From positions 62,001 through 126,000 of IMG/VR virus record IMGVR_UViG_3300035670_000008: 64,000 nt of DNA; one strand, written 5' to 3'. This document shows positions 1-64,000 of this stretch, in pieces. Both the position numbers and the translations under genes were made by a program. A model generated the notes under the pieces. It was not told the DNA's origin. It saw only the letters and a program-made list of their open reading frames with translations, and searched no databases. Every line of letters begins with the position of its first letter. Positions within the stretch are counted from its first letter, which is position 1.

Positions 1-22
1 CCTTTTTTGGTTAGTTTATACG

Positions 23-54
23 GGGCCTTACCGAAAATAAGGCCCTTGTTTTTT
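23..54 (+). terminator. Rho-independent terminator
   Basis: GGGCCTTA-ccgaaaa-TAAGGCCC hairpin followed by TTGTTTTTT. Confidence 0.6.
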
Positions 55-147
55 AGGGTTATAAGGGCCTGAGCGATGTCCGAGCTATCCGTTAGGCAAT
101 CGACTGGATAGGCAATGCTATCATTTACGCCGAAAGCCAAGAGGACT

Positions 148-1530
148 TCAGTCTCCGCCGGGTTGAGTTGGTTGAATGACTTCACTAGGGAAAAACTCTT
201 CTTTAGGCATGGTTATCTTACAAGTAGTTCTGCCAGATTGTTGCTGCATGTTGGGAGTTGCGGCCGACATCCGTGACGTAGCGGCGCCCAGCTGGTCATA
301 AGAGCAATGGATTCGCCCCGTTGCTACGTTGATATACTTCCGTAAGTCCATACCATCCTGTTTAGTGAGCTTTTTGAACTTTAAGATGGCTTTTACTACC
401 GGGGTTAGTTGTAGCAAGGCGGATTCTTCCAACTCCAGGAACTCGCTGTAGAGTTCAGCCTCTTCTACGTCGACGAATACCTCCTGAGCCGTCTGCTGTC
501 GGTTCTCGGAGGCGGCGAAGATATCTAAGAGTTCGCAGGCTCGGCGTAGACCCTCTGCCTGGGTGGAGTCAAACTTTTCAAGTTTCAACCCAACGTTAAT
601 GAGTTTTAGCAGCTCGGTGCTAGACCGAAGGGTGCTAAGCGCTCGACGTGTGGGTTGTTCTTTACCGTTACCTAAATCAATCGGCTGGTCGAGGTTGAAC
701 TCGTAGCTAAGATAGACTGCGACTTCCTCCATCTCTTGTCTAATTCCTTCCTGGAAGTAACCCATCATCTTCCGGTCGGCTGGCATACCAATGTATTCCA
801 TTTTGGCGATGACGGAGACTAGGCGCATCTCTCTATCTAAGGACTCCTGCATCCCTAGACCCCAATCGTCGCTGTGGTTACCAGTTTGATTCAGGTCGGT
901 ATGCGGCATGGGAGTAACTAACGTCTTAGTTTGTATCTCCCGGATGGGAAACAAATACTGTACGTCGTTAGCCGCGTAGGTTAACTTACCCAACCAGTAT
1001 TCGTTCTCCAGGTTTCTACCGCTTAAGTCTAGCGCCCAGCTACTGACTCGCTCTTCTTTCTTCCCGGTGATACGGACGTTGAGTAGCTCTCGACAGATGT
1101 CAGCGTAGCCGTGACCTAACTGTCTAGCGACTTTAGAACCAGTAGCATTACCGATAAGCTTACTAGCCACAACAACATCAAAGACATTCTTGAACCATAC
1201 TCCAAACTCGTTATATAAGAACTTGAGGTCGAATCTCAGGTTTGCTCCCAGGATTCGGTCGGTCTTTAGTAGTAAATCTCGTAGCGGGGCTCTATCGTAA
1301 TCTAGAGCCCGTAGCCACGCTAAGTCAAAAATAAGGGGCTGCCCTTCCGCCCGCTTGAGGATTAGAAGGCTAATCTCAGCTGTATGGGCGTCTAAAGCAG
1401 ACCCTACGGTTTTATACGTCCCGCGAACGGAAGTCTCTACGTCGAGGGCCAGTGCCGCTGTGGAGCTGCTGAGCATTTCAACAGCGGCTTGGTAGTCCTC
1501 TAGGGTGGTGATGTATTTAAAGGAACTCAT
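148..1530 (-). CDS. polA: Family A DNA polymerase, N-terminal part (3'-5' exonuclease + thumb); catalytic motifs A/B/C absent
   Basis: ExoI LDVETS, ExoII ANLRFDLKFL, ExoIII YAANDV, MEYIGM, GRIHCSYDQLGAATSRMSAATPNMQQ; ORF ends ~30 aa later. Confidence 0.85.
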   Translation of the reverse strand: MSSFKYITTLEDYQAAVEMLSSSTAALALDVETSVRGTYKTVGSALDAHTAEISLLILKRAEGQPLIFDLAWLRALDYDRAPLRDLLLKTDRILGANLRFDLKFLYNEFGVWFKNVFDVVVASKLIGNATGSKVARQLGHGYADICRELLNVRITGKKEERVSSWALDLSGRNLENEYWLGKLTYAANDVQYLFPIREIQTKTLVTPMPHTDLNQTGNHSDDWGLGMQESLDREMRLVSVIAKMEYIGMPADRKMMGYFQEGIRQEMEEVAVYLSYEFNLDQPIDLGNGKEQPTRRALSTLRSSTELLKLINVGLKLEKFDSTQAEGLRRACELLDIFAASENRQQTAQEVFVDVEEAELYSEFLELEESALLQLTPVVKAILKFKKLTKQDGMDLRKYINVATGRIHCSYDQLGAATSRMSAATPNMQQQSGRTTCKITMPKEEFFPSEVIQPTQPGGD

Positions 1531-2539
1531 CGAGCTCAGGGATAGGGTACAGTTGGGAAGAAGCCCGCCCGAGGGTTTTGTAGGGTTTCTTCTTCAGGAA
1601 TTTGTCGAGAGCCCACATAGACCGTAGATACAAATCTTGGCTGGTGGCGAACTCACGGTGATGGCGGCGGTTAAGAATATGCCCACGGAGCAGGATAGCA
1701 ACGGACTCTTCGTCTCCCGAGTATAACCCAGTATCAACGACTTCCATGAAGCGAGCTAGGACAGCTTTATCCTCTCCTAATACTAGAGCCCGAACGATAA
1801 TCGAACGGTAGGGGGCATAGGAGATATTAGACGTCCCGAAGCGCTGTGCTGCAAAAGCAATCTCTTCGCTGTATTTCTCGTAGGTCTCGATGATTTTAAC
1901 CCGGCTGACCTTCTTCATATCCCGGATGTTACTGCCGTAGGTGAAGTACAGGTACTTAGCAATGGACAGCTGGTGTTTATTGGTCTCCACCCCGATAATC
2001 TTGGCGCTTTGAGCCACGGTTCGAGCGTAACCTGAGTCAATCGTAGCCATCGCTTCTTTCTGTACACCGTTGACGAACATCAACGGAATAGAGAACCCAG
2101 GGCGCTCTTTGTCGCACTCAACGACGGCGTGAAGGCGGTGTTGCCCGTTAATCAAGTTGCCCTCCCGGTCTAAGGAGATACCCTCACCGTTCATTGGCCA
2201 CTTGTTGTCAAGCATCATTCCCTTATACAACGCTACACGATCAGGGTTTAGGCGACGGTTGTTGATGACTCCTTTGCTCTTCTCTAGAAGGTAGTTAGCA
2301 CGGCTAGCGTTGACTTCTTCTACCCAATAGCCAATCCCGAAGGTAGATGGGTCTAGGCGTTTGGGTTGAGTAGGGTCTAAGACTGCTTCGAGTTCAGCTT
2401 TAACTTTCTCAGCGGCAGGCCAGTAGCCGGTGGGTTTTACTTCTGAGGTTGTGGTAGTAGTAGGAGCTTTAATAATGTCTCGTACCTCCATTGCTTTTTT
2501 GGCGGTCGCTACTTGCATGACGCTAGGTTTGATAATCAT
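1517..2539 (-). CDS. ParB/Srx-like N-terminal domain protein
   Basis: NNRRL...Y..MM....W...GEGI......LINGQHRLHAV motif typical of phage ParB-like proteins. Confidence 0.7.
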   Translation of the reverse strand: MIIKPSVMQVATAKKAMEVRDIIKAPTTTTTSEVKPTGYWPAAEKVKAELEAVLDPTQPKRLDPSTFGIGYWVEEVNASRANYLLEKSKGVINNRRLNPDRVALYKGMMLDNKWPMNGEGISLDREGNLINGQHRLHAVVECDKERPGFSIPLMFVNGVQKEAMATIDSGYARTVAQSAKIIGVETNKHQLSIAKYLYFTYGSNIRDMKKVSRVKIIETYEKYSEEIAFAAQRFGTSNISYAPYRSIIVRALVLGEDKAVLARFMEVVDTGLYSGDEESVAILLRGHILNRRHHREFATSQDLYLRSMWALDKFLKKKPYKTLGRASSQLYPIPELDEFL

Positions 2540-2810
2540 CGAGTGGATTCTCCTGTGGTATAGGTTGATATTTCTTTTTGACGTATGATAACCAGATATC
2601 TAACGCGCTTTGATTAGCTACTAGCTCAGCTTCTACATTTCTATAGATGTCTGTAACGTGGACTAGCTTCTCTTCAGCATCCTTTATCTTTGCGTAGACG
2701 TATTTCAAGTACCTACGTTCCTCTTCGTCCATCTGTGAAATAAGCAGGTCTAGTTGTTCCACTAGCTCCTGCTTATCGTCACTGCTCGTCGGGGTCAAGG
2801 TCTGAGTCAT
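2523..2810 (-). CDS. Hypothetical coiled-coil protein
   Basis: Overlaps both neighbours in a tight operon. Confidence 0.6.
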   Translation of the reverse strand: MTQTLTPTSSDDKQELVEQLDLLISQMDEEERRYLKYVYAKIKDAEEKLVHVTDIYRNVEAELVANQSALDIWLSYVKKKYQPIPQENPLDDYQT

Positions 2811-3774
2811 CGTTATATTGTAGAACTTGGTCAGTGAAGAATTGCTTGACGGTTGGGTTATCGTCTAGAAATACTGCTACCTTCCCAGAGCCTTGTCCCA
2901 TCTGGTTAGAGCACCCGAAGGGGGCAAGGTCTATGGCTGAATTATACCAACTGCCAGCCTTTTTGATCAGGCCGAGTTCTACACAGGTAAGCACTAAGGA
3001 TTCAGTCCGCTGCACCAAGCCATTAACGATGGGAATCTCGCACTGTAAGCCTGGTGTGTAGGTCTTGTTCTTTTCTATCTTGACCTGAGCCATAATCCGA
3101 CCGGCGACATTCTGTGACCGTACCGCATGGGTTAAGCGCACCCGAATACTAGCCATGTGTTTTAGAGCATGACCGCCGGGGGTACTGACTCCACCATGCG
3201 GCGAGTTCAGATTATCCCGAATCTGATTAATGAACACCAGCACGGCTTGGTTGTGCTCGATGTGGTCAGTAATCTTATTCTTAAGCCGGTTAATCATACC
3301 AGCTGGCCCTGCTACGTCCCGTGCTTCGGAGTCGTTGTCGAACTTATCCTGGACGGACTTCGGTAACAACATAGCTACGGTGTCGATGATAATCAACTTG
3401 CAGCCTAGCTCGGCGGCTTCCACCGCTTGGTCGATAGCCATCTCCCCGTAGACAGGACGGGTGATAACAAACTGGTCGTTGTCCAGCCCATACATCGATA
3501 AGGACTCGGAGGTAACAGTCTTTTCTAAGTCTTGGTATAGGACTGAATCTCCCCGCTCGACGGCGGCTTGCGCCATTGCGAGGCAGACCGAAGACTTACC
3601 GACGGATTCAGGGCCGAATAGCTCGATAATTCTTCCTAAAGGCAGTCCCCCGCCTAGAACGCGGTCTAACGTAGCTACACCGCTACTGACCCGTTCTAGT
3701 TTGGGGATACTGTCATGGCTGTATACTCCAGTTTTGTATTTCTTCTGGAGCATTTTGAGGAGTTCTGCACTCAT
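2779..3774 (-). CDS. recA: RecA/UvsX recombinase
   Basis: LGGGLPLGRIIELFGPESVGKS Walker A, IIIDTVA, FINQIR, TPGGHALKH, KIEKNK, GSWY. Confidence 0.97.
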   Translation of the reverse strand: MSAELLKMLQKKYKTGVYSHDSIPKLERVSSGVATLDRVLGGGLPLGRIIELFGPESVGKSSVCLAMAQAAVERGDSVLYQDLEKTVTSESLSMYGLDNDQFVITRPVYGEMAIDQAVEAAELGCKLIIIDTVAMLLPKSVQDKFDNDSEARDVAGPAGMINRLKNKITDHIEHNQAVLVFINQIRDNLNSPHGGVSTPGGHALKHMASIRVRLTHAVRSQNVAGRIMAQVKIEKNKTYTPGLQCEIPIVNGLVQRTESLVLTCVELGLIKKAGSWYNSAIDLAPFGCSNQMGQGSGKVAVFLDDNPTVKQFFTDQVLQYNDDSDLDPDEQ

Positions 3775-3780
3775 AGTTGG

Positions 3781-4080
3781 TTAGTTGTAATAGTCAGTTT
3801 CTTTAATGTCGCCTAGCTTTTCAGTGTCGGCGTTGATGCAGCCTGGCTTTTTAGCAAACTGGCATACTCGAGCCCATAGCCGCTCCCTGGTGCCGGATGG
3901 TCCGCAGGAAAACACTACTTTAGCTCCGTCTTCAATCGTTACGCCGCAGGCTGGACAAACTTCTTTACTCAAGGGAAACCTCTTTTTGTGGGTATTGTAG
4001 CTTATCTTGGCTTTCTTTTTGCTTTTTTTCTGTGTTCTCGATTGCTTTTGCCGGGGTTTAGATGCCGAACCGTTCGTCAA
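3781..4080 (-). CDS. Small Cys-rich protein resembling a conserved cyanobacterial hypothetical family
   Basis: CPACGV...VVFSCGPSGTRERLWARVCQFAKKPGCIN; start uncertain. Confidence 0.65.
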   Translation of the reverse strand: MTNGSASKPRQKQSRTQKKSKKKAKISYNTHKKRFPLSKEVCPACGVTIEDGAKVVFSCGPSGTRERLWARVCQFAKKPGCINADTEKLGDIKETDYYN

Positions 4081-4126
4081 GCAATGAACTAATTGTGAAT
4101 TAGATGGCTTCTAACTCAACCCGTAT

Positions 4127-4462
4127 ATGCTTTACCCCGTTCCCTACAGCATCCAGATTATTCGGCGGAGTACCTTTGATTTAATCCTGAAGGTCGAGCT
4201 GGAGCCTAGTGTTCCTTATGATCTTACAGGTAAAACGCTCTTAGCTCAACTATGGGATCGAAAGCGAGAAGAGAAATATACTGACTTTGAGGTTACTGTG
4301 GTTAACGCACCGTTGGGTTCTTTTATGTTAAAGCTCACCTCTGCACAAACACTGCTGTTGCCTACACTCGGTGTCTATGATGTCAAGGTCATCGACGGGG
4401 CTGACGAGTTCTATCTAATCAAAGGAAGCTTTAGCGTTCAAGAGGGCTACACCGATGACTGA
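4127..4462 (+). CDS. Putative virion beta-sandwich (BppU/LtfC-like) protein
   Basis: YDLTG...AQL...LTSAQT..LP..GVYDV...LIKGSF pattern. Confidence 0.55.
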   Translation: MLYPVPYSIQIIRRSTFDLILKVELEPSVPYDLTGKTLLAQLWDRKREEKYTDFEVTVVNAPLGSFMLKLTSAQTLLLPTLGVYDVKVIDGADEFYLIKGSFSVQEGYTDD

Positions 4463-4694
4463 ACCAACGGCGGTAACTCTTAACGTTTCTACCTACGTCA
4501 AACTAGGGCTGGCTGACAAAACTGTGGAGTCTGAGCCGGTTAGCTACTATAGCGCCAACTCAGAGGCCCTTAACGACGGGCTTAGCGTCGGGGACTTTTA
4601 CCTGGACGGCGGCGGCAAACTTCAAGTGGTTCGACCTTTAAATCTATCTTTTAGTTTATCTAACCGGTATAGCCATCTCCTAAGACTTTTTTAA
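4455..4694 (+). CDS. Small hypothetical (putative virion) protein
   Basis: Translationally coupled to upstream ORF. Confidence 0.5.
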   Translation: MTEPTAVTLNVSTYVKLGLADKTVESEPVSYYSANSEALNDGLSVGDFYLDGGGKLQVVRPLNLSFSLSNRYSHLLRLF

Positions 4695-4721
4695 TATTCA
4701 ACTGTATATAGAGGTTTAGGT

Positions 4722-5258
4722 ATGTTCGGACTGATAACGGCCTTGCTCATTTTATTTACTCCTGCACCTGCCGGAGGCAATACTACTCAACAGCCCCACT
4801 GGTGGGACGAACTCTTTAAGACGGAGCTGCTGCTTGGACTAGGTATCCCTTTGGCGTCCGCGATTACGTGGCTAGCACGGGATTACATTAGTAAAGACCA
4901 AGAGGTCGGCAGAGCTAGGTTCAAGAATGAAATTATTACTTCGTTACAGAGTACTTTAGTAGAAGCTGCTAGGGAAAGAGACACTGTGCTGTCGTTAAAG
5001 CTAACGCCTATGCAGAACTCTATCGACCGGCTGGGCGCGGACTACTGCTCCAATCTAACGTTCCATCAAGGTATTGAAGAGAGTATTGACGCGCTCTTCA
5101 AAAACTTCAACGACCTTAACCTGCGGCTCACTGTTATGGAGTCTACCCTTTCCACCACTATGTCTAAGCTTAACTCGGAGCTATCAACGTTACTGACCGC
5201 ATACACTGGTGAGTCTGTCAAGGTTAGGCTCTTTATGGACGACGATAAGCCTAAATAG
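4722..5258 (+). CDS. Membrane-anchored coiled-coil protein (possible lysis accessory)
   Basis: Two N-terminal hydrophobic segments then heptads; GAGG RBS. Confidence 0.55.
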   Translation: MFGLITALLILFTPAPAGGNTTQQPHWWDELFKTELLLGLGIPLASAITWLARDYISKDQEVGRARFKNEIITSLQSTLVEAARERDTVLSLKLTPMQNSIDRLGADYCSNLTFHQGIEESIDALFKNFNDLNLRLTVMESTLSTTMSKLNSELSTLLTAYTGESVKVRLFMDDDKPK

Positions 5259-6393
5259 GTTTGACCGTCAGCCCTACTCTTAAATAATGCTTCTCAATAA
5301 TATGTACCGAGTTTCCTACCCACTGCGCGACAACCGCGGTGGGTACTCCTTTAGCAACCTGATTAGTAATGAAAGTATCCCTGCAGCAATACGGTGTCGT
5401 ACCTACTAGTTTCAACTTCCGCCAGGCTCGGCAGTAGTTGTCGTATCCTATATGCCCGCCTTCTGTGTTAGGGAACAGTAGTTCATTCTCTTTACTAAGT
5501 GAATCCAGAAATGTACTTAGCTCTTCGTAGAGGGGAAATACCCGCCGCTTGTTCGTTTTGCTAGTGTCGGACTGAAACACGTATTTCCCTTTCCGAACGT
5601 AGCTACGTCCTAGGATTAAGTGGTCTTCCTTGACGTCCTCCCAGGTAATACCGGTGGCTTCTGAGGGTCTGCAGCCCACTAGTAGATTAAAGCGGCAGAT
5701 GTTTCGGTAAGCTGAGCCTAGGTTAGCTAACACGAAAGCTACTTCAGTATCAGTTAATGGTCGCGGCTCTTTTTCTGGTTCATTATCGGCGACTTCCTTA
5801 AGCTCTTTAGCCAACTCCCGGTATGGATTGGTTCCTTCGGCTAAGACGCCTCGCTTAATAGCCCAGTCGTACATCGGGGCCATTCGGGACACAACCCGGT
5901 AGGCTTGCTTAATCGTAGTCTCTTTACTAAGTTCCTCCGCCACAACCTTAGCGTTGTAGATATTCTGTTCCTTCAGATTCCGTAGGTTGTAGCCAATGGT
6001 TTCTGTCAGGAAGTGGTAGCTGGAGTCCTTTAGTTTTCCTTTGCGGTCTTCACAATACTGCTGCCACAGTTCCTTCAGCGGAGTCTTTAGACCAACAGTA
6101 CGTTCTAGTTGTTTCCGGTACTGCTCTTTCCGATAGAGGGGGTTGTATTTCTGTAGCGTTGGGTCGAACTCTTCAAAGACGATGTCGTGGTTAATCGTAG
6201 CTACGATTTTAGTTCCTTTAGCAATACCCTCTGCTGTCGCGGCTAACCCCAATGACCAATACTTATCCCTACCTAAGCCTACACAGTCTGGTAGGCGCAC
6301 TCGAAGCATATTCCCCCGGCGGTGTAGCGTAGCCTGCCCTTTAAGCGCTGGGCTGTCAGCTACCTTTCTGCGTTTTTCGCTTGCCATACCCAC
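5251..6393 (-). CDS. int: Tyrosine recombinase/integrase, cyanobacterial type
   Basis: Arm-binding N-terminus (LRVRLP..KYWSLGL..FDPTLQKY), GCRPSEA, SKTNK, PYCCRDTF, VAQWVGNS...HY. Confidence 0.92.
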   Translation of the reverse strand: MGMASEKRRKVADSPALKGQATLHRRGNMLRVRLPDCVGLGRDKYWSLGLAATAEGIAKGTKIVATINHDIVFEEFDPTLQKYNPLYRKEQYRKQLERTVGLKTPLKELWQQYCEDRKGKLKDSSYHFLTETIGYNLRNLKEQNIYNAKVVAEELSKETTIKQAYRVVSRMAPMYDWAIKRGVLAEGTNPYRELAKELKEVADNEPEKEPRPLTDTEVAFVLANLGSAYRNICRFNLLVGCRPSEATGITWEDVKEDHLILGRSYVRKGKYVFQSDTSKTNKRRVFPLYEELSTFLDSLSKENELLFPNTEGGHIGYDNYCRAWRKLKLVGTTPYCCRDTFITNQVAKGVPTAVVAQWVGNSVHIIEKHYLRVGLTVKPI

Positions 6394-6484
6394 TCAACAT
6401 TGTCGTGACGCTCCCTATTATTGCATGACGCGCTGCAGGACACTAAGGTCTGAATTCCTTTGGCAATTCTGAACACCCAAGTAA

Positions 6485-6557
6485 GGGGGTATAGCTCAGT
6501 TGATGAAGCGCCTTCTTTGCAAGCCGGAAGCCAGCGGTTCGAGTCCGCTTACCTCCA
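6485..6557 (+). tRNA. tRNA-Ala(UGC), degenerate in D and anticodon arms; probable attP/pseudo-tRNA
   Basis: Acceptor GGGGGTA/TACCTCC, T arm AGCGG-TTCGAGT-CCGCT, loop TTTGCAA; anticodon stem CCTTC/GCCGG has 2 mismatches; D-loop GG lost; no CCA. Confidence 0.8.
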
Positions 6558-6583
6558 CTAAATTAAAAATCAATATATTGCTG

Positions 6584-7135
6584 CTAGGCGCTGCTTATAT
6601 CGTCTGGTATATGCGCCCAGTTTATATAGTTAACAATGGCATAGATGCCTCCCCTAGAGCCCCCAAATTTGGCTACAAGGTCTCTAACTGTAGCCCCGTC
6701 ATTATACAGCCGGCGCATTTCTTTGATTTGCGCTTCTGTATATCTAGCTATTGGGTTGTTAACTCCCTTTTTGGGATACTCACCTACAGTCTTGTTTCTT
6801 CCTTTCTTAAATGCGTCTCTATTATTATCCCCAACGGTGCCAAGGAATAGATGCTCCGGGTTTACGCAGGCGGGGTTGTCGCAAGTGTGGCAGACACACA
6901 TACTGCCTGGGTCTTGCCGGTATCTTAAAGCATAAGATACCCGGTGGGCTAATAGATACCGGGTTTTGCCGCTACGGTAGTAAGACAACCTGCCGTAGCC
7001 TTTTGCGTTCTTATTCCCCTGCCAAACCCAACAGTCTGTGTCAGGGTTAGGTTCTATTTGTTCCAGCAGCCTAGCCTCTATCTTTTCTACGGCTAGTTCG
7101 ACGTCTTTAATAGTTATTGTTTGAGGTGGGTTCAT
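6584..7135 (-). CDS. Free-standing HNH homing endonuclease
   Basis: CWVWQG..GYG..AHRVSY..CHTCDNPACVNPEHL..GT..DN..D plus C-terminal HTH. Confidence 0.92.
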   Translation of the reverse strand: MNPPQTITIKDVELAVEKIEARLLEQIEPNPDTDCWVWQGNKNAKGYGRLSYYRSGKTRYLLAHRVSYALRYRQDPGSMCVCHTCDNPACVNPEHLFLGTVGDNNRDAFKKGRNKTVGEYPKKGVNNPIARYTEAQIKEMRRLYNDGATVRDLVAKFGGSRGGIYAIVNYINWAHIPDDISSA

Positions 7136-7231
7136 CGTAGGTTAAAAGACGTTTGTATTAACCGATGGGGGCAGAAATATAGGAGTTTGCACGCCGGCTT
7201 GCATGACGGTTCATGAGCCGGCGCAGCTTAC

Positions 7232-8086
7232 TTAGAACAACTTCGGTCGAAGTGTGGTTATTGGGTCAGGAATGAACCCAATAAGGGTAAAATCGCTGGC
7301 TTTGAATTCAGGGGTTTTTAACAATGGGTCGAAACTGCCGCTGAAGTCATAGCGTAGCGTTGGTAATTTCGGTCTGTACCAGCTTGGGGCATTCCAAATT
7401 GCTTTGGCACACTCTATATGACTAGGGTCGTCATAGATATGAGCGTCTCCAAACGTCCAGATTAAGTCACCGACGCTGAGGTCGGCATGGTAGGCAAAAT
7501 ATAGTAACAGCGCCCAGTACTGTACCCAGTTGTGTGGCACCCCTAGGAGCATATCCGCTGACCGCTGGTAGGTATGCATGTGCAGGGTGTTATCTCTTAC
7601 AAAGAACTGAGTAATAGTCCCGTGGCAGGAAGTCGGACATGCAGGGTTCTGGTTGGTCTGAGTAATGTGGTACATGTCATCAGGGTTCCACGTCGTCATA
7701 ACCAACCGACGGCTGTTGGGGTGGCTTAACAGCGCGTCCAGGATGGCCCCGACCTGGTCGAAGTCGTTAGGCCCGTAGTGGCGCATTTGGGTAGCGTAGC
7801 CATCTAAGTAGTTGCCATTTGGGTTGAGCTGACCGTCCCACCAATCCTTCAGGTCGTCCGGGCATTTGGCTTCGCCGGACATGAACCACTCCATCTCTTT
7901 GATAGCTTTCTTCCAAGCGGTACGCCGTAACGTTACCAGTGGGAAGGAAGAGAAAGCAGCTTGTAACCCACAGGTATGGCTGATACAGCTATGGTTCCTG
8001 GTCTCTAAAATCTCCCCGTCATTAAAGACCGTTCTTAGTAGATTCTTATATGTTTGGTCGGCGTCTTCGTAGTATTTAGAGGTCAT
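7232..8086 (-). CDS. thyA: Thymidylate synthase
   Basis: SRRLVMTTWNP, catalytic PTSCH, YQRSADMLLGVPHN, GDAHIY. Confidence 0.95.
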   Translation of the reverse strand: MTSKYYEDADQTYKNLLRTVFNDGEILETRNHSCISHTCGLQAAFSSFPLVTLRRTAWKKAIKEMEWFMSGEAKCPDDLKDWWDGQLNPNGNYLDGYATQMRHYGPNDFDQVGAILDALLSHPNSRRLVMTTWNPDDMYHITQTNQNPACPTSCHGTITQFFVRDNTLHMHTYQRSADMLLGVPHNWVQYWALLLYFAYHADLSVGDLIWTFGDAHIYDDPSHIECAKAIWNAPSWYRPKLPTLRYDFSGSFDPLLKTPEFKASDFTLIGFIPDPITTLRPKLF

Positions 8087-8249
8087 TGGCAGGGCAGTAG
8101 TTTACGAGGTGGGTTTGAACGCTGCGTTGAGTTGGTTGAGCTTGTTGATTCATGTAACCAGTACCGATAGCCCAGACGAACATCAGATAGTGGCTGAAAC
8201 AGCAAGCAAGGATAATATCTTTGATGAGTACTTCGTGTTCAGGTTTCAT
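8076..8249 (-). CDS. Small membrane protein (57 aa, not in ORF track)
   Basis: ATG overlaps upstream TGA, AAGGAGG RBS, hydrophobic IILACCFSHYLMFVWAIG; stop overlaps thyA start. Confidence 0.6.
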   Translation of the reverse strand: MKPEHEVLIKDIILACCFSHYLMFVWAIGTGYMNQQAQPTQRSVQTHLVNYCPANDL

Positions 8250-9253
8250 GGGTTCCTCCTTTTGTTTCTAACGTCTATGGATTCTAACTCTGCAATTAAT
8301 TCTCGTAGAGGAATATCCCCTACATTTTCCCAAACTTGGTTGAGCGCTCGGAGGTCGTTCTTAGTCAGACCTTTTACCAACTTGCCGTCTACTTCAACAG
8401 CAGGAAGTCCTAGCGGGTTGCTAGTGCCGACAGCGCTAATGATGTCTTCCATTACGGCTTCTAAAGCCCGGTCGTCTAGGTCTTTTCGTTGACCGCTACA
8501 AGCGTAGTCTAATACTGCGTCCTGATATTGCGGAGCTACCGTGGCTTTAAACAGGTAGGCACTGAACTCATTGTCGTCTTCTTCTAGCATGGGGAACTTC
8601 TTGATAGTCCCCTCTAATAAGTACCAGAGGTAGTCAGAGGCTGATTTCCAGTCGCTAACTTCGCAGTACATATCCATGCGGTCTTTAACCACTTCAATCA
8701 TCCGGCCAAAGTAGCCAGGAACGCCGACGTTCTCTTCTATACCCGGTAGACTCCACTGCTTGGTGACGCTGGCTGCCTTTAAGAACTCGAAGGCTTCCTC
8801 TGGCATATTCTGCTCGACGACATCCATCGCTCTGTCTGATATATATACGCCTTTGTCCTCAAAACTGAAGTCCTCGCCAAGCACTAGGCCGAGTTCAGTG
8901 AAGTATTTGAAAGTGGTGTCTTTAGCTACGTCCGATAACGTCACCTCTGCACCTGACCGTTCCATCTCTTCATTAAGGGTTTCCCAGTAGAAGCAGATGT
9001 CTCCTAGGTTTAGCTCCCAACTAGTGTTGAGTTGGATACACTCTACTAGAATCTGAGCGCAACGGTCTTCTCCTAGCTGCTCGTAACCCTCAAAGATAGC
9101 AGCTATAACAGACTCTGGACGTCTTGCTTTAACAGCACTGCAGACATTAGTTTGAAAGTTCTCTTCTGTATACATGGTCATCTTGTAATTGGTACCCTGC
9201 CCTTCTTCTAGCTTAGCTAAGGAGTCGATAGACGAACTGTTCGCCAAGTGCAA
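8246..9253 (-). CDS. Acidic hypothetical protein (true start probably ~9180)
   Basis: Long ORF in operon. Confidence 0.7.
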   Translation of the reverse strand: MHLANSSSIDSLAKLEEGQGTNYKMTMYTEENFQTNVCSAVKARRPESVIAAIFEGYEQLGEDRCAQILVECIQLNTSWELNLGDICFYWETLNEEMERSGAEVTLSDVAKDTTFKYFTELGLVLGEDFSFEDKGVYISDRAMDVVEQNMPEEAFEFLKAASVTKQWSLPGIEENVGVPGYFGRMIEVVKDRMDMYCEVSDWKSASDYLWYLLEGTIKKFPMLEEDDNEFSAYLFKATVAPQYQDAVLDYACSGQRKDLDDRALEAVMEDIISAVGTSNPLGLPAVEVDGKLVKGLTKNDLRALNQVWENVGDIPLRELIAELESIDVRNKRRNP

Positions 9254-9854
9254 ACTCTTTGAGAATAGCTAGACCAGGGTTTAAAAAGTCTTCTAATGTC
9301 CCTCGGTTTTGTAGGACTACTAATTTGATGCCCTCTAGCTCCAGCAGGTCTTTATTGTAGTAGCTACGCGAGTCCCCCTTAAAGTCATAGCCTGGGCGGA
9401 CTATCTTAATTACCAAGATGTTCTCGCTACCGCAATGCTCTATAACCGGGTAGAGCTCTTCTAGTAATCCACCGTCGCTAGAGACGAAGCAGCGGACGAG
9501 GGACTTCAGCTTAATATCCTTCATCAGCTCAACAAGTCTGACTCCGAAGAAGTCATTACCGTGAGTAGGTTTGATGTAGGTCTCCGAGACTTGGATATAT
9601 GCCTCGCGGGGGCTTAAGCCGTAGAAGTATTGGTAGTTTGGTGTATCTTTGATTAATTCAAACTGGGTAACGTCCTCTGGGTTAGGTACGTTGTACAGCC
9701 GGTGAGTCATTACCTTTAGACTATGGGCAAACTTGATGTGCCAAACTAGATCCATTGAGGCCTGTTGAAAGTGGTCAGCTAGTGTGTCTTTTCCACAACC
9801 AGGAGGACCGTTAAGGATGATGATTTTGGTCATTTGTTTTATGAAGCTGAGCAA
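9213..9854 (-). CDS. Deoxynucleoside monophosphate kinase (T4 gp1-like)
   Basis: IIILNGPPGCGKDT, IKFA..LK, REAYIQVSE, SDGG. Confidence 0.85.
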   Translation of the reverse strand: MLSFIKQMTKIIILNGPPGCGKDTLADHFQQASMDLVWHIKFAHSLKVMTHRLYNVPNPEDVTQFELIKDTPNYQYFYGLSPREAYIQVSETYIKPTHGNDFFGVRLVELMKDIKLKSLVRCFVSSDGGLLEELYPVIEHCGSENILVIKIVRPGYDFKGDSRSYYNKDLLELEGIKLVVLQNRGTLEDFLNPGLAILKEFALGEQFVYRLLS

Positions 9855-10314
9855 TAAGCTCTAAGAATAAATCGTGTTGTATGCAGTCTACCACTATCGG
9901 CTTACCGGTTTCGGGGTGTTGAATCTCAATACTCCAAACTTGTATGCCTTGCTGTAGACCTTTCTCGTACTCTTTTAGGGTTAGGTTCCAGCTACTCCGA
10001 GTGCCCCGGCGTTTAACTTCCTGTCGGATTTCTCCTAACAAAAGTAGGTCTCCGTCACCGCAAGCCGCGCCGCTCCTCAAAGTTTTGGTGGCTATCGACC
10101 GTTGGAGGTGAGTCTCGGTCTGTTTAGCTCTCCTAACCACGGCTCTTTTTTCTTCTTTATCTTGCTGCCAATTCGATAACGGGTGGTTACCGATAGAAGC
10201 AATTGGCTCATAATAAAGATCCTTAGAGCCGAATCCTGCTACGCACTCCCAACATCGCCTCTGTGCGTTAGAGCAGTTAGTGTAATGAATAGGCGGACAT
10301 TTAATTTTCTTCAT
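9811..10314 (-). CDS. Putative PD-(D/E)xK nuclease, Holliday junction resolvase-like
   Basis: SGAACGDGD...QEVK motif, N-terminal Cys cluster. Confidence 0.55.
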   Translation of the reverse strand: MKKIKCPPIHYTNCSNAQRRCWECVAGFGSKDLYYEPIASIGNHPLSNWQQDKEEKRAVVRRAKQTETHLQRSIATKTLRSGAACGDGDLLLLGEIRQEVKRRGTRSSWNLTLKEYEKGLQQGIQVWSIEIQHPETGKPIVVDCIQHDLFLELIAQLHKTNDQNHHP

Positions 10315-10320
10315 AGCACT

Positions 10321-10800
10321 ATGTCTTACTCTGTTACGGTTGTATCCGAAAATATTTCTAGAAGCGTTACTAATACGATGGTAGCCGGCGTTAAGATTGT
10401 GCCGGTCACGTTTAATAAGCGAGTGGTAGCTGGTGTTACTTATAACGTTTACCCAGTGGCTGTAGCCACGCGAGTGCCAGTAGACAGCAGTGAGACTGTT
10501 GACCTACGGGCTTATCTGCCTACAGAAGACCATGTGTTGGCTACGTTAGCAGTTAAGTCAAGCCGTCCTGTAGAGGTGACTGTTTCTGGGGTATACCAGA
10601 ACATCCCGAGGGTATATAACTTACCCGCGAGTACCTACAATCAGTTCGTGTTTGACAGCTCGGAGTTTGGTAACTCCTTTGAAGTGCATACGGTAATACT
10701 GAGCAACCCGGCGGCGGCAGTGACTCAACCGAGTCCACTACCTGCCGGTTACCCTGCAGCCAACGTTGAATTGTTTGCTGCTGTGTATGACCCTAGCTAG
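10321..10800 (+). CDS. Hypothetical beta-rich protein (possible virion protein)
   Basis: ATG at 10321 avoids overlap with divergent gene; Val/Thr/Ser rich. Confidence 0.55.
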   Translation: MSYSVTVVSENISRSVTNTMVAGVKIVPVTFNKRVVAGVTYNVYPVAVATRVPVDSSETVDLRAYLPTEDHVLATLAVKSSRPVEVTVSGVYQNIPRVYNLPASTYNQFVFDSSEFGNSFEVHTVILSNPAAAVTQPSPLPAGYPAANVELFAAVYDPS

Positions 10801-10855
10801 AGACTCTTGGGTGGCCGTCGCACGCGGCTTTCACCCGACAATAAAACTTAAAATA

Positions 10856-12193
10856 TTGACGTTCTCTCCGCCCTAAAGGACGGGGATTCTTCATTCAACG
10901 TCCAACCGTAACACCGCAGGATAGCTCCAACGATACTAGAGGGTCAAACTCCTGAAGCGTAGATTCGGCCGCGCCCCGACCTATTTTTTCTAGCCCTCGC
11001 TGGAGGATGTTCTTCGCCGCATTAACGTCACGGTCTTCAACGTAGCCACAGTTAGGACAGACATGGGTTCTAACACTCAAGGACTTCTTAACTGTAGTGC
11101 CACATTGCGAACAGTTCTGGCTGGTGTGATGGGGAGGCACAGCAACAACAACCTTGCCATACTTCCTGCCAAAGTAATCCAACCACTGACAGAATGTTGC
11201 CCATCCTGCGTCACTAATCGACTTGGCTAGATGCCGATTTTTAACCATACCCTTCACATTTAAGTTTTCGTAGGCGACCAAATCGTTAGATTGGACTAAA
11301 CGCAGCGACTTCTCTTTAAGCCACTCTTTACGTTGCCGACTTACTCTTAAATGCTTCCGGGCATACCGGTTTCTAGCCTCGTAATAGTTACGAGATTGGG
11401 GTTTTGCACCTTTACGGTACTTTTTAGACTTCTTGCAGTTAGCTCTGTTAAGCTGACGTTCAGACTTACAATAGAATTTCGGAGATTCGACAGTTTCCCC
11501 ATCGCTGGTAGCAATGAAATAGTTAAGCCCTAAGTCTATGCCCACTGTTTTGTGAGCAGGCTCGGATTTGACTTCAACGTCAACCGCGATACAGAACTGG
11601 CAGTAATAGCCGTCTGCTCGTTTAACTAACCGTACCCGTTTAATTTGTGCTTGGTCGTAAAAAGCTAAATCCCAAGTCCCTACCAACTTAAGCCAACCGA
11701 TGTTGTTACCATCGGTAAACTCAATGTGTTTAGGGTCATGAAGTTTCCAACCGGACTGTTTATATTCAACAGAGCGACTATGCTTCTTAAACTTGGGGTA
11801 ACCTTTCTTTCCTTTAGCCCGCTTCTTACAGTTGTCGTAGAAGCGGGCAATAGAAGACCAAGCACGTTCAGCCGAAGCTTGTCTTGCTGTGGAGTTTAAT
11901 TTAGTAGCAAAAGGAAATTCCTTAGCCAATACAGCGCAGTATTTATTAAGGTCATACTTAGACACACCTTTGTTGTCCAACCAATAGCGTAAAGCTTTGT
12001 TGCGGACAAACTGGGCAGTTCTAATAGCCTCGTCAATCTGTCGATACTGAGCAGGTTTTCCTTTTACCTTAAACTCTAAAACAAACATAGCTTCGACCTC
12101 CAACTATATTTTTATGCTAGTCTAGCGGGCATAAAAATGTCAAGTTAAGTTAAAGCCGTGCTGGAGCACGGGGTTTTAAACCCAATTAAAATA
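10856..12193 (-). mobile_element. Non-autonomous IS200/IS605-family (TnpB-only) element
   Basis: Right-end hairpin ending ...GAACGTCAA; left-end hairpin AAAACCCCGTGCTCCAGCACGGCTTT; no tnpA in window; left boundary approximate. Confidence 0.8.
10895..12103 (-). CDS. tnpB: RNA-guided endonuclease TnpB
   Basis: RuvC GIDLG / VAYENL / DRDVNAA intact; Zn finger CSQC..CPNC. Confidence 0.95.
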   Translation of the reverse strand: MEVEAMFVLEFKVKGKPAQYRQIDEAIRTAQFVRNKALRYWLDNKGVSKYDLNKYCAVLAKEFPFATKLNSTARQASAERAWSSIARFYDNCKKRAKGKKGYPKFKKHSRSVEYKQSGWKLHDPKHIEFTDGNNIGWLKLVGTWDLAFYDQAQIKRVRLVKRADGYYCQFCIAVDVEVKSEPAHKTVGIDLGLNYFIATSDGETVESPKFYCKSERQLNRANCKKSKKYRKGAKPQSRNYYEARNRYARKHLRVSRQRKEWLKEKSLRLVQSNDLVAYENLNVKGMVKNRHLAKSISDAGWATFCQWLDYFGRKYGKVVVAVPPHHTSQNCSQCGTTVKKSLSVRTHVCPNCGYVEDRDVNAAKNILQRGLEKIGRGAAESTLQEFDPLVSLELSCGVTVGR

Positions 12194-12249
12194 ATAAGAC
12201 TCTAGGAGCGCAGTGCTCCGACAATAAATTTAAGAGTTTAAATACGTGG

Positions 12250-12894
12250 CTATTCCCACTGTCCGTACTCAAGGTCTTGTGCCATGCTGAGGAACTTAGC
12301 CTTCACCGGCGCAATCTGCTCAAGGAAGTCCTCCTTAGGCATCCGGCGCTTGAAGAGCTCCCAAGCACAGTACTGGGCCTGACCCAGCAGTTCCTGCAGG
12401 CGGGCTTCCGGGATTTGACTAGCGACCCAATAGTAGTTGACCTCCGTAGCTACGCAAGCCGCCGCCAAGATAGGAAGCGGGTAACGAAGCACCAGCCCCG
12501 TCGTCGGCGCCGGGGGTTTATCTAAGCCGTATCGTTCATACAAACAGACCTGCCCGTCCCAATTCAACCAGTCGGCTAGGATGAAGAACAACTGCTCCTT
12601 GGGGAAGCGCTTTTCATAGGAAGTGACGAGTTCACTCCGCTGCGCGGGGCTAGAAAACTGGGCAAGAACCTCCCGGCAGGTGAGTAACTTAAATTGGTAC
12701 TCGAACTGGTCAGGCGGGAGGTCAATCACATACCGGATGCTGGGAGCATAGCGGAGTATCCGGTCGAGCTCGGCAATGCAGACATTGCGATACTCGTTAG
12801 CCGGGGTGTGAGTCAAAAGAAACTCCTCGAAAGAAGTCATATAAGTCGTCATATATGTAGTCAGGTGTAATAGTCTATAAGATGTACTCTCCAA
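12250..12894 (-). CDS. Hypothetical protein
   Basis: Long ORF; start uncertain. Confidence 0.6.
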   Translation of the reverse strand: MESTSYRLLHLTTYMTTYMTSFEEFLLTHTPANEYRNVCIAELDRILRYAPSIRYVIDLPPDQFEYQFKLLTCREVLAQFSSPAQRSELVTSYEKRFPKEQLFFILADWLNWDGQVCLYERYGLDKPPAPTTGLVLRYPLPILAAACVATEVNYYWVASQIPEARLQELLGQAQYCAWELFKRRMPKEDFLEQIAPVKAKFLSMAQDLEYGQWE

Positions 12895-12949
12895 AGCGAA
12901 TAATTACATTCTTATTTCTTATGACTCTCTTAGCTCTTTTCCGTGGCTT

Positions 12950-13306
12950 CTAGGAAATGCTATTTTTACTGGCTTGCAGATTCATTAAGGCAACGGTGGC
13001 AGTGAACATCCGGTAGCAGAAACTCTTCTCCGTGTTCAGCCGGGCGAGCGTACTTTTAAGTTCGCTATGACTTTGCTTAAGTTGAGTGTACTCTGGGTTG
13101 TCAGACAAAATCAACTCAATCGCTGTCTTCCGTTTAGTTTCGTTCGAGTAGGTTTTATCATCGTATACTTCAACGGTGACAACACACTCAATCTCACCCA
13201 TTTTATGATTGAGGTCTATGAGTTCCTCATCCAGGGAGATGACCTCCAGCTCGATTTCTTTAATCTTAGCGGCGAGCTTCGTAGCTTCTTGGTATTGTAA
13301 GGACAT
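12950..13306 (-). CDS. Coiled-coil protein, possibly UvsY-like recombination mediator
   Basis: Helical, SNETKRK...D.EY pattern; RecA nearby; function weakly supported. Confidence 0.45.
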   Translation of the reverse strand: MSLQYQEATKLAAKIKEIELEVISLDEELIDLNHKMGEIECVVTVEVYDDKTYSNETKRKTAIELILSDNPEYTQLKQSHSELKSTLARLNTEKSFCYRMFTATVALMNLQASKNSIS

Positions 13307-13353
13307 AGGTTACAGTGAAAGTAGGTTGATATTTCTCTTATTGCTTATTTCTT

Positions 13354-13716
13354 ATGCCTAACTTTGCTCTTGGCACTGACCAAGGAACTCTGGAAAGCCA
13401 TCCACTATACGACTCCCCGTTTAGTTTAGAGGCTGGCGGGCCGCATAAGCTTACTTATAACGGCTTTGTCCGAGTTAACACAGGTATCTACGATAGAGAC
13501 GGTACTGGAGACTCAGCTCGGAACGCCTGGCATTATTATCTACAGAACTTAGACATCACAGTGAGCAAGTATGACTGCTCTGACGACCCAGTGGCGGGTT
13601 CTGTAGCTACGCGGGACGCCGATGGGGCCCTGCACGCGACTAACTTCCATGCGGGAGACTTCAGTTTTGGAGTGGATGGCATTAAAGGTATCTTTAGCGG
13701 TGGAGCCTTCGTCTAA
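13354..13716 (+). CDS. Hypothetical protein
   Basis: ORF coupled to next gene (TAATG). Confidence 0.6.
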   Translation: MPNFALGTDQGTLESHPLYDSPFSLEAGGPHKLTYNGFVRVNTGIYDRDGTGDSARNAWHYYLQNLDITVSKYDCSDDPVAGSVATRDADGALHATNFHAGDFSFGVDGIKGIFSGGAFV

Positions 13717-13979
13717 TGACTGAGTCTATTGCGGAGACGACTACAGCCGTCGGGCTCAAGTTGGCTATGCTAGGGGACTTTGATGACGACCCCTCAGCGG
13801 ATACGCTGCTGGAGTTTGGCGATAAGTATAATTTCAATATGAAAATGCTTGACCAAACAGTTAATCAAGCTCGTAACGCCTTTGAGAATATGGAACAGGT
13901 CGAACGCGCGGGCGTTCTTAAAGGAGTGTTATACGGTGGAAAGCTTGGGGTCTATGATATAGCTTTACCATCGGCATGA
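13716..13979 (+). CDS. Hypothetical protein
   Basis: Coupled ORF. Confidence 0.55.
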   Translation: MTESIAETTTAVGLKLAMLGDFDDDPSADTLLEFGDKYNFNMKMLDQTVNQARNAFENMEQVERAGVLKGVLYGGKLGVYDIALPSA

Positions 13980-14306
13980 GTCCATTAGTAGCTGCTTAAC
14001 CGAGTTATCCCGAGTCATGATTTGACTCATGGTTTCAAGCAGCCGGTTAATAATCTCAGCTTTGGATTCTTGTCTTAACTCCTCCTCCATCATTCGACAA
14101 CGCAGGCTCTGCTCGAGGGTTAGGTCGAACTCCTCCCCTATCAGCTTCTTGTTTTTAGCCAAGCTCAGGTAGAGATTGGTCTTGATGGACAGCTGCCTGG
14201 TGGCGTCCACCAGTAACTCTAATAGCTGCATCTTTTCTAGGTTTTCAGCAGCTTGTTTCATTTGAAGATATTGAAACTGCTGCTCCAAAGTTAACTGGGG
14301 TGACAT
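13965..14306 (-). CDS. nblA: Phycobilisome degradation protein NblA, two domains fused in tandem
   Basis: Repeat 1 LTLEQQF...RQLSIKTN; repeat 2 LTLEQSL...SQIMTRDNSVKQLL. Confidence 0.85.
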   Translation of the reverse strand: MSPQLTLEQQFQYLQMKQAAENLEKMQLLELLVDATRQLSIKTNLYLSLAKNKKLIGEEFDLTLEQSLRCRMMEEELRQESKAEIINRLLETMSQIMTRDNSVKQLLMDSCRW

Positions 14307-14417
14307 TCGGTAAAGCTCCTATTTGGTAGATACTAACAAGTTAGCTTATCCTGCCTTTTGCTTTTTTCCCCGTATTCTAGCTTACAGTGATAATAGTACT
14401 TTATTCTGCGCGTCCCA

Positions 14418-16943
14418 ATGCCTGACCAGATAACTAAGACCCAGGAGACTATACGTTATATTCATCGGTCTGACAACAACCCTCAAACCCTGCCCAGCCT
14501 GTCCACCGAGAACATAGACATCTACAAGGGTGAGGTTGTCGTCAACACCTCTAACGAGAGTCCTGCTCTTTTTATCCGTAGCGGCGAAACTGATAATGAG
14601 AGAGTTAGTGACCGGCTTGTTCGCATTGGCAACACGATTATCTCAGAGGAAGAGCCTTTTGTAGGCATAGATCAGGTAGACAAACGAGGGCTGCATTGGT
14701 ATAACCCAAGTTCTACCCTCCTACATATGTATGACGGCGCTGGTTGGGTAAGAGTAAACAGCGTGCCGGCTACTGAAGTCGTTGCTGGGGAAGCCCAGGT
14801 CGCCAAGTTTGATGATTTAATCCAAGCAACCAGCGACGCCAAGATGGTCTCTCCGCTGAAGCTGGAGCAGTGGAGAGACCACTACGGATTTGTGTCTAGG
14901 AAGAAGAATACCTTCCAGTTGTATGTTGACTTGCAGTATGGAGATGACTCTTTAGAGAACGACGGTAGCGACCCTTATCGTCCTTTTTTAACGATTGCCC
15001 GCGCAGCCATTGAAGTGGCCAGACGTAGCTACAACTATCCAGGCAGAGCTTACTACAAACAGCACACGATTTTCCTCTATCCAGGACAGCATTACGTAGA
15101 CAATCGGCGTGGGGTCAGCCGTTATATCTCTCTGCCTTCTTTGAGCGTCAATTCCACCGGCCCGGTTAACCCTCAGACGCTTAATCAGGTTGTTACGGAT
15201 GTAGACTTAACCACCCAAGTCATTACTTTAAGCGAGCGGGTAGAGTTAGACAGCCGACAAATCTGGTCGTTACGAGATGGAGAAATCGTCGGCTCCGCGA
15301 TTATCAGCAGTGATATTACTTTCGGCGACCAACTTCCGGTTCGTAATATCAAAGGTAGTTGGCTGCCGGGCGATCGAGTAGTTATCTCCGACCTTTATCT
15401 TTTGAATCCCCCAACCGGAGGGATTATTCTACCTCGGGGCTGCTCTGTGGTTGCTTTAGATCCAGATAAGACCGTTATTCGACCGAAGTATATCAGTAAC
15501 CAAGAGTCGCCCTTTGCCTCTATCTTTAAAGTTACCAATGGGTGCGCGTTGGACGGCTTGGTGTTCACAGACTCTAACTTAACTTCTACACATCAGCGCT
15601 GCTCAGCCGTAGAGTACGTTGCGAAAGAAGACTTGGTCAATCTGGACTACGGCTATTACCCTAAGCTTTACTATATCTTCGTCAACACTCAGCTGCCCGC
15701 CCTGGTTCAAAGCGGCTTGACTGCTTTGGAGTCAGAGCTAGCCAATAATGACCTAGGCTACTCAATCTCTATTGATAATTGCGTGGTGAAGTCTTACTAC
15801 GGCTTGAATGGTTTCGTGTTCGAGTACGGAGCGGTAAATGGTAATAACGAGGTTCTGCTGACCGGACTAAAGGTATACACCGAGCAGTTGGATAGCAACG
15901 CCTATGTAGACCCAGAGAAGCGAGAATACAAACCCGAAGCTAAAAACTACGCGGTTAAAGCCCAAGGTAACGTCATCGTTAAGCTGGCTAACAGTCATAT
16001 CAAAGGTGTTCCAGAAGCCCTAGTTTGTTTAGGCGGCGGGCAGCAATACATAACAGGTACTCACTTTAATGACGTGCCTACGTTAGCGGTCTGTAAAGGC
16101 TCACTACCTAGCAAGTTACTGAAAGAGAGCGGGGGTAAAGTCACTCAGATTGTCCCAGTGCTGCCCACACCTATAACTACAAAGAACGTATCTCTGGGGA
16201 CACTACGTAAGACGCTGAGCTTGAATGAGGACTACAAACTTTATCTTAATGACCTAACGTTGACCCCGGACAGCTACTCCTTAGTTAAGGATGAGTTTGT
16301 CTTTATCACCCAAGGGGGCTCTACTTATCAGGCTAAATACTCCGAGTATGGGGTAGATTACATTGACGGTGAGTATTGTGAGTACTTGCTACTTAACTCC
16401 ATTGATGTAAACACCATCACCGATAACCTCTCTGGTGTAGACGATGGCACATCCGTCTATATCAAACGGGTCGTAGACCGTCGGCAGCCCTCTAGCAAAC
16501 TTTACTGGTTCCGCATAGAGGATGTCCGGGCGACACCCCCAAGCGTGGGCATGATACTCAAATCGAGCACCAACGAAGAGCAGTTCAGGACGTATGTCGT
16601 CTCTGCTGTTACGGCTCTGGATTCGACTACCTACTTAGTGGCATTTATCTTAGGAGAGGAGCAAGACCTTCCCTTAACCGATGTGTACCCAGATATTAAT
16701 ACTTCTGTAATTAATACCAGCACCCGGAATAAGTTAGCTACGGAGTGGTTCCTGCGGCAACTAGGATACAGCGAGCAAGGAATAGTTGAGGCTCTATTAG
16801 AATCAGCTCAACCCAGAACCTTGCTTAGTCAACCAAGAGTCGAGTTCGTTGACTTCTCGTTGATTGATATTCGAGGAAGTATCATCAACAGCAGTAGCTA
16901 TGAGGTTGTATCTGCCTACGGTGGTGCAGTCAGACTAGAGTAA
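14418..16943 (+). CDS. Tail fibre/tailspike-like protein
   Basis: GEVVVN/YDGAGW fibre motifs, LYVD..GDD..G..PFLTI.RA, beta-helix-like region. Confidence 0.7.
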   Translation: MPDQITKTQETIRYIHRSDNNPQTLPSLSTENIDIYKGEVVVNTSNESPALFIRSGETDNERVSDRLVRIGNTIISEEEPFVGIDQVDKRGLHWYNPSSTLLHMYDGAGWVRVNSVPATEVVAGEAQVAKFDDLIQATSDAKMVSPLKLEQWRDHYGFVSRKKNTFQLYVDLQYGDDSLENDGSDPYRPFLTIARAAIEVARRSYNYPGRAYYKQHTIFLYPGQHYVDNRRGVSRYISLPSLSVNSTGPVNPQTLNQVVTDVDLTTQVITLSERVELDSRQIWSLRDGEIVGSAIISSDITFGDQLPVRNIKGSWLPGDRVVISDLYLLNPPTGGIILPRGCSVVALDPDKTVIRPKYISNQESPFASIFKVTNGCALDGLVFTDSNLTSTHQRCSAVEYVAKEDLVNLDYGYYPKLYYIFVNTQLPALVQSGLTALESELANNDLGYSISIDNCVVKSYYGLNGFVFEYGAVNGNNEVLLTGLKVYTEQLDSNAYVDPEKREYKPEAKNYAVKAQGNVIVKLANSHIKGVPEALVCLGGGQQYITGTHFNDVPTLAVCKGSLPSKLLKESGGKVTQIVPVLPTPITTKNVSLGTLRKTLSLNEDYKLYLNDLTLTPDSYSLVKDEFVFITQGGSTYQAKYSEYGVDYIDGEYCEYLLLNSIDVNTITDNLSGVDDGTSVYIKRVVDRRQPSSKLYWFRIEDVRATPPSVGMILKSSTNEEQFRTYVVSAVTALDSTTYLVAFILGEEQDLPLTDVYPDINTSVINTSTRNKLATEWFLRQLGYSEQGIVEALLESAQPRTLLSQPRVEFVDFSLIDIRGSIINSSSYEVVSAYGGAVRLE

Positions 16944-16969
16944 GGTTAGGTCTATAAATAACGTCAGTT

Positions 16970-18199
16970 ATGTCAACGGAAGATTCTTTAAGATTTTTAC
17001 TTAGATCGACGTCGGTACTGAACGCCGTTCCTAACAAAGGGTCTCTGTACCGGGGAGTTAACGGTCACCCTGGCGCTGAGCTAGCAGTCGTACATAAAGT
17101 TAACGAGATTGAAACTGGCGGAGCTGCTACGCTCGTAAACACTTCTGCCGGGCTGTACTTCAAAGTTGGCTACGAGAACTCCGACCATATCCAGGATAAA
17201 GTAATCCGTATTGGTAACGTCTACGTTACTGAAGACTTACGTCCAGACCAACTGCAGACCAACAACCAAGATATGGACTACACCGGTGCTTTGTGGTACC
17301 GGCTAGCCGATAGGAGTTTCAGAATTAATCTCACAGGCGGAGCGGATGATGACGCTTGGGATTATATCGACTTCCGTTACACCAACTTAGATGAAACTAC
17401 TGTTACCGTAGGTGGTATCCAAGCAGGCAGCACCTTTGATAAACTTCCGCTGGAGCAGCTACTTAATAACCTTTTCTATCCGTACAAGCAGCCTGAGATT
17501 ACCAGTTTTGTCGTTACTCCTGACCCCACGATTGTAGAGAATCTAGAGGTAGGGGAGCCAATCCCACCTCCAGGGGGCGATAACCAACGGTATATGCAGT
17601 TGGAAGTCGACAAAGATGATAACCTCCAGGAAGTTATCTTCTACGGCGGTACTGATTTAGACAACCTTGTAGAAGCTAGAAATGCCTTCGTGAACGGCTT
17701 CTATAGCGGGGTAGGTCAGAACCGGTCTTATGTTTATACTCAAGCCTACGACTTTACCTTCAACAGCCCGACGACTTATTTCTGGGGAGCTCGGGTTAAA
17801 GACACCGAGGACAACTTCACTCCTTATGCTCTGAAGAAAGTCAACTGGAAGTACCGCTCCTACGTCTGTAGTACCCCTTTAGAAGGGTTGACCGACCCAA
17901 CCATTTTATCGACTGGGATGACTTCCGCCTTAGACCGACTGACTGAGGTAGTTAAGGCCCCTTCAGAAGAAGCCGAGTATATCTATATCTTCCTGCCGGT
18001 AGGGCGCACCGCAGGTGGAATCAGAACAATAGATGGCTACAGTCCCTACGTTGACTTTGGAGCTGGTGCCGCGGGCGGTAAAGTTGCTATGCGCCCCAAA
18101 ACAGAAGTTGTGCTCACCCGCAATGGCGTTCAAGTTGTCTATGAAGTGTATAGAACAGCCTATCCGACTTACGGAGAGCTGACTATCTATATGTATTAA
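16970..18199 (+). CDS. Putative tail structural protein
   Basis: N-terminus resembles upstream fibre; TVGGI.AG...LL..LFYPY..P motif. Confidence 0.6.
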   Translation: MSTEDSLRFLLRSTSVLNAVPNKGSLYRGVNGHPGAELAVVHKVNEIETGGAATLVNTSAGLYFKVGYENSDHIQDKVIRIGNVYVTEDLRPDQLQTNNQDMDYTGALWYRLADRSFRINLTGGADDDAWDYIDFRYTNLDETTVTVGGIQAGSTFDKLPLEQLLNNLFYPYKQPEITSFVVTPDPTIVENLEVGEPIPPPGGDNQRYMQLEVDKDDNLQEVIFYGGTDLDNLVEARNAFVNGFYSGVGQNRSYVYTQAYDFTFNSPTTYFWGARVKDTEDNFTPYALKKVNWKYRSYVCSTPLEGLTDPTILSTGMTSALDRLTEVVKAPSEEAEYIYIFLPVGRTAGGIRTIDGYSPYVDFGAGAAGGKVAMRPKTEVVLTRNGVQVVYEVYRTAYPTYGELTIYMY

Positions 18200-18232
18200 T
18201 ATAAATTTATAGGACACTAAGTAGTAAAGCAG

Positions 18233-21200
18233 ATGGCTAATATCGATAACACCGTAGTAATTACTGGGCCGCTATCTCCGATAGATGATCGAGATACCTA
18301 TCCTACTCATCTCGCTAGGTATGGTAAAGGTGGTTTTTATCGAGCGGCTACGTTAGCCGAGCGAAATCTAATCCCTGATGACCGCCGAGAGCAGGGGTTA
18401 ACGGTATTAGTCACAGACGATTTGAACCCTACCTTCAACCGTGCTTATACCTTAGATGGCGGTATTAGTAATGAAGACTGGGTGGAGTGGGTTGTTACCC
18501 CTAACTACTTAGAAGACTGGAAGAAGAACGGCACCTTCCCTAACGACCTGGACATCTACTGTAATACGATTACAGCGTCCGGCGATAGCGTCTTCAATAA
18601 TATCCTGGTTTATAACTCCGTTCGGCTGGGTAAGATAGACAACCGCCTTCAAGTTGTACCGAGCGGGATTCAACTTTTTACTAATAACGTTGCCCGGCTA
18701 ACCGCTACAGAAGACGGTAAACTAGTCACATACTCTACCTACGTCCCAACCGAAGCCAAATCGTTGGTCACCAAAGACTTTGTAGAGCAGCTGATTGGCT
18801 CCGGCGGGGGCGGCGGGGGCTCAGATATTCCCAACACTCCTATTAACCTAACCCCAACCAACGGTACGAATAACCTCGGAACTGGGGATACAGCTATTAC
18901 CTTTACTGCTTCTGTCTACTTCAGCCCAATTGCCTCGGCAATGACAGCTAGCCAATGGAGATTCAGTGAATCAGCAGACTTTACCGTGCTACTTCATACC
19001 ACTGGAGACCGGGCTGGTACATCTACTAGCTATAGTTTAAGCACTCCTCTGACCGTCCTAGGCACCGGGAAGACGGTCTACTGGCAGGTACGGTACAAGG
19101 ACTCAACCAATGCTTATTCTAACTGGAGTAGCCCCACCACCTTTACAACGACGACAACTGACCCGGCTCCTAACCAACCAACAAACATCTCCCCAGTCAA
19201 CAACGCTACGGACGTAGGCGACCGGGGTAACCCAGTTACATTAACCGGCTCGACCTACTCCAGTGCCGTTAACTCTCCGATGACTGCGGCTCAGTGGCAG
19301 TTAACTACTACTACAGACGCTGGCTACGCTACTCCAGTTGTGTCTACTGGGGATATTGGCGGTACTGCTGTTAGCTATACAATTCCTAACCCCAACGCAG
19401 TACTGGGAGTTAACACCACCTACCGCTGGCGCATTCGCTACAAAGACAGCGCTGGGCAATACTCCGCTTGGTCTAGCTCCACCACCTTTACTACAGCCTC
19501 GTCCTTTACTCGCCTACCACCCTTTACCCCGATTAACGAACTGCCGGTTAATGGTTCAACGAACCAAGGGGCTAACGCGACGGCTATCACCTTAAAGGCG
19601 ACTGCCTACAATAGTCCCGAAAGCTCCCCAATGGCGGCTGGACAATGGCAGATTACTTCTACTGCTGACACCAACTTCAACAACGTCATCGTAGACACTG
19701 GGGACATTCTAGGAACTGGCATCGAACGGGTGATTAACAACCCTGCTTCAGTTCTTCAACCCAACACCGTCTATCGCTGGCGGGTACGGTACAAAGACTC
19801 TAATGGGTTGTACAGCGGCTGGAGTAGCGCCACAACCTTTACTACTGCCGGTAGCTTCGCATTGCTAGTAGCGCCCCAAACTCCTTCCAACGTCTCCCCA
19901 GCTAACCTAGCTACCAACTTAGGCTACAACCAAGCTGCTATCGTGCTGCAGGGCTCCCCCTATCAACACACTCGCAACATTGAAATGGCAGCCCGCCAAT
20001 TCCAGATTACATCGTCAGCTGACACCAGCTTTAACGATATTATCGTTAACACCAACGAAATCTCTGGGAACCAACTGACCTACGTGTTGAACGACCCCAG
20101 TCTGGTGCTAAGCACCTCCACCACTTACCGCTGGCGGGTTCGCTACAAGAGTTTGGAAGGGGTATGGTCTAACTGGAGCACCTCTACCCGGTTTACCACT
20201 GCTAACACGTTTGCTAATGACGTACCGGTTATCATTACCCAACCCACTAGTATTGAAGTTGCTGTTGGGAGTACCGCCACATTCTTTATCTCCGCGATGG
20301 GCACGAACTTAACTTATCAGTGGCGGAAGAACAACTCGAATATCACTGGGGCTACTGCTCCGTTGTATAGTTTCACTGCTCAAAGTGGCAGTCCGGGCGG
20401 CTACACCTGCGTAGTGTCCAACCCAGCTGGCAGTGTTACGTCTGACACAGCTCAACTAACCCTTCGGTTAGATGCACCTACTATCATCCAGCAGCCACAG
20501 GATTTAACCGTCCGCTCTGGCTCGACTGCAAGCTTTAGTGTTATTGCTACCGGCTCCACACCGCTGTCTTATCAATGGCGTAAGAACGGAGTCAACATCT
20601 CTGGCGCCACCAACGCTAGCTACAACATTCCCTTTGCTTCAGACGACGACGCTGGGGCTTACTCCGTTGTGATTAGCAACTCCGTCGGCTCCGTCACTAG
20701 CAGTAGCGCTACGCTAACTATCGCGGCTGTTGCTCCAACGATTACCAACCCGCCCCAAAGTCAAACGATTAACCAAGGCTCCCCGGCTACGTTCTCTGTG
20801 ACAGCCACTGGGACATCCCCCATGACTTACCAATGGCGGAAGGATGGTGTTAATATTTCCGGGGCTACTAACAACAGCTACGTTATCAGCTCAGCTGCCA
20901 CTACAAACGTAGGGGCTTACTCGGTAGTCGTGACTAACTCAGCAGGCAACGCGATTAGCTCTAGTGCCTCCTTGGTTGTTATTACTCCCCCAGTGATTGT
21001 GCAGCAACCAAGCGACACCACTTTAACCTTGGGGGCTACCGCTACGTTCTCTGTGTCTGCTACAGGAACAGGGCCATTCAGTTACCAATGGAAAAAGCGT
21101 GTTAACGGTGTCTCTACCAACATTAGCGGAGCTACAGCCAGCACCTACTCCATTGTTAACATCGGCTCCAGCGACGGGGCTCAGTACTCAGTCGATGTCT

Positions 21201-22483
21201 CTAACTCGGCAGGTACAGCGTCTAGCTCTAACGCAACGTTGACCGTTATTACTCCACTGCCGACTATTACCCAGCAGCCTCAGAGCATCTCGGTCACGAA
21301 CGGGCAGTTAGCTACGTTCTCCGTAGTTGCAGAGAGCCTAGCCCCACTAACCTACCAATGGCGTAGAAACGGCGTTAACATCAACGGCGCGACCAGCGCT
21401 AGCTACTCCACTACTGCTAACTCTTCTACAAATAACAACAGTAACTATTCCGTTGTTGTAACTAACGCTGGTGGCTCTATTACCAGTGCTGCAGCTACGT
21501 TAACTGTGAACGTTCCTCCTACAATTACTCGGCAGCCGGCCTCCACGACCTCTTATACCACTAGTCCGGTCACAATAGATGTTCAAGCAACGCCTTCTAC
21601 TTGTACCTATCAGTGGTATAAGAACGGTGCGCTTATGAGCGGCTCTACTCAATCTACCCTTAGTATGAGTGGGCAGCCAGTAGGTACTCACCAGTTCTAC
21701 TGTGAAGTAACAAACTCAGGGATTTCAGTTAACTCTAGCACTGCAACGGTTATCGTCGCTAATCCTACTCCAATTCCAGCGCCTACGATAGAACTCAACG
21801 GGCACACGGTTAATATCGATTCTTCGATTGGGATAGACATAGATACTGGTCTTCGGCTATCAAACGCTAGTTATTACGACACCCAAGCTGGGCGGACGGT
21901 AGACCCAAGGGCAGAGCATGTTACCTTCGTCTATGAAATCCGACGAAATGGTGTTTTAGTAGAAGATTCCTGGCTCGGTAAAGCGGTAGGCGACAAGCTT
22001 CTAATAAATGCTATCTTTGGGCCCGGCAGTCATACAATCCAGTTCACCGCTCGTCAAACACCTAAATACCCCTATAGCACCTTTGACGACAAGTTCGAGA
22101 TAGACCAAACCCCTGTTACTACTACTTTTACTGTGGTTAACGCAGCTGTCCCTACTCCTCAGTTATTGTTTGTACCTACATACGACGGGGTGTTTTTAGG
22201 TTACTACGTTGGTTGGACGGGCACTCAGCATTTATATATCTCACAAGCGAGTACGACAGTAACCGGGGAAAGAAACAACGTAAATCCTACTATGAGCGCT
22301 AGTGACGCGGCTATCATCGATGCAGCCACTACCTTACCAGCTGACCAGAATCCTACTGGTAAGCACTGGGTAACAGGGACTAACACCACCTATAACTTCG
22401 ACACTGGGTTGACGGACACAGAAACGCCTTCTTTACTCTATAAATCCCGTGCTGTTGCTAAAATGACTCCTAACATAGCTTAA
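18233..22483 (+). CDS. Large virion protein with 4 FN3-like and ~6 Ig-like repeats
   Basis: Repeated Y.WRVRYK.S...S.WS..T.FTT and I.QQP...ATFSV.A.G..P..YQW.K.G..I.GAT. Confidence 0.85.
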   Translation: MANIDNTVVITGPLSPIDDRDTYPTHLARYGKGGFYRAATLAERNLIPDDRREQGLTVLVTDDLNPTFNRAYTLDGGISNEDWVEWVVTPNYLEDWKKNGTFPNDLDIYCNTITASGDSVFNNILVYNSVRLGKIDNRLQVVPSGIQLFTNNVARLTATEDGKLVTYSTYVPTEAKSLVTKDFVEQLIGSGGGGGGSDIPNTPINLTPTNGTNNLGTGDTAITFTASVYFSPIASAMTASQWRFSESADFTVLLHTTGDRAGTSTSYSLSTPLTVLGTGKTVYWQVRYKDSTNAYSNWSSPTTFTTTTTDPAPNQPTNISPVNNATDVGDRGNPVTLTGSTYSSAVNSPMTAAQWQLTTTTDAGYATPVVSTGDIGGTAVSYTIPNPNAVLGVNTTYRWRIRYKDSAGQYSAWSSSTTFTTASSFTRLPPFTPINELPVNGSTNQGANATAITLKATAYNSPESSPMAAGQWQITSTADTNFNNVIVDTGDILGTGIERVINNPASVLQPNTVYRWRVRYKDSNGLYSGWSSATTFTTAGSFALLVAPQTPSNVSPANLATNLGYNQAAIVLQGSPYQHTRNIEMAARQFQITSSADTSFNDIIVNTNEISGNQLTYVLNDPSLVLSTSTTYRWRVRYKSLEGVWSNWSTSTRFTTANTFANDVPVIITQPTSIEVAVGSTATFFISAMGTNLTYQWRKNNSNITGATAPLYSFTAQSGSPGGYTCVVSNPAGSVTSDTAQLTLRLDAPTIIQQPQDLTVRSGSTASFSVIATGSTPLSYQWRKNGVNISGATNASYNIPFASDDDAGAYSVVISNSVGSVTSSSATLTIAAVAPTITNPPQSQTINQGSPATFSVTATGTSPMTYQWRKDGVNISGATNNSYVISSAATTNVGAYSVVVTNSAGNAISSSASLVVITPPVIVQQPSDTTLTLGATATFSVSATGTGPFSYQWKKRVNGVSTNISGATASTYSIVNIGSSDGAQYSVDVSNSAGTASSSNATLTVITPLPTITQQPQSISVTNGQLATFSVVAESLAPLTYQWRRNGVNINGATSASYSTTANSSTNNNSNYSVVVTNAGGSITSAAATLTVNVPPTITRQPASTTSYTTSPVTIDVQATPSTCTYQWYKNGALMSGSTQSTLSMSGQPVGTHQFYCEVTNSGISVNSSTATVIVANPTPIPAPTIELNGHTVNIDSSIGIDIDTGLRLSNASYYDTQAGRTVDPRAEHVTFVYEIRRNGVLVEDSWLGKAVGDKLLINAIFGPGSHTIQFTARQTPKYPYSTFDDKFEIDQTPVTTTFTVVNAAVPTPQLLFVPTYDGVFLGYYVGWTGTQHLYISQASTTVTGERNNVNPTMSASDAAIIDAATTLPADQNPTGKHWVTGTNTTYNFDTGLTDTETPSLLYKSRAVAKMTPNIA

Positions 22484-22490
22484 TATTACT

Positions 22491-22919
22491 ATGAAGTATT
22501 TACTACTGTCCAAGATAGACCGTGTTGTAGAAGGCTCCGTAGTTGAGAGTTCTCTACCTGAGATTGAGGGGCTTCAAGTCGAGTTTTATAACGAGAGTGA
22601 ATGGCCTACGGATAATCCGCTTGCTTACTGCACTGCGGAAACCAAGGCTAAAATCACTACTGAACAGCCCGGCGTGGTTGAAGTATTAACGAAGAAGGAG
22701 TTTCTAGATCGGAGAGACCTTGAGTTCTCTCTTCGTTACGAGAAGCTGTCGGCCACAGCTAAACATAATCGTAGTATCTGTTATCAAACAGAGGCTGACC
22801 CCCTCTTCTTCAAGTACCAACGTGGGGACGCAACTAAAGAAGAGTGGTTAGCAAAGGTAGAAGAAATTAAAGCCCGTTTTCCTCTATCTGAGGACGAGCC
22901 TACTTCAAGCAGCTTATAA
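22491..22919 (+). CDS. Tail fibre assembly chaperone-like protein
   Basis: C-terminal ADPLFFKYQRG...WLAKVEEIKARFP; directly after fibre genes. Confidence 0.7.
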   Translation: MKYLLLSKIDRVVEGSVVESSLPEIEGLQVEFYNESEWPTDNPLAYCTAETKAKITTEQPGVVEVLTKKEFLDRRDLEFSLRYEKLSATAKHNRSICYQTEADPLFFKYQRGDATKEEWLAKVEEIKARFPLSEDEPTSSSL

Positions 22920-23907
22920 TCCTTTCTGTAACTTCTGGAACTGCGGTGAACTCATCCCGCAGTTTTTTGATGGCTTCTCGTTCTATCTGCTTTACTCGTC
23001 CAGCGCATAACCCGTAACACTTAGAGACTTCCTCACAGGTCTGACGTTTGTAGCCACCTACTCCATTCAAACGCATCACAATCTCTTTATCTCGGTCGTT
23101 CAAGCAGCTTAGTAAATCGACCAGGATGGTGTCTACGTTATCCCGAACGATGTCCACTTCTAAGTCAATACTATCGTCGGGTACGTACTCGATAAACTCT
23201 AGGAGAGAGCCGCTCATACCCTCTACGGTCATATTCAGACTGGCAGGGCGCTTCAAGTAGTTAGTAATCGTTCTGATGTAATCCGAGGTCAGGCCAGTCT
23301 CTAAACAGACCTCAGCCATGGTGGCTGGACGACCTCGCTCAGCTAAGTATTGTTTATTAATCTTACGTATGAGTCTTAGCTTATCCGTAACGTGAACGGG
23401 CAATCGAATAAGCCGTCCGGTCTTGCTAATCCCTTTGTTAATAGCTTCTTTAATCCAGTAGCTGACGTAGGTAGAGAGCTTCACACCATAGACGGGGTTG
23501 TACTTCTCTATTCCTTTGATTAACCCGGTGTTTCCTTCCTGTACCAAGTCGTAGATATTAAGGTTGACGTTGTTATATTTCTTTGCAATAGACACAACCA
23601 ATCTTAGGTTGCTGTTAATCATTATTTCTTTAGCTTCTAGTCCTGTCTCGTAGGTAACGGCGACCTCTTCTGGGTCTAGCTCTTCTAGAGTGATGTAGTC
23701 TTCCAATGGGATGTTAAGCTTTCTTCGGCGCTCTTCGTAGGCCATCATCGCTTGAATCTGCCGACCGTAGAGGTTTTCTTCGTCCCTGGTTAACAGCCGA
23801 TACCGACCGATTTCACATAGATAGTAGGTAAAACTATCTTTCTTAGGGTGGAGCTTCTTCTTGTTAGCTGAGACACCGAGCTGCTGAGGTTCCGTAGAGC
23901 TATCCAT
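22900..23907 (-). CDS. Sigma70-family factor, cyanobacterial group 2/RpoD-like
   Basis: YLCEIGRYRLLT, SNLRLVVSIAKKY, DLVQEG..GL, STY..YWI, RLIRLPVH, region 4 HTH. Confidence 0.92.
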   Translation of the reverse strand: MDSSTEPQQLGVSANKKKLHPKKDSFTYYLCEIGRYRLLTRDEENLYGRQIQAMMAYEERRRKLNIPLEDYITLEELDPEEVAVTYETGLEAKEIMINSNLRLVVSIAKKYNNVNLNIYDLVQEGNTGLIKGIEKYNPVYGVKLSTYVSYWIKEAINKGISKTGRLIRLPVHVTDKLRLIRKINKQYLAERGRPATMAEVCLETGLTSDYIRTITNYLKRPASLNMTVEGMSGSLLEFIEYVPDDSIDLEVDIVRDNVDTILVDLLSCLNDRDKEIVMRLNGVGGYKRQTCEEVSKCYGLCAGRVKQIEREAIKKLRDEFTAVPEVTERIISCLK

Positions 23908-24021
23908 AGAATTAACCTAACAATGTAGAGCATTTCACCCATACTAACCGAAGTTAAGTATTTGTGAGCTATTCACTAGACAAGCTAGGCTAGAATGTAG
24001 GCACTAATTGGTTGCACGTGT

Positions 24022-24858
24022 ATGTACGAAGGGCTTAATCCACAACAAATTCGGGAAGAGATGAATAAGCGGTATGAAACTAAGACGGCCTATGAGCTGA
24101 TGCTGCTCTGGGACCAAGCAAGAATGCAAGACCTAAACGAGAAGACGATGGCTTACCTCGGCTCAGCCGGTAAGAAGAAGATTCTAGAGGTCTGCTGCGG
24201 TCAAGGAGGTACTGCTGCGTACCTACCTAAAACAGCTAACTTTACTGGAGTCGATTTATCTGACACAGCTATTGCCTTAGCAAAAGAGACCTTTAAAGAC
24301 CGCCCTAACTACCGCTTCCAACAGATGGACGCCTGTAAGTTAGACTTCGAGGATTCTATCTTTGATGTTGTAATTGCTAAAGAAGCTATCGAGCATTTAC
24401 CGGACGTCGGCGCTTGTCTGCGCGAAGCTTATCGAGTGTTAAAGCCTACTGGTAAGCTCATTGTCACTAGCCCAAACCGGGATAGTCTGCATCTGCGCAT
24501 GAACCGGCTGATGGGTAATGCTGACTTTAAATGTAGCTACGACCACTTGAATGAGCTGACCTTCGCGGAGTTCTGCGAGCTGGCTACTGCTGCTGGTTTT
24601 CAACTCGATAAATCCTGTGGGAGTTTCTTAATGCCTTACTGGGGTATCCCTGGGGTAGACAATTACGTCCGTCATTTAACCGATAAAGACCCTGCGGTCA
24701 TCGCGCTGTTCCAAGAGCTTGGCGACTTAGTTGGAGCGGAGCATGCTTTCTGTTACATCGCCTTGTTATCTAAGATTCCACCCTCACCAGAGTGTAAACT
24801 ATCCTTTGCCGAGGTCAAGGCGGAGCCTTCTAGCCCGCTAGAGCTGGCATTCGTCTAG
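24022..24858 (+). CDS. Class I SAM-dependent methyltransferase
   Basis: ILEVCCGQG, GVDLS, FDVV, IEHL, RVLKPTG. Confidence 0.9.
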   Translation: MYEGLNPQQIREEMNKRYETKTAYELMLLWDQARMQDLNEKTMAYLGSAGKKKILEVCCGQGGTAAYLPKTANFTGVDLSDTAIALAKETFKDRPNYRFQQMDACKLDFEDSIFDVVIAKEAIEHLPDVGACLREAYRVLKPTGKLIVTSPNRDSLHLRMNRLMGNADFKCSYDHLNELTFAEFCELATAAGFQLDKSCGSFLMPYWGIPGVDNYVRHLTDKDPAVIALFQELGDLVGAEHAFCYIALLSKIPPSPECKLSFAEVKAEPSSPLELAFV

Positions 24859-24863
24859 AAACG

Positions 24864-24893
24864 AAAAGACCTGAGTTATTACTCAGGTCTTTT
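24864..24893. terminator. Bidirectional terminator
   Basis: AAAAGACCTGAG-ttatta-CTCAGGTCTTTT between convergent genes. Confidence 0.85.
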
Positions 24894-24902
24894 ACTTGAA
24901 GC

Positions 24903-26171
24903 CTAATCAACTTTCAACTCAATGAACTCCCGGCAGCGCTTACTTTCCGCTATCTCATATAAGGCTTGAGTGATGTTGAAGTGGTCTTTTGACACAACTG
25001 CGTGCAGTAAGGTATCGTCTGGCTCTACTAGCGCGTCTAAGAAATGCTGGAAGCCCTTCTCTAAACCGGTATGGACTTCGTCTAACCCTACTAAAGAATC
25101 ACTTTCGGTAATAGTCTGTAGGTCAACTAGAACGCTCTTAGGAGACCGGTAAGGTGGCTTGTAAGCTAACACAGCTAACACTGAGGCACAACCGATATTC
25201 ACGCCGATAATTGTGCGGGTGTTGCCAGGCTGACGGCGTAGGCACAACACATGCAACGGACTTAGCTGACCTAAAGCGTCCCCTGCGAACATAATCCCCT
25301 TATGCCCGACTGTTATGATGGCGAAGCCACCGGGAGTTAAGACACGCTCTAGCTGATTGCTTAGATTGCGGAGTTCCAAGTCTACAAAATCAAAGCGGAG
25401 GGGTGCCTCTACAATAGCTACGTTTACTGACTCAGCTGCTAAAGACTCAAAGGAAGTGTAACTAAAGCGGCTGGTAGAGGTATAATCTACCTCAACGGTG
25501 TCAACTAGCTCGTCTTGCGCTTCAATCTGCTTAGAGCTTTTGAGGTATTGGATAGCTTCTTTGGGAGTCTCAGCTATCTTATCCGCGATTAAAGTAGCTA
25601 CTTTAACTTGGGCAGTCTTAGACAGCCGCTGCATATCTCGTAACTGTTTGGGGTCTTCCGCGACCTCTACTTTAGTTAGGAGCTTTACTGCCTCAGGAGC
25701 TAGCCCGGCGTTAGCCATCTTAATCTTGCGGTAGGTCTGAAGCACCTGGTTAGTAGAACGCCGGTTCATCTGTTGCTCCGTGGCTAACTCCAAAGCTAAT
25801 TCTTTGGCTTCGCTGTCTACTGTTGAGGGAGCAATCTTGTACAAGCTGCCTAGGTCTAACGCTTTGAAGCCGTCTCCATGGGTGGCTTCGTAGTCTTTGT
25901 ACAGTTTGTAGACGTTAATGAAGTTGTTAGCAGAGTCCCGGCTGATTTCTCCGTTGAACCGCTCTTTTATCCAGTTATCCCATTCACCATACTTTAAAAG
26001 ATTGAACCGGATGTAGGTAAAGATTTCACCCAATCGGACGATGTTTTCTAAGGTCTGTTTGACTAGACCTCGGATTTCAGCCTCTAAGGTTTCTAACTCG
26101 ACGTCTACGTTAATAGTCGCCAACGCAGGTGGTGTCGCGTCGGCGCTCGCTGGTAATTTGGTCTTAGGCAT
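24903..26171 (-). CDS. DUF3102-like protein with degenerate DNA-methyltransferase-like C-terminal domain
   Basis: I.RLGE.....L.YGEW..WI...F..S..A..FI; C-terminal SVNVAIVEAPL, RVLTPGG. Confidence 0.6.
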   Translation of the reverse strand: MPKTKLPASADATPPALATINVDVELETLEAEIRGLVKQTLENIVRLGEIFTYIRFNLLKYGEWDNWIKERFNGEISRDSANNFINVYKLYKDYEATHGDGFKALDLGSLYKIAPSTVDSEAKELALELATEQQMNRRSTNQVLQTYRKIKMANAGLAPEAVKLLTKVEVAEDPKQLRDMQRLSKTAQVKVATLIADKIAETPKEAIQYLKSSKQIEAQDELVDTVEVDYTSTSRFSYTSFESLAAESVNVAIVEAPLRFDFVDLELRNLSNQLERVLTPGGFAIITVGHKGIMFAGDALGQLSPLHVLCLRRQPGNTRTIIGVNIGCASVLAVLAYKPPYRSPKSVLVDLQTITESDSLVGLDEVHTGLEKGFQHFLDALVEPDDTLLHAVVSKDHFNITQALYEIAESKRCREFIELKVD

Positions 26172-26288
26172 TGGGTTACCCCTTTAATTGGTTAGTTATC
26201 ACTGTCTAGCAGTAGATTCTATGTTAGGCGATAACATAACCAATGGCAATAGACGGAGTGTCTAACTTAAGTGAGGCTAATGTCTAAG

Positions 26289-26492
26289 TTAGTTATGACA
26301 GGCTGGTAGAGTTACTGTGTAGCCAGCTCTTATAGCAGTGTTTAAAAGTCTTTTTTTTAGATGGAAGTCTGTTATTAAACTTAACCAAGCTACTAAATCC
26401 ACTTCGTTAAGTCCGTAAAGCTTGTCCAATCCTTCTTCTATGAGATAGATGTAGTGTTCCGTAACTTCAGCTATCTGGTCTGCGGTCGGCAT
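26289..26492 (-). CDS. Hypothetical protein
   Basis: Short ORF with GAGG RBS. Confidence 0.5.
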   Translation of the reverse strand: MPTADQIAEVTEHYIYLIEEGLDKLYGLNEVDLVAWLSLITDFHLKKRLLNTAIRAGYTVTLPACHN

Positions 26493-26660
26493 AGTTCGGA
26501 GCGCCTCTTAGGGTTAGCTTGATTAGTTTACCAGATTTGAAGGTAAATATACGAAACTTTACACAACTTCATAACTCTGTAACTAAACTAGCCAGTTGAC
26601 TAAACAACTGGCTAGGTAGGCCTACTGACGAACGGTTCGTCAACTTAACGTAAATACTGG

Positions 26661-27830
26661 TTACTTAGCCGTTAGCCAGCGCTCCATGGAACTAACGATC
26701 TCTTCCCAAGTAAACTTATCGGAGGATAAATAGGCTTTGGCTTCGCTGGCTAGCTTGGCACCTAAACTACGGTCATCATACAACTTTCCTAGTTGTTTCG
26801 CTAGATGACTGGTATCTACAGCGCCCCGCTCAATTAAACACTGCAAGTCAGTCTGCCAATCCGCCACATCGATAAGTAGCCCTCGTCCGTCTCCCCAGAT
26901 TTCTTTACAGGCGCTGTGGTTAGGCACGACCTGCGGGACATCACACATAGCGCACTCAGTATTGGTGAGCCCCCATCCTTCGCCTAAGGACGTATTAACA
27001 CAGACGTCTGCTGCGTTGTACACGTAGTTAAGCATCTCCTCCGGGACGCTCAACGGACCCATAGTCTGTTCAGTCAACACCAGCCGGTCTACACAATTGC
27101 CGCGTAGGCGCATCTCCCGCTCGAATAATGGGATGATGTCCCAGCCGATGTCTTTGCAGCCCATATGGAGGTAAAGCCAGGCATCCGGTCGGTCTACTGC
27201 AAACTCTGCGAAGGCTTTGATAGTTAAATCAATCCGCTTGCGGGGCTGGTTACGGTTAGCGTTCAACACAATAAAACCGTCTTTGAGTTTATCCAGGCCC
27301 AACTTAGCGCGCGCTTCTGCTTTAGGTACTGGGTAAAACGTCTTGGTGTCCACACCATGGGGAAAGACTTGTACGTCCCCTCTGAACTTAGCCGCCCGTA
27401 GAACCTGCACTCCGAATTCGGTATATGTAGCTACGCCGTCTATCTCGTTTAACCATTTAACTAGCCCAGGCACGTAACCGTGGGAGTCTACAGGGAAGTA
27501 AGCGAAGCACTTGAATTGTTGCTTGTGGTATAGCTTCTCAATCTGTAGGAAGTATTGTTCGCACACCCAGCAGTCATTGAATAACAGCACTGCATCGGGC
27601 TGCTCCTTGGTAACTACTGTGGGTAAGCGACGTAACCCCAACGCGTCTTGGCTGCTTACCGTAAAGGCAGGATAAATGTAGAACGGGTAGTTGTGGGGCT
27701 CAGCTAAATCATTCACCCCTAACAGAACGACCTCATGCCCCCGCTGGTGCAACCCCAAACAAATCTGCTCACACACCCTAGAGAAGCCAGTCTTCACGGT
27801 CGGGGAGTCGCCTACAACAAGAATCTTCAT
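26661..27830 (-). CDS. GT4 family glycosyltransferase
   Basis: TGFSRV, PHGVD, NRNQPRKRID, YNAADV, GEGWGL..E. Confidence 0.92.
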   Translation of the reverse strand: MKILVVGDSPTVKTGFSRVCEQICLGLHQRGHEVVLLGVNDLAEPHNYPFYIYPAFTVSSQDALGLRRLPTVVTKEQPDAVLLFNDCWVCEQYFLQIEKLYHKQQFKCFAYFPVDSHGYVPGLVKWLNEIDGVATYTEFGVQVLRAAKFRGDVQVFPHGVDTKTFYPVPKAEARAKLGLDKLKDGFIVLNANRNQPRKRIDLTIKAFAEFAVDRPDAWLYLHMGCKDIGWDIIPLFEREMRLRGNCVDRLVLTEQTMGPLSVPEEMLNYVYNAADVCVNTSLGEGWGLTNTECAMCDVPQVVPNHSACKEIWGDGRGLLIDVADWQTDLQCLIERGAVDTSHLAKQLGKLYDDRSLGAKLASEAKAYLSSDKFTWEEIVSSMERWLTAK

Positions 27831-27910
27831 ACTGTCAGCTATAAAAAAATTACTTAGCTTAATGGTACTATAAGCCGCCTAAATTTTAAGGCGGCTGTTA
27901 GTTAGCTTAC

Positions 27911-29269
27911 TTACATAATCCTGGAAGCTCGCTCCGCTAATGCTGACCGCTCGCCCTTGACTAGGGTGATATGGCCTGCCAGCGGGTCACTCTTCCAAGT
28001 GCTGATGGTATAGGCAAGACCATTGCTGTCTGCTTCTAGGTACGGGTCGTCGATTTGCTCGATGTCTCCTAGTAACACAACCTTCGTACCCTCACCAGCC
28101 CGACCGATGATAGTCTTCGCCTCTGCGGGGGTTAAATTGGCTGCTTCATCGATGATGATGAATTTGTTGTTGTAGGTGACCCCTCGAATATAAGCGAGGT
28201 GTTCGCATTGAACGTAGCCGCGCTCCACTAGATATTCGTGGGGCTTAATCGGCTCTTGCTTAGCGCCGGCCTGCTTCGTACTCAGCAACGCATCTAGGCA
28301 AGCGTAGAACGGTTTCATCCAAGGCTCGCTCTTCTCAGAAAGGTCGCCTGGTAGGAAGCCTTCCTTAACGCTGTGGTGGACGTACTTGCGGGCTATCAGA
28401 ATCTGGTCGTATAGCTTAAGGTCTAAGACCGCGTGTAATGCTCCTAGAAGCGTGATAAACGTCTTTCCCGTACCAAGAGACCCATTGATAGTTACAAGCG
28501 GGATGTCGGGGTCTAGAAGCAGCTCTAGAGCCATTTGCTGCTCTCGGTTGCGGGCTCCCTTTGAACCCAACAGCCGACTCCGGTCTGGAATTAAGCGCAC
28601 CTCCGACTCCCCATCGGCGGGGTACTTAACAATCCCCAGCGCGGCATGTTTAGAATCCTCTAAAGACTCTAGATAAAGCAACTCGTTCGGCTGCGCGTCC
28701 CCCTCAAAGTCTAGGATTTTCTCTTTGTAGAGCGTGTCCACAACAGCCCGCTCAACCTGAACCGCGCGGGTGCCTGTATATAAGTCAGTGATACTGACCT
28801 TATCACTCAAGTAATCCTCAACCCGGAGCCCCAAGACGTCTGCCTTCACCCGCAGGTTCAAATCCTTAGTCACTAGGATTACCGGCACTCCATTAGAATC
28901 TAACGACAACCACTTCGTTAATAACAGGAGCCGGTTGTCCGTCTTACTTAAATCAAGCGCGGGGGCTCCAAACCCTAACAAATCCGGCTCCAACGTACCA
29001 AAGTCCCGCGCGGTGGCTACTCTAACAGTCCCACCTTCAGAATTAACTGTAACCCCTTGAGGAGCACCCAAGTCGCCAAGCAACCGTAGCTCCTCCAAAG
29101 TACGGATAGCCTCCCGCGCGGCTACCCCAACCCCATTCCCCGACCGCTGCTTTAAAGTGTCTAACTCCTCAATGACATCCAAAGAGATGACCACCGAGTT
29201 GTCCTTGAAAGACAACACCGCGGCGGGGTCATGTATCAAAACGTTCGTGTCTAAAACAAAATGCTTCAC
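27911..29269 (-). CDS. phoH: PIN-PhoH (PhoH2/YlaK-like) protein
   Basis: VLDTNVL, EELD, DNR, VTKDLNLR; GSLGTGKT, GFLPG, RG, IIDEA, GDIEQID. Confidence 0.93.
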   Translation of the reverse strand: MKHFVLDTNVLIHDPAAVLSFKDNSVVISLDVIEELDTLKQRSGNGVGVAAREAIRTLEELRLLGDLGAPQGVTVNSEGGTVRVATARDFGTLEPDLLGFGAPALDLSKTDNRLLLLTKWLSLDSNGVPVILVTKDLNLRVKADVLGLRVEDYLSDKVSITDLYTGTRAVQVERAVVDTLYKEKILDFEGDAQPNELLYLESLEDSKHAALGIVKYPADGESEVRLIPDRSRLLGSKGARNREQQMALELLLDPDIPLVTINGSLGTGKTFITLLGALHAVLDLKLYDQILIARKYVHHSVKEGFLPGDLSEKSEPWMKPFYACLDALLSTKQAGAKQEPIKPHEYLVERGYVQCEHLAYIRGVTYNNKFIIIDEAANLTPAEAKTIIGRAGEGTKVVLLGDIEQIDDPYLEADSNGLAYTISTWKSDPLAGHITLVKGERSALAERASRIM

Positions 29270-29325
29270 TAGAGTAGTACCAAAGTTAATAAAGAGTCCA
29301 ACCTACGCGGCTACAAAGCTACAAA

Positions 29326-29640
29326 CTACTCCGTAGGCTCAGACTCCGCGGCCCCTTCCAAAGGAAGTAGCTTACTAGACGCCTTAAACACAACAGCCCG
29401 CCGCCCGGGGTGTACAACTAACTCCGCCGGACGAGTAGGAGAAGCAACCCCCCGCCGCGGGGCTCTCTTTATAACCTTAAATACACCAAAAGAATATAAA
29501 CGAACAGACTCCCCAGCTTGCAAAGCCTCCACTATTTGGTTTAGGGCGGTGTCTAACACCTGCTTACAGACAGAAGGCGCTACGCCAACCTCGGCGGCTA
29601 CCGAATCAACCAAAAGCTTACGATTTAGCATATATACCAA
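29326..29640 (-). CDS. hup: HU/IHF family DNA-binding protein
   Basis: L..GESV.L..FG.F....RAPR.G..P....FK. Confidence 0.9.
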   Translation of the reverse strand: MVYMLNRKLLVDSVAAEVGVAPSVCKQVLDTALNQIVEALQAGESVRLYSFGVFKVIKRAPRRGVASPTRPAELVVHPGRRAVVFKASSKLLPLEGAAESEPTE

Positions 29641-29812
29641 TGGAAAATAGAAGAACTAATAGCAGTATAGCTTAGTAGTCGGGGCTGGGGTATGGGTGGA
29701 AGGGGGCTTAAAAGGAGGCTAAAAAACATTAAAGTAGAAATGGATTAGTCCATTTCTACTTCAGTAGCGCAAAAGAGATTAAGTTTATAGGAATAACTGC
29801 TAGTTTTCGGTA

Positions 29813-29827
29813 GGTATAGGGGAAAAT
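29813..29827 (+). repeat. 15-bp direct repeat, copy 1 (GGTATAGGGGAAAAT)
   Basis: Identical to 60083-60097. Confidence 0.85.
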
Positions 29828-29922
29828 TAGTACAGCTCCGCGCATACCCCAAACCCGCTCTGTGAACCACCTTCAGCTATTATATATATAGCACACTATA
29901 CTACTCAACACAACATCATACA

Positions 29923-30031
<109 letters not shown>

Positions 30032-30363
30032 CAGCTCCGAGGGGATGGAGCCTGGTGTAATTTATGCGGCTGTTAGTCCCAATTTTGTCAACAACAGCCT
30101 AACATTAGCAATAGCTTGTTGACTAGTCATTCTCAATAAATAGGTCAAAAACCACTATTTGATTAAAAAAGACGGTTTGTTATTGACATTCACTCTCAAT
30201 AAGGGCATAAAAAGTACTTATTTTAGCCAGTTGGGGGAGGAAAAGGGGGTGGTTGGGGCAGGCTTTGGGGGGTTTTGCTAAAGGTCGGTGTTTTATAGGG
30301 GTCAAAAACAGACTTTGGGTAGTAAAAAGGGGGTAACTAGCGGAGCTAGCTACCTATCCTTAT

Positions 30364-31539
30364 TTATATGGCCAGGAACAGTAACAGGAGGGGTCGATTC
30401 TCTTGGTCGGGGATAACGACCGTAATAGCCAGCCCGATGAGGGCATAGATGAAAGCGACCCCACCTAGGAGTATCATCCCTTGGATGAGCATACCTACAC
30501 TACAGCAAGCCGCGGCTAGGCGCTTCTGGCGTTGGGTAGGCACGGGCAGGGGCTTCTCTGGGTTGACGAAGAGGATATGCAGCATTACGGCGCCTATGCA
30601 GACTGCAATTCCAATACAAGCGGCAGCGGCGGGGTTATTCAGGTCACTGGGTTTAGTAGTTACCCAGTTCTGCATTAATTCCCCCAGCATGGTCTTGCCG
30701 GTCATCGTTCCCCAGAGTAGGATAGCGCCTACTGACCAGCCCTCTAGGAAGGCTTCCTGGTGTCCGTAGGCTATTTGAGTCTGCTGGGCTCCGATGCACC
30801 GGCTAGCCGTAGCTACGCTTAAGCCAGGGCTACACCAGACGATGAACCACGACCAGCAAGACCACCAGATACCAGCTAACCCCGGGTCGAAGGCGTTCTC
30901 TTCGGGGTCGAAGTTGGAGCTTTTGTGGCGGGCGCCACTATTCTGAGGTCTAGCTCGAAAGCCGGAGGCGATCGCTAGCCCGAGGATGGTAGCTACGGCG
31001 GGGTTGAAGTCTCCCCCGGTTACTTGAGTAATGAGCCGGTTGACGAAGGCTAAGAGTAACCCAGTACCCCCAACGCGGGTGACTGCCTCGAAGGACGACC
31101 GGTTGGGGGACTCCCCGTTCTCTACGACCCAGGCTAGGGTCAGGAGAATGGGAATGTTCACGTACCAGGGTATCTGAAAGGGAGCCGAGGGTATCTTGTA
31201 GGCGATTAGGAAGCCGCCCAGATACATAACAAACCTAGCCAGCATGTATATCTTGGTTAGGTTCGCCCGGTTGGGTATAGGAGACTGAACGGCTGGGTCG
31301 GCAGCGATGTAACTGTATTGGAAGTCGCTGGAGATATCCTGCATCTCTAAGGCAACGGCTCCCATACCGGCGGCTAGATACATCGCAAAGCCGAGTAGAG
31401 GGTTCTCTAAGGCGGCTCCGAGTATCCCGGCGGTATATTTGTTAACTAAGCCTAGCCGACCCGCTAGGTAGGTTATAACGGTGATTACAACGCAGATAGT
31501 AACTAATACGGCGTTGAACCCAGGATACTGGTCGCTCAT
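30364..31539 (-). CDS. Polytopic membrane protein
   Basis: Roughly 10 hydrophobic segments. Confidence 0.75.
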   Translation of the reverse strand: MSDQYPGFNAVLVTICVVITVITYLAGRLGLVNKYTAGILGAALENPLLGFAMYLAAGMGAVALEMQDISSDFQYSYIAADPAVQSPIPNRANLTKIYMLARFVMYLGGFLIAYKIPSAPFQIPWYVNIPILLTLAWVVENGESPNRSSFEAVTRVGGTGLLLAFVNRLITQVTGGDFNPAVATILGLAIASGFRARPQNSGARHKSSNFDPEENAFDPGLAGIWWSCWSWFIVWCSPGLSVATASRCIGAQQTQIAYGHQEAFLEGWSVGAILLWGTMTGKTMLGELMQNWVTTKPSDLNNPAAAACIGIAVCIGAVMLHILFVNPEKPLPVPTQRQKRLAAACCSVGMLIQGMILLGGVAFIYALIGLAITVVIPDQENRPLLLLFLAI

Positions 31540-31559
31540 GGTAAGAGTCCTCTTATAAT

Positions 31560-31910
31560 TTAATGACAGCTAATGAGGTCTTCTACATCCATTGGGTTGC
31601 CTCCTGGTCTGACTAAGCAGGTGTGGGTGGAGGTCTTTAAGGTTGTAGAGCCCTCGGGGGCGACGATGTCTGCTCGGATTAATTCACCCTCAACTATCAG
31701 CGCATCTTGTACCTCTAATCCCACAGCGCCAGAGTAGCGGGCTGGGTCTTCAGAGTGATAGCGGGTTCCATTAATAGATACTGAGTCAGACGACACGCCG
31801 GTGATTGTCCCGTAGGGGATTCGTTCGTAGTTGGCGGTGCAGCTACTTAATCCGCCCGCTAAGCCGATTATTAGCAGCGGGGCGGTAATAAACCGTAAAT
31901 GTTTCTGCAT
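31560..31910 (-). CDS. Putative lipoprotein
   Basis: Signal peptide ending in lipobox-like LSSC. Confidence 0.6.
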   Translation of the reverse strand: MQKHLRFITAPLLIIGLAGGLSSCTANYERIPYGTITGVSSDSVSINGTRYHSEDPARYSGAVGLEVQDALIVEGELIRADIVAPEGSTTLKTSTHTCLVRPGGNPMDVEDLISCH

Positions 31911-32097
31911 ATTTAGGCATCCCTTCTATATCGCATGGCTTGCCTTGAATGATAAGACAGTTCTCCCCACAGCGTTCAGGATTGGTTACCTGGACGGATG
32001 TGGGGGTCATGTCATCAAAACTCCCGTAGCCACCCTTAGCTAGGCTAAAGGCGGCTAGGTTCAAGGCGACGGTTATGGAGAATAGGACTACACGCAT
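31843..32097 (-). CDS. Small secreted/membrane protein
   Basis: N-terminal signal-like segment. Confidence 0.5.
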   Translation of the reverse strand: MRVVLFSITVALNLAAFSLAKGGYGSFDDMTPTSVQVTNPERCGENCLIIQGKPCDIEGMPKYAETFTVYYRPAANNRLSGRIK

Positions 32098-32120
32098 AAG
32101 GCTCTACCATTCGGCTTGCC

Positions 32121-32717
32121 TTATGCTTTTTTCACTAGCTCCTTGCGTGCGGTGGGAGCTTCGCGGTCCATGGCGAAGTAACTGGCGAGCTCGCTAACCT
32201 CCAGGATAGGGATGCCTTGCCCACGGCATTGAATGAGCTTAGGATACTTCAGCTCATGCAACAACCGTCCACCTACGTGCGGGGGCGCATGGCGGCGGGT
32301 TGTTCCATCTTTACGACGCTTCGTGAACAAGTGTTCACAACCCCAATCCATCACCAGCTCATCCTTGTAGTGCCAGCGGCGATACTGCCCATTAATCCAC
32401 AGGTTAGCTTCGTCGAGTATCTTGTAGTTCGACTCCACGCGTCGGCTGGGGGTGCTAATGTTAGCTACCCGCCGGGGCTGTCCTGGGATAAGCACATCAA
32501 TCATCAGAGTGTCGAAGCGCTTACCCAACTCGTCATCTACCTCGAAGACGTCCTGGATGATGTCAGGCTCGTTGAGTAAGTAGAACGAGCTTGCCTCTAC
32601 CAACAGACTCACCGGAGTGAAGTCCCAGGCGGTGGGATAGTGACGCTGTAGCACCTGCCGACAGACGTCGGAATCTAAGGCACGAGCTTTGAGTACTTTG
32701 CCGATGTAAACTTCCAT
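32121..32717 (-). CDS. Hypothetical protein
   Basis: AAGGAGG RBS; class II motif upstream. Confidence 0.75.
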   Translation of the reverse strand: MEVYIGKVLKARALDSDVCRQVLQRHYPTAWDFTPVSLLVEASSFYLLNEPDIIQDVFEVDDELGKRFDTLMIDVLIPGQPRRVANISTPSRRVESNYKILDEANLWINGQYRRWHYKDELVMDWGCEHLFTKRRKDGTTRRHAPPHVGGRLLHELKYPKLIQCRGQGIPILEVSELASYFAMDREAPTARKELVKKA

Positions 32718-33214
32718 CTGGAAGCCTCCTTATTTATTGATTAGTTCTTCTTTCTCTCTGCTTTTTTCCCCGTATTATCGGAGCTACGCCCATCAAGTCT
32801 CGGAGCTACTGCCTGGTCGCATCTACGTTGGCGTTGTATGCAGTGGGGCTAGCCGACTTATCCTCCAGTAGACTTCCGCTTCGCTTCAATCTACTGCCTA
32901 AGCTTCGTCAGTCGGCTCCTCCGCTTCGCTCCGGCACCTCCTTCCTCCAATAAGTTGTACACCCGACTGCCAACGAGGCGGCGCCTCATTAACAGTCTGA
33001 ACACCTAGGGCGGAGCCCGTGTAAAGCAACCACCTATGTTCAGTAGACTTCCGCTTCGCTTCAGCCTACTAAACCCTACTTTTCAGCAGTCGGTACCTCC
33101 GGTACCAACTCCTACTTAAGAAAGGTTAATATTATTCATACATTTATTATGATAATACTATTACTCCGGTCCCTATATATTAGGTTTTGATGGGAGACTG
33201 AGGTTTAAGTTCCG

Positions 33215-33260
33215 GGTTTCACATGAAACCGGGTTTAAGTTCCGGGTTTCATGTGAAACC
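33215..33260. promoter_or_regulatory. Two parS-like palindromes in a 30-bp tandem repeat
   Basis: GGTTTCACATGAAACC and GGTTTCATGTGAAACC vs canonical TGTTTCACGTGAAACA. Confidence 0.6.
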
Positions 33261-33385
33261 CGAGTCTCATACGTGACACCGACGTTAAAGGTTAAACATA
33301 TATTACTTTATTTTACTCATTAATATAGCACGATTAGTCCAACCGTGCTATATTAATATTAAATCTTCGTTACTTTAATCATAGC

Positions 33386-34033
33386 ATGAATAACCCTGAG
33401 TTGTTTGACCAAATGCTGCCTCATGTCATAGAGATGGCTAAAGGACATCGTATTATTATTGTTGCGCAACGCCAGGTATTAGAGCGCCAACGGGCGTTAG
33501 GCGGGCTCTTTATTCAATATAAGGAACAGTGGAACCTTACTAAGGGTACTAGCACCAGAACTTGGAAAAAGGATGAATTACCTAGTTTATGTAAGCAGCT
33601 AGCTGAAGCTGCCGGTGTTAGTCCTGGTGCGTCAGGAGCTTTGTTGTCTGTGTCGTCTGTATATCGATATGAAGACATTTATAAATATTGGCAGGTAATA
33701 GTCGACCGTCAGTGGACAGGATTATCTTGTACCCGAATTGCTTTCAACTTGAGTAAACTTAAGAAGGGGCAGCATATACCTGATGACTATATATCTGAGT
33801 CTGAGGTAGAGAACAAACTAAAACAGCAAAGGAACATGAGATCAAATCAACTCGTTGAAGCTACTATGGATTACGCTAGAGACCTACAAAATCAGCTAGA
33901 CGAGCTCCAATCTAAGTATGACGAAGCTCAAGTCCGGCTTACTGAAATAGCTAAGCTAAAAGCTGAGCTGGCACTCAGAGACTCTCTACTAAGAAAGAAC
34001 AACATCCCTGTGCCTGTCTATACCCCTGAGTGA
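33386..34033 (+). CDS. Putative DNA-binding coiled-coil protein
   Basis: HTH-like LSVSSVYRY, C-terminal heptads; preceded by inverted repeat TAATATAGCACG/CGTGCTATATTA. Confidence 0.6.
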   Translation: MNNPELFDQMLPHVIEMAKGHRIIIVAQRQVLERQRALGGLFIQYKEQWNLTKGTSTRTWKKDELPSLCKQLAEAAGVSPGASGALLSVSSVYRYEDIYKYWQVIVDRQWTGLSCTRIAFNLSKLKKGQHIPDDYISESEVENKLKQQRNMRSNQLVEATMDYARDLQNQLDELQSKYDEAQVRLTEIAKLKAELALRDSLLRKNNIPVPVYTPE

Positions 34034-34050
34034 GAATCTTCCAGTTAGCT

Positions 34051-34083
34051 AAAAAGTTGTCCAGAGTTGCGGACAACTTTTTT
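34051..34083. terminator. Bidirectional terminator
   Basis: AAAAAGTTGTCC...GGACAACTTTTT. Confidence 0.85.
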
Positions 34084-34175
34084 AACGTATCCTAATCATT
34101 CGTGTAGTAAAAAGGGGGCGCCAGCCGAAGCTAGAACCTAGACTAGGAGTCTAGAATCTAACTTCGAGCTAGTGC

Positions 34176-34931
34176 CTACACGCGGGGACGACCAGCAGCT
34201 AGCGGCTCCACAGAGGGAGCTGCAACGGCGCGGCTACGGTCAAGACCGGTGTCACCAGAAGCGATGATGTCCACGGCGTCGGCGATACGCTCTACGATGC
34301 CACCAGTGGTGGTACCGATGAGGTGCATGCCAACCCATCCAATCTCCTGAATGCCGATGGTTTCCTCACCCGTTTTGGGGTTTGTCCGCACCGTGTAGAA
34401 GAATTGGAATTTTGAGCTGGTATCCTTGGCGGTCAAGTACAACCGCTTTTTGGAATTCGGTTTTGCGCCAGGTGAGGCTACGGCAGTGTCGTACTGCTGC
34501 GTACCCATACTTTTCCAAAGCGCTTCGTAGCGAATTAACGCTTCGAGCTCCTCTGGAGTAATGTAACCAGCGCGAACCAATGCCAAGTCAAAGCGTAGCT
34601 CCGGCGAGTAGTGCCCTTTCAACCACGACTGTCCGGGTGCTAAGTCAACTCGTCCGGTTTGCATGGGGACAAGTTGAAACTTGTCGTCCATAATGCCCCG
34701 GACTTTTAACTTAGCTGCGACATACTCTTCTCCCGTCGAGATATCCTTGCGGATGGACGGGGCAGTAAGTTCCACGGACACTGACCGGTTGAGGAACAGT
34801 TCACCTCCGATTTGGTGTTTCTGCCAGCCCGTGCGGGCTTGGTCTACAAAGATCTCGGGTACCTGACGGTACACGGAATCACTGCAGGAACGGAGGAACA
34901 GGGTGGTTTGGGGGGCGGTAGGTTGGTTCAT
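34176..34931 (-). CDS. Hypothetical protein
   Basis: AGGAGG RBS; class II motif at 34971-34986. Confidence 0.8.
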   Translation of the reverse strand: MNQPTAPQTTLFLRSCSDSVYRQVPEIFVDQARTGWQKHQIGGELFLNRSVSVELTAPSIRKDISTGEEYVAAKLKVRGIMDDKFQLVPMQTGRVDLAPGQSWLKGHYSPELRFDLALVRAGYITPEELEALIRYEALWKSMGTQQYDTAVASPGAKPNSKKRLYLTAKDTSSKFQFFYTVRTNPKTGEETIGIQEIGWVGMHLIGTTTGGIVERIADAVDIIASGDTGLDRSRAVAAPSVEPLAAGRPRV

Positions 34932-35250
34932 GGTGTAATAAGCCTCCTAGGGCTAAATTTATTCACTCCTTCCGCTCTTTTCCCCGTTTTATTGGGGCTA
35001 ACCAGCCTACACTCGATAGCACCTCAGGAACTCCTCGGGCTGTACCTGGAGCCAGATGTGGAAATGGCTGTGTCTAACATAAATGGCACCTCCGGCTTTA
35101 TACCAGTTGACGCGGCGACCGGAGGCTCTGTCCGTAGCAGTCTGCAAAGGGAGTTCTAACATGGAAACCTCTATAAGTACGTGTAGCAAAAAACCCCCAG
35201 AACCTAGATTTGAACCTAGATTCCGGGGGCGTTAGTCAAGTAGGAAACTT

Positions 35251-35619
35251 CTAGCGGCGGCTGGCTAGCTCGGTAATCTGCAGCTGCAGCTCACCGATTT
35301 TGGCTTCAGCTTCGCGGGCTAGCCGAGCATACTCACCAGCAAGGCGCTGCTGCTCATAACGCTCTTTGAGGAGCTGCTGCAGCTTGCCGTCGTCGGTAAG
35401 CGCCTCGAACTGGTTGAGGATTTCAGCAGACGGAATGAACCGCTTCTTCAAATCCTCTTCGATTGCCTCCACGAACTCGTAGGTATCTTTCAACCCCGAG
35501 TGGAGGGTCTGCCGAAGCAGTTTGGTTGCGCCGAGCTTTTCGCCCTTCGCAACCAGCTCGATGGCTTGAGCAAGTAAATCGTTAGACATACAGTTCTCTC
35601 CTGGTTTGGGTAAGGGCAT
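35251..35619 (-). CDS. Protein with ribosomal L7/L12 C-terminal-like motif (start probably 35589)
   Basis: KLGATKLLRQTLHSGLKDTYEFVE resembles KI.AIK.VR..TGLGLKEAK..VE. Confidence 0.55.
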   Translation of the reverse strand: MPLPKPGENCMSNDLLAQAIELVAKGEKLGATKLLRQTLHSGLKDTYEFVEAIEEDLKKRFIPSAEILNQFEALTDDGKLQQLLKERYEQQRLAGEYARLAREAEAKIGELQLQITELASRR

Positions 35620-36394
35620 ACTCGATTAACTCAACTAGCCGAGGGATATCGTCCGCATCCACCCAAGCAACGTCGTCGTTATGCGGGTAGACCTCCCAGC
35701 AGGCGGTTCCACTGTCGTGGAGCTCGCCAAAGGGGTCATACAACACGGACGCCTCCCCGCCTGTCCCATCTGTGATGAGAAGGCGGACTTCGGCAGTGCG
35801 GTGTGATAACACACTGACCGACCAGCCCGCTTTCATCGGTATAGGTGGGGAGGGAGGACACCGCCGCTCAGGCTCGCGGACGTTGAGGTAGACCTTGGGA
35901 GTCTCCTCCTCTTCTAGGTTGGAGAGGTAGATGTCGAGGTTGGCCTGGTCAGCCTGCCGTTGGAGCTCCTTTTCCAAGGCATCCCAATTGGCTTTCTTGG
36001 CTGCCTCGGCGAGCTGCTCCTCGTAAGCTTCGCGGTCGAGCTCCGCCAGGTATTCCCACTCGGAGAGTTGCTCCTCGTCTTGCAGAAGCCCCTCCTTCCG
36101 CAGCGATTGCTCCTCCTCGAGGTGAGCAGCCCACTCGGGGTCCCAGTAGGGACTGTCCTCACCGTACTCGGTCGGTAGCTCTTCCTCCTCGCAGGAGTAA
36201 TCCCACTCGGGAGGCTGCCCGTAGTTTTCAGCCCAGCCTGTCTCACCAAGCATCAACTGCCCGGCAATGAACTGAGCTAATAACTGAGGAAAGCTAAACG
36301 CCTCCGAACGGTCGTCCGACCAAATGTGCTCAGCACAATTAGTCAGATATTGACAGTCAGGGCCATTACCGTTGTGGTGGCGGATTATAAACAT
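35582..36394 (-). CDS. Highly acidic hypothetical protein
   Basis: AAGGAG RBS; Glu/Asp-rich core. Confidence 0.7.
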   Translation of the reverse strand: MFIIRHHNGNGPDCQYLTNCAEHIWSDDRSEAFSFPQLLAQFIAGQLMLGETGWAENYGQPPEWDYSCEEEELPTEYGEDSPYWDPEWAAHLEEEQSLRKEGLLQDEEQLSEWEYLAELDREAYEEQLAEAAKKANWDALEKELQRQADQANLDIYLSNLEEEETPKVYLNVREPERRCPPSPPIPMKAGWSVSVLSHRTAEVRLLITDGTGGEASVLYDPFGELHDSGTACWEVYPHNDDVAWVDADDIPRLVELIEYALTQTRRELYV

Positions 36395-36427
36395 TACTGT
36401 TCTCCTTTATTTTGGTTAGTGGGTAAA

Positions 36428-36613
36428 AGGTGTAGGTGGGCTTGAACCACCAAGACTCACGGATGACTAGTCCGCTAACAGCTTATTGCAATCTAGTTTC
36501 CACGCCTGCCGATCTGTACGTGGCGCCGGGAATTACCCTCTTACTACGGGAGTCACTCCGCAGCTAGGACAACTAGATTACTCACCGTCCTTACCAATTG
36601 GACGTATGCACCA
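36428..36613 (-). ncRNA. tRNA-like structured RNA with ~115-nt insert in place of the anticodon arm
   Basis: D arm GTCC-AATTGGTAA-GGAC, T arm GGTGG-TTCAAGC-CCACC, imperfect acceptor GGTGCA/TACACC, internal TAATCTAGTT/AACTAGATTG stem. Confidence 0.55.
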
Positions 36614-36742
36614 TCTGCATAACGCGGCACTATCCCCTATGCAGTCTCGGGGCGCCGAATGATACCAGTTTTAAGTCATGAGTGTCATGGACTATAACCC
36701 AGGAGCCATTGCCGAAGCAAGAGGACTATCCTGGGGCGGAGT

Positions 36743-37003
36743 TTAATTGTCCCAGATGTGTTTGGTTTCACCAAGGGCGGCGATAGGGTCGTCATCGCGG
36801 TGGTTAGCGATGTAACGACCGCGGTCGCGGTTGCGTAGGTGAACACCATACTCAGCCATCAACTCTTCGTTGAGGTCATCGACCTCAGCTCGAGCTCGTA
36901 GCTGCGAGTACGTCTGGGGACGTTGTAGAGACCCACCCGGATGTGCCTGCTGGGCGCGGCGGGTCTCCATAATTGAAGGGTAGCTTCGGCGTGTGCGTGC
37001 CAT
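36743..37003 (-). CDS. Small basic hypothetical protein
   Basis: AAGGAGG RBS. Confidence 0.7.
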   Translation of the reverse strand: MARTRRSYPSIMETRRAQQAHPGGSLQRPQTYSQLRARAEVDDLNEELMAEYGVHLRNRDRGRYIANHRDDDPIAALGETKHIWDN

Positions 37004-37222
37004 AGGCTAGTTACCCTCCTTGAACATAAGGTCTATCACCTCGGCGGTGCATAAACCAAAACAGACGAGTAAGAAGAAGAATATTAACATATCCATACCT
37101 TCATTCAACGCTCCTTCCGCTCTTTTGTACTTAATATATAAGCTAGCTGTCGGAGCAAATGGAATACCCCCAAAACAGAAGCTCTGGGGGTATAATGGTA
37201 GTGCCGTCTACCAAATACACAT

Positions 37223-38032
37223 ATGACGTTTGACTCCATTGTAACAGAGATTCAAGCTTTTATCACCGAGCTCGGTGTTGAGCCTGATGGCACATCATAT
37301 ATGGGTGCCTCACCTTTATCTACTATGTGCGGCGTGTCTCGCCAAGCTCTTTTAGATAAACGCTCATCCTCTCTAGGAATTTTTGCTCGTATCTTGTCAG
37401 GGAAAAACCTTCCAGAATGCTTGGAACCCTTTGCTGGCTTCAATTATTGGTTGTCAGGGAAGGTACCAGACAGTTTAGCCTCTGCCGTTATTTATTACTA
37501 CGCTGTAGAAGCTCGTAAGCCGTCACGTAAAGCTAAACAGGTTCTTCAAGCTCTGATCGGGAAGACTGTTAAGGATTTTATTACAGCTGCCTGCGTTGGC
37601 GTGGTATCTGATAACTCTCCAAAAACTCTTCCAGCTCGTATAACGCACGAGAGCTTTAAGAACTATATCTATAGCTTTGACCGTCCTTTGTTAGGCGCGG
37701 AGTTAGCTAACTATTTTAACGTTACGGTTTCTACCGCCCGTGACTGGGCCAATAAGCTTGAGGCTCAAGGCTTGATTACTAAAATCAAGATTAAGTCTAC
37801 AGGTCAGGTAGTCTTTGGTTACTGCAAACCTGGTATAGACCCTGACAGCGCGATCGACACATACTTTCCGGCTACCATAGTTGAGGTTAATGATTTAACT
37901 TCTCAGACTACGCCAGATGTAGCTACACCACCTAGCACCTTTTATAAAGACTTTCTTGAGTTCATCAACCGCTACGAAATATCCAGTAGCACTAAGCTGA
38001 AACTCTTGGAAGTTGCTATCACAGGCGCTTAG
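37223..38032 (+). CDS. Putative DNA-binding regulator (N-domain shared with 60393-61226, plus winged HTH)
   Basis: GAELANYFNVTVSTARDWANKLEAQGLI; TATAAT upstream. Confidence 0.65.
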   Translation: MTFDSIVTEIQAFITELGVEPDGTSYMGASPLSTMCGVSRQALLDKRSSSLGIFARILSGKNLPECLEPFAGFNYWLSGKVPDSLASAVIYYYAVEARKPSRKAKQVLQALIGKTVKDFITAACVGVVSDNSPKTLPARITHESFKNYIYSFDRPLLGAELANYFNVTVSTARDWANKLEAQGLITKIKIKSTGQVVFGYCKPGIDPDSAIDTYFPATIVEVNDLTSQTTPDVATPPSTFYKDFLEFINRYEISSSTKLKLLEVAITGA

Positions 38033-38040
38033 ACGGAGGA

Positions 38041-38071
38041 AAAAGGGGTTAGCCGAAGCTAACCTCTTTTT
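38041..38071. terminator. Bidirectional terminator
   Basis: AAAAGGGGTTAGC-cgaa-GCTAACCTCTTTTT. Confidence 0.85.
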
Positions 38072-38072
38072 A

Positions 38073-38438
38073 TTACAGAACGATGGCGCCTTGGCGGTGC
38101 TGAGCCCGCGCTACATCGTTTCTGAACGCCTGCAGGTCATCCGCAGGTAATGGGGCAAAGGACCCGTCTTCTTGGCGGAGTAAGTCCACCTCGAAGGGGA
38201 ACTGCCCCGTTAGACCGTGCAGAATTACCAGGATTCTGGATGCCAAGGGCGCCAGTCCAGGTAGCACGACCTCCACGGAGTCTCCGCTGGAGACACCTAA
38301 ACCCACTACAAAGGTGATGAGTTTAGTTTTGAGCTCGGGGTCTGCCAAGTTGACATGCAGGGCGCCTGGGAAGACGAATCCTTCGGCATTTAGGTGCGGG
38401 TTATCATGCCCGCTCAAGTTGAGTTTTAAGTGAGCCAT
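38073..38438 (-). CDS. csx15: Csx15-like protein (type III CRISPR cA4 ring nuclease/binder family)
   Basis: LNLSGH, VLPGLAP...L..LHGLTGQFP, LQAFR...AR; AGGAGG RBS. Confidence 0.7.
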   Translation of the reverse strand: MAHLKLNLSGHDNPHLNAEGFVFPGALHVNLADPELKTKLITFVVGLGVSSGDSVEVVLPGLAPLASRILVILHGLTGQFPFEVDLLRQEDGSFAPLPADDLQAFRNDVARAQHRQGAIVL

Positions 38439-38581
38439 TGGCTCGTTCCTCCTATTTATTAATTCTTCCTTCCTTCTGCTCTTTTCCCCGTGTTATCTGG
38501 CTTATTAGCTTTTTTGTAGCCAACCTACCATACTCCGGGGGCTGTCCGCAAGTAGTAAAAAAGGGGCATAGCCCCAGTGGA

Positions 38582-39466
38582 TTAAACCTCCACAACATTG
38601 AAGGTAGCCACTTCCTCTTCACAGAGAATGACTTCCCAATTCATATCGAAGTCGGTGCGCTCACCTTCCTCAGCGCCACAACCGCACCAACAGTAGTTAG
38701 TGTAGTTAGACATGGTTATCCGGTGCTTAGCCGGATCGAAGGGGCCCCATTTGGCGTGTACGCGATCTTTGGCGTACTTCACCCTAAAACTATGGTCACC
38801 GGTGACCAAAGTATTGGTGTCCTGGAACGGCAGCGCGTAGGCGTGCTGGTACTTGGTTGTATCGACCTCATACCAAATCAGTCCACTTCCGTTCCACTCC
38901 CTGAAAATGGAGAGGTAACGTCGGAGGACAGGGAAGGTGTAGGTCACCTTAACGCTTTCTCCTTCTGCGTTAAGAAAGACGAGTTTGCGTAGGGTTTGAG
39001 CTTTCGCCATGTACCCTTCGGCACGAATCAACACCACCTCGTCAGAGGTATTGATGTGTTGAAGGTACCGCTCATCAGAGCTCCCCTCCGGGTTAATATG
39101 CAGCTCTACGGCGTGCTCGAATCCCAGCGCCTCCATCTGAGCAGCGTGGGCCTTGTTTCGTGGGAATATCACATAAAGACCAGCTAACCAACCATCCTCT
39201 TCGTCCTCCGTATAGGAGTACTCAGAGAAGACTTGTACCCCGCGGTACTTCGTCCAAGCTGGCGCATCCCGGAACACCCGATACATCCACAACGCCTGGT
39301 AGCGCTGGCGGATGTATTCCACCTGGGCATAAAGCCCTAGGAGTACCTGTTCAATTTGACCTAAGAGCTCGCACTCTTGGTCTTGAACATACTCTGCATG
39401 TTGGGCGGCGATGTCACAGACCATCTTCTTATTCTCCAAATTACTACTCCATCCGCTCTTTACCAC
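38582..39466 (-). CDS. Hypothetical protein (true start probably ~39424)
   Basis: Long ORF; class II motif overlaps the annotated start. Confidence 0.7.
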   Translation of the reverse strand: MVKSGWSSNLENKKMVCDIAAQHAEYVQDQECELLGQIEQVLLGLYAQVEYIRQRYQALWMYRVFRDAPAWTKYRGVQVFSEYSYTEDEEDGWLAGLYVIFPRNKAHAAQMEALGFEHAVELHINPEGSSDERYLQHINTSDEVVLIRAEGYMAKAQTLRKLVFLNAEGESVKVTYTFPVLRRYLSIFREWNGSGLIWYEVDTTKYQHAYALPFQDTNTLVTGDHSFRVKYAKDRVHAKWGPFDPAKHRITMSNYTNYCWCGCGAEEGERTDFDMNWEVILCEEEVATFNVVEV

Positions 39467-39516
39467 CTAAGTATCGAGCTGTCGGTAGTAAAAAGGGGGT
39501 TTATCCCCCGACCACG

Positions 39517-39744
39517 CTAATATATTGGGAAGAAATTAGCGTGAAACTGCTCCTCAGGGGAGCTATAAGTGTCTTCGTGGCTTTCGCCCCACGCGGCGAT
39601 CTCCCCATCGGCGGGAGAGTAGAAGATTATGTTTGGTTTCCCGACCACGCGCCAGGCGTGGTATCGGAAGTAGTCCCCGGCTTGAAACAAGCCGAGGTCT
39701 ATCTTGGTCCCTGGTTTAGGGGGATAGTAGCTAAAAGTCGTCAT
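39517..39744 (-). CDS. Small hypothetical protein
   Basis: Flanked by class II motif and terminator. Confidence 0.65.
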   Translation of the reverse strand: MTTFSYYPPKPGTKIDLGLFQAGDYFRYHAWRVVGKPNIIFYSPADGEIAAWGESHEDTYSSPEEQFHANFFPIY

Positions 39745-39841
39745 TTCTAATTAATTGAATTCTTACACGCCTTCTGCTCTTTAATACCTGAGCATCGAGC
39801 TGTTAGCGTGTAGCAAAAAAGGGGCAGAGCCCCTAATCTAT

Positions 39842-40021
39842 CTAATTGCCCGTGGTCAGCCGCTGGAAGCGGATTGGTGCCATCCGATTAATTTCAGGTG
39901 CGTCCACCCGTGGCAAGTGTTGCACCCGGCACGCTGGCACGATCAAGATACTTCCGTCTTTTAAACGGAGAGTACCTTTATCGAGAGCTGAACCAGGACG
40001 GGCGGTAGCTAGAGTGGTCAC
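39842..40021 (-). CDS. Small hypothetical protein (59 aa, GTG start, not in track)
   Basis: Fills the unit between the class II motif at 40051 and the terminator at ~39815. Confidence 0.5.
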   Translation of the reverse strand: MTTLATARPGSALDKGTLRLKDGSILIVPACRVQHLPRVDAPEINRMAPIRFQRLTTGN

Positions 40022-40170
40022 AATAAACCTGCCTTATATTTCAAATTTCCACTCCATCCGCTCTTTTGCACCTAGCACCGAACTAAGCCAGTAGCAAAAA
40101 TAAAACCAGCTGTGCCCGAGAAAAAAGTCTGGTCTAGATAGCCTCGGGGGAGACTATCTAGACCTAGAGC

Positions 40171-40869
40171 TTAGAAGATGGAACCGTATTTAACGGCGGA
40201 ATCCATCATGGCGCTGGTGACCGTGGCATAATTGCCAGAGCCGACGAGCTTTAACCCACGGTACGCAAGGGCGACCATTTCGAGAACATCCATGGGGACT
40301 TTGACAAATTCCCCGTTGGACTTCAACCAAGTCTTGCCGCTCGGGTCATTCTGGTCTTTTACCTTGCAGGGGACTCCTTTCTTGAGTGCTAGCAAGAACA
40401 CTACCCGGGAGCCTGCGGGTACGTTCTCGGTATCCAACCATACCGATGGGGTTTTAACCATCCATTCACGAAGGCGGGTGCCCTCGACGATATTGCGAGC
40501 TTGCCCCGCTTCAGCAGCGGAGTAGAACGTAACTAGCCCATTGAGCTGGAAGTTCCAAGAGCCTTGACCCTTGACGATAGGCTGGAGAGCACCACCGATG
40601 GTCGAGCCACTCAGACCGCACCGAAGTGCTAACTTGTCTGGGTTGCCGCTGGCGTCGGTTTTGGTGTACTTGACGACCGGGTCGCCAAAGAAGCCGATGC
40701 GCACCATACGGAGAAGAGACTCCTCGATGATAATGGTTCCATCCTCATTGCCAATCTGGCGCCGGAGTTCGGCTGGCCAATTGGCAGTCAATGCAGTCAA
40801 CGTCTCGACATGGTCTTGGGCGTTGCTAGCGTTGATATAGATGGAAGCGACTTTGGTAGAATTCGACAT
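40171..40869 (-). CDS. Hypothetical protein
   Basis: GAGGA RBS; class II motif upstream. Confidence 0.8.
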   Translation of the reverse strand: MSNSTKVASIYINASNAQDHVETLTALTANWPAELRRQIGNEDGTIIIEESLLRMVRIGFFGDPVVKYTKTDASGNPDKLALRCGLSGSTIGGALQPIVKGQGSWNFQLNGLVTFYSAAEAGQARNIVEGTRLREWMVKTPSVWLDTENVPAGSRVVFLLALKKGVPCKVKDQNDPSGKTWLKSNGEFVKVPMDVLEMVALAYRGLKLVGSGNYATVTSAMMDSAVKYGSIF

Positions 40870-41065
40870 GAGATGGTCCTCTAGTAGAAAAATGAACTAC
40901 CCACTCTGCTCTTTTTGAACGCCTTTACTCCCCACCCACACCTTTTTGTTAGGCGAAAGGGTAGGACTAACTGCCAACCCTTTCAGGTTGGCTCTTACGC
41001 CGCGATTGGGTGGAGGTGGGTGTATCTAGAGAAGTTCAACTAGATACAGAGGTGGGGGAGATAGC

Positions 41066-44000
41066 CTATTTGCGGTTGGCTTTCAGCCACGCGAAGTAGT
41101 CGTGGTCTACGAAGCCTTGGCACCCGGTCAGCCAGTTAATTACCCGAGGGTCAGAGCAATCTAAGAAGACGTCCTCGATGCGCTCGAAACGAGACAGCAT
41201 CACATAGAGGGCGGCTACTCGCTGTAACGCCTGCTCTTCGCCTAAGCGGTCTTCGCTAATCGAAATGATGCCAGGGCCTTTAATGGTTAACCCTTGGCAG
41301 CTATTAATCGTAGTCGCGAAATCTGCGTGGAGGGGTAGCTGGATGAACTTACCGCTCAGCGTGCCATCGGAAAAGTGCTTGCCCTCGAACTCATGGCTTT
41401 CAATACGAACGAGCCGATGTCCGAAGTCAACGATGACGTGGTCGTTGCCTAGTGACTTAATCTTGCCCCGACTACCATTAGCGGCCAGCAAGGTCTTGTT
41501 ACCACTTACAAGCTCGTATTTATTGTTACGTAGCTTGACAGGCATGTCAATGGCCAACGTCAAATTGGCAGGGATGGGTCGGAAGTCCCGGAGCCAATTA
41601 TCGTTGGTAGCGCCTTTCCGAATGACTAGACCGTTGTAGGTCTTCTTGGTGGTGACCATCGCCTGGGTATAACGCTCGTTCACTTCAATAACGCGACGGT
41701 TATTGTAGAAGATATGAACAGCGTTCTCAGGCGGGGTGACTACGCCGTTGATGCAGTCAGCAAAACGCTGTGCAATAACCCCAGTAATCATCCCAGTCTC
41801 ACGTAGGATGTCCAGGGCTTCCTGGTAAGCAGGGTCACCTTTCTGACGCACGCCGGTGTTTAGCTCAACGATGCTGAACGGACGGGTGGTTCCGTTGAAA
41901 CCATTGATTAGGCTGCCTTGGTTAGCTTTACAGCCGTTGATGAAGACATCTTGGTAGAACTTCACGGCTTTGTTATCGCTAACCGGCAGCTGACCACCGT
42001 CACCTACGAGCAGGATTTGGGCGAGTGGGTTCAGGCGTTTGATAATGTTGAAGACAACAAACAACACCCGTCCATCCACCATGGATACCTCGTCGATAAC
42101 TACGCGCAAGCGCTGACCGGTCTTGCAGGTCAAGCTTTGCTTAACGTAGTTATTCGTCAGAGACTTCATCACCATCGACTGAGCCCACTGCCAATCGGTG
42201 GTGCCAGGGGTGCGCTTCTCGCTGAAGTCAATACCCAAACCGAAACCACTGTTAAGCGTTCCTAGCGCACCGTAAGCGCCTTCCTGTAGGCTACCGCCGA
42301 GGTTCATCACGGAGATACCCGTAGAACCAAAGACGACGACCTTGTCACCAGCGGCTGCCCAACGGTGGATGGTTTCGGCAGTGATGAAGGTCTTGCCGGT
42401 ACCAGCCTTACCGGTCAAGAAGATGTTGTCACCCTGCTCCACCAGGGCTAAGAACTTTTTTTGACAGCTGGTTAGGTTGTCGATTTCGGCTAGCTCGATA
42501 GGTAAACCGCAGGTGGGTTCAGCGGCAGGAGCTTCGGAGATAGTAGGGATAGAAGGGAGAGTTTGCATAGTAGCCTCAGGGTTAGGAGTTTCTATGCTAT
42601 CTGCTTTTTTCCCTGCTTTCTCTTTACTTTCTTGTAGGTCAGTAATAACCGTTGTGTCAGCTACGCGAGCAATGTTTGCTTTGGAGCCTTTGGAGTGCCC
42701 GTCCCAAATGACGATACTCTTATGGCAACCATCGTGCATGACAGCATCACGTTGCGTATAGCTACCATTTACGCAGATAGTAGGGTAGCCTACGTTATTA
42801 CGACAACGATTTGCGTAGTAAACGGTTACTTCGCAGCCACGTCCTAGCAGATACTGCTGTACAGCAAGGTCAATACCTGTAGCATCACCAACTCGGAATG
42901 TAGCACCGGCTTGGATGTAAGCATCGATCTCTACCTTTGCTTTATCAGGTAGTTCTTTGATCGAACGGCTGCCGGAGACAACTACAACCGCACGCTTTGG
43001 CTCAACTGCTCCATCTATTTCCATTAGTTCGCCAAATATCCAGCAGTCTTTCTCTTCAGACCAATCGTAGAAAAGCTTGGTTACTTCGCCAGTGCTAGCT
43101 AGATAAAGCCAAGAAGCTTCAAACAAATTTACGATGTGCTGGCTGGGGCGGTAGCTAGGTAGTGAGTAATTAACTGCATAGACTACATCCCGAATGGCGT
43201 TCAAGAAGTCGCAGGCCTGTACGTTGTACAACCAAGGATGTTCTATGAAGGCACCTTTAGCTCCATGCTCAATGACGAAGCAGTAAGTGTCAGGGAACAG
43301 GTCGAAGTCTCCAGACCACGGCTGGCTCTGTTTACCGTCATACCAATCCTTGGCTTCTTGTAGTGCCTCGTTGAAACTATCAACAGCCCCTGTATTGCTG
43401 ATATCTGGGTAGCCGTAAAAGTAATCTACTAACCCAGTTTCCCAAAGGTAGACTAGATAATCTTCCTTAGTTAGGCTACATTCGCGGCTGGAGTTGCCAT
43501 AGGAGAATACCAATGTGTTAGCGAAGATATTATCCAGCTCGTCCATTGAGATAATGCCGTTGTGTAGCAGGTCGCCCATGGTACGTTTACCTTCAACGAA
43601 ACTATTAATATACAGCTCGTCGATATAAGGTTTGATACTTTCAACAAAAGCATCAGCAACCTTAATCCGGTTGGCGGTGGGCTTAACCTCTGTAGCTACC
43701 ACATCAATGGTAGCCCCGGAGGGCTCTACAGAAGCAGGGGCCTCTGTAGATTCAGCGGTGGGTTCGGCGTCTACAACGGCAGCGAAGCCGCCATCAGACG
43801 GAGGAGTTGGCTCCTTGGGAGTAGCAGGTACAGACCCACTACCAGAGTCGTCAGAGCCTTCGTCTTCAGGCTTCTCGTCGTTAGATGCCGAACCGTTCGT
43901 CGGCTCAACTCCCAACTGTACAGCCAGAGCAGCTAGCACACGCTCGGCAGCAGCGTCGCCAAACTCAGCCCGCACTTCATCAACGATGGAGCGGACTTTC

Positions 44001-47000
44001 TGTTGGCGAGCGGTGCGTTCGGCTTTAGCGCGCTCTTCTGCTTTAACTTGCTCAGCGATGGCAACCAGCATAGCTACCGTGGCGTCACTCTCAGCGGCGG
44101 CTTCGAGGACATCGACGATAGGCACAGCAGTTACTTCTGCTTCCTCAGCGACCTGGGTAACCACAGGCGTAGGAGCCACGATGGGTGCAGGTGCAGGTGC
44201 AGGTGCAGGTGCAGGTGCAACGGGAGCTGGGGCGGTAGGAGCTGGGTCGATGACCTGCGTAGGGACAGGCGCGCTGCTAGGCTCGAACTTATCAGAAGAC
44301 AGCACTATATCAGGGTCTTCATAGTCGTCGAAGGCGGCTGAGCCTGCAAGGTCTAGCTCTTCTTCATCCCAGCGTCCATCATCCATGCCCTCGAATGGGT
44401 CTTCGTGAGTCAACCCATTGTCGATGACCAACTCGGCTGCTGGTTCATCGTTAGCGGTTGGGGCGGAGGCTTCCGCAGTATTCCAAGAGAGTGCATTGGC
44501 AATCTCCTGAGCAGTCTGGGTAGTCGGGCCGACCTCCATGATTGGTTTAATTTCCATTTCTCCTTCGACCTCTGGAGTAGAATGACGGAGCTCTAGTTTA
44601 TAGCGGAAGTAATCCATGGCGGGACGAGCTCCTGTGTCATCCATGAATTCATAACCGGTGCCAGGTAGGTATTTACATACGTCGCCCAGAACAGATTTCT
44701 GGAACATACGACGTAGTACCCATAGTACATGGGACTCGGTATAGACTTCCTCAGGGATTGTTACACCCGCAACTGGATTACCCAAGGCATACCAGTGGAA
44801 CAACTGACGAGTAACCTGTAGGTGACAGATTACTTTGTTTTCGTCCCAGTCGTTCTCGCCATTGAGGTAGCCTTTGAAGTAACCCACCCATTTGCCGCGG
44901 GTCATTTCAAACTGAGCGAAGGAATTATATTTGATAAATCCTTCTAACCCAACGCTGGCGTCAGCTTCGGTACCGTAGAGCATACCTTTCTCCCATGCTT
45001 TAACTTCGGCTAACAGGTTAAAGCACTCGGCAATCTCCATACCGGCAGTACCGTTACAGCCCATCGCTTCAACAGCCGCGATGAACTCTTCGATGCTCTT
45101 CACATCGTTGTAGCGGAACATCGTGACGTAGTTAGGGCGGGGTACTTTAACACCCAGACCTGTATCTACGAATTCAGGACGGCTGACGGCTTGGACGTAG
45201 TCTACCCACATACGCCAGGTCGGTTTGGTGTAGGCACCGAGAATGGTTTCATAAATCTCAGCTACGATAGCCACGATTTGAAACGCATTATCACTGGCGG
45301 CCCACTTGAGGGAGTCGGGAATCTCAACACCACACTTCTTGAGAGCAGTGACGATGTTGATTACACCTTCGCCGAGCTGATAGATACCGTAGGACACACC
45401 CACCATGGTGGTGAACACTTCGCGGGCGCGAATGTTGGTGTCCGCGTAGCTATCAACCTCAACCTCTTTACCTTTGATGGTGACCTTAATAGGATTGATA
45501 GCACCTTGTAAAGCACCATCTTTCGGGTCAACTTTCACGAAGGAGGAGAGGTTCTCGACGATGCGTAGGCGACTCCAGCCGTTCTTGGGCATCATGTAGT
45601 CACCCCAGTAGCATTCCTTGCGGATGAGGGTAGCCCAAGGAGATTCTCCAGGACGTTGACCCACAGCACCGGCACGGAAGGCAACAGCAGACTCAGCCGT
45701 GGTAACTAGACTGAGTAGCATTTGCAGGGTGTGCCCACATGTCCAGGGCAGGATAACGCCGTAGGTGCCGTCGCCGTCATTATCCCCAGCGGTCATCAAG
45801 TTGTGAGCCAAGGGGCTCATCAACCGGGTAGCGCCGTAGATAACGTCGAGCTGTACGACGGGCTGATTGTTCTCATCCAGCAGAGGCTTACGGTCTTTGT
45901 AGACAATGTAAGTCGGGTCGCTGGGCGCGTAGTAGAACGATTCGATAGCCTTACGGGTGTAGGGCAGAATCGTCACCAAACCAATCGAGCCGTCGGGCAT
46001 AGGCGAACGAGTCTCATGGTTGATGATGGGGGTCGGATACGCAGCTAACCCAAGACGAAGAGCAGTCTCGAACGTGGGGCAGTCCCGGTCAAGGCTATAC
46101 TTAGTCATTTCAGAGGTGAACTGACCAGTAGTAGCATCGAACACAGGGCGCTCGTAGCCACGCACGTACTGTTTCATCAAGTCGTACTGCATACCACCCT
46201 CTACTACTAAGAACATCCAGGTGGGGATGTTGGGTAGCGACAGTGCTTTACCACCAATCATCCGGTCACCACCGATATTCTTGGCGTTGCTGGAAGATTC
46301 GGTGAGGGCACGTAGTTTACCGCGCAGACGGTTGACATCGATGGCGCTCGGTAACTGACCAGCTAGGAGCGTAATCAGATACTGGTAGAAGAAGATGCCA
46401 GATGCTGTCTCTAGGCACTCCTCACCACTCTTCAACGAGTTGAGGTTGAAGAGCATAGGAGTGTAGATATCGATGTGGCGCACGATGTTGGAATCATCGT
46501 ACTCGTCTTCCCACTCATCGTAGTCACAGTCGTAGCTATCGTAGTCCCACTCATAATCCTCGTAGTCGGGAGCCTTCGTTTTGATATGGTCGAAGGTTAA
46601 CTTACGAGGAGTAGAGGTTACAACACGAATCACTACGTTCCGTAGGGCGTGGCAGACCTTACCAAACAGGGCGTCGTCGTCTGGATTGCTGAGGTCTACA
46701 TCAACTAGCAACTCACGGACGCGAGCCATACCTTCTTCATTAGGCACAGCTTCCCAAGATTTAACACCACGGCTAGTAACCTCTTGCCAGTTGGCGAGGG
46801 TGATGGTTTCTAGCAAGGTGGAGTCGTAGTCCATCGAGCCGTCGTACATGGCGCAGAGCAGCTTCGCACGGTAGGGAGATTCCAACGCGCGCACGGCTTG
46901 TCCTTCCATCACTTCACGGATAGCCTTGTTAGGCATCAAGCGATAGTTAGAACGAAGCGCAGCGCCTAGCTGATGAGAATCACCAGCGGCTTCTTCTACA

Positions 47001-50000
47001 GTGCTGCTTTCAAACAACACGACGTCGTAGATGGGGCAGTCGCAATCAGCACGACCAGCCAGCACCCAACCACGCTGCTGCATGACGGAGACGTTTCCGT
47101 CTCCGTTCAGGTGGAACCAGAAGATGTTGGCACGTTCTTCCGCGCGGCTACCTTTGTGGTTTGCAGGGTCGAGGAGGTCTACATCACTCAACACTACGGT
47201 ACGAGTGAAGACTTTGTCTCCCACGATGACCTTGCGGTCGACCACTGGGCCGATGTTGGCAGAGGTGACGTCATACATTAGCCCTTTGGGTTTGCCGTTG
47301 TCGTCCTTGGCATCCACAGCTGCTAGGTACAGTTCGAGTAGTTTGTTACCATACTCGCCGTACTCTAGGTCTGCCCAGGTCACAGTCAGCTGCTGCCCGA
47401 AGAACTCAGCAAACGCCTTCTGTAGCGCATCGTAAGCACCTGAGTTGATACCCACCGGGTCTTCAATGAGATAGTCTAAGTGGCGGCGGCCATCATACTT
47501 CTCATTTAGGTCCATACCCATCTCCCGCAGCGCCAAGAACCGGGGGTCTTGACAGTCTTTGTTGAAGACCAACGTATGGGAGATATAGGGGATATTACAG
47601 TGGGTCGTATCCATCTTCAGAACGTCCTGAGGTAACAACAGCTCAGCAACGCGCGGGCTGATGTTTGGATTATCGTTGTTGAAGATAGACTCGGCGTGCA
47701 TAGACGCGACCATACCTTTGACGACGGAGCTACGAAGCTTACCCCAGTCTTCGGCTTTGGTTACAGCCCACTCGACCACGAACTCAACTGCTTTCGTGCC
47801 AGTCTCTAGCGTGCGGGTGGTATAGGTACGCACCCACTCTAGGTAGCCAGTGAAGTCACGGGTCTGCTTGGCAGCACGAAGGTAGGGCTGATTATCCTTG
47901 AGCTTGGCACCGGTGTTGATTTGAGCCAACACATCGCCCTTGCGGACCAACTGCAGCTCGGTCGGGCGGTAGTAGGTATAGGTGATACCATACTCAACCT
48001 CTGTGGTCTTGGTGTGTTCACACCCCATGAGCACGGTGCCCATGTCAATTACCAGAGGATTTGCCCGATCGAACTTGCTGGAGCGGTAGGACATCTTCTT
48101 GGTAACGAAGCCCCGAGGACGGGAGTATTTGCTACCCAAATGCCACGCCTGACCTGCAATGCCTGTCATGGTCATACCGAGGATGACCTTCTGTAAGGTA
48201 CCTTCCAAGGGTAGGACTTGACCGACTGCCATTGAGCCACCTTTAACCTGATAGAAATCAGGCGGCATGGTACTCATAGCGATGGTGTTAGGCTCGTTGC
48301 CGTAGCCACCCTCTTTGATGAGTCGCTCCAACTCGGGCCGACCCTCGAAGTCAATCACGCAGCCGGAGGGCACAGAGGTAGGAGCTCGTAGGTCAAGACG
48401 CTTCGAGCCCTTCGCCGTCTTGGTGTTCAAGTTGGCGAACATCCAAGCGAGGTCACCACCAAAGCCGTTAGCCTCAGCAACAGCGCGAAGTTCTTCATAC
48501 CACGTGGGCGCCAGGTTTTTCAGGCGACCAAGGTCAACGTGGCAGATGTTGCCGCTACGCGCGGTGCCTTTGTTGAAGGAGAACCCCATGCTGAGCTCAC
48601 CGGTAATCCGGGTGATGAGCATCTGCATGATTTCGGAATCCTTCACCTGACCACGCAGACGGAAGGAGTGATACTCCTTGGTCAGACGGCCAGCGCCAGC
48701 ACCAGCGAAGTCTTTGAATTTGACCTTGCCGTTCTCTACTACCAAGGGCTCAGGATAGTAGACCACCATGTTGTTGTCTTTATCCCGATTCACCATCACA
48801 CCCACGATGCTATAGCTATTAGCTTCAGCATGTAGGGTGGGGCCAGACATGTTCATCGTCCCATCGCTAGTGACAGGGAAGAACTTGTCAGTTTTGGTGT
48901 GGAATGCAGCCAAGTTCGCAGACACGTTCCGTGTGGTAGCAGAGGCAACCAACTGACCGCTGAGTAGGGCGACGTAGCCGTAGTAGAACAGCCGCATGAA
49001 GCCACCGAAGGAATCACAACCCCGGATGGAGTGGATAAGCTTCTGGGACTTCTTGGTCTCAGGGTCACGGTAGTTTTCCCAAACTACTTCGATGACGCCC
49101 TTGAACATACGGTCACGGCGGCCATCAACAACACCCAGTTCAGTCATGCGAAAGTCGAGGCTCTCCTCTAGAACAATCGCATTGTTCTCCCACTTGATGA
49201 ACTGATCAGCGTAGTCCTCACCGATGTAGCTACGAATGATTCGGACCAGTGCCTCAAAATGCACGGGCTTCCATTCGTAACCGGATAAGGAACCAAGGTT
49301 GCCAGCCGGGTCTTTGCCCATACAGGCAGCCAAATACGCATGACACGCGTAGGCCGCAGGACGTAGCCCGTGATTCAACAACGTAGTACCATCTTGCAGG
49401 ACGGTGTTGTTGTTAATCCAGGTGTGGAAGTTGTCCTTGGTATAGGCCTTCCAATCTACGGCTACCAACTCGTCAGTCGTGATTTTCTGAATCGAGTTAT
49501 AGTAGGCGCGCAGTTCAGCCACGCGATCAAGGATGGCTTCTTTGGGGGTGCGGGCGTCAATTGTTACCTCAGGCTCGGTAGCCACAGGTGGGATGACTTC
49601 GATAGGCGCAGGCGCGGGAGCGGCAGGGGGTGGTGTGGTTTCCTGTTCCATAGGCACGGGTTTGCCGGGTAACAAACCACCATGCTCCTCGAAGTACTTG
49701 CAGGTGCGAGTACGTTCAAGGTCGCTCATATCCAGGCGAGGGTCGCCATGGTCCATACGCGGGCTGAATGCGTTGACCGGATACATACCTGTGTAAGGCT
49801 TCTTGTACCGGAGGATGCGCTCACCGTAGACGGTCTCAACCACGGCTTCCAGAGCGGTGGTATCAAAATGGTTGATACCCTTCTGGTCAAACACCCAATC
49901 AGCGGCCTGTAGCAGCGTGATGTTGTTGCAATACATCCGCTGAGAGGTGTGCTGTTGGTCAACACCAGGGGTAAGGTCACCGACCACAGTGTTGTCCTTA

Positions 50001-53000
50001 GCTACAGTCATGCGGCGGAGTTTGCCGCCGAAGACATAGCCAGAGTCCCCTTTGTCCCGGTATTCCCCAAAGCCATGAATAGCGTGAACCTCAGCGATAG
50101 CCACGAACCAGTAGCGTTTGCCTGCCTCTGGCATAGAGGCGATAATACCTTTGGAGTTGATGGTGTTGTAGTCACCAACTGCTTTGGCTCCATTGGTACC
50201 ATTTAGCAACAACTCCTTGAGCGTGCCACGTTGCAAAGTCGCTTCGGTGGAGGCAGCACTATCCACAAAGGAGGTACAACGTACCTTACCTTCCTCTTTG
50301 TTCAGCTGGGCATACACCAACTGAACTTGAACGTTGCGGATGTGCTGGTTACGATACCAGCCGCTGGTACCATAGAAGCCGCCAGCGCAGGTGGGAGCAC
50401 CTTTCTGGTAGCTACGAGCCGCAAAGAACAAGACGGGCTCGACCTCACCCATCATATTACCGAGGGAGCCGAAGTTCAGCTTAGCTTCTTCAGGTGCTAA
50501 GTCTGGGGCTCCCAATTTCAAGAAGGAGTTCTCGTTAGTAAACTGTTCCCGCACAGGCAGGTTCAGATTACTTTCTATTATTTCCCCGTCTGCGTTACGT
50601 CGCATACCAACGAGGTAGACAGCGTAACCCAGGGTGTACTCGTTCATACCGGCGGCAGCATTAGCCAGCTCGGCCACAAACTCGCAACCGGGGAAGCATT
50701 CGATTAAAGAGTTGAGCATATTCCCTCCTTTACTATGCTCTCCGTTTGCTTTTTTCCCCGTATTCGTGGAACACGGTGGGGAAGCAGGTGTGGTACCTGC
50801 CGCAACACCCGATTGTTCGGGAACCCCATGGCTGAAGGCCACGTAGTCGGCCACTATACCAGATTTGGTCTTGCCGAGCGTAGCTTTAGCTTCAAGCAGA
50901 TACTGCTTAAAGCCGGCGTTGATAGCCCGGTCAGCCTCCAAATCCATGGCCCAACGAGCGAAGGACTCAACTACTACCTCTTCTTCTCGTTTTTCCTGTT
51001 TGTAGCTTGCAATCCAAGCTTTAGGAATATTACGGAAGTACTTGCGGGCGAAGCCATTCCCTTTAAGGCTGAGGTAGCCATGGAAGTGGAGGTAGTGACC
51101 AAACTCATGAAAGAGAGTCTTGGTCATCTCACGGGCGTTTCCTTCACCCCGCTTCACGATATAAATCGTGTTGGGCGCGGCAAACGAACCGTTGACCTCT
51201 TCGTGGCCGGTGTAGCGGCGGGCCATGGCGTAATCCATTTCATCGTCACGGTCAGCGACGATGATATTAACGCTAAAGCTGTCTTCTAACCAGTTACGCC
51301 ACTGGTAGAAGCGTTCCATACCAGCGGGGTTGTTATCAATCTTAGCTACGTCAATCTTATGGACAGCACAAATGCCAGGCTCTTTAGTTGTGGGGGCCTC
51401 GAACTCTTTAGCCATCTTGTAGATAACAGCTTCATCTACTTGACGAATCCGTTGCTTTTGACGTGCGCAGGCGAGTTCTGGTGTTCCTTGCAGCCAATGA
51501 ACCTCCCAATGACCTTTGCCTGCTTCGGTAATACGTCGGCGCCATTTAGAGTTAGAGTTACAGCCGTCGTAAACGATTTGCATTCCTAGCTTATTAGCGG
51601 CGGCAAACTGCTCTTGGATGTAAGTCCAAACTACTTCGATATCACCCTCTACTAAATCGGTGCCATAGATTTCTTTCTTGGCTGTGTCCCAATCGATGTA
51701 GTAGTAATCTTTGAAGTTTTCTTTAGCGTAGGTAGACTTACCTAACCCAGGCAACCCAACTAACATTATGTGGGTCTTAGGTTTAATACCTTGGCATAAA
51801 ACAATAGCTTCATCATGTGCAGCTACGTTAGCTAAATGCTCAGGCAGCGCCTTGCCTTTACCAATAGTACGCACATGCCGTGCCACATAATCATTAACCC
51901 GGCCAGCCTTAGGAGACACACGCACCGGAAAAGCTTTCATTTTGAAAGCCAACCCAGCATACATCTTGTCGCACTGCATCGTGTAGCGCATCCAATTGTA
52001 TGTTGTAAACTTATCCCGGTCGGTTTCATACTTGAAGGTATGGCTTAAGCAGAATGCCCGCACACCACCAGGGGTTTCATACACCTTAAACAAGTAGTCT
52101 GGGTTGTTCTTACACCAGTCGTGTAGTAAAGCATAGGCCTGACAGCGGTGGTTAATGGTAATACACTCCTCGGTATAGTGCCCATCGTCAGGGATATCCC
52201 AATCAAGCATCATTGTGTTTGATTCCCAGAAATAAATCTGCTTCTCTAGAGACAAGTCTTCAAGACGAAGAGCCATCTCTAGTTCACCAGCAGCACCGTA
52301 CTCGCTACGGGCGGCGGTGAGTACTTCTTGGGTAGAGCTGGCGATGTATGGGAGCTCGAATCCCGTGGCGCCCAACTGCCACGCAAACAGCTCGTCCATA
52401 ACCTCAGCCGCCTGTTCGTAGGCAGCCTGGGCCAGCATCAGCTGGTGATAATCCTCCTTCCACTCTTCGAGTGGGTCATACTTGGACTCATCAAAGTCCT
52501 CCTCGTATTCGTCGTCATACTCTTTTTCTTCCTCGTCGTCATACCCGTACAGGGTATCGTCGTAGAAGGCCAGCTTGGGCTCCTGGCGTTTGATGCCACC
52601 ATAGAGGTGGTTGAGGGCGCTGTGGCCATCAGCGCGCCGGTTGTATTTACCCTCCGCGATTAAGCGGCGGTAGTGAATAGACAAAGGCAGCTCTTCCTCA
52701 GTCCGCTGGGTGCGGAACTTGCCAGCTTTGGCTACGGGTGCCTCTGCCCCGGTAGCTAACTGGAACCGGGAGTTTCCTCGCCGGGTAGCGATTGACTTCA
52801 TCGCCCGCGTAACAGGCATAACGGGCAGCTGCCGGGATTTGGGTGGGGTCACCACTTTATAAGTGGTAATTTTGACTACCTGACCACCGCGATGCGCGTA
52901 GATGCGCAACCACTCGGAGTAGCCAAGCCGGTCGGCTTTCCAGACCGATTTAATTTTGCGCTGCTTACGTGCAGCAGCGCGTTGTTGGGTTGTCAGAGGA

Positions 53001-53785
53001 CAACGAAGTTTCCGAGAAGAATGTTTCTGCCGGCGCTTACGGGCAGCGCGGGCTAATTGTTGATTGATTTTGCGGGAATTTTGCATGACAATAGCACGAA
53101 CGGTTCGTGCGATAGGTGTAACGCTTGAGCCTTGGCGGAAGCGTTTTTGATAACCATTACGACGGGCACGCCGTAGCGCTGTGGTGTTTAACCCACGCCC
53201 GCCTGTGGAGGCGTTAAACGCCGCGCGGTTCATGATTTGACGAACCCGCTTGTGAGCGGCGCGGGCGGTGGCGACGTCACCAGTGCAATCGTCGGGAGTG
53301 AAGGCAGCAACAGTCAGGGTTGGGGCAGAGGCACGGACTTGCTTAGCAAGTTGTTCCGCCCATTCCCGACGGAGCTTAATATTGGCAACCGGTTGGATAC
53401 CAGCACCGGCAGGCAAAGTATTAAACTCTACCGGCAAGGCCAGTAGAAGTTGCATTACCAACAACCCATTCCAGCGGGTAATCCGAGCTGGTGGTAGGGC
53501 CAGCTGAGGGCGAACAGCTGCGTCAATAGCAGCATTGAAGTCAGTCAGGGCCTGCTGACGACGGGCTTCAGCATCAGCTGCCACCGGAGGTAGCAGCAGT
53601 TGAGCGGTAGCGGTGGTGGTGATAACAGCGGTTGGCTCATCCCATGGTCCGAAATCACACAACGGTATATCCCATGGGTCGGCGATATGAGTTTGCAATA
53701 CACCACCCATCAGAAAGGCAACATGGGCGGGGCTGACTGCAGCGGAAATAACATTAGCAGCAACGGAAAATTGTTTGAAAGACAT
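41066..53785 (-). CDS. 4239-aa multidomain protein: P-loop kinase, zincin, putative single-chain two-barrel RNA polymerase, SLOG domain, Pif1/RecD-like helicase
   Basis: GLPGLGKS; HEFGH; GKLRSSVVKG, RSP, AGDNDGD; SGSR..GDATGID..RD..WDG.SKG; GKAGTGKT, DEVSM, GDGGQLP, RQ, SCQGLT, YVMLSR. Confidence 0.8.
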   Translation of the reverse strand: MSFKQFSVAANVISAAVSPAHVAFLMGGVLQTHIADPWDIPLCDFGPWDEPTAVITTTATAQLLLPPVAADAEARRQQALTDFNAAIDAAVRPQLALPPARITRWNGLLVMQLLLALPVEFNTLPAGAGIQPVANIKLRREWAEQLAKQVRASAPTLTVAAFTPDDCTGDVATARAAHKRVRQIMNRAAFNASTGGRGLNTTALRRARRNGYQKRFRQGSSVTPIARTVRAIVMQNSRKINQQLARAARKRRQKHSSRKLRCPLTTQQRAAARKQRKIKSVWKADRLGYSEWLRIYAHRGGQVVKITTYKVVTPPKSRQLPVMPVTRAMKSIATRRGNSRFQLATGAEAPVAKAGKFRTQRTEEELPLSIHYRRLIAEGKYNRRADGHSALNHLYGGIKRQEPKLAFYDDTLYGYDDEEEKEYDDEYEEDFDESKYDPLEEWKEDYHQLMLAQAAYEQAAEVMDELFAWQLGATGFELPYIASSTQEVLTAARSEYGAAGELEMALRLEDLSLEKQIYFWESNTMMLDWDIPDDGHYTEECITINHRCQAYALLHDWCKNNPDYLFKVYETPGGVRAFCLSHTFKYETDRDKFTTYNWMRYTMQCDKMYAGLAFKMKAFPVRVSPKAGRVNDYVARHVRTIGKGKALPEHLANVAAHDEAIVLCQGIKPKTHIMLVGLPGLGKSTYAKENFKDYYYIDWDTAKKEIYGTDLVEGDIEVVWTYIQEQFAAANKLGMQIVYDGCNSNSKWRRRITEAGKGHWEVHWLQGTPELACARQKQRIRQVDEAVIYKMAKEFEAPTTKEPGICAVHKIDVAKIDNNPAGMERFYQWRNWLEDSFSVNIIVADRDDEMDYAMARRYTGHEEVNGSFAAPNTIYIVKRGEGNAREMTKTLFHEFGHYLHFHGYLSLKGNGFARKYFRNIPKAWIASYKQEKREEEVVVESFARWAMDLEADRAINAGFKQYLLEAKATLGKTKSGIVADYVAFSHGVPEQSGVAAGTTPASPPCSTNTGKKANGEHSKGGNMLNSLIECFPGCEFVAELANAAAGMNEYTLGYAVYLVGMRRNADGEIIESNLNLPVREQFTNENSFLKLGAPDLAPEEAKLNFGSLGNMMGEVEPVLFFAARSYQKGAPTCAGGFYGTSGWYRNQHIRNVQVQLVYAQLNKEEGKVRCTSFVDSAASTEATLQRGTLKELLLNGTNGAKAVGDYNTINSKGIIASMPEAGKRYWFVAIAEVHAIHGFGEYRDKGDSGYVFGGKLRRMTVAKDNTVVGDLTPGVDQQHTSQRMYCNNITLLQAADWVFDQKGINHFDTTALEAVVETVYGERILRYKKPYTGMYPVNAFSPRMDHGDPRLDMSDLERTRTCKYFEEHGGLLPGKPVPMEQETTPPPAAPAPAPIEVIPPVATEPEVTIDARTPKEAILDRVAELRAYYNSIQKITTDELVAVDWKAYTKDNFHTWINNNTVLQDGTTLLNHGLRPAAYACHAYLAACMGKDPAGNLGSLSGYEWKPVHFEALVRIIRSYIGEDYADQFIKWENNAIVLEESLDFRMTELGVVDGRRDRMFKGVIEVVWENYRDPETKKSQKLIHSIRGCDSFGGFMRLFYYGYVALLSGQLVASATTRNVSANLAAFHTKTDKFFPVTSDGTMNMSGPTLHAEANSYSIVGVMVNRDKDNNMVVYYPEPLVVENGKVKFKDFAGAGAGRLTKEYHSFRLRGQVKDSEIMQMLITRITGELSMGFSFNKGTARSGNICHVDLGRLKNLAPTWYEELRAVAEANGFGGDLAWMFANLNTKTAKGSKRLDLRAPTSVPSGCVIDFEGRPELERLIKEGGYGNEPNTIAMSTMPPDFYQVKGGSMAVGQVLPLEGTLQKVILGMTMTGIAGQAWHLGSKYSRPRGFVTKKMSYRSSKFDRANPLVIDMGTVLMGCEHTKTTEVEYGITYTYYRPTELQLVRKGDVLAQINTGAKLKDNQPYLRAAKQTRDFTGYLEWVRTYTTRTLETGTKAVEFVVEWAVTKAEDWGKLRSSVVKGMVASMHAESIFNNDNPNISPRVAELLLPQDVLKMDTTHCNIPYISHTLVFNKDCQDPRFLALREMGMDLNEKYDGRRHLDYLIEDPVGINSGAYDALQKAFAEFFGQQLTVTWADLEYGEYGNKLLELYLAAVDAKDDNGKPKGLMYDVTSANIGPVVDRKVIVGDKVFTRTVVLSDVDLLDPANHKGSRAEERANIFWFHLNGDGNVSVMQQRGWVLAGRADCDCPIYDVVLFESSTVEEAAGDSHQLGAALRSNYRLMPNKAIREVMEGQAVRALESPYRAKLLCAMYDGSMDYDSTLLETITLANWQEVTSRGVKSWEAVPNEEGMARVRELLVDVDLSNPDDDALFGKVCHALRNVVIRVVTSTPRKLTFDHIKTKAPDYEDYEWDYDSYDCDYDEWEDEYDDSNIVRHIDIYTPMLFNLNSLKSGEECLETASGIFFYQYLITLLAGQLPSAIDVNRLRGKLRALTESSSNAKNIGGDRMIGGKALSLPNIPTWMFLVVEGGMQYDLMKQYVRGYERPVFDATTGQFTSEMTKYSLDRDCPTFETALRLGLAAYPTPIINHETRSPMPDGSIGLVTILPYTRKAIESFYYAPSDPTYIVYKDRKPLLDENNQPVVQLDVIYGATRLMSPLAHNLMTAGDNDGDGTYGVILPWTCGHTLQMLLSLVTTAESAVAFRAGAVGQRPGESPWATLIRKECYWGDYMMPKNGWSRLRIVENLSSFVKVDPKDGALQGAINPIKVTIKGKEVEVDSYADTNIRAREVFTTMVGVSYGIYQLGEGVINIVTALKKCGVEIPDSLKWAASDNAFQIVAIVAEIYETILGAYTKPTWRMWVDYVQAVSRPEFVDTGLGVKVPRPNYVTMFRYNDVKSIEEFIAAVEAMGCNGTAGMEIAECFNLLAEVKAWEKGMLYGTEADASVGLEGFIKYNSFAQFEMTRGKWVGYFKGYLNGENDWDENKVICHLQVTRQLFHWYALGNPVAGVTIPEEVYTESHVLWVLRRMFQKSVLGDVCKYLPGTGYEFMDDTGARPAMDYFRYKLELRHSTPEVEGEMEIKPIMEVGPTTQTAQEIANALSWNTAEASAPTANDEPAAELVIDNGLTHEDPFEGMDDGRWDEEELDLAGSAAFDDYEDPDIVLSSDKFEPSSAPVPTQVIDPAPTAPAPVAPAPAPAPAPAPIVAPTPVVTQVAEEAEVTAVPIVDVLEAAAESDATVAMLVAIAEQVKAEERAKAERTARQQKVRSIVDEVRAEFGDAAAERVLAALAVQLGVEPTNGSASNDEKPEDEGSDDSGSGSVPATPKEPTPPSDGGFAAVVDAEPTAESTEAPASVEPSGATIDVVATEVKPTANRIKVADAFVESIKPYIDELYINSFVEGKRTMGDLLHNGIISMDELDNIFANTLVFSYGNSSRECSLTKEDYLVYLWETGLVDYFYGYPDISNTGAVDSFNEALQEAKDWYDGKQSQPWSGDFDLFPDTYCFVIEHGAKGAFIEHPWLYNVQACDFLNAIRDVVYAVNYSLPSYRPSQHIVNLFEASWLYLASTGEVTKLFYDWSEEKDCWIFGELMEIDGAVEPKRAVVVVSGSRSIKELPDKAKVEIDAYIQAGATFRVGDATGIDLAVQQYLLGRGCEVTVYYANRCRNNVGYPTICVNGSYTQRDAVMHDGCHKSIVIWDGHSKGSKANIARVADTTVITDLQESKEKAGKKADSIETPNPEATMQTLPSIPTISEAPAAEPTCGLPIELAEIDNLTSCQKKFLALVEQGDNIFLTGKAGTGKTFITAETIHRWAAAGDKVVVFGSTGISVMNLGGSLQEGAYGALGTLNSGFGLGIDFSEKRTPGTTDWQWAQSMVMKSLTNNYVKQSLTCKTGQRLRVVIDEVSMVDGRVLFVVFNIIKRLNPLAQILLVGDGGQLPVSDNKAVKFYQDVFINGCKANQGSLINGFNGTTRPFSIVELNTGVRQKGDPAYQEALDILRETGMITGVIAQRFADCINGVVTPPENAVHIFYNNRRVIEVNERYTQAMVTTKKTYNGLVIRKGATNDNWLRDFRPIPANLTLAIDMPVKLRNNKYELVSGNKTLLAANGSRGKIKSLGNDHVIVDFGHRLVRIESHEFEGKHFSDGTLSGKFIQLPLHADFATTINSCQGLTIKGPGIISISEDRLGEEQALQRVAALYVMLSRFERIEDVFLDCSDPRVINWLTGCQGFVDHDYFAWLKANRK
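50717..50764 (-). promoter_or_regulatory. Putative internal promoter motif + RBS + in-frame ATG inside giant ORF
   Basis: AATACGGGGAAAAAAGCA identical to motifs at 14360 and 32760; AAAGGAGGGAAT-ATG (Met1023). Confidence 0.7.
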
Positions 53786-54085
53786 AGGTTTAATCTCCTA
53801 CTTGACTGAGTTTGGTTTGGATTGAAACAACGTCCATGCTTTTAAGCGGAGCTAAGGACTGAACCGATTGGATTTATTTAATGTCTTGTCCAACTCAGAC
53901 CTGCCCAAGCAAAAACCAACGCGGCTGTGCGCCTTAGCAGACATCAGGTCGGCTTGCGCCGCGCCATTGGTATCTACGTATCGGTTGTCTTGGGTAATAA
54001 AAAAACCCCAGGTATAAAACCTGGGGCGGAGCTAACAGAACCAACTCTTGTTAGGAGTGGGTCTGCTAGCTCCAAAGAAGTGAAA

Positions 54086-55036
54086 TTAGACTTGGGTTAG
54101 GTCGTAACCCGGGTCGTTGTCCACCGGGCGGTCCGGGATGTTGAATACCGTATCCCCCGAAGGGGCGGCATCCACAACACCGCCGACACCAGAAGTGGTG
54201 GTAGTAACCGTAGTGACCGGAGGAGCGGTGGGCGCCACAGGTTTAATATTCCATACCTCCGGGCGGTACCCGATTTCGACCAACACTTCCCGTATCCGCG
54301 TGAAGTCCTCGGGCTTGACATCCGTTGGAAGGTTGCAAGCCTTCTTGATAATCACCAACTTATCCACGACAGATGCGTTGATGTCCGGGTAGCGCTCCAA
54401 CACTTTCGTGCGGGCGTTCCATTCCGGGGTAGCTTGCATACCTTTGTCCTTGGTAGACTTCGTCGACTTCGTCGACTTCGTCGACTGGGTATTGGAGGAG
54501 GTATTGGAGGAGGTATTGGAGGAGGTATTGGAGGAGGTATTGGAGGAGGTGGTCTTCTTAGGTGGGGCTTGACTTGGTTCTAACACCAAGTTGAACTTAC
54601 CTTGTTGGTAAGCCTCCATAATTTCCTTAGTGGATTTACCATCCAGGAAGGTTTCCCATACTACGTCCATCTGCTCCCGCAATGCTTTGGCCTCTTTGGC
54701 CTCAGCTTCCAGCTTTTCACACTGGATGGCGAAACCCGCCGACCGCTCGATCGCGGTCTTGGTCCGCTGCTTCCACGCAACTTCATTGTCGCGTTCCTCC
54801 TTATTTACCTCTGTCAAGGTTTCCAAGTTTTTCGCTATTGCCTCCGCTGTCACTACCTTTTCAGGTGTGTTATCTGTGGCTACGGTTGGGGCCACCTTAC
54901 AATACTGCGAAGGCAAGCCCCGCTTGCAAGAAGGACAACCGCAGCCACCCACCGGAGCCGCCTTGGGAGCAGCAGGGGCAGCGGGGGCAGCTTTAGGGGC
55001 GCGAGAGATTTGAAGACCTAAGAAATTGAAAGGCAT
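54086..55036 (-). CDS. Hypothetical protein with SSNT and STK tandem repeats
   Basis: ATG at 55036 follows a leader motif shared with the 59973 gene; CGCPSC; 12-bp and 9-bp repeats at ~54455-54550. Confidence 0.75.
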   Translation of the reverse strand: MPFNFLGLQISRAPKAAPAAPAAPKAAPVGGCGCPSCKRGLPSQYCKVAPTVATDNTPEKVVTAEAIAKNLETLTEVNKEERDNEVAWKQRTKTAIERSAGFAIQCEKLEAEAKEAKALREQMDVVWETFLDGKSTKEIMEAYQQGKFNLVLEPSQAPPKKTTSSNTSSNTSSNTSSNTSSNTQSTKSTKSTKSTKDKGMQATPEWNARTKVLERYPDINASVVDKLVIIKKACNLPTDVKPEDFTRIREVLVEIGYRPEVWNIKPVAPTAPPVTTVTTTTSGVGGVVDAAPSGDTVFNIPDRPVDNDPGYDLTQV

Positions 55037-55655
55037 AGTGTATCCTGGCACTTAATGGCAGTTCCCGCCTAGTGTTAATAAACCACCTTCTTTAAACGTC
55101 TTACAGGTGGCAAAAGACGAGCATGACCTGTTATTTTGAGTCGTTGTGCTTCCCGACTACTTACGCCAGTTCAGATACAGTACTGGGAACTCTCCACAAA
55201 TGTTCTACGTGTTGTGTCTACACGTTCCTATTCATTCGATGAGCTAGGTCGACTCATCCCCTTTCATACAGCCGGGTCTGGCTTACGTTTCATCCCACAC
55301 ATGCCCGCAGCAAAGCGGTTGTCTAGGGCAATAAAAAACCCACAGAACAACTTAAAAGTATTAATATAAGCAAACCTAAGTGCGGCTGTTCGCGGCTGTT
55401 GATTCGTGTCTTATCAATCCCCACCGCGGCTGTTAGACTCTGCCTAAGCAAAATCCAACGCGGCTGTTAGCTAGGGATGACCGTAGCTCAGCCGAAGACA
55501 CAGCCACGCTGCGCTACGTCCTTTACTCTCTATCCATGGTCCTGTGGACCCCGATCTTGCGAACGGTTTTATAGATGGAGGTTAAAGAAGCGCAGCGTAA
55601 CGCGGCTATCCCTATTAAATAAAAAACCCCTCCGAAGAGGGGAAGTTTATTTATA

Positions 55656-56099
55656 TTAGAAGCCGAATTCAGCCTCAATATCGAACATAAAATCCTCTAC
55701 ATTGGATTCGATGACAGCTCCGAATTGGAGCGTGGCTGCTAGCTGGTTTAGTTTGTCTTCAGACCGAGCTTTGGCAACTCGTAATGCCTCAGCGGCAGCT
55801 TGAACAGCTGCTTTCTTTTCGATTAAAGACTCAGCTCGTAATACTTCTGCTTTTTGTAAAGCAGAGTATTCACGCGCTTGCTCATTAGTATTTGCGGTTT
55901 CTTTGGTTAGACGACCATGCAGGGCATCCAACTTTTCCTCCACTGTTAGGGTAGGAGCCGCCGCGGGAGCGGTGACTTCCTCTACCGGGGCTACCGGTAG
56001 ATTAGCAGAAGAAGAAGAAGAAGAAGAAGAAGAAGAAGAAGAAGAAGAAGAAGAAGAAGAAGAAGAAGAAACAACGTAGCCAAAGTTGAAAACTGTCAT
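55656..56099 (-). CDS. Coiled-coil protein, paralog B, with Ser21 tract
   Basis: Highly similar to 56560-56970. Confidence 0.85.
   Translation of the reverse strand: MTVFNFGYVVSSSSSSSSSSSSSSSSSSSSSANLPVAPVEEVTAPAAAPTLTVEEKLDALHGRLTKETANTNEQAREYSALQKAEVLRAESLIEKKAAVQAAAEALRVAKARSEDKLNQLAATLQFGAVIESNVEDFMFDIEAEFGF
56007..56069. repeat. (AGA)21 in-frame trinucleotide tract
   Basis: Encodes 21 Ser (TCT). Confidence 0.95.
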
Positions 56100-56174
56100 A
56101 GTAAACCCTAGTCCGGGGAAAAGAAGAACCGGCTGTCTAGGGTATAAAAATACCCTCCGAAGAGGGTATTATAG

Positions 56175-56447
56175 TTATGTTTTAGCCACTCCGCCTTTAT
56201 TGGCTTGGTGGCACAGGGTTCGTACCCTGTTAACTAGCTCAAGATTGTCGTCTTGAGCGGCGGCTACCATTACATAGCCGAGTAGACCGATATACATCAG
56301 CTTCCTCTTCTCGAGGAGATCAGGGGACACCTGCTCCTCGGGTCTGAAGTTGATGGTATACCGGTAGTCGGTATACCCTGCGTCGGCGGCGGCGCCTAAC
56401 AGGGAATAAGCAAGTTTGAAGAACCGACGATAGTCTTTTGCGCGCAT
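56175..56447 (-). CDS. Hypothetical protein
   Basis: GGAGGT RBS before ATG 56447. Confidence 0.65.
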   Translation of the reverse strand: MRAKDYRRFFKLAYSLLGAAADAGYTDYRYTINFRPEEQVSPDLLEKRKLMYIGLLGYVMVAAAQDDNLELVNRVRTLCHQANKGGVAKT

Positions 56448-56559
56448 AGGTACCTCCGTAGCGGTTGTTAAAGACATTAAAATACCCCCTTGCGGGGAGT
56501 ACTTTAATACCTTGGTTAGACGACCATGTGGGCGCTAACCAAGGTAGAAAGTGGGTGAC

Positions 56560-56970
56560 CTAGAAACCAAACTCTTCCTCGATGGAGGACATAAAGTCCT
56601 CCACGTTGGATTCGATGACAGCTCCATATTGGAGCGTTTGGGACAATTGGGTCAGTTTAGCTTCAGACCGGGCTTTGGCAACCCGTAGTGCCTCGGCGGC
56701 GAGCTGAATTTGGGCTTTCTTCTCAATCAACGCTTCAGCACGAAGCAGCTCTGCTTTTTGTAAGGCAGAGTATTCACGGGCTACTTCATTCGCGTCTGAA
56801 GTTTCTTTAACAAGCCGCTGGTGCAGCCCGTCTAGTTTTTCCTCCACTGTTTGGGTCACCACCGGGGCGGTGACTTCCTCTACCGTTTCCACCTCCATAG
56901 GGGTAGGTACCTCTTTGTAGGTAAATAAGTTAGAAAAGTAGCCGACGGAAGTAGATTGTTGAATTGTCAT
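56560..56970 (-). CDS. Coiled-coil protein, paralog A
   Basis: TVEEKLD...AREYSALQKAE...IESNVEDFM...EFGF shared with paralog B. Confidence 0.85.
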   Translation of the reverse strand: MTIQQSTSVGYFSNLFTYKEVPTPMEVETVEEVTAPVVTQTVEEKLDGLHQRLVKETSDANEVAREYSALQKAELLRAEALIEKKAQIQLAAEALRVAKARSEAKLTQLSQTLQYGAVIESNVEDFMSSIEEEFGF

Positions 56971-57188
56971 GATAAATCCCTAGGCCGGGGAAAAAGTGAA
57001 CCGGCTGTCTAGGGTATAAAAAACCCCTTTTTATAGGAAGTTCCCTAGTCCTAACTGGCGCCCTCGCGGGCTATCCAGGTTTGATAAGGTACTTTTCCTA
57101 TAAAAGAAGGCAACCCTCTTCTGCTACTACTTCGGTCGCACCCCAAGCGTAGCTAGCTTCCACTGTCACTGGAAGCGAAGAGAGTTAT

Positions 57189-58508
57189 TTAGTAGAACAA
57201 CCATTCGGATGTTGGCAGGTTATCCTCGTCACCATCCATATCTCCGTAGTCGTCCGCCCCTGGTTCGGAGTCAGGGTCATAGTCGTCAAATGCCTCCCAT
57301 CCTTGTGGGGAATGTAGCTCTATTTCTAGAGCATTCTCCCACCCAAAGAGGGATTCTTCTATCCGCCCCGCCCGGATATTACTCCGGTGGTTATGGGTTT
57401 CGACGATCAAGGCCCCGTCCTCCATATAATACGGAAGACGAACCGGAGCCGCCCATTCACCGACGTTGCGTCCCACAACCATGTGCCGACGAGGCCGCCC
57501 ATGCGACCGTTGCATGAAGTACGGTATAGGCTCCGCCACACCGTACCCAGCTTCTGGCGCGTCGCCTACAACGGTTATTTCGTAGCCGTTGTATTCGACC
57601 AGATGGCCGTAGCTTGGTGGTAGAGTTTGGGCGTGGTCAACCCAAGCCTTGACCGTAGCCAAGTTCCGCAGCACCCCATCCGCGTCATGCGGGGATAGGA
57701 ACATGCGGAATTCCACAGTTTGGGAGTTGCACATATTGACCGCTACGTAGCGGTCGTTGGATGCACCATATTTGTAGGCACACCAACGGTTGCCTTTACG
57801 GCCAGCCAATGCTTCTACTAACTTACGGTGCTCACATATCCATTCCACCAGACTTACCCACACGTTGTCGGGCAGGGAACGACGGCTGACATGAACGTGC
57901 ATTCCTACACCCGACGTTTCCGTCAAGGTATTATTGGCGGATAGCAGTTTGTTAAAGGAGTCTGCTAGCTCCTTGATTTTTGTAACCATTTGGTCGTATG
58001 TGTAGGGGAGGGTCACATACTCCCCATCGACAGTGGAATCGGACTTAAAGATCCCCATACCCAATAGAGGATATAGGTCCATCAAACTGTGATTGGAGTG
58101 GTTAAACTCCAACTCAATCCCGTATAGGGTGTCCGTGGAGTTAGTTACCTCCTCCCGTTTTTTGTCTTTGGCTAAAGTCAGGATATTACGACTGTAATTC
58201 CAAACCTTGGCTTCTGGTTTTTCGATATCCCCCGTAGCCGCGACCATCTCTACAGGGGACTTCTTGATAGGGTAGGCGTTGGGAAGTAACCCCAAAACGC
58301 TGTCACCAGCATCTATCAACTCAACTAGAGCTGATAGGACAGGAGAATGACCTCCCTCTAACCAATCCGCATGGGTTAGGGTGTCAAACCCTGCGGACAT
58401 ATATCCGCTCTCTGTTACCTCAATTCGGAAGGTCCCGAACTGATTCTGCCCGAGGCAGATAACGATGGTGGGAGCAGACACGGAAGTGGTGGAGATAAAA
58501 TTAGACAT
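57189..58508 (-). CDS. Putative amidoligase (COOH-NH2 ligase type 2)
   Basis: YGIELEF, DST, EYVT, GMHVHVSR, RY.AVN, TVEFRMF. Confidence 0.8.
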   Translation of the reverse strand: MSNFISTTSVSAPTIVICLGQNQFGTFRIEVTESGYMSAGFDTLTHADWLEGGHSPVLSALVELIDAGDSVLGLLPNAYPIKKSPVEMVAATGDIEKPEAKVWNYSRNILTLAKDKKREEVTNSTDTLYGIELEFNHSNHSLMDLYPLLGMGIFKSDSTVDGEYVTLPYTYDQMVTKIKELADSFNKLLSANNTLTETSGVGMHVHVSRRSLPDNVWVSLVEWICEHRKLVEALAGRKGNRWCAYKYGASNDRYVAVNMCNSQTVEFRMFLSPHDADGVLRNLATVKAWVDHAQTLPPSYGHLVEYNGYEITVVGDAPEAGYGVAEPIPYFMQRSHGRPRRHMVVGRNVGEWAAPVRLPYYMEDGALIVETHNHRSNIRAGRIEESLFGWENALEIELHSPQGWEAFDDYDPDSEPGADDYGDMDGDEDNLPTSEWLFY

Positions 58509-58609
58509 GGTATTTAACTGGGGGTGAAAAACAATAAACCCCAGTCTTGTGTCCGTGCTCTAAGCACCTGTGTCACGCTGCAGACCAATCAACTGCAACA
58601 TGAGGACAA

Positions 58610-58657
58610 TGCCGGTAAAAGGGACTCGAACCCTTACTTGCGTACCTACGTACCGGC
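58610..58657 (-). ncRNA. tRNA minihelix-like element (acceptor stem + T arm)
   Basis: GCCGGTA...AAGGG-TTCGAGT-CCCTT-T-TACCGGC-A. Confidence 0.5.
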
Positions 58658-58755
58658 TGTTTAGCACATAAAAATAACCCTCCTAAGGAGGAGGGTCAAA
58701 GAGTGTAGGTATTTATACAAACAAGTGCCCGCCCCTACACAGGCGGGCAAGGGCC

Positions 58756-58956
58756 TTACTTGGACTGCTCTTGGTTAGCAGTCCACACCAGGTAAACCCC
58801 GGTGATGACTGCGCCATTGACGGCAATCCCAGAGAGTACAAGTAAGGCCCAAAGAATGAGTCCACGCCAATCGAAGGGCGTAAACCCTTCGAGTTGGCGG
58901 TACTCAGACTTGGATAACTTTTTCATAGTTCTCCGTGGGTTTAACAATACAGGCAC
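58756..58956 (-). CDS. Small membrane protein (start probably 58926)
   Basis: Hydrophobic segment; GGAG RBS. Confidence 0.6.
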   Translation of the reverse strand: MPVLLNPRRTMKKLSKSEYRQLEGFTPFDWRGLILWALLVLSGIAVNGAVITGVYLVWTANQEQSK

Positions 58957-59115
58957 CCCTGCCTGGAGCTTATATAGACACCTCGACCTACTACGCTTCG
59001 TAGCGCACGTAGCGGTTGTCTAGCTCAATAAAAAACCCACCCCCGTAAGGGAGTGGGTGGTACGTAGCTTGTTTATACTCCCCTACGTTAGGAGTGTGGG
59101 TAAGGCCTTAGTCTA

Positions 59116-59430
59116 CTAAGGCTTTACCCAACCATCACTTTGCCAGAATCGGAGTTCCGATTCTGTGTCCTTTTTAATGCAGTACCCATGGGCGAATGGG
59201 TCCTCCCCCAGAGCAAGCAAAAATGAAATGTGCGCGCCTTCGCGCACATTTTCCTCTTTGTGGGTTTCGATGTAGACCTCGCGGTCTATGTTTGACACCC
59301 ACTGTTCGGGGCTAACCCCCGCACACTCAGCCGCCAGGAGGACGTTTGCCCCCAACGACAGACGATATAAATCCACTTCTTTTTCCACCTCTTGCGAGGT
59401 GGAGAACATGTTTATTTTGGGTTGGTACAT
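59116..59430 (-). CDS. Hypothetical protein
   Basis: AAGGA RBS; upstream part of the track ORF overlaps a terminator. Confidence 0.6.
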   Translation of the reverse strand: MYQPKINMFSTSQEVEKEVDLYRLSLGANVLLAAECAGVSPEQWVSNIDREVYIETHKEENVREGAHISFLLALGEDPFAHGYCIKKDTESELRFWQSDGWVKP

Positions 59431-59566
59431 GATGATCTTTTCCTTTTGACTAACGGTGAATGGGTTGTTAGACCCAATAAAAAACCCACCCCTTGCGGAG
59501 TGGGTAGGTAGTGCAGGTATTATTAACGTCCCCCTGCATAGGGACGAGCAAGAGCTTAGAGGGGGT

Positions 59567-59707
59567 TCAGCACCCACCCCCTAGCTGCTTGCAGATGCTG
59601 TCTACTCGCTGAGCAGGATTAACCTGCTCTTGGAGCTTCGGAGCCATGGCCCCGAAAGATGAGAGAAGAATAGCAGCAAACACTACGAGAATAGAGAAAC
59701 GTACCAT
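59567..59707 (-). CDS. Small secreted/membrane peptide (46 aa, not in track)
   Basis: MVRFSILVVFAAILLSSFGAMA signal-like start; own motif and terminator unit. Confidence 0.55.
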   Translation of the reverse strand: MVRFSILVVFAAILLSSFGAMAPKLQEQVNPAQRVDSICKQLGGGC

Positions 59708-59814
59708 GATAGAAACACAGCGGTGTGAAAGGTATTGCCGCTGTCCTCACTAAATAAAAAACCCCTCTTGCGAGGGGTCTGTAGAGGTCATCATCTACAA
59801 GAGGGGTCTTTTAC

Positions 59815-59973
59815 TTAGAAGCGGGAAGGTAAGGTCACCCTTACCATCCCGATGAGCGAGTCCGCCTTATCGAATGCGCGCGCCCGTAGGCGCACGCAAA
59901 CCAAACAATCCGCCAGCTGGGCTTGGAGCCCAGCCTGGCGGGTGAGCTTGCGGGCGGTACGAATCTTAGACAT
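59815..59973 (-). CDS. Small basic peptide (52 aa, not in track)
   Basis: AGGA RBS; leader motif shared with the 55036 gene. Confidence 0.5.
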   Translation of the reverse strand: MSKIRTARKLTRQAGLQAQLADCLVCVRLRARAFDKADSLIGMVRVTLPSRF

Positions 59974-60082
59974 AATTGTCCTGGCACTCACGTAGTTCCC
60001 ACGAAGCCGTTAGTTCTGATAAGCCCGGTCTAGCTTATGACTTAGCCGTTACCAAACCCGGAATTTCTCAATTCCGAGGCGG

Positions 60083-60097
60083 GGTATAGGGGAAAAT
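60083..60097 (+). repeat. 15-bp direct repeat, copy 2
   Basis: Identical to 29813-29827; part of inverted repeat GGGGTATAGG/CCTATACCCC (60081-60158). Confidence 0.85.
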
Positions 60098-60392
60098 CAC
60101 ATAATTGGTCTCATTTAGAACCGCGAGTAATTTTTGTTGGAGCTCCGTCCTATACCCCCTGGTTATTACTGGAGGGGAGGTTCGTCTAGAATTATTCGTC
60201 AAATGCTGAAAGTCTTATGCTGCAATCGTTCTAGCGATTTCGTTAGCTCCCCACCTAGGCGAACACTCCGCGTAAACAAAAGAAAACCCCGCTGGCGTTC
60301 ATACATCAGCGGGGTTTTCCTAAGACCTACTAGTAAGCTCTTTGTAGGGTTTGTTATAGTAGGTATATTGTTAACCTTCTCTATCGTACAAT

Positions 60393-61226
60393 ATGTCTTC
60401 TTTCGTTCACCAGCCCGTAGCTCCGTTTGATTTCAATGAATTAGCTGACTTAATTAAGAGTGAGTTAAAGCAGAATCCTGATAGCGATGGGTTCATTTGT
60501 GGTATCCGAGCTGTTGCCCGCCTTATTGGGATTAATCATACGTCTCTTATTGATAGCAATAAACAGAAGAATGGAGTACCTAAAGGCTTACTGCCGCGGC
60601 TTACCTACTGGTCGCCTGAGGAAGCGCCCGAATCTCTGAAACCCGTACTGGGCTTTGATTATAAGATTCAGCCGTATAACGCCGCGCACACCACCCAGCA
60701 TAAATACTTACCGGAACTGGTCGTTCAGTGCATCATTAACTACTATGCCAATGATGCTCGTCAGACGCTACCGCGCGCGAAGCAGTTATCCGTCTTATTC
60801 GGGACGTTAGGAGTCCGAGCTGTGTTTTCTAAGGTGCTAGGTGTAGAGGAGGTACCAGCTGCCCAATCTTTACCGGCGGCGCTGCCGGCGTTACCTACTA
60901 ACACAGCAATTGCTATCCCTGAAGTGCTAGTTAATGAAACGCCAGTTCAAGAAGCCCTACGGTTGATCGGTAAGCTGGAGTCTTATCGACTAACCCGGCA
61001 GGAGATTATTGCTTTCCTACATAACATCGGTCTGTTGGATTTGGATGAGGAGCACAATACTACTTACCGTGGTGTAGTCAAACACAAGTCATCCTGGCGG
61101 GCTCAAATCAGTGTTAACGGAGTGACCCGAGCTATAGGAATCTATCCTAGTCCTGAAGACGCTGCCCATGCGTATGACGCTTATGCCAAGGTTATCTACG
61201 GTGACAAAGCTAAATTAAACTTCTAG
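60393..61226 (+). CDS. AP2-domain DNA-binding protein
   Basis: YRGV...WRAQI......IG.Y...EDAA.AYD.....YG..AKLNF; no HNH motif. Confidence 0.85.
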   Translation: MSSFVHQPVAPFDFNELADLIKSELKQNPDSDGFICGIRAVARLIGINHTSLIDSNKQKNGVPKGLLPRLTYWSPEEAPESLKPVLGFDYKIQPYNAAHTTQHKYLPELVVQCIINYYANDARQTLPRAKQLSVLFGTLGVRAVFSKVLGVEEVPAAQSLPAALPALPTNTAIAIPEVLVNETPVQEALRLIGKLESYRLTRQEIIAFLHNIGLLDLDEEHNTTYRGVVKHKSSWRAQISVNGVTRAIGIYPSPEDAAHAYDAYAKVIYGDKAKLNF

Positions 61227-61291
61227 TTTGGACTTAACCTAGGGTTGATAGTCAATCCTAGGTAGCTACCTAGGGAGGAAGTAGGAAAAAG

Positions 61292-61552
61292 ATGGCGAAG
61301 CAGACTACTACGGTACGAATTAATGCTGAGTTGGTGCCCGCGTTAAAAAAGGGGGCCCTGGCTCGTACCGGCGGGCGGGTGGGGGATTATATTACCTATT
61401 TGCAGGAGTTCTACGAGCTCCGGCATTTGGATGATTTGGCGGATCAACTCAAGTGGGCGGCTCGCGTAGGTTTGGATCTCCGCCAGATTACTCACCTGAG
61501 TGTGTTAAACACAGTACTGTCGGCTATCCTTACCCGGACGGGTATGCGGTGA
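61292..61552 (+). CDS. Small putative ribbon-helix-helix regulator
   Basis: TTTVRINAEL beta-strand then helices. Confidence 0.5.
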   Translation: MAKQTTTVRINAELVPALKKGALARTGGRVGDYITYLQEFYELRHLDDLADQLKWAARVGLDLRQITHLSVLNTVLSAILTRTGMR

Positions 61553-62489
61553 AGCAGTTGATGCGCAGCCGGTCGTTTCGTAAGAAGTTAGTTCGGATGG
61601 GTGTGCCCAGCGCGCCGGAGATTCGAGAGATGGGTGCGCTGCTGGCTGCGGGGCCGGCGTTGATGAATAGTACCGAGTTGTTTTGAGACTCGATTATCTT
61701 ATGCCGCCAGCTATCTAACCCGGTGATTTCGTCTATCTTCAGCGGGATTGGATTTGGGTTGGCTGGGTCTAATGCTTGGATACACAACCAAGTATGGGCT
61801 TTAGGTTTTATGAATACAGATTTAGCCCCCGCGGGGTGGTCGGTCTGGATAGTTAGGGGGTTATTAATTAAATCTGTGTAGCTACGCACCGACTCATAGG
61901 GACTAGACAGACTATATATCCTGACCCCGCCGGTAGGGGGTAAGTCTTTGGGGAAATAGATGAAGACTTCGTTATAGTTGGAGGCCTGCTCGACGGCGAC
62001 CTCGCTTTCTAAGTTACTTAGGAACCGTTCGGTGTACTCCAGCCCTAGGGTGTTAGCTACGAGGAATTGGGCTAATACCGGGCCGTCGGGGGTGCGGAAG
62101 TTTAGGTAATATTGGCTAGCGTGGCTACTGGCTCGGATTAAAGCTCGCTCAGCTGGAGCAGTCCCCCAGTAAAACCCCCGCTCGCCTCGAACTTCGGTCT
62201 CTGGGCATACCCCAGTAAACAACAGCTCCCAGCGGCTATTAAGGACGTTGTAGGTGGTGTTCTTCCGGTAGCCGATGGTGCTGAGATCGAATAGATAATA
62301 AGGCAGTTGGGTATCGGAGTCCTGGGGTTTGAACTCGAACGGGGTCACGGTAAACGTCGGCCCATTAAAGTTAGCAATGTCTAGGATTTGCTCTTCTTCC
62401 AGGAAATATTTGATGAAGTCCAATCCCCCGAACTGCTGAAAGACGAGGTCTATCTTGGGTTTGAAAATCTGTAGGGCTTGGGTCACCAT
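61530..62489 (-). CDS. Hypothetical, putative virion protein
   Basis: Long ORF in tight operon. Confidence 0.65.
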   Translation of the reverse strand: MVTQALQIFKPKIDLVFQQFGGLDFIKYFLEEEQILDIANFNGPTFTVTPFEFKPQDSDTQLPYYLFDLSTIGYRKNTTYNVLNSRWELLFTGVCPETEVRGERGFYWGTAPAERALIRASSHASQYYLNFRTPDGPVLAQFLVANTLGLEYTERFLSNLESEVAVEQASNYNEVFIYFPKDLPPTGGVRIYSLSSPYESVRSYTDLINNPLTIQTDHPAGAKSVFIKPKAHTWLCIQALDPANPNPIPLKIDEITGLDSWRHKIIESQNNSVLFINAGPAASSAPISRISGALGTPIRTNFLRNDRLRINCFTAYPSG

Positions 62490-62492
62490 AGC

Positions 62493-63662
62493 TTATATAT
62501 ATTTAGTTACTAATAAATCTATCGTATAAAAGGCTTTATTCTTCCGAACGCCGTAGAACTTGTAGCTAATAATTACCCCGGTGTATTTAATTTCCTCCGG
62601 GCCCTCTTTGGCAGTGGGAGCGGAGGCGCCGTTGTTGGAGCTAGACACATAGACTTCAACTTCCGTGCCTGGAAGCACCACCTCATCCATGAACTGCTTG
62701 GCCTGTTTGTTGGCGCTGACGTGTTTGTCGAACTGGTCGGTAATTTCGTAGCTACTTAAAAGTACATCCGAGGAGCTCTTTTCGTCTGCAGATTTCCCCT
62801 GTCCAATTACCTCCTCCCCAGTCATCGCGCCGATTAGATTTAACATCGCGTTGTTAATTCCAATGGTCTGGACTACTGGGGTAGAGCCGGGGATGACGAT
62901 GTTCTTATGTTTTGTATCAATCCGTTGGAGTATCCCTGGCTTCACCTCCGGGACTTCGATGTTCCCAAACTTGGAGCCGCCCCGGTTTTCCATCGCTGGC
63001 AGTAGGTCGAAGGTAAACCGCTTCGGCGTGCCACTCCTACGGTCTTTATAAAGGATATAGAATTTGTCGTCGGCGTTCATCCGAAACGCGGCGTTACTAG
63101 GGATATTAAAGCCCTTATTCGGGTCGATTTTGTTGCCGTTGATTTCGTTCTTGCTCAGTAAGGTAAAGCCACCGTCTTTAATGGGTTGAACCGCCTGGGT
63201 CTTAGGATTTACGTTCTTCTTAGCTAACTCCTCAGTAGTGAGCACTTTATCGTCGGCGCTAGCGTTCCCACCTCCGCCACCTCCGCCTGGGCTATACGTA
63301 TGCTCTGGGAAGTTAGGGTTGTAGCCTGGGATAGCCTTATCTAAAGTGCCTTGTCCAATTGGAATGATTGTGTCTGTGTTCCCTAGATTTAACTCAACGT
63401 TGGCACTATCCGTCGCGTAGGTTTTAACGAGCTTATCAATAGCTAGCTTATTTAAAGCAGCGACACCTGAGGCGACATAATCGTCATAGACTAAGGGGCC
63501 AACCTCCCAAAGTGGTTCGTTATAAACAAACAGCTCTGGATACTCTAACGGGCCTACGACGTACTGGGTCTCTGAGCCGCCCCATAACGGTTCGTTGCCG
63601 TCGACGGTTAAGTCTCCTAAGACTTGGGTAATCGTTTTATCTAGTTGGTTAAGAACAGCCAC
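62493..63662 (-). CDS. Putative tail/baseplate protein (GpU-like C-terminus)
   Basis: IPGSTPVVQTIG...LNLIG pattern; function weakly supported. Confidence 0.5.
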   Translation of the reverse strand: MAVLNQLDKTITQVLGDLTVDGNEPLWGGSETQYVVGPLEYPELFVYNEPLWEVGPLVYDDYVASGVAALNKLAIDKLVKTYATDSANVELNLGNTDTIIPIGQGTLDKAIPGYNPNFPEHTYSPGGGGGGGNASADDKVLTTEELAKKNVNPKTQAVQPIKDGGFTLLSKNEINGNKIDPNKGFNIPSNAAFRMNADDKFYILYKDRRSGTPKRFTFDLLPAMENRGGSKFGNIEVPEVKPGILQRIDTKHKNIVIPGSTPVVQTIGINNAMLNLIGAMTGEEVIGQGKSADEKSSSDVLLSSYEITDQFDKHVSANKQAKQFMDEVVLPGTEVEVYVSSSNNGASAPTAKEGPEEIKYTGVIISYKFYGVRKNKAFYTIDLLVTKYI

Positions 63663-63666
63663 TGGG

Positions 63667-63930
63667 TTATACCTCTACGACTTCTTTAATAAACTCGATG
63701 GCGTTGGGTGTGATTGTTACTGGGGTGGAGTGTCTTAGGTAGAATAAATCTGCTCGCTCCACTTGAGCCACCGGAATAAATGAGGAGGTGTCGGTGCCGT
63801 GTTTAAACACTGCGTTCTTATATAACCCAATGCTTCGATAGCTTCTAGGAATCCCATCGATTACATCGTTGTGGGTAAGCTGTCCTTCAATTAATACAAA
63901 CCGGCAACGCTGCTTCGTCAACAACTCCAA
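63667..63930 (-). CDS. Hypothetical protein (may extend beyond annotated start)
   Basis: In operon at window edge. Confidence 0.5.
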   Translation of the reverse strand: MELLTKQRCRFVLIEGQLTHNDVIDGIPRSYRSIGLYKNAVFKHGTDTSSFIPVAQVERADLFYLRHSTPVTITPNAIEFIKEVVEV

Positions 63931-64000
63931 ATCAGGTTCGACTGGCAGGATGATGTAGCCACCGATTGTTAGAGTCGAGCCGGGTACTTCCCGGTCTGTT

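What the first reader, a model, noticed from the sequence alone, without database searches (positions are those of the whole stretch)
53895..59790. Class I cassette: terminator immediately followed by ACA(A/G)CCG, repeated about 10 times
Seen on minus: hairpin (UUCG/GCAA-type loops)-TTTTTAT-N6-9-ACA(A/G)CCG at ~53982, 55316, 55603, 56130, 56462, 57002, 58654, 59013, 59462 and 59739 (some are variants). A 29-bp repeat also lies at ~53900 and ~55440, and several leaders begin with a hairpin starting at GCCG. Inference: fused terminator-promoter joints making each gene an independent, shuffle-ready unit transcribed first.
Basis: partly seen in the sequence, partly recalled or inferred. Interest (0 to 1): 0.66.

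Follow-up and report, generated by a model that had tools for sequence, protein, structure and literature searches.

The report
Terminator-plus-start-signal joints in a jumbo phage
A 216-kb cyanophage-like virus has a run of short genes, each ending in a terminator hairpin whose T-tract leads 9-11 bases later into a conserved start motif; distant relatives keep this layout, so it is a real regulatory design, but who reads it and when is not shown.

Summary
On the minus strand, a T5-7 tract plus AT is followed 7-9 nt later by (CTAG)ACA(A/G)CCG. Eight of the ten tracts sit behind a strong GC hairpin with a GCAA or UUCG-type loop. The strict pattern occurs 7 times in the whole 216,563-bp virus record, all inside the cluster, and 0 times in the control.

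A looser pattern finds 13 joints between window 38.5 and 59.8 kb. The regulon therefore also covers the 4239-aa gene and the small genes downstream of it.

Relatives at 22-50% protein identity keep the architecture. Their hairpins differ in sequence, while the motif is kept or replaced by a lineage variant. Cultured Microcystis phages Ma-LMM01 and MaMV-DC carry hairpin-TTTTTCYTTCTAGTG.

My best reading is a compact phage-specific promoter, or re-start signal, fused to each intrinsic terminator. Transcription would start at ACA. No sigma-70-type -10/-35 pair fits.

The polymerase is unknown. Two giant proteins carry an invariant GDxDGD loop, but fold prediction did not show an RNA-polymerase fold.

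"Transcribed first" is not supported. In published Ma-LMM01 RNA-seq, the syntenic joint-type genes are low-level, middle-class genes.

The parts
59738..59780 (-). Joint 1: hairpin (GCAA loop), T6, AT, N9, ACAGCGG. Precedes a 46-aa ORF (59707-59567).
   Evidence: -15.3 kcal/mol, z -3.4
59462..59505 (-). Joint 2: hairpin (GCAA), T6, AT, N8, ACAACCC. Precedes a 104-aa ORF (59430-59116).
   Evidence: -16.7, z -3.0
59013..59058 (-). Joint 3: hairpin (TTAC), T6, AT, N8 ending in CTAG, ACAACCG. Precedes a 56-aa ORF (58926-58756).
   Evidence: -19.2, z -3.4
58654..58698 (-). Joint 4: hairpin (CCTT), T5, AT, N7, ACAGCCG. Precedes a ~150-nt leader and the 439-aa amidoligase-like gene (58508-57189).
   Evidence: -15.7, z -4.2
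57002..57030 (-). Joint 5: T6, AT, N7 (CCCTAG), ACAGCCG, without a significant hairpin. The upstream gene's terminator lies separately at about 57105-57125. Precedes the 136-aa ORF (56970-56560).
   Evidence: z 0.07
56462..56506 (-). Joint 6: hairpin (CGCAA), TTTTAAT, N7, ACAACCG. Precedes a 15-nt leader with GGAGG and a 90-aa ORF (56447-56175).
   Evidence: -17.8, z -3.4
56130..56172 (-). Joint 7: hairpin (TTCG), T5, AT, N7 (CCCTAG), ACAGCCG. Precedes the 147-aa ORF (56099-55656), a paralogue of the 136-aa ORF.
   Evidence: (-12.9, z -5.2)
55603..55642 (-). Joint 8: hairpin (TTCG), T6, AT, N9, ATAGCCG. Precedes a ~270-nt unit with no convincing ORF.
55346..55602 (-). Non-coding unit carrying four further ACAGCCGC(G/A) copies (first bases 55467, 55433, 55399, 55389) and one copy of the 28-nt repeat (55440-55467).
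55316..55345 (-). Joint 9: T6, AT, N8 (CCCTAG), ACAACCG, without a significant hairpin. Precedes a ~290-nt conserved leader and a 316-aa ORF (55036-54086).
   Evidence: (z -1.0)
53982..54027 (-). Joint 10: hairpin (TTTAT loop), T7, AT, N8, ACAACCG. Precedes a ~200-nt leader, which holds the second copy of the 28-nt repeat (53901-53928), and the 4239-aa gene.
   Evidence: (-17.4, z -4.1)
41066..53785 (-). Giant gene of 4239 aa driven by joint 10. Domains: AAA_33/polynucleotide-kinase-like (about aa 670-800), an HExxH motif, an invariant AGDNDGDG loop (aa 2666) and a C-terminal Dda/PIF1-like helicase.
38539..40140 (-). Four variant joints downstream of the giant gene: hairpin, T5-6, (G/A)CTAC or CTCGGGC, then ACAGC(T/C). 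T-runs start at 40126, 39820, 39494 and 38562.
59815..60330 (-). Head of the cluster. It holds a hairpin plus T-rich tract plus ACGCGG at about 60320-60268, a TATGTGATT...CCCTATACCCCGCC box conserved in L039, then a leader and a 52-aa ORF (59973-59815).

Best explanation
The region is an array of monocistronic transcription units in a ~216-kb tailed phage. The phage is distantly related to the Microcystis phages Ma-LMM01 and MaMV-DC (Fukuivirus).

Each unit ends in an intrinsic terminator, a GC hairpin plus U-tract. The same T-tract, with the AT that follows it, is the upstream AT-rich part of a compact start signal of about 23 nt: T5-7 AT, N7-9 (often ending CTAG), then ACA(A/G)CCG.

I infer that transcription of the next unit begins at the ACA, so the 5' leader hairpins that include ACA or GCCG are transcribed.

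The signal is not a sigma-70 -35/-10 promoter. It is read by phage-specified machinery: either a phage RNA polymerase or host polymerase redirected by a phage factor. Which of the two is not established.

Shown:
- the anatomy and its statistics;
- conservation of the design in relatives;
- lineage-specific variants of the motif.

Inferred:
- that the motif is a promoter, and where transcription starts;
- the timing, most likely delayed-early or middle rather than immediate-early.
For: - Genome-wide restriction of the pattern to one 21-kb minus-strand block, with near-zero controls.
- Strong hairpins at 8 of 10 joints. Strong intrinsic terminators are otherwise rare in the genome.
- The two joints without a hairpin keep the T-tract, the AT and the spacing, so the T-tract belongs to the start signal as well.
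- Leaders can be as short as 15 nt, with GGAGG directly after the motif (joint 6; L044 and L048). This leaves no room for a promoter downstream of the motif.
- No TAnnnT lies at 16-19 nt after TAGACA. Sigma-70-like sites are not enriched: 6 found against 11.8 expected.
- Orthologous joints in L038, L039 and L040 (giant protein 46% identical) have unrelated hairpin sequences but keep ACA(A/G)CCG.
- L041 (35% identical) has 8 joints with ACAGCnGC at the same spacing. L044, L047 and L048 (24-28% identical) have a T-rich tract plus ACAGCC.
- L051, MaMV-DC and Ma-LMM01 have the same design with other motifs.
- 5' stems pair ACA with a downstream TGT in three leaders. A tRNA-like stem starts right after ACA and shows one compensatory change.
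Against: - No RNA data exist for this virus, so no 5' or 3' end has been seen.
- No T7-like RNA polymerase was found, although the control genomes did not ring either. PHROGs gave no virion RNA polymerase hit.
- The GDxDGD giant proteins gave no RNA-polymerase fold.
- In Ma-LMM01, the first unit of the block has a hairpin plus motif with no upstream gene on that strand and with sigma-70-like promoters further upstream. This fits an attenuator model just as well.
- Ma-LMM01 joint-type genes are weakly expressed.
- The 5' leader hairpins are not individually significant.
Confidence: 0.55

Rival explanations
1. Attenuator array. Host RNA polymerase starts at sigma-70-like promoters at the head of the block. 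Every gene is preceded by a leaky intrinsic terminator. The conserved motif is an RNA-level element of the next cistron's 5' region (processing site, stabilising stem, translation or antitermination element), not a promoter.
For: - The head of the block in this window and in L039 carries a conserved TATGTGATT...CTATACC box.
- Ma-LMM01 has three repeated sigma-70-like promoters upstream of a hairpin-plus-motif that precedes the first gene, gp067.
- Ma-LMM01 gp064-gp067 are expressed at low levels, as expected behind terminators.
- In L044 and L048 the motif pairs with sequence around the Shine-Dalgarno site.
Against: - Ten strong terminators in series (-13 to -19 kcal/mol) would leave almost no transcript for the 4239-aa gene.
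- The T-tract, AT and spacing are kept at two joints that lack a hairpin. This is not expected if only the RNA downstream of a terminator matters.
- The constant 9-11 nt spacing to the T-tract holds across lineages.
Confidence: 0.2
2. Host (or phage-sigma) holoenzyme promoter of the -10-only kind. Either TAGACA/TAAACA, or the TAT that follows the T-tract, acts as a -10-like hexamer with a T-rich upstream element. Transcription would start a few nt downstream.
For: - The head-of-cluster box CCCTATACCCCGCC aligns with the joint's CCCTAGACA(A/G)CCG.
- L044 has TATACAGCC.
- The authors of the Ma-LMM01 study called TAGNNN part of an early promoter.
- The phage encodes a cyanobacterial group-2-like sigma factor at window 22900-23907.
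Against: - The last position of the hexamer is A or C, not the T needed by sigma-70 region 2.
- With TAGACA as the -10, the start would fall inside or just before the Shine-Dalgarno site in joint 6, L044 and L048. It would also exclude the 5' arms of the conserved leader stems.
- With TATnnn as the -10, only 4-5 nt remain before ACA.
- No -35 element is present.
- The L041 and L048 motifs lack a TA at the required place.
Confidence: 0.15
3. Recombination or cassette-mobility sites. The hairpin plus 7-mer would be the target of a recombinase that shuffles cassettes, as with integron attC sites.
For: - Variable cluster content between relatives.
- A duplicated unit.
- Alternative contigs that abut joints at about 56155 and 57112.
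Against: - The hairpins are short, perfect GC stems with tetraloops and a T-run, which is terminator anatomy. They lack the attC R''/L''-L'/R' layout.
- The only integrase lies 48 kb away, at window 5251-6393.
- The motif is always oriented with, and placed directly before, a Shine-Dalgarno site and ATG.
- Duplication and deletion can be explained by homologous recombination between the repeated joints.
Confidence: 0.05
4. Repetition by descent only. The joints look alike because the units arose by recent tandem duplication, without function for the motif.
For: Joints 5 and 7, with their leaders and ORFs, are clear duplicates.
Against: - The other units encode unrelated proteins.
- Their hairpins and spacers differ, while the 7-mer and its spacing are kept.
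- The motif is kept in relatives whose proteins are only 24-50% identical.
Confidence: 0.03

Closest known systems
Ma-LMM01 / MaMV-DC (Fukuivirus) leftward block gp067-gp063, and its published transcriptome (PMC5780444)
   Same: - Synteny: a giant GDxDGD protein next to the head and portal genes, a few genes, then a leftward block of small genes and a large GDxDGD-containing gene.
- Seven joints of hairpin, T-tract, 3-4 nt, conserved motif, short leader, Shine-Dalgarno site and ATG.
   Different: - The motif is C(C)TT(C/T)T(A/G)GTG, not ACARCCG.
- The large gene is 1673 aa, not 4239 aa.
[quoted passage not shown]
- Protein identity is only about 23%.
Pre-early/early regulons of phages with virion RNA polymerases (P23-45 gp96 and gp64, PMC10770324; N4; phiKZ and AR9, PMC7598289)
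   Same: - A cluster of short genes of unknown function.
- A strongly conserved phage-specific start motif that is not sigma-70-like.
- Terminators with a conserved context.
- Giant proteins with a DxDGD-type loop encoded nearby. In those phages a second polymerase gene is driven by the first regulon.
   Different: - No polymerase fold or homology could be shown here.
- The N4 hairpin promoter geometry (3-nt loop, start 11 nt from the loop centre; from my own knowledge of the N4 literature) does not fit.
- Timing in the cultured relative is middle, not pre-early.
Host-takeover modules made of many small operons, each with its own promoter and terminator (for example the Bacillus phage SPO1 terminal-redundancy module, or the T4 early region; recalled from established literature)
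   Same: Many short genes without database relatives, each an independent unit bounded by a promoter and a rho-independent terminator.
   Different: - Those promoters are strong host sigma-A/sigma-70 promoters, separated from the preceding terminator by variable distances.
- Here the start signal is not sigma-70-like, and it shares the T-tract with the terminator at a fixed spacing.
Gene-end / intergenic / gene-start junctions of Mononegavirales (stop-start transcription); an analogy only
   Same: A U-tract that ends one mRNA, then a very short spacer, then a conserved start sequence for the next mRNA, repeated along a row of genes in the same orientation.
   Different: Those are RNA genomes read by an RNA-dependent polymerase that enters at a single site. 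Nothing here shows obligatory sequential transcription.

Membership tests
Rho-independent (intrinsic) terminators | GC-rich stem-loop that is significantly more stable than shuffled sequence | tested here: met
   8 of 10 joints: -12.9 to -19.2 kcal/mol, z -2.8 to -5.2. The joints at 57023 and 55338 fail.
Rho-independent (intrinsic) terminators | Run of at least 4-5 T directly after the stem, on the coding strand, downstream of a stop codon | tested here: met
   T4-T7 at all ten joints, each 15-90 nt behind the stop of the upstream ORF.
Rho-independent (intrinsic) terminators | RNA 3' ends in the U-tract | not testable with these tools
   No RNA run holds the sequence.
Sigma-70-type promoter | A -10 TAnnnT element 16-18 bp downstream of a TTGACA-like -35 element, upstream of the start | tested here: not met
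   The scan found 6 sites against 11.8 expected, none at the joints. Manual check of all ten joints found no TAnnnT at 14-20 nt after TAGACA.
T7-like single-subunit RNA polymerase promoter | Contiguous conserved block of about 17-23 bp that ends a few nt after the start, beginning with a purine | tested here: inconclusive
   The block T-tract, AT, N7-9, ACA(R)CCG is about 23 nt, and the only variable core position is a purine. The start site is unknown.
T7-like single-subunit RNA polymerase promoter | Cognate T7-like RNA polymerase gene in the genome | tested here: inconclusive
   PF00940 gave no match in the 216-kb record, but the control genomes did not ring either. No PHROGs RNA polymerase hit among the giant and other large (about 1000 aa or more) ORFs scanned.
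N4-type virion RNA polymerase hairpin promoter | 5-7-bp stem with a 3-nt loop, start about 11 nt from the loop centre, N4-like virion polymerase present | tested here: not met
   Loops are 4-5 nt, the loop centre lies about 25-30 nt from ACA, and stems are 6-10 bp. No N4-like virion polymerase family hit. The N4 geometry is recalled from the literature.
Two-barrel virion RNA polymerase systems (crAss-like gp66, P23-45 gp96) | Giant protein with a DxDGD metal-binding loop | tested here: met
   LGDYDGDS is invariant in 54 aligned family members out of 99 representatives. AGDNDGDG is invariant in the 4239-aa family.
Two-barrel virion RNA polymerase systems (crAss-like gp66, P23-45 gp96) | Double-psi beta-barrel fold around the loop; similarity to solved RNA polymerases | tested here: inconclusive
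   AF2 models had pLDDT 53 and 73, but only about 55 at the loop, and were mostly helical. No RNA polymerase appeared in PDB by Foldseek or VIA-align, or by profile.
Two-barrel virion RNA polymerase systems (crAss-like gp66, P23-45 gp96) | Motif-bearing genes are the first transcribed | not testable with these tools
   No RNA for this virus. In Ma-LMM01 the syntenic genes are middle class.
Integron-type gene cassettes | attC sites with paired core sites, an adjacent intI gene, promoterless cassettes | tested here: not met
   Terminator anatomy, not attC. The integrase is 48 kb away.

The most novel reading that the evidence does not exclude
The joints are stop-start junctions read by a phage-encoded giant polymerase of a new kind, one of the two GDxDGD protein families. 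The enzyme would terminate at the hairpin and U-tract and re-initiate about 10 nt downstream at ACA without leaving the DNA. This would give a polar gradient along the row of genes, a DNA-phage analogue of mononegavirus gene junctions. It would also explain why Ma-LMM01 runs three temporal classes without changing host transcription.
Probability: 0.1. Interest if true: 0.9.

Novelty: new variant of a known kind. Interest (0 to 1): 0.58.

Why it matters
The design is shared by a broad and almost unstudied clade of large phages: 99 representative giant-protein clusters in public data. That clade includes the cultured bloom-controlling Microcystis phages.

For those phages, the published view is that all transcription uses host sigma-70-like promoters and that no phage-specific motif exists. 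The conserved joints found here in Ma-LMM01 and MaMV-DC contradict that view. They also make the question directly testable in a culturable system.

If the signal is a promoter, it defines a new promoter class whose T-tract is shared with a terminator. It also points to unknown transcription machinery, possibly the GDxDGD giant proteins.

If the signal is an attenuator or processing element, it defines a new mode of graded expression.

Either way, these are compact, insulated, self-contained expression units.

Tried and rejected
- DNA search of the cluster against 50,697 phage records found no match.
- The exact joint pattern in IMG/VR gave 27 single hits, about the number expected by chance from a rough estimate of the collection's size. 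It did not identify any informative relative.
- The amidoligase-like protein as a probe in viral contigs found nothing.
- An RNA evidence search found only four DNA metagenome runs from one study. Laying them showed strain variation only.
- The ESM Atlas feature search on the 4239-aa core gave no usable hit.
- Profile searches of both GDxDGD regions against PDB sequences returned only coiled-coil or chance hits.
- hhalign between the two GDxDGD families aligned only the loop, at probability 2.9%.
- Two AF2 models of the 5112-aa protein region gave no polymerase match in PDB, in the wide VIA search or in the Atlas.
- Rfam gave nothing at gathering level in the cluster.
- I considered TAGACA as a -35 element, as the Ma-LMM01 paper does for TAGNNN, and rejected it. 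No -10 follows, and in Ma-LMM01 the implied -10 would overlap start codons.
- I considered N4-type hairpin promoters and integron attC sites, and rejected both (see Membership tests).
- The TV-Pol element reported in Ma-LMM01 (PMC2579912) is an integrated mobile element unrelated to this locus.
- The large representative search was used once, after the word search and the family scans had left the giant protein unexplained.

Full report
**Context**

The window is bases 62,001-126,000 of a 216,563-bp IMG/VR virus record, estimated 96% complete. The record encodes a tail sheath, tail fibres and other myovirus-like structural genes. It also encodes RecA, ThyA, PhoH-PIN, a split PolA, an integrase and TnpB. 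It carries a sigma factor that is closest to cyanobacterial group-2 RpoD.

The record has three giant ORFs, of 4239, 5112 and 6943 aa. The DNA occurs only in four subsurface or soil metagenome DNA runs from one study, and no RNA run holds it.

Its nearest cultured relatives, at about 23% identity in the 5112-aa protein, are the Microcystis phages MaMV-DC and Ma-LMM01, genus Fukuivirus.

**The observation**

The common form on the minus strand has five parts in order:
- a GC-rich hairpin;
- a T5-7 tract;
- AT;
- 7-9 nt, often ending in CTAG;
- ACA(A/G)CCG.

Seven joints are exact and three are one-base variants (ACAGCGG, ACAACCC, ATAGCCG).

Eight hairpins are strong, at -12.9 to -19.2 kcal/mol and z -2.8 to -5.2. 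Their loops are of the GCAA, UUCG, UUAC, CCUU or UUUAU kind. Two joints (57023 and 55338) have no significant hairpin, yet keep the T-tract, the AT and the spacing.

The strict pattern occurs seven times in the whole genome. All seven are in the cluster and on the minus strand, against zero for the control pattern.

A looser composite pattern gives 15 minus-strand and 3 plus-strand hits. Thirteen of these lie in window 38.5-59.8 kb, against 1 and 0 in reversed sequence.

Strong intrinsic terminators are otherwise scarce in this genome.

The 28-nt repeat is confirmed: 53901-53928 and 55440-55467, 93% identical. It consists of ACAGCCGCG plus a small hairpin and TTTTGCTT(A/G)GGCAG.

**Extent**

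The same kind of joint precedes the 4239-aa gene (joint 10). With the variant 'T-run, (G/A)CTAC..., ACAGC(T/C)', it also precedes small genes downstream of that gene, with T-runs at 40126, 39820, 39494 and 38562.

The leftward block runs from a divergent region at about 60.39 kb to a bidirectional terminator at about 34.05 kb.

**What each unit contains**

Downstream of each motif lies a leader of 15 to about 290 nt, a Shine-Dalgarno site and an ORF. In order, the units are:
- ORFs of 46, 104 and 56 aa;
- a 439-aa amidoligase-like protein;
- ORFs of 136, 90 and 147 aa;
- one unit with no ORF but four more ACAGCCGC copies;
- a 316-aa ORF;
- the 4239-aa gene.

The 136-aa and 147-aa units are duplicates, including the promoter and leader (75% identity). 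None of the small proteins has an informative family hit.

**Comparative evidence**

This is the strongest result.
- Homologues of the 4239-aa protein at 46% identity (L038, L039, L040) have joints whose hairpins are unrelated in sequence, while T-run, N, (CTAG)ACA(A/G)CCG is kept.
- A relative at 35% identity in the 5112-aa protein (L041) has eight joints of hairpin, T-run, N7-10, ACAGCnGC, in a syntenic block that again contains amidoligase-like genes.
- Relatives at 24-28% identity, with 39-40% GC (L044, L047, L048), have hairpin, T-rich tract, ACAGCC, 2-4 nt, AAGGAGG, ATG.
- L051 has the same design with TTTTGTGGGC-N5-TTAACACCCAC.
- MaMV-DC and Ma-LMM01 have seven to eight joints of hairpin plus TTTTTC(C)TT(C/T)T(A/G)GTG in the syntenic block.

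Across 25 hairpin-associated joints, the T-tract sits at -14 to -8 relative to ACA. That alignment was selected with a pattern, so the core columns are not independent evidence.

Structure-only conservation of the hairpin points to a terminator. Sequence conservation of the element behind it, together with lineage-specific switches of that element, points to a start signal recognised by something that evolves with the phage.

**Where transcription probably starts**

A sigma-70 reading fails, for three reasons:
- There is no -10 element at the right distance after TAGACA, and no enrichment of sigma-70-like sites.
- With TAGACA as a -10, the start would fall in or at the Shine-Dalgarno site in joint 6 and in L044 and L048.
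- With the TAT behind the T-tract as a -10, only 4-5 nt remain before ACA.

Three leaders form 5' stems that pair ACA with a downstream UGU. The amidoligase leader begins directly after ACA with a tRNA-like element, an acceptor-like 7-bp stem plus a GGGUUCGAGUCCC T-arm. This element recurs in L041 with one compensatory change and one wobble change.

These stems are individually weak (z about -1 to -1.6), so the placement of the start at ACA is an inference. The only variable core position, A or G, would suit a purine at or next to +1.

**Who reads it**

This is not established.
- No T7-like polymerase domain was found, though the control was uninformative.
- PHROGs gave no polymerase hit.
- Two giant-protein families carry an invariant GDxDGD loop. 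The 5112-aa family has LGD(Y/F/N)DGD(S/T) in all 54 aligned members, from 99 representatives. The 4239-aa family has AGDNDGDG. Ma-LMM01 gp080 and, less certainly, gp064 share these loops.

The GDxDGD loops recall the two-barrel virion and non-virion polymerases of crAss-like phages and P23-45, where a giant protein carries the polymerase and reads a conserved motif at clustered pre-early genes.

The test nevertheless failed or was inconclusive. AF2 gave pLDDT 53 and then 73, but only about 55 at the loop, and the models were mostly helical. Neither Foldseek nor VIA-align found a polymerase, and profile searches of PDB sequences found none. The only structural match is the Ma-LMM01 homologue.

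The 5112-aa protein also has a PLD/HKD-like nuclease motif near its N-terminus. I therefore do not file these proteins as polymerases.

**Timing**

In Ma-LMM01 RNA-seq (PMC5780444, Table S3):
- The joint-type genes gp064-gp067 are class B5 ('middle'). Their log2 FPKM is 1.6-2.8 at 1 h and 6.6-7.9 at 3 h, which is among the lowest of the middle genes.
- The early class is the operon gp054-gp063. It lies immediately downstream, behind the seventh joint, 6.7 copies of a 42-bp repeat and a sigma-70-like promoter.

That paper predicted promoters with BPROM and stated that no phage-specific motif exists. The joints are not mentioned there. Ma-LMM01 is a distant relative with a different motif, so this comparison is indicative and not decisive.

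**Cassette behaviour**

Gene content of the block differs greatly between relatives, while the flanking genes stay syntenic. One unit is duplicated.

In the source metagenomes, some contigs diverge from the window at about 56155 and 57112, both at joints or terminators. Run X3 has no contig over 56039-57033. A gap in contigs proves nothing by itself.

Homologous recombination between the repeated joints would explain all of this. No dedicated recombination system is indicated.

**Verdict**

The feature is real, highly non-random and evolutionarily conserved. It is best described as an array of insulated single-gene units whose intrinsic terminators are fused, through a shared T-tract, to a compact phage-specific start signal.

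It is a new variant of a known kind: phage takeover-type clusters with one promoter and one terminator per gene. It has three unusual points:
- the fixed fusion geometry;
- a motif that is not sigma-70-like and switches between lineages;
- unknown machinery that reads it.

The main open alternatives are an attenuator or RNA-element reading (0.2) and a -10-only holoenzyme promoter (0.15).

Noticed in passing
G000 126233-141571 (-) = L005:233-15571; outside the window, just right of it: A 5112-aa ORF with an invariant LGDYDGDS loop (aa 3815-3821) and a PLD/HKD-like nuclease motif (about aa 524-591). Its family has 99 representative clusters of 3000-5400-aa proteins in public data, including Ma-LMM01 gp080. 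The function is unknown, and no RNA-polymerase fold was shown.
   Followed up: partly
window 41066-53785 (-), aa 2666-2673: The 4239-aa protein has an invariant AGDNDGDG loop in a core region that is conserved (about 53% identity to the window protein) across its three family members. It also has a kinase-like AAA_33 domain, an HExxH motif and a Dda-like helicase. Ma-LMM01 gp064 has EGDADGDQ in a similar local context, though the similarity is not significant. This core region was not folded.
   Followed up: partly
window 58611-58657 (-): A tRNA-like element (7-bp acceptor-like stem plus a GGGTTCGAGTCCC T-arm) sits at the very 5' end of the amidoligase-gene leader. It has a weak Rfam mascRNA hit (18.7 bits, E = 5). 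It is conserved in L041 (about 29917-29968) with one compensatory and one wobble change.
   Followed up: partly
window 55037-55322 (-); L039 8419-8707; L041 32085-32327: A ~290-nt 5' leader precedes the last small gene before the giant gene. It is conserved in a mosaic fashion at the nucleotide level, even though the encoded proteins show no BLAST similarity. It contains several hairpin modules and is a candidate structured regulatory RNA.
   Followed up: partly
window 55044-55069 (-) and 59978-60000 (-); also L039 7427-7437 region and L041 (two copies): A repeated box, GG(C)GGGAACTRCNNTNAGTGCCAGG, lies 8-12 nt upstream of start codons. It may be a translational operator or a ribosome-binding structure.
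   Followed up: no
window about 40060, 39785, 39465, 38475, 37125, 34985 (-): A conserved AAAGAGC(G/A)GA(A/T)GGAG box lies ahead of the start codons of the small genes downstream of the giant gene.
   Followed up: no
window 55346-55602 (-): This unit has no ORF but carries four extra ACAGCCGC copies. The analogous position in Ma-LMM01 (record 43271-43551) holds 6.7 copies of a 42-bp repeat ahead of the early operon. These could be decoy or enhancer arrays.
   Followed up: partly
window 55997-56080 (-) and 54449-54562 (-): Long in-frame simple repeats occur inside cluster ORFs: a run of TCT (Ser) codons in the 147-aa ORF, and 12-nt and 9-nt tandem repeats in the 316-aa ORF. Metagenome contigs break at these repeats.
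   Followed up: no
window 56039-57112: Strain-level variation in the source metagenomes. Run X3 has no contig over 56039-57033. Loose ends at 56155 and 57112 appear in several runs. A second haplotype occurs within 57281-57702.
   Followed up: partly
window 22900-23907 (-): The phage encodes a sigma factor with regions 1.2, 2, 3 and 4. Its best match is the cyanobacterial RpoD/SigA-family model, below that model's cut-off. This hints at a cyanobacterial host.
   Followed up: partly
window 10895-12103 (-), 5251-6393 (-), 6485-6558 (+): A TnpB (OrfB_IS605 / Cas12f-like TNB) gene, a tyrosine integrase and a tRNA-Ala(TGC) gene lie in the left part of the window.
   Followed up: no
L055 (Ma-LMM01) 8880-11310 and 3760-3790; L054 (MaMV-DC) 13184-24380: The cultured Microcystis phages carry seven to eight hairpin-TTTTTC(C)TT(C/T)T(A/G)GTG joints. 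The published promoter analysis does not describe them, and some precede small ORFs that are unannotated in MaMV-DC.
   Followed up: yes
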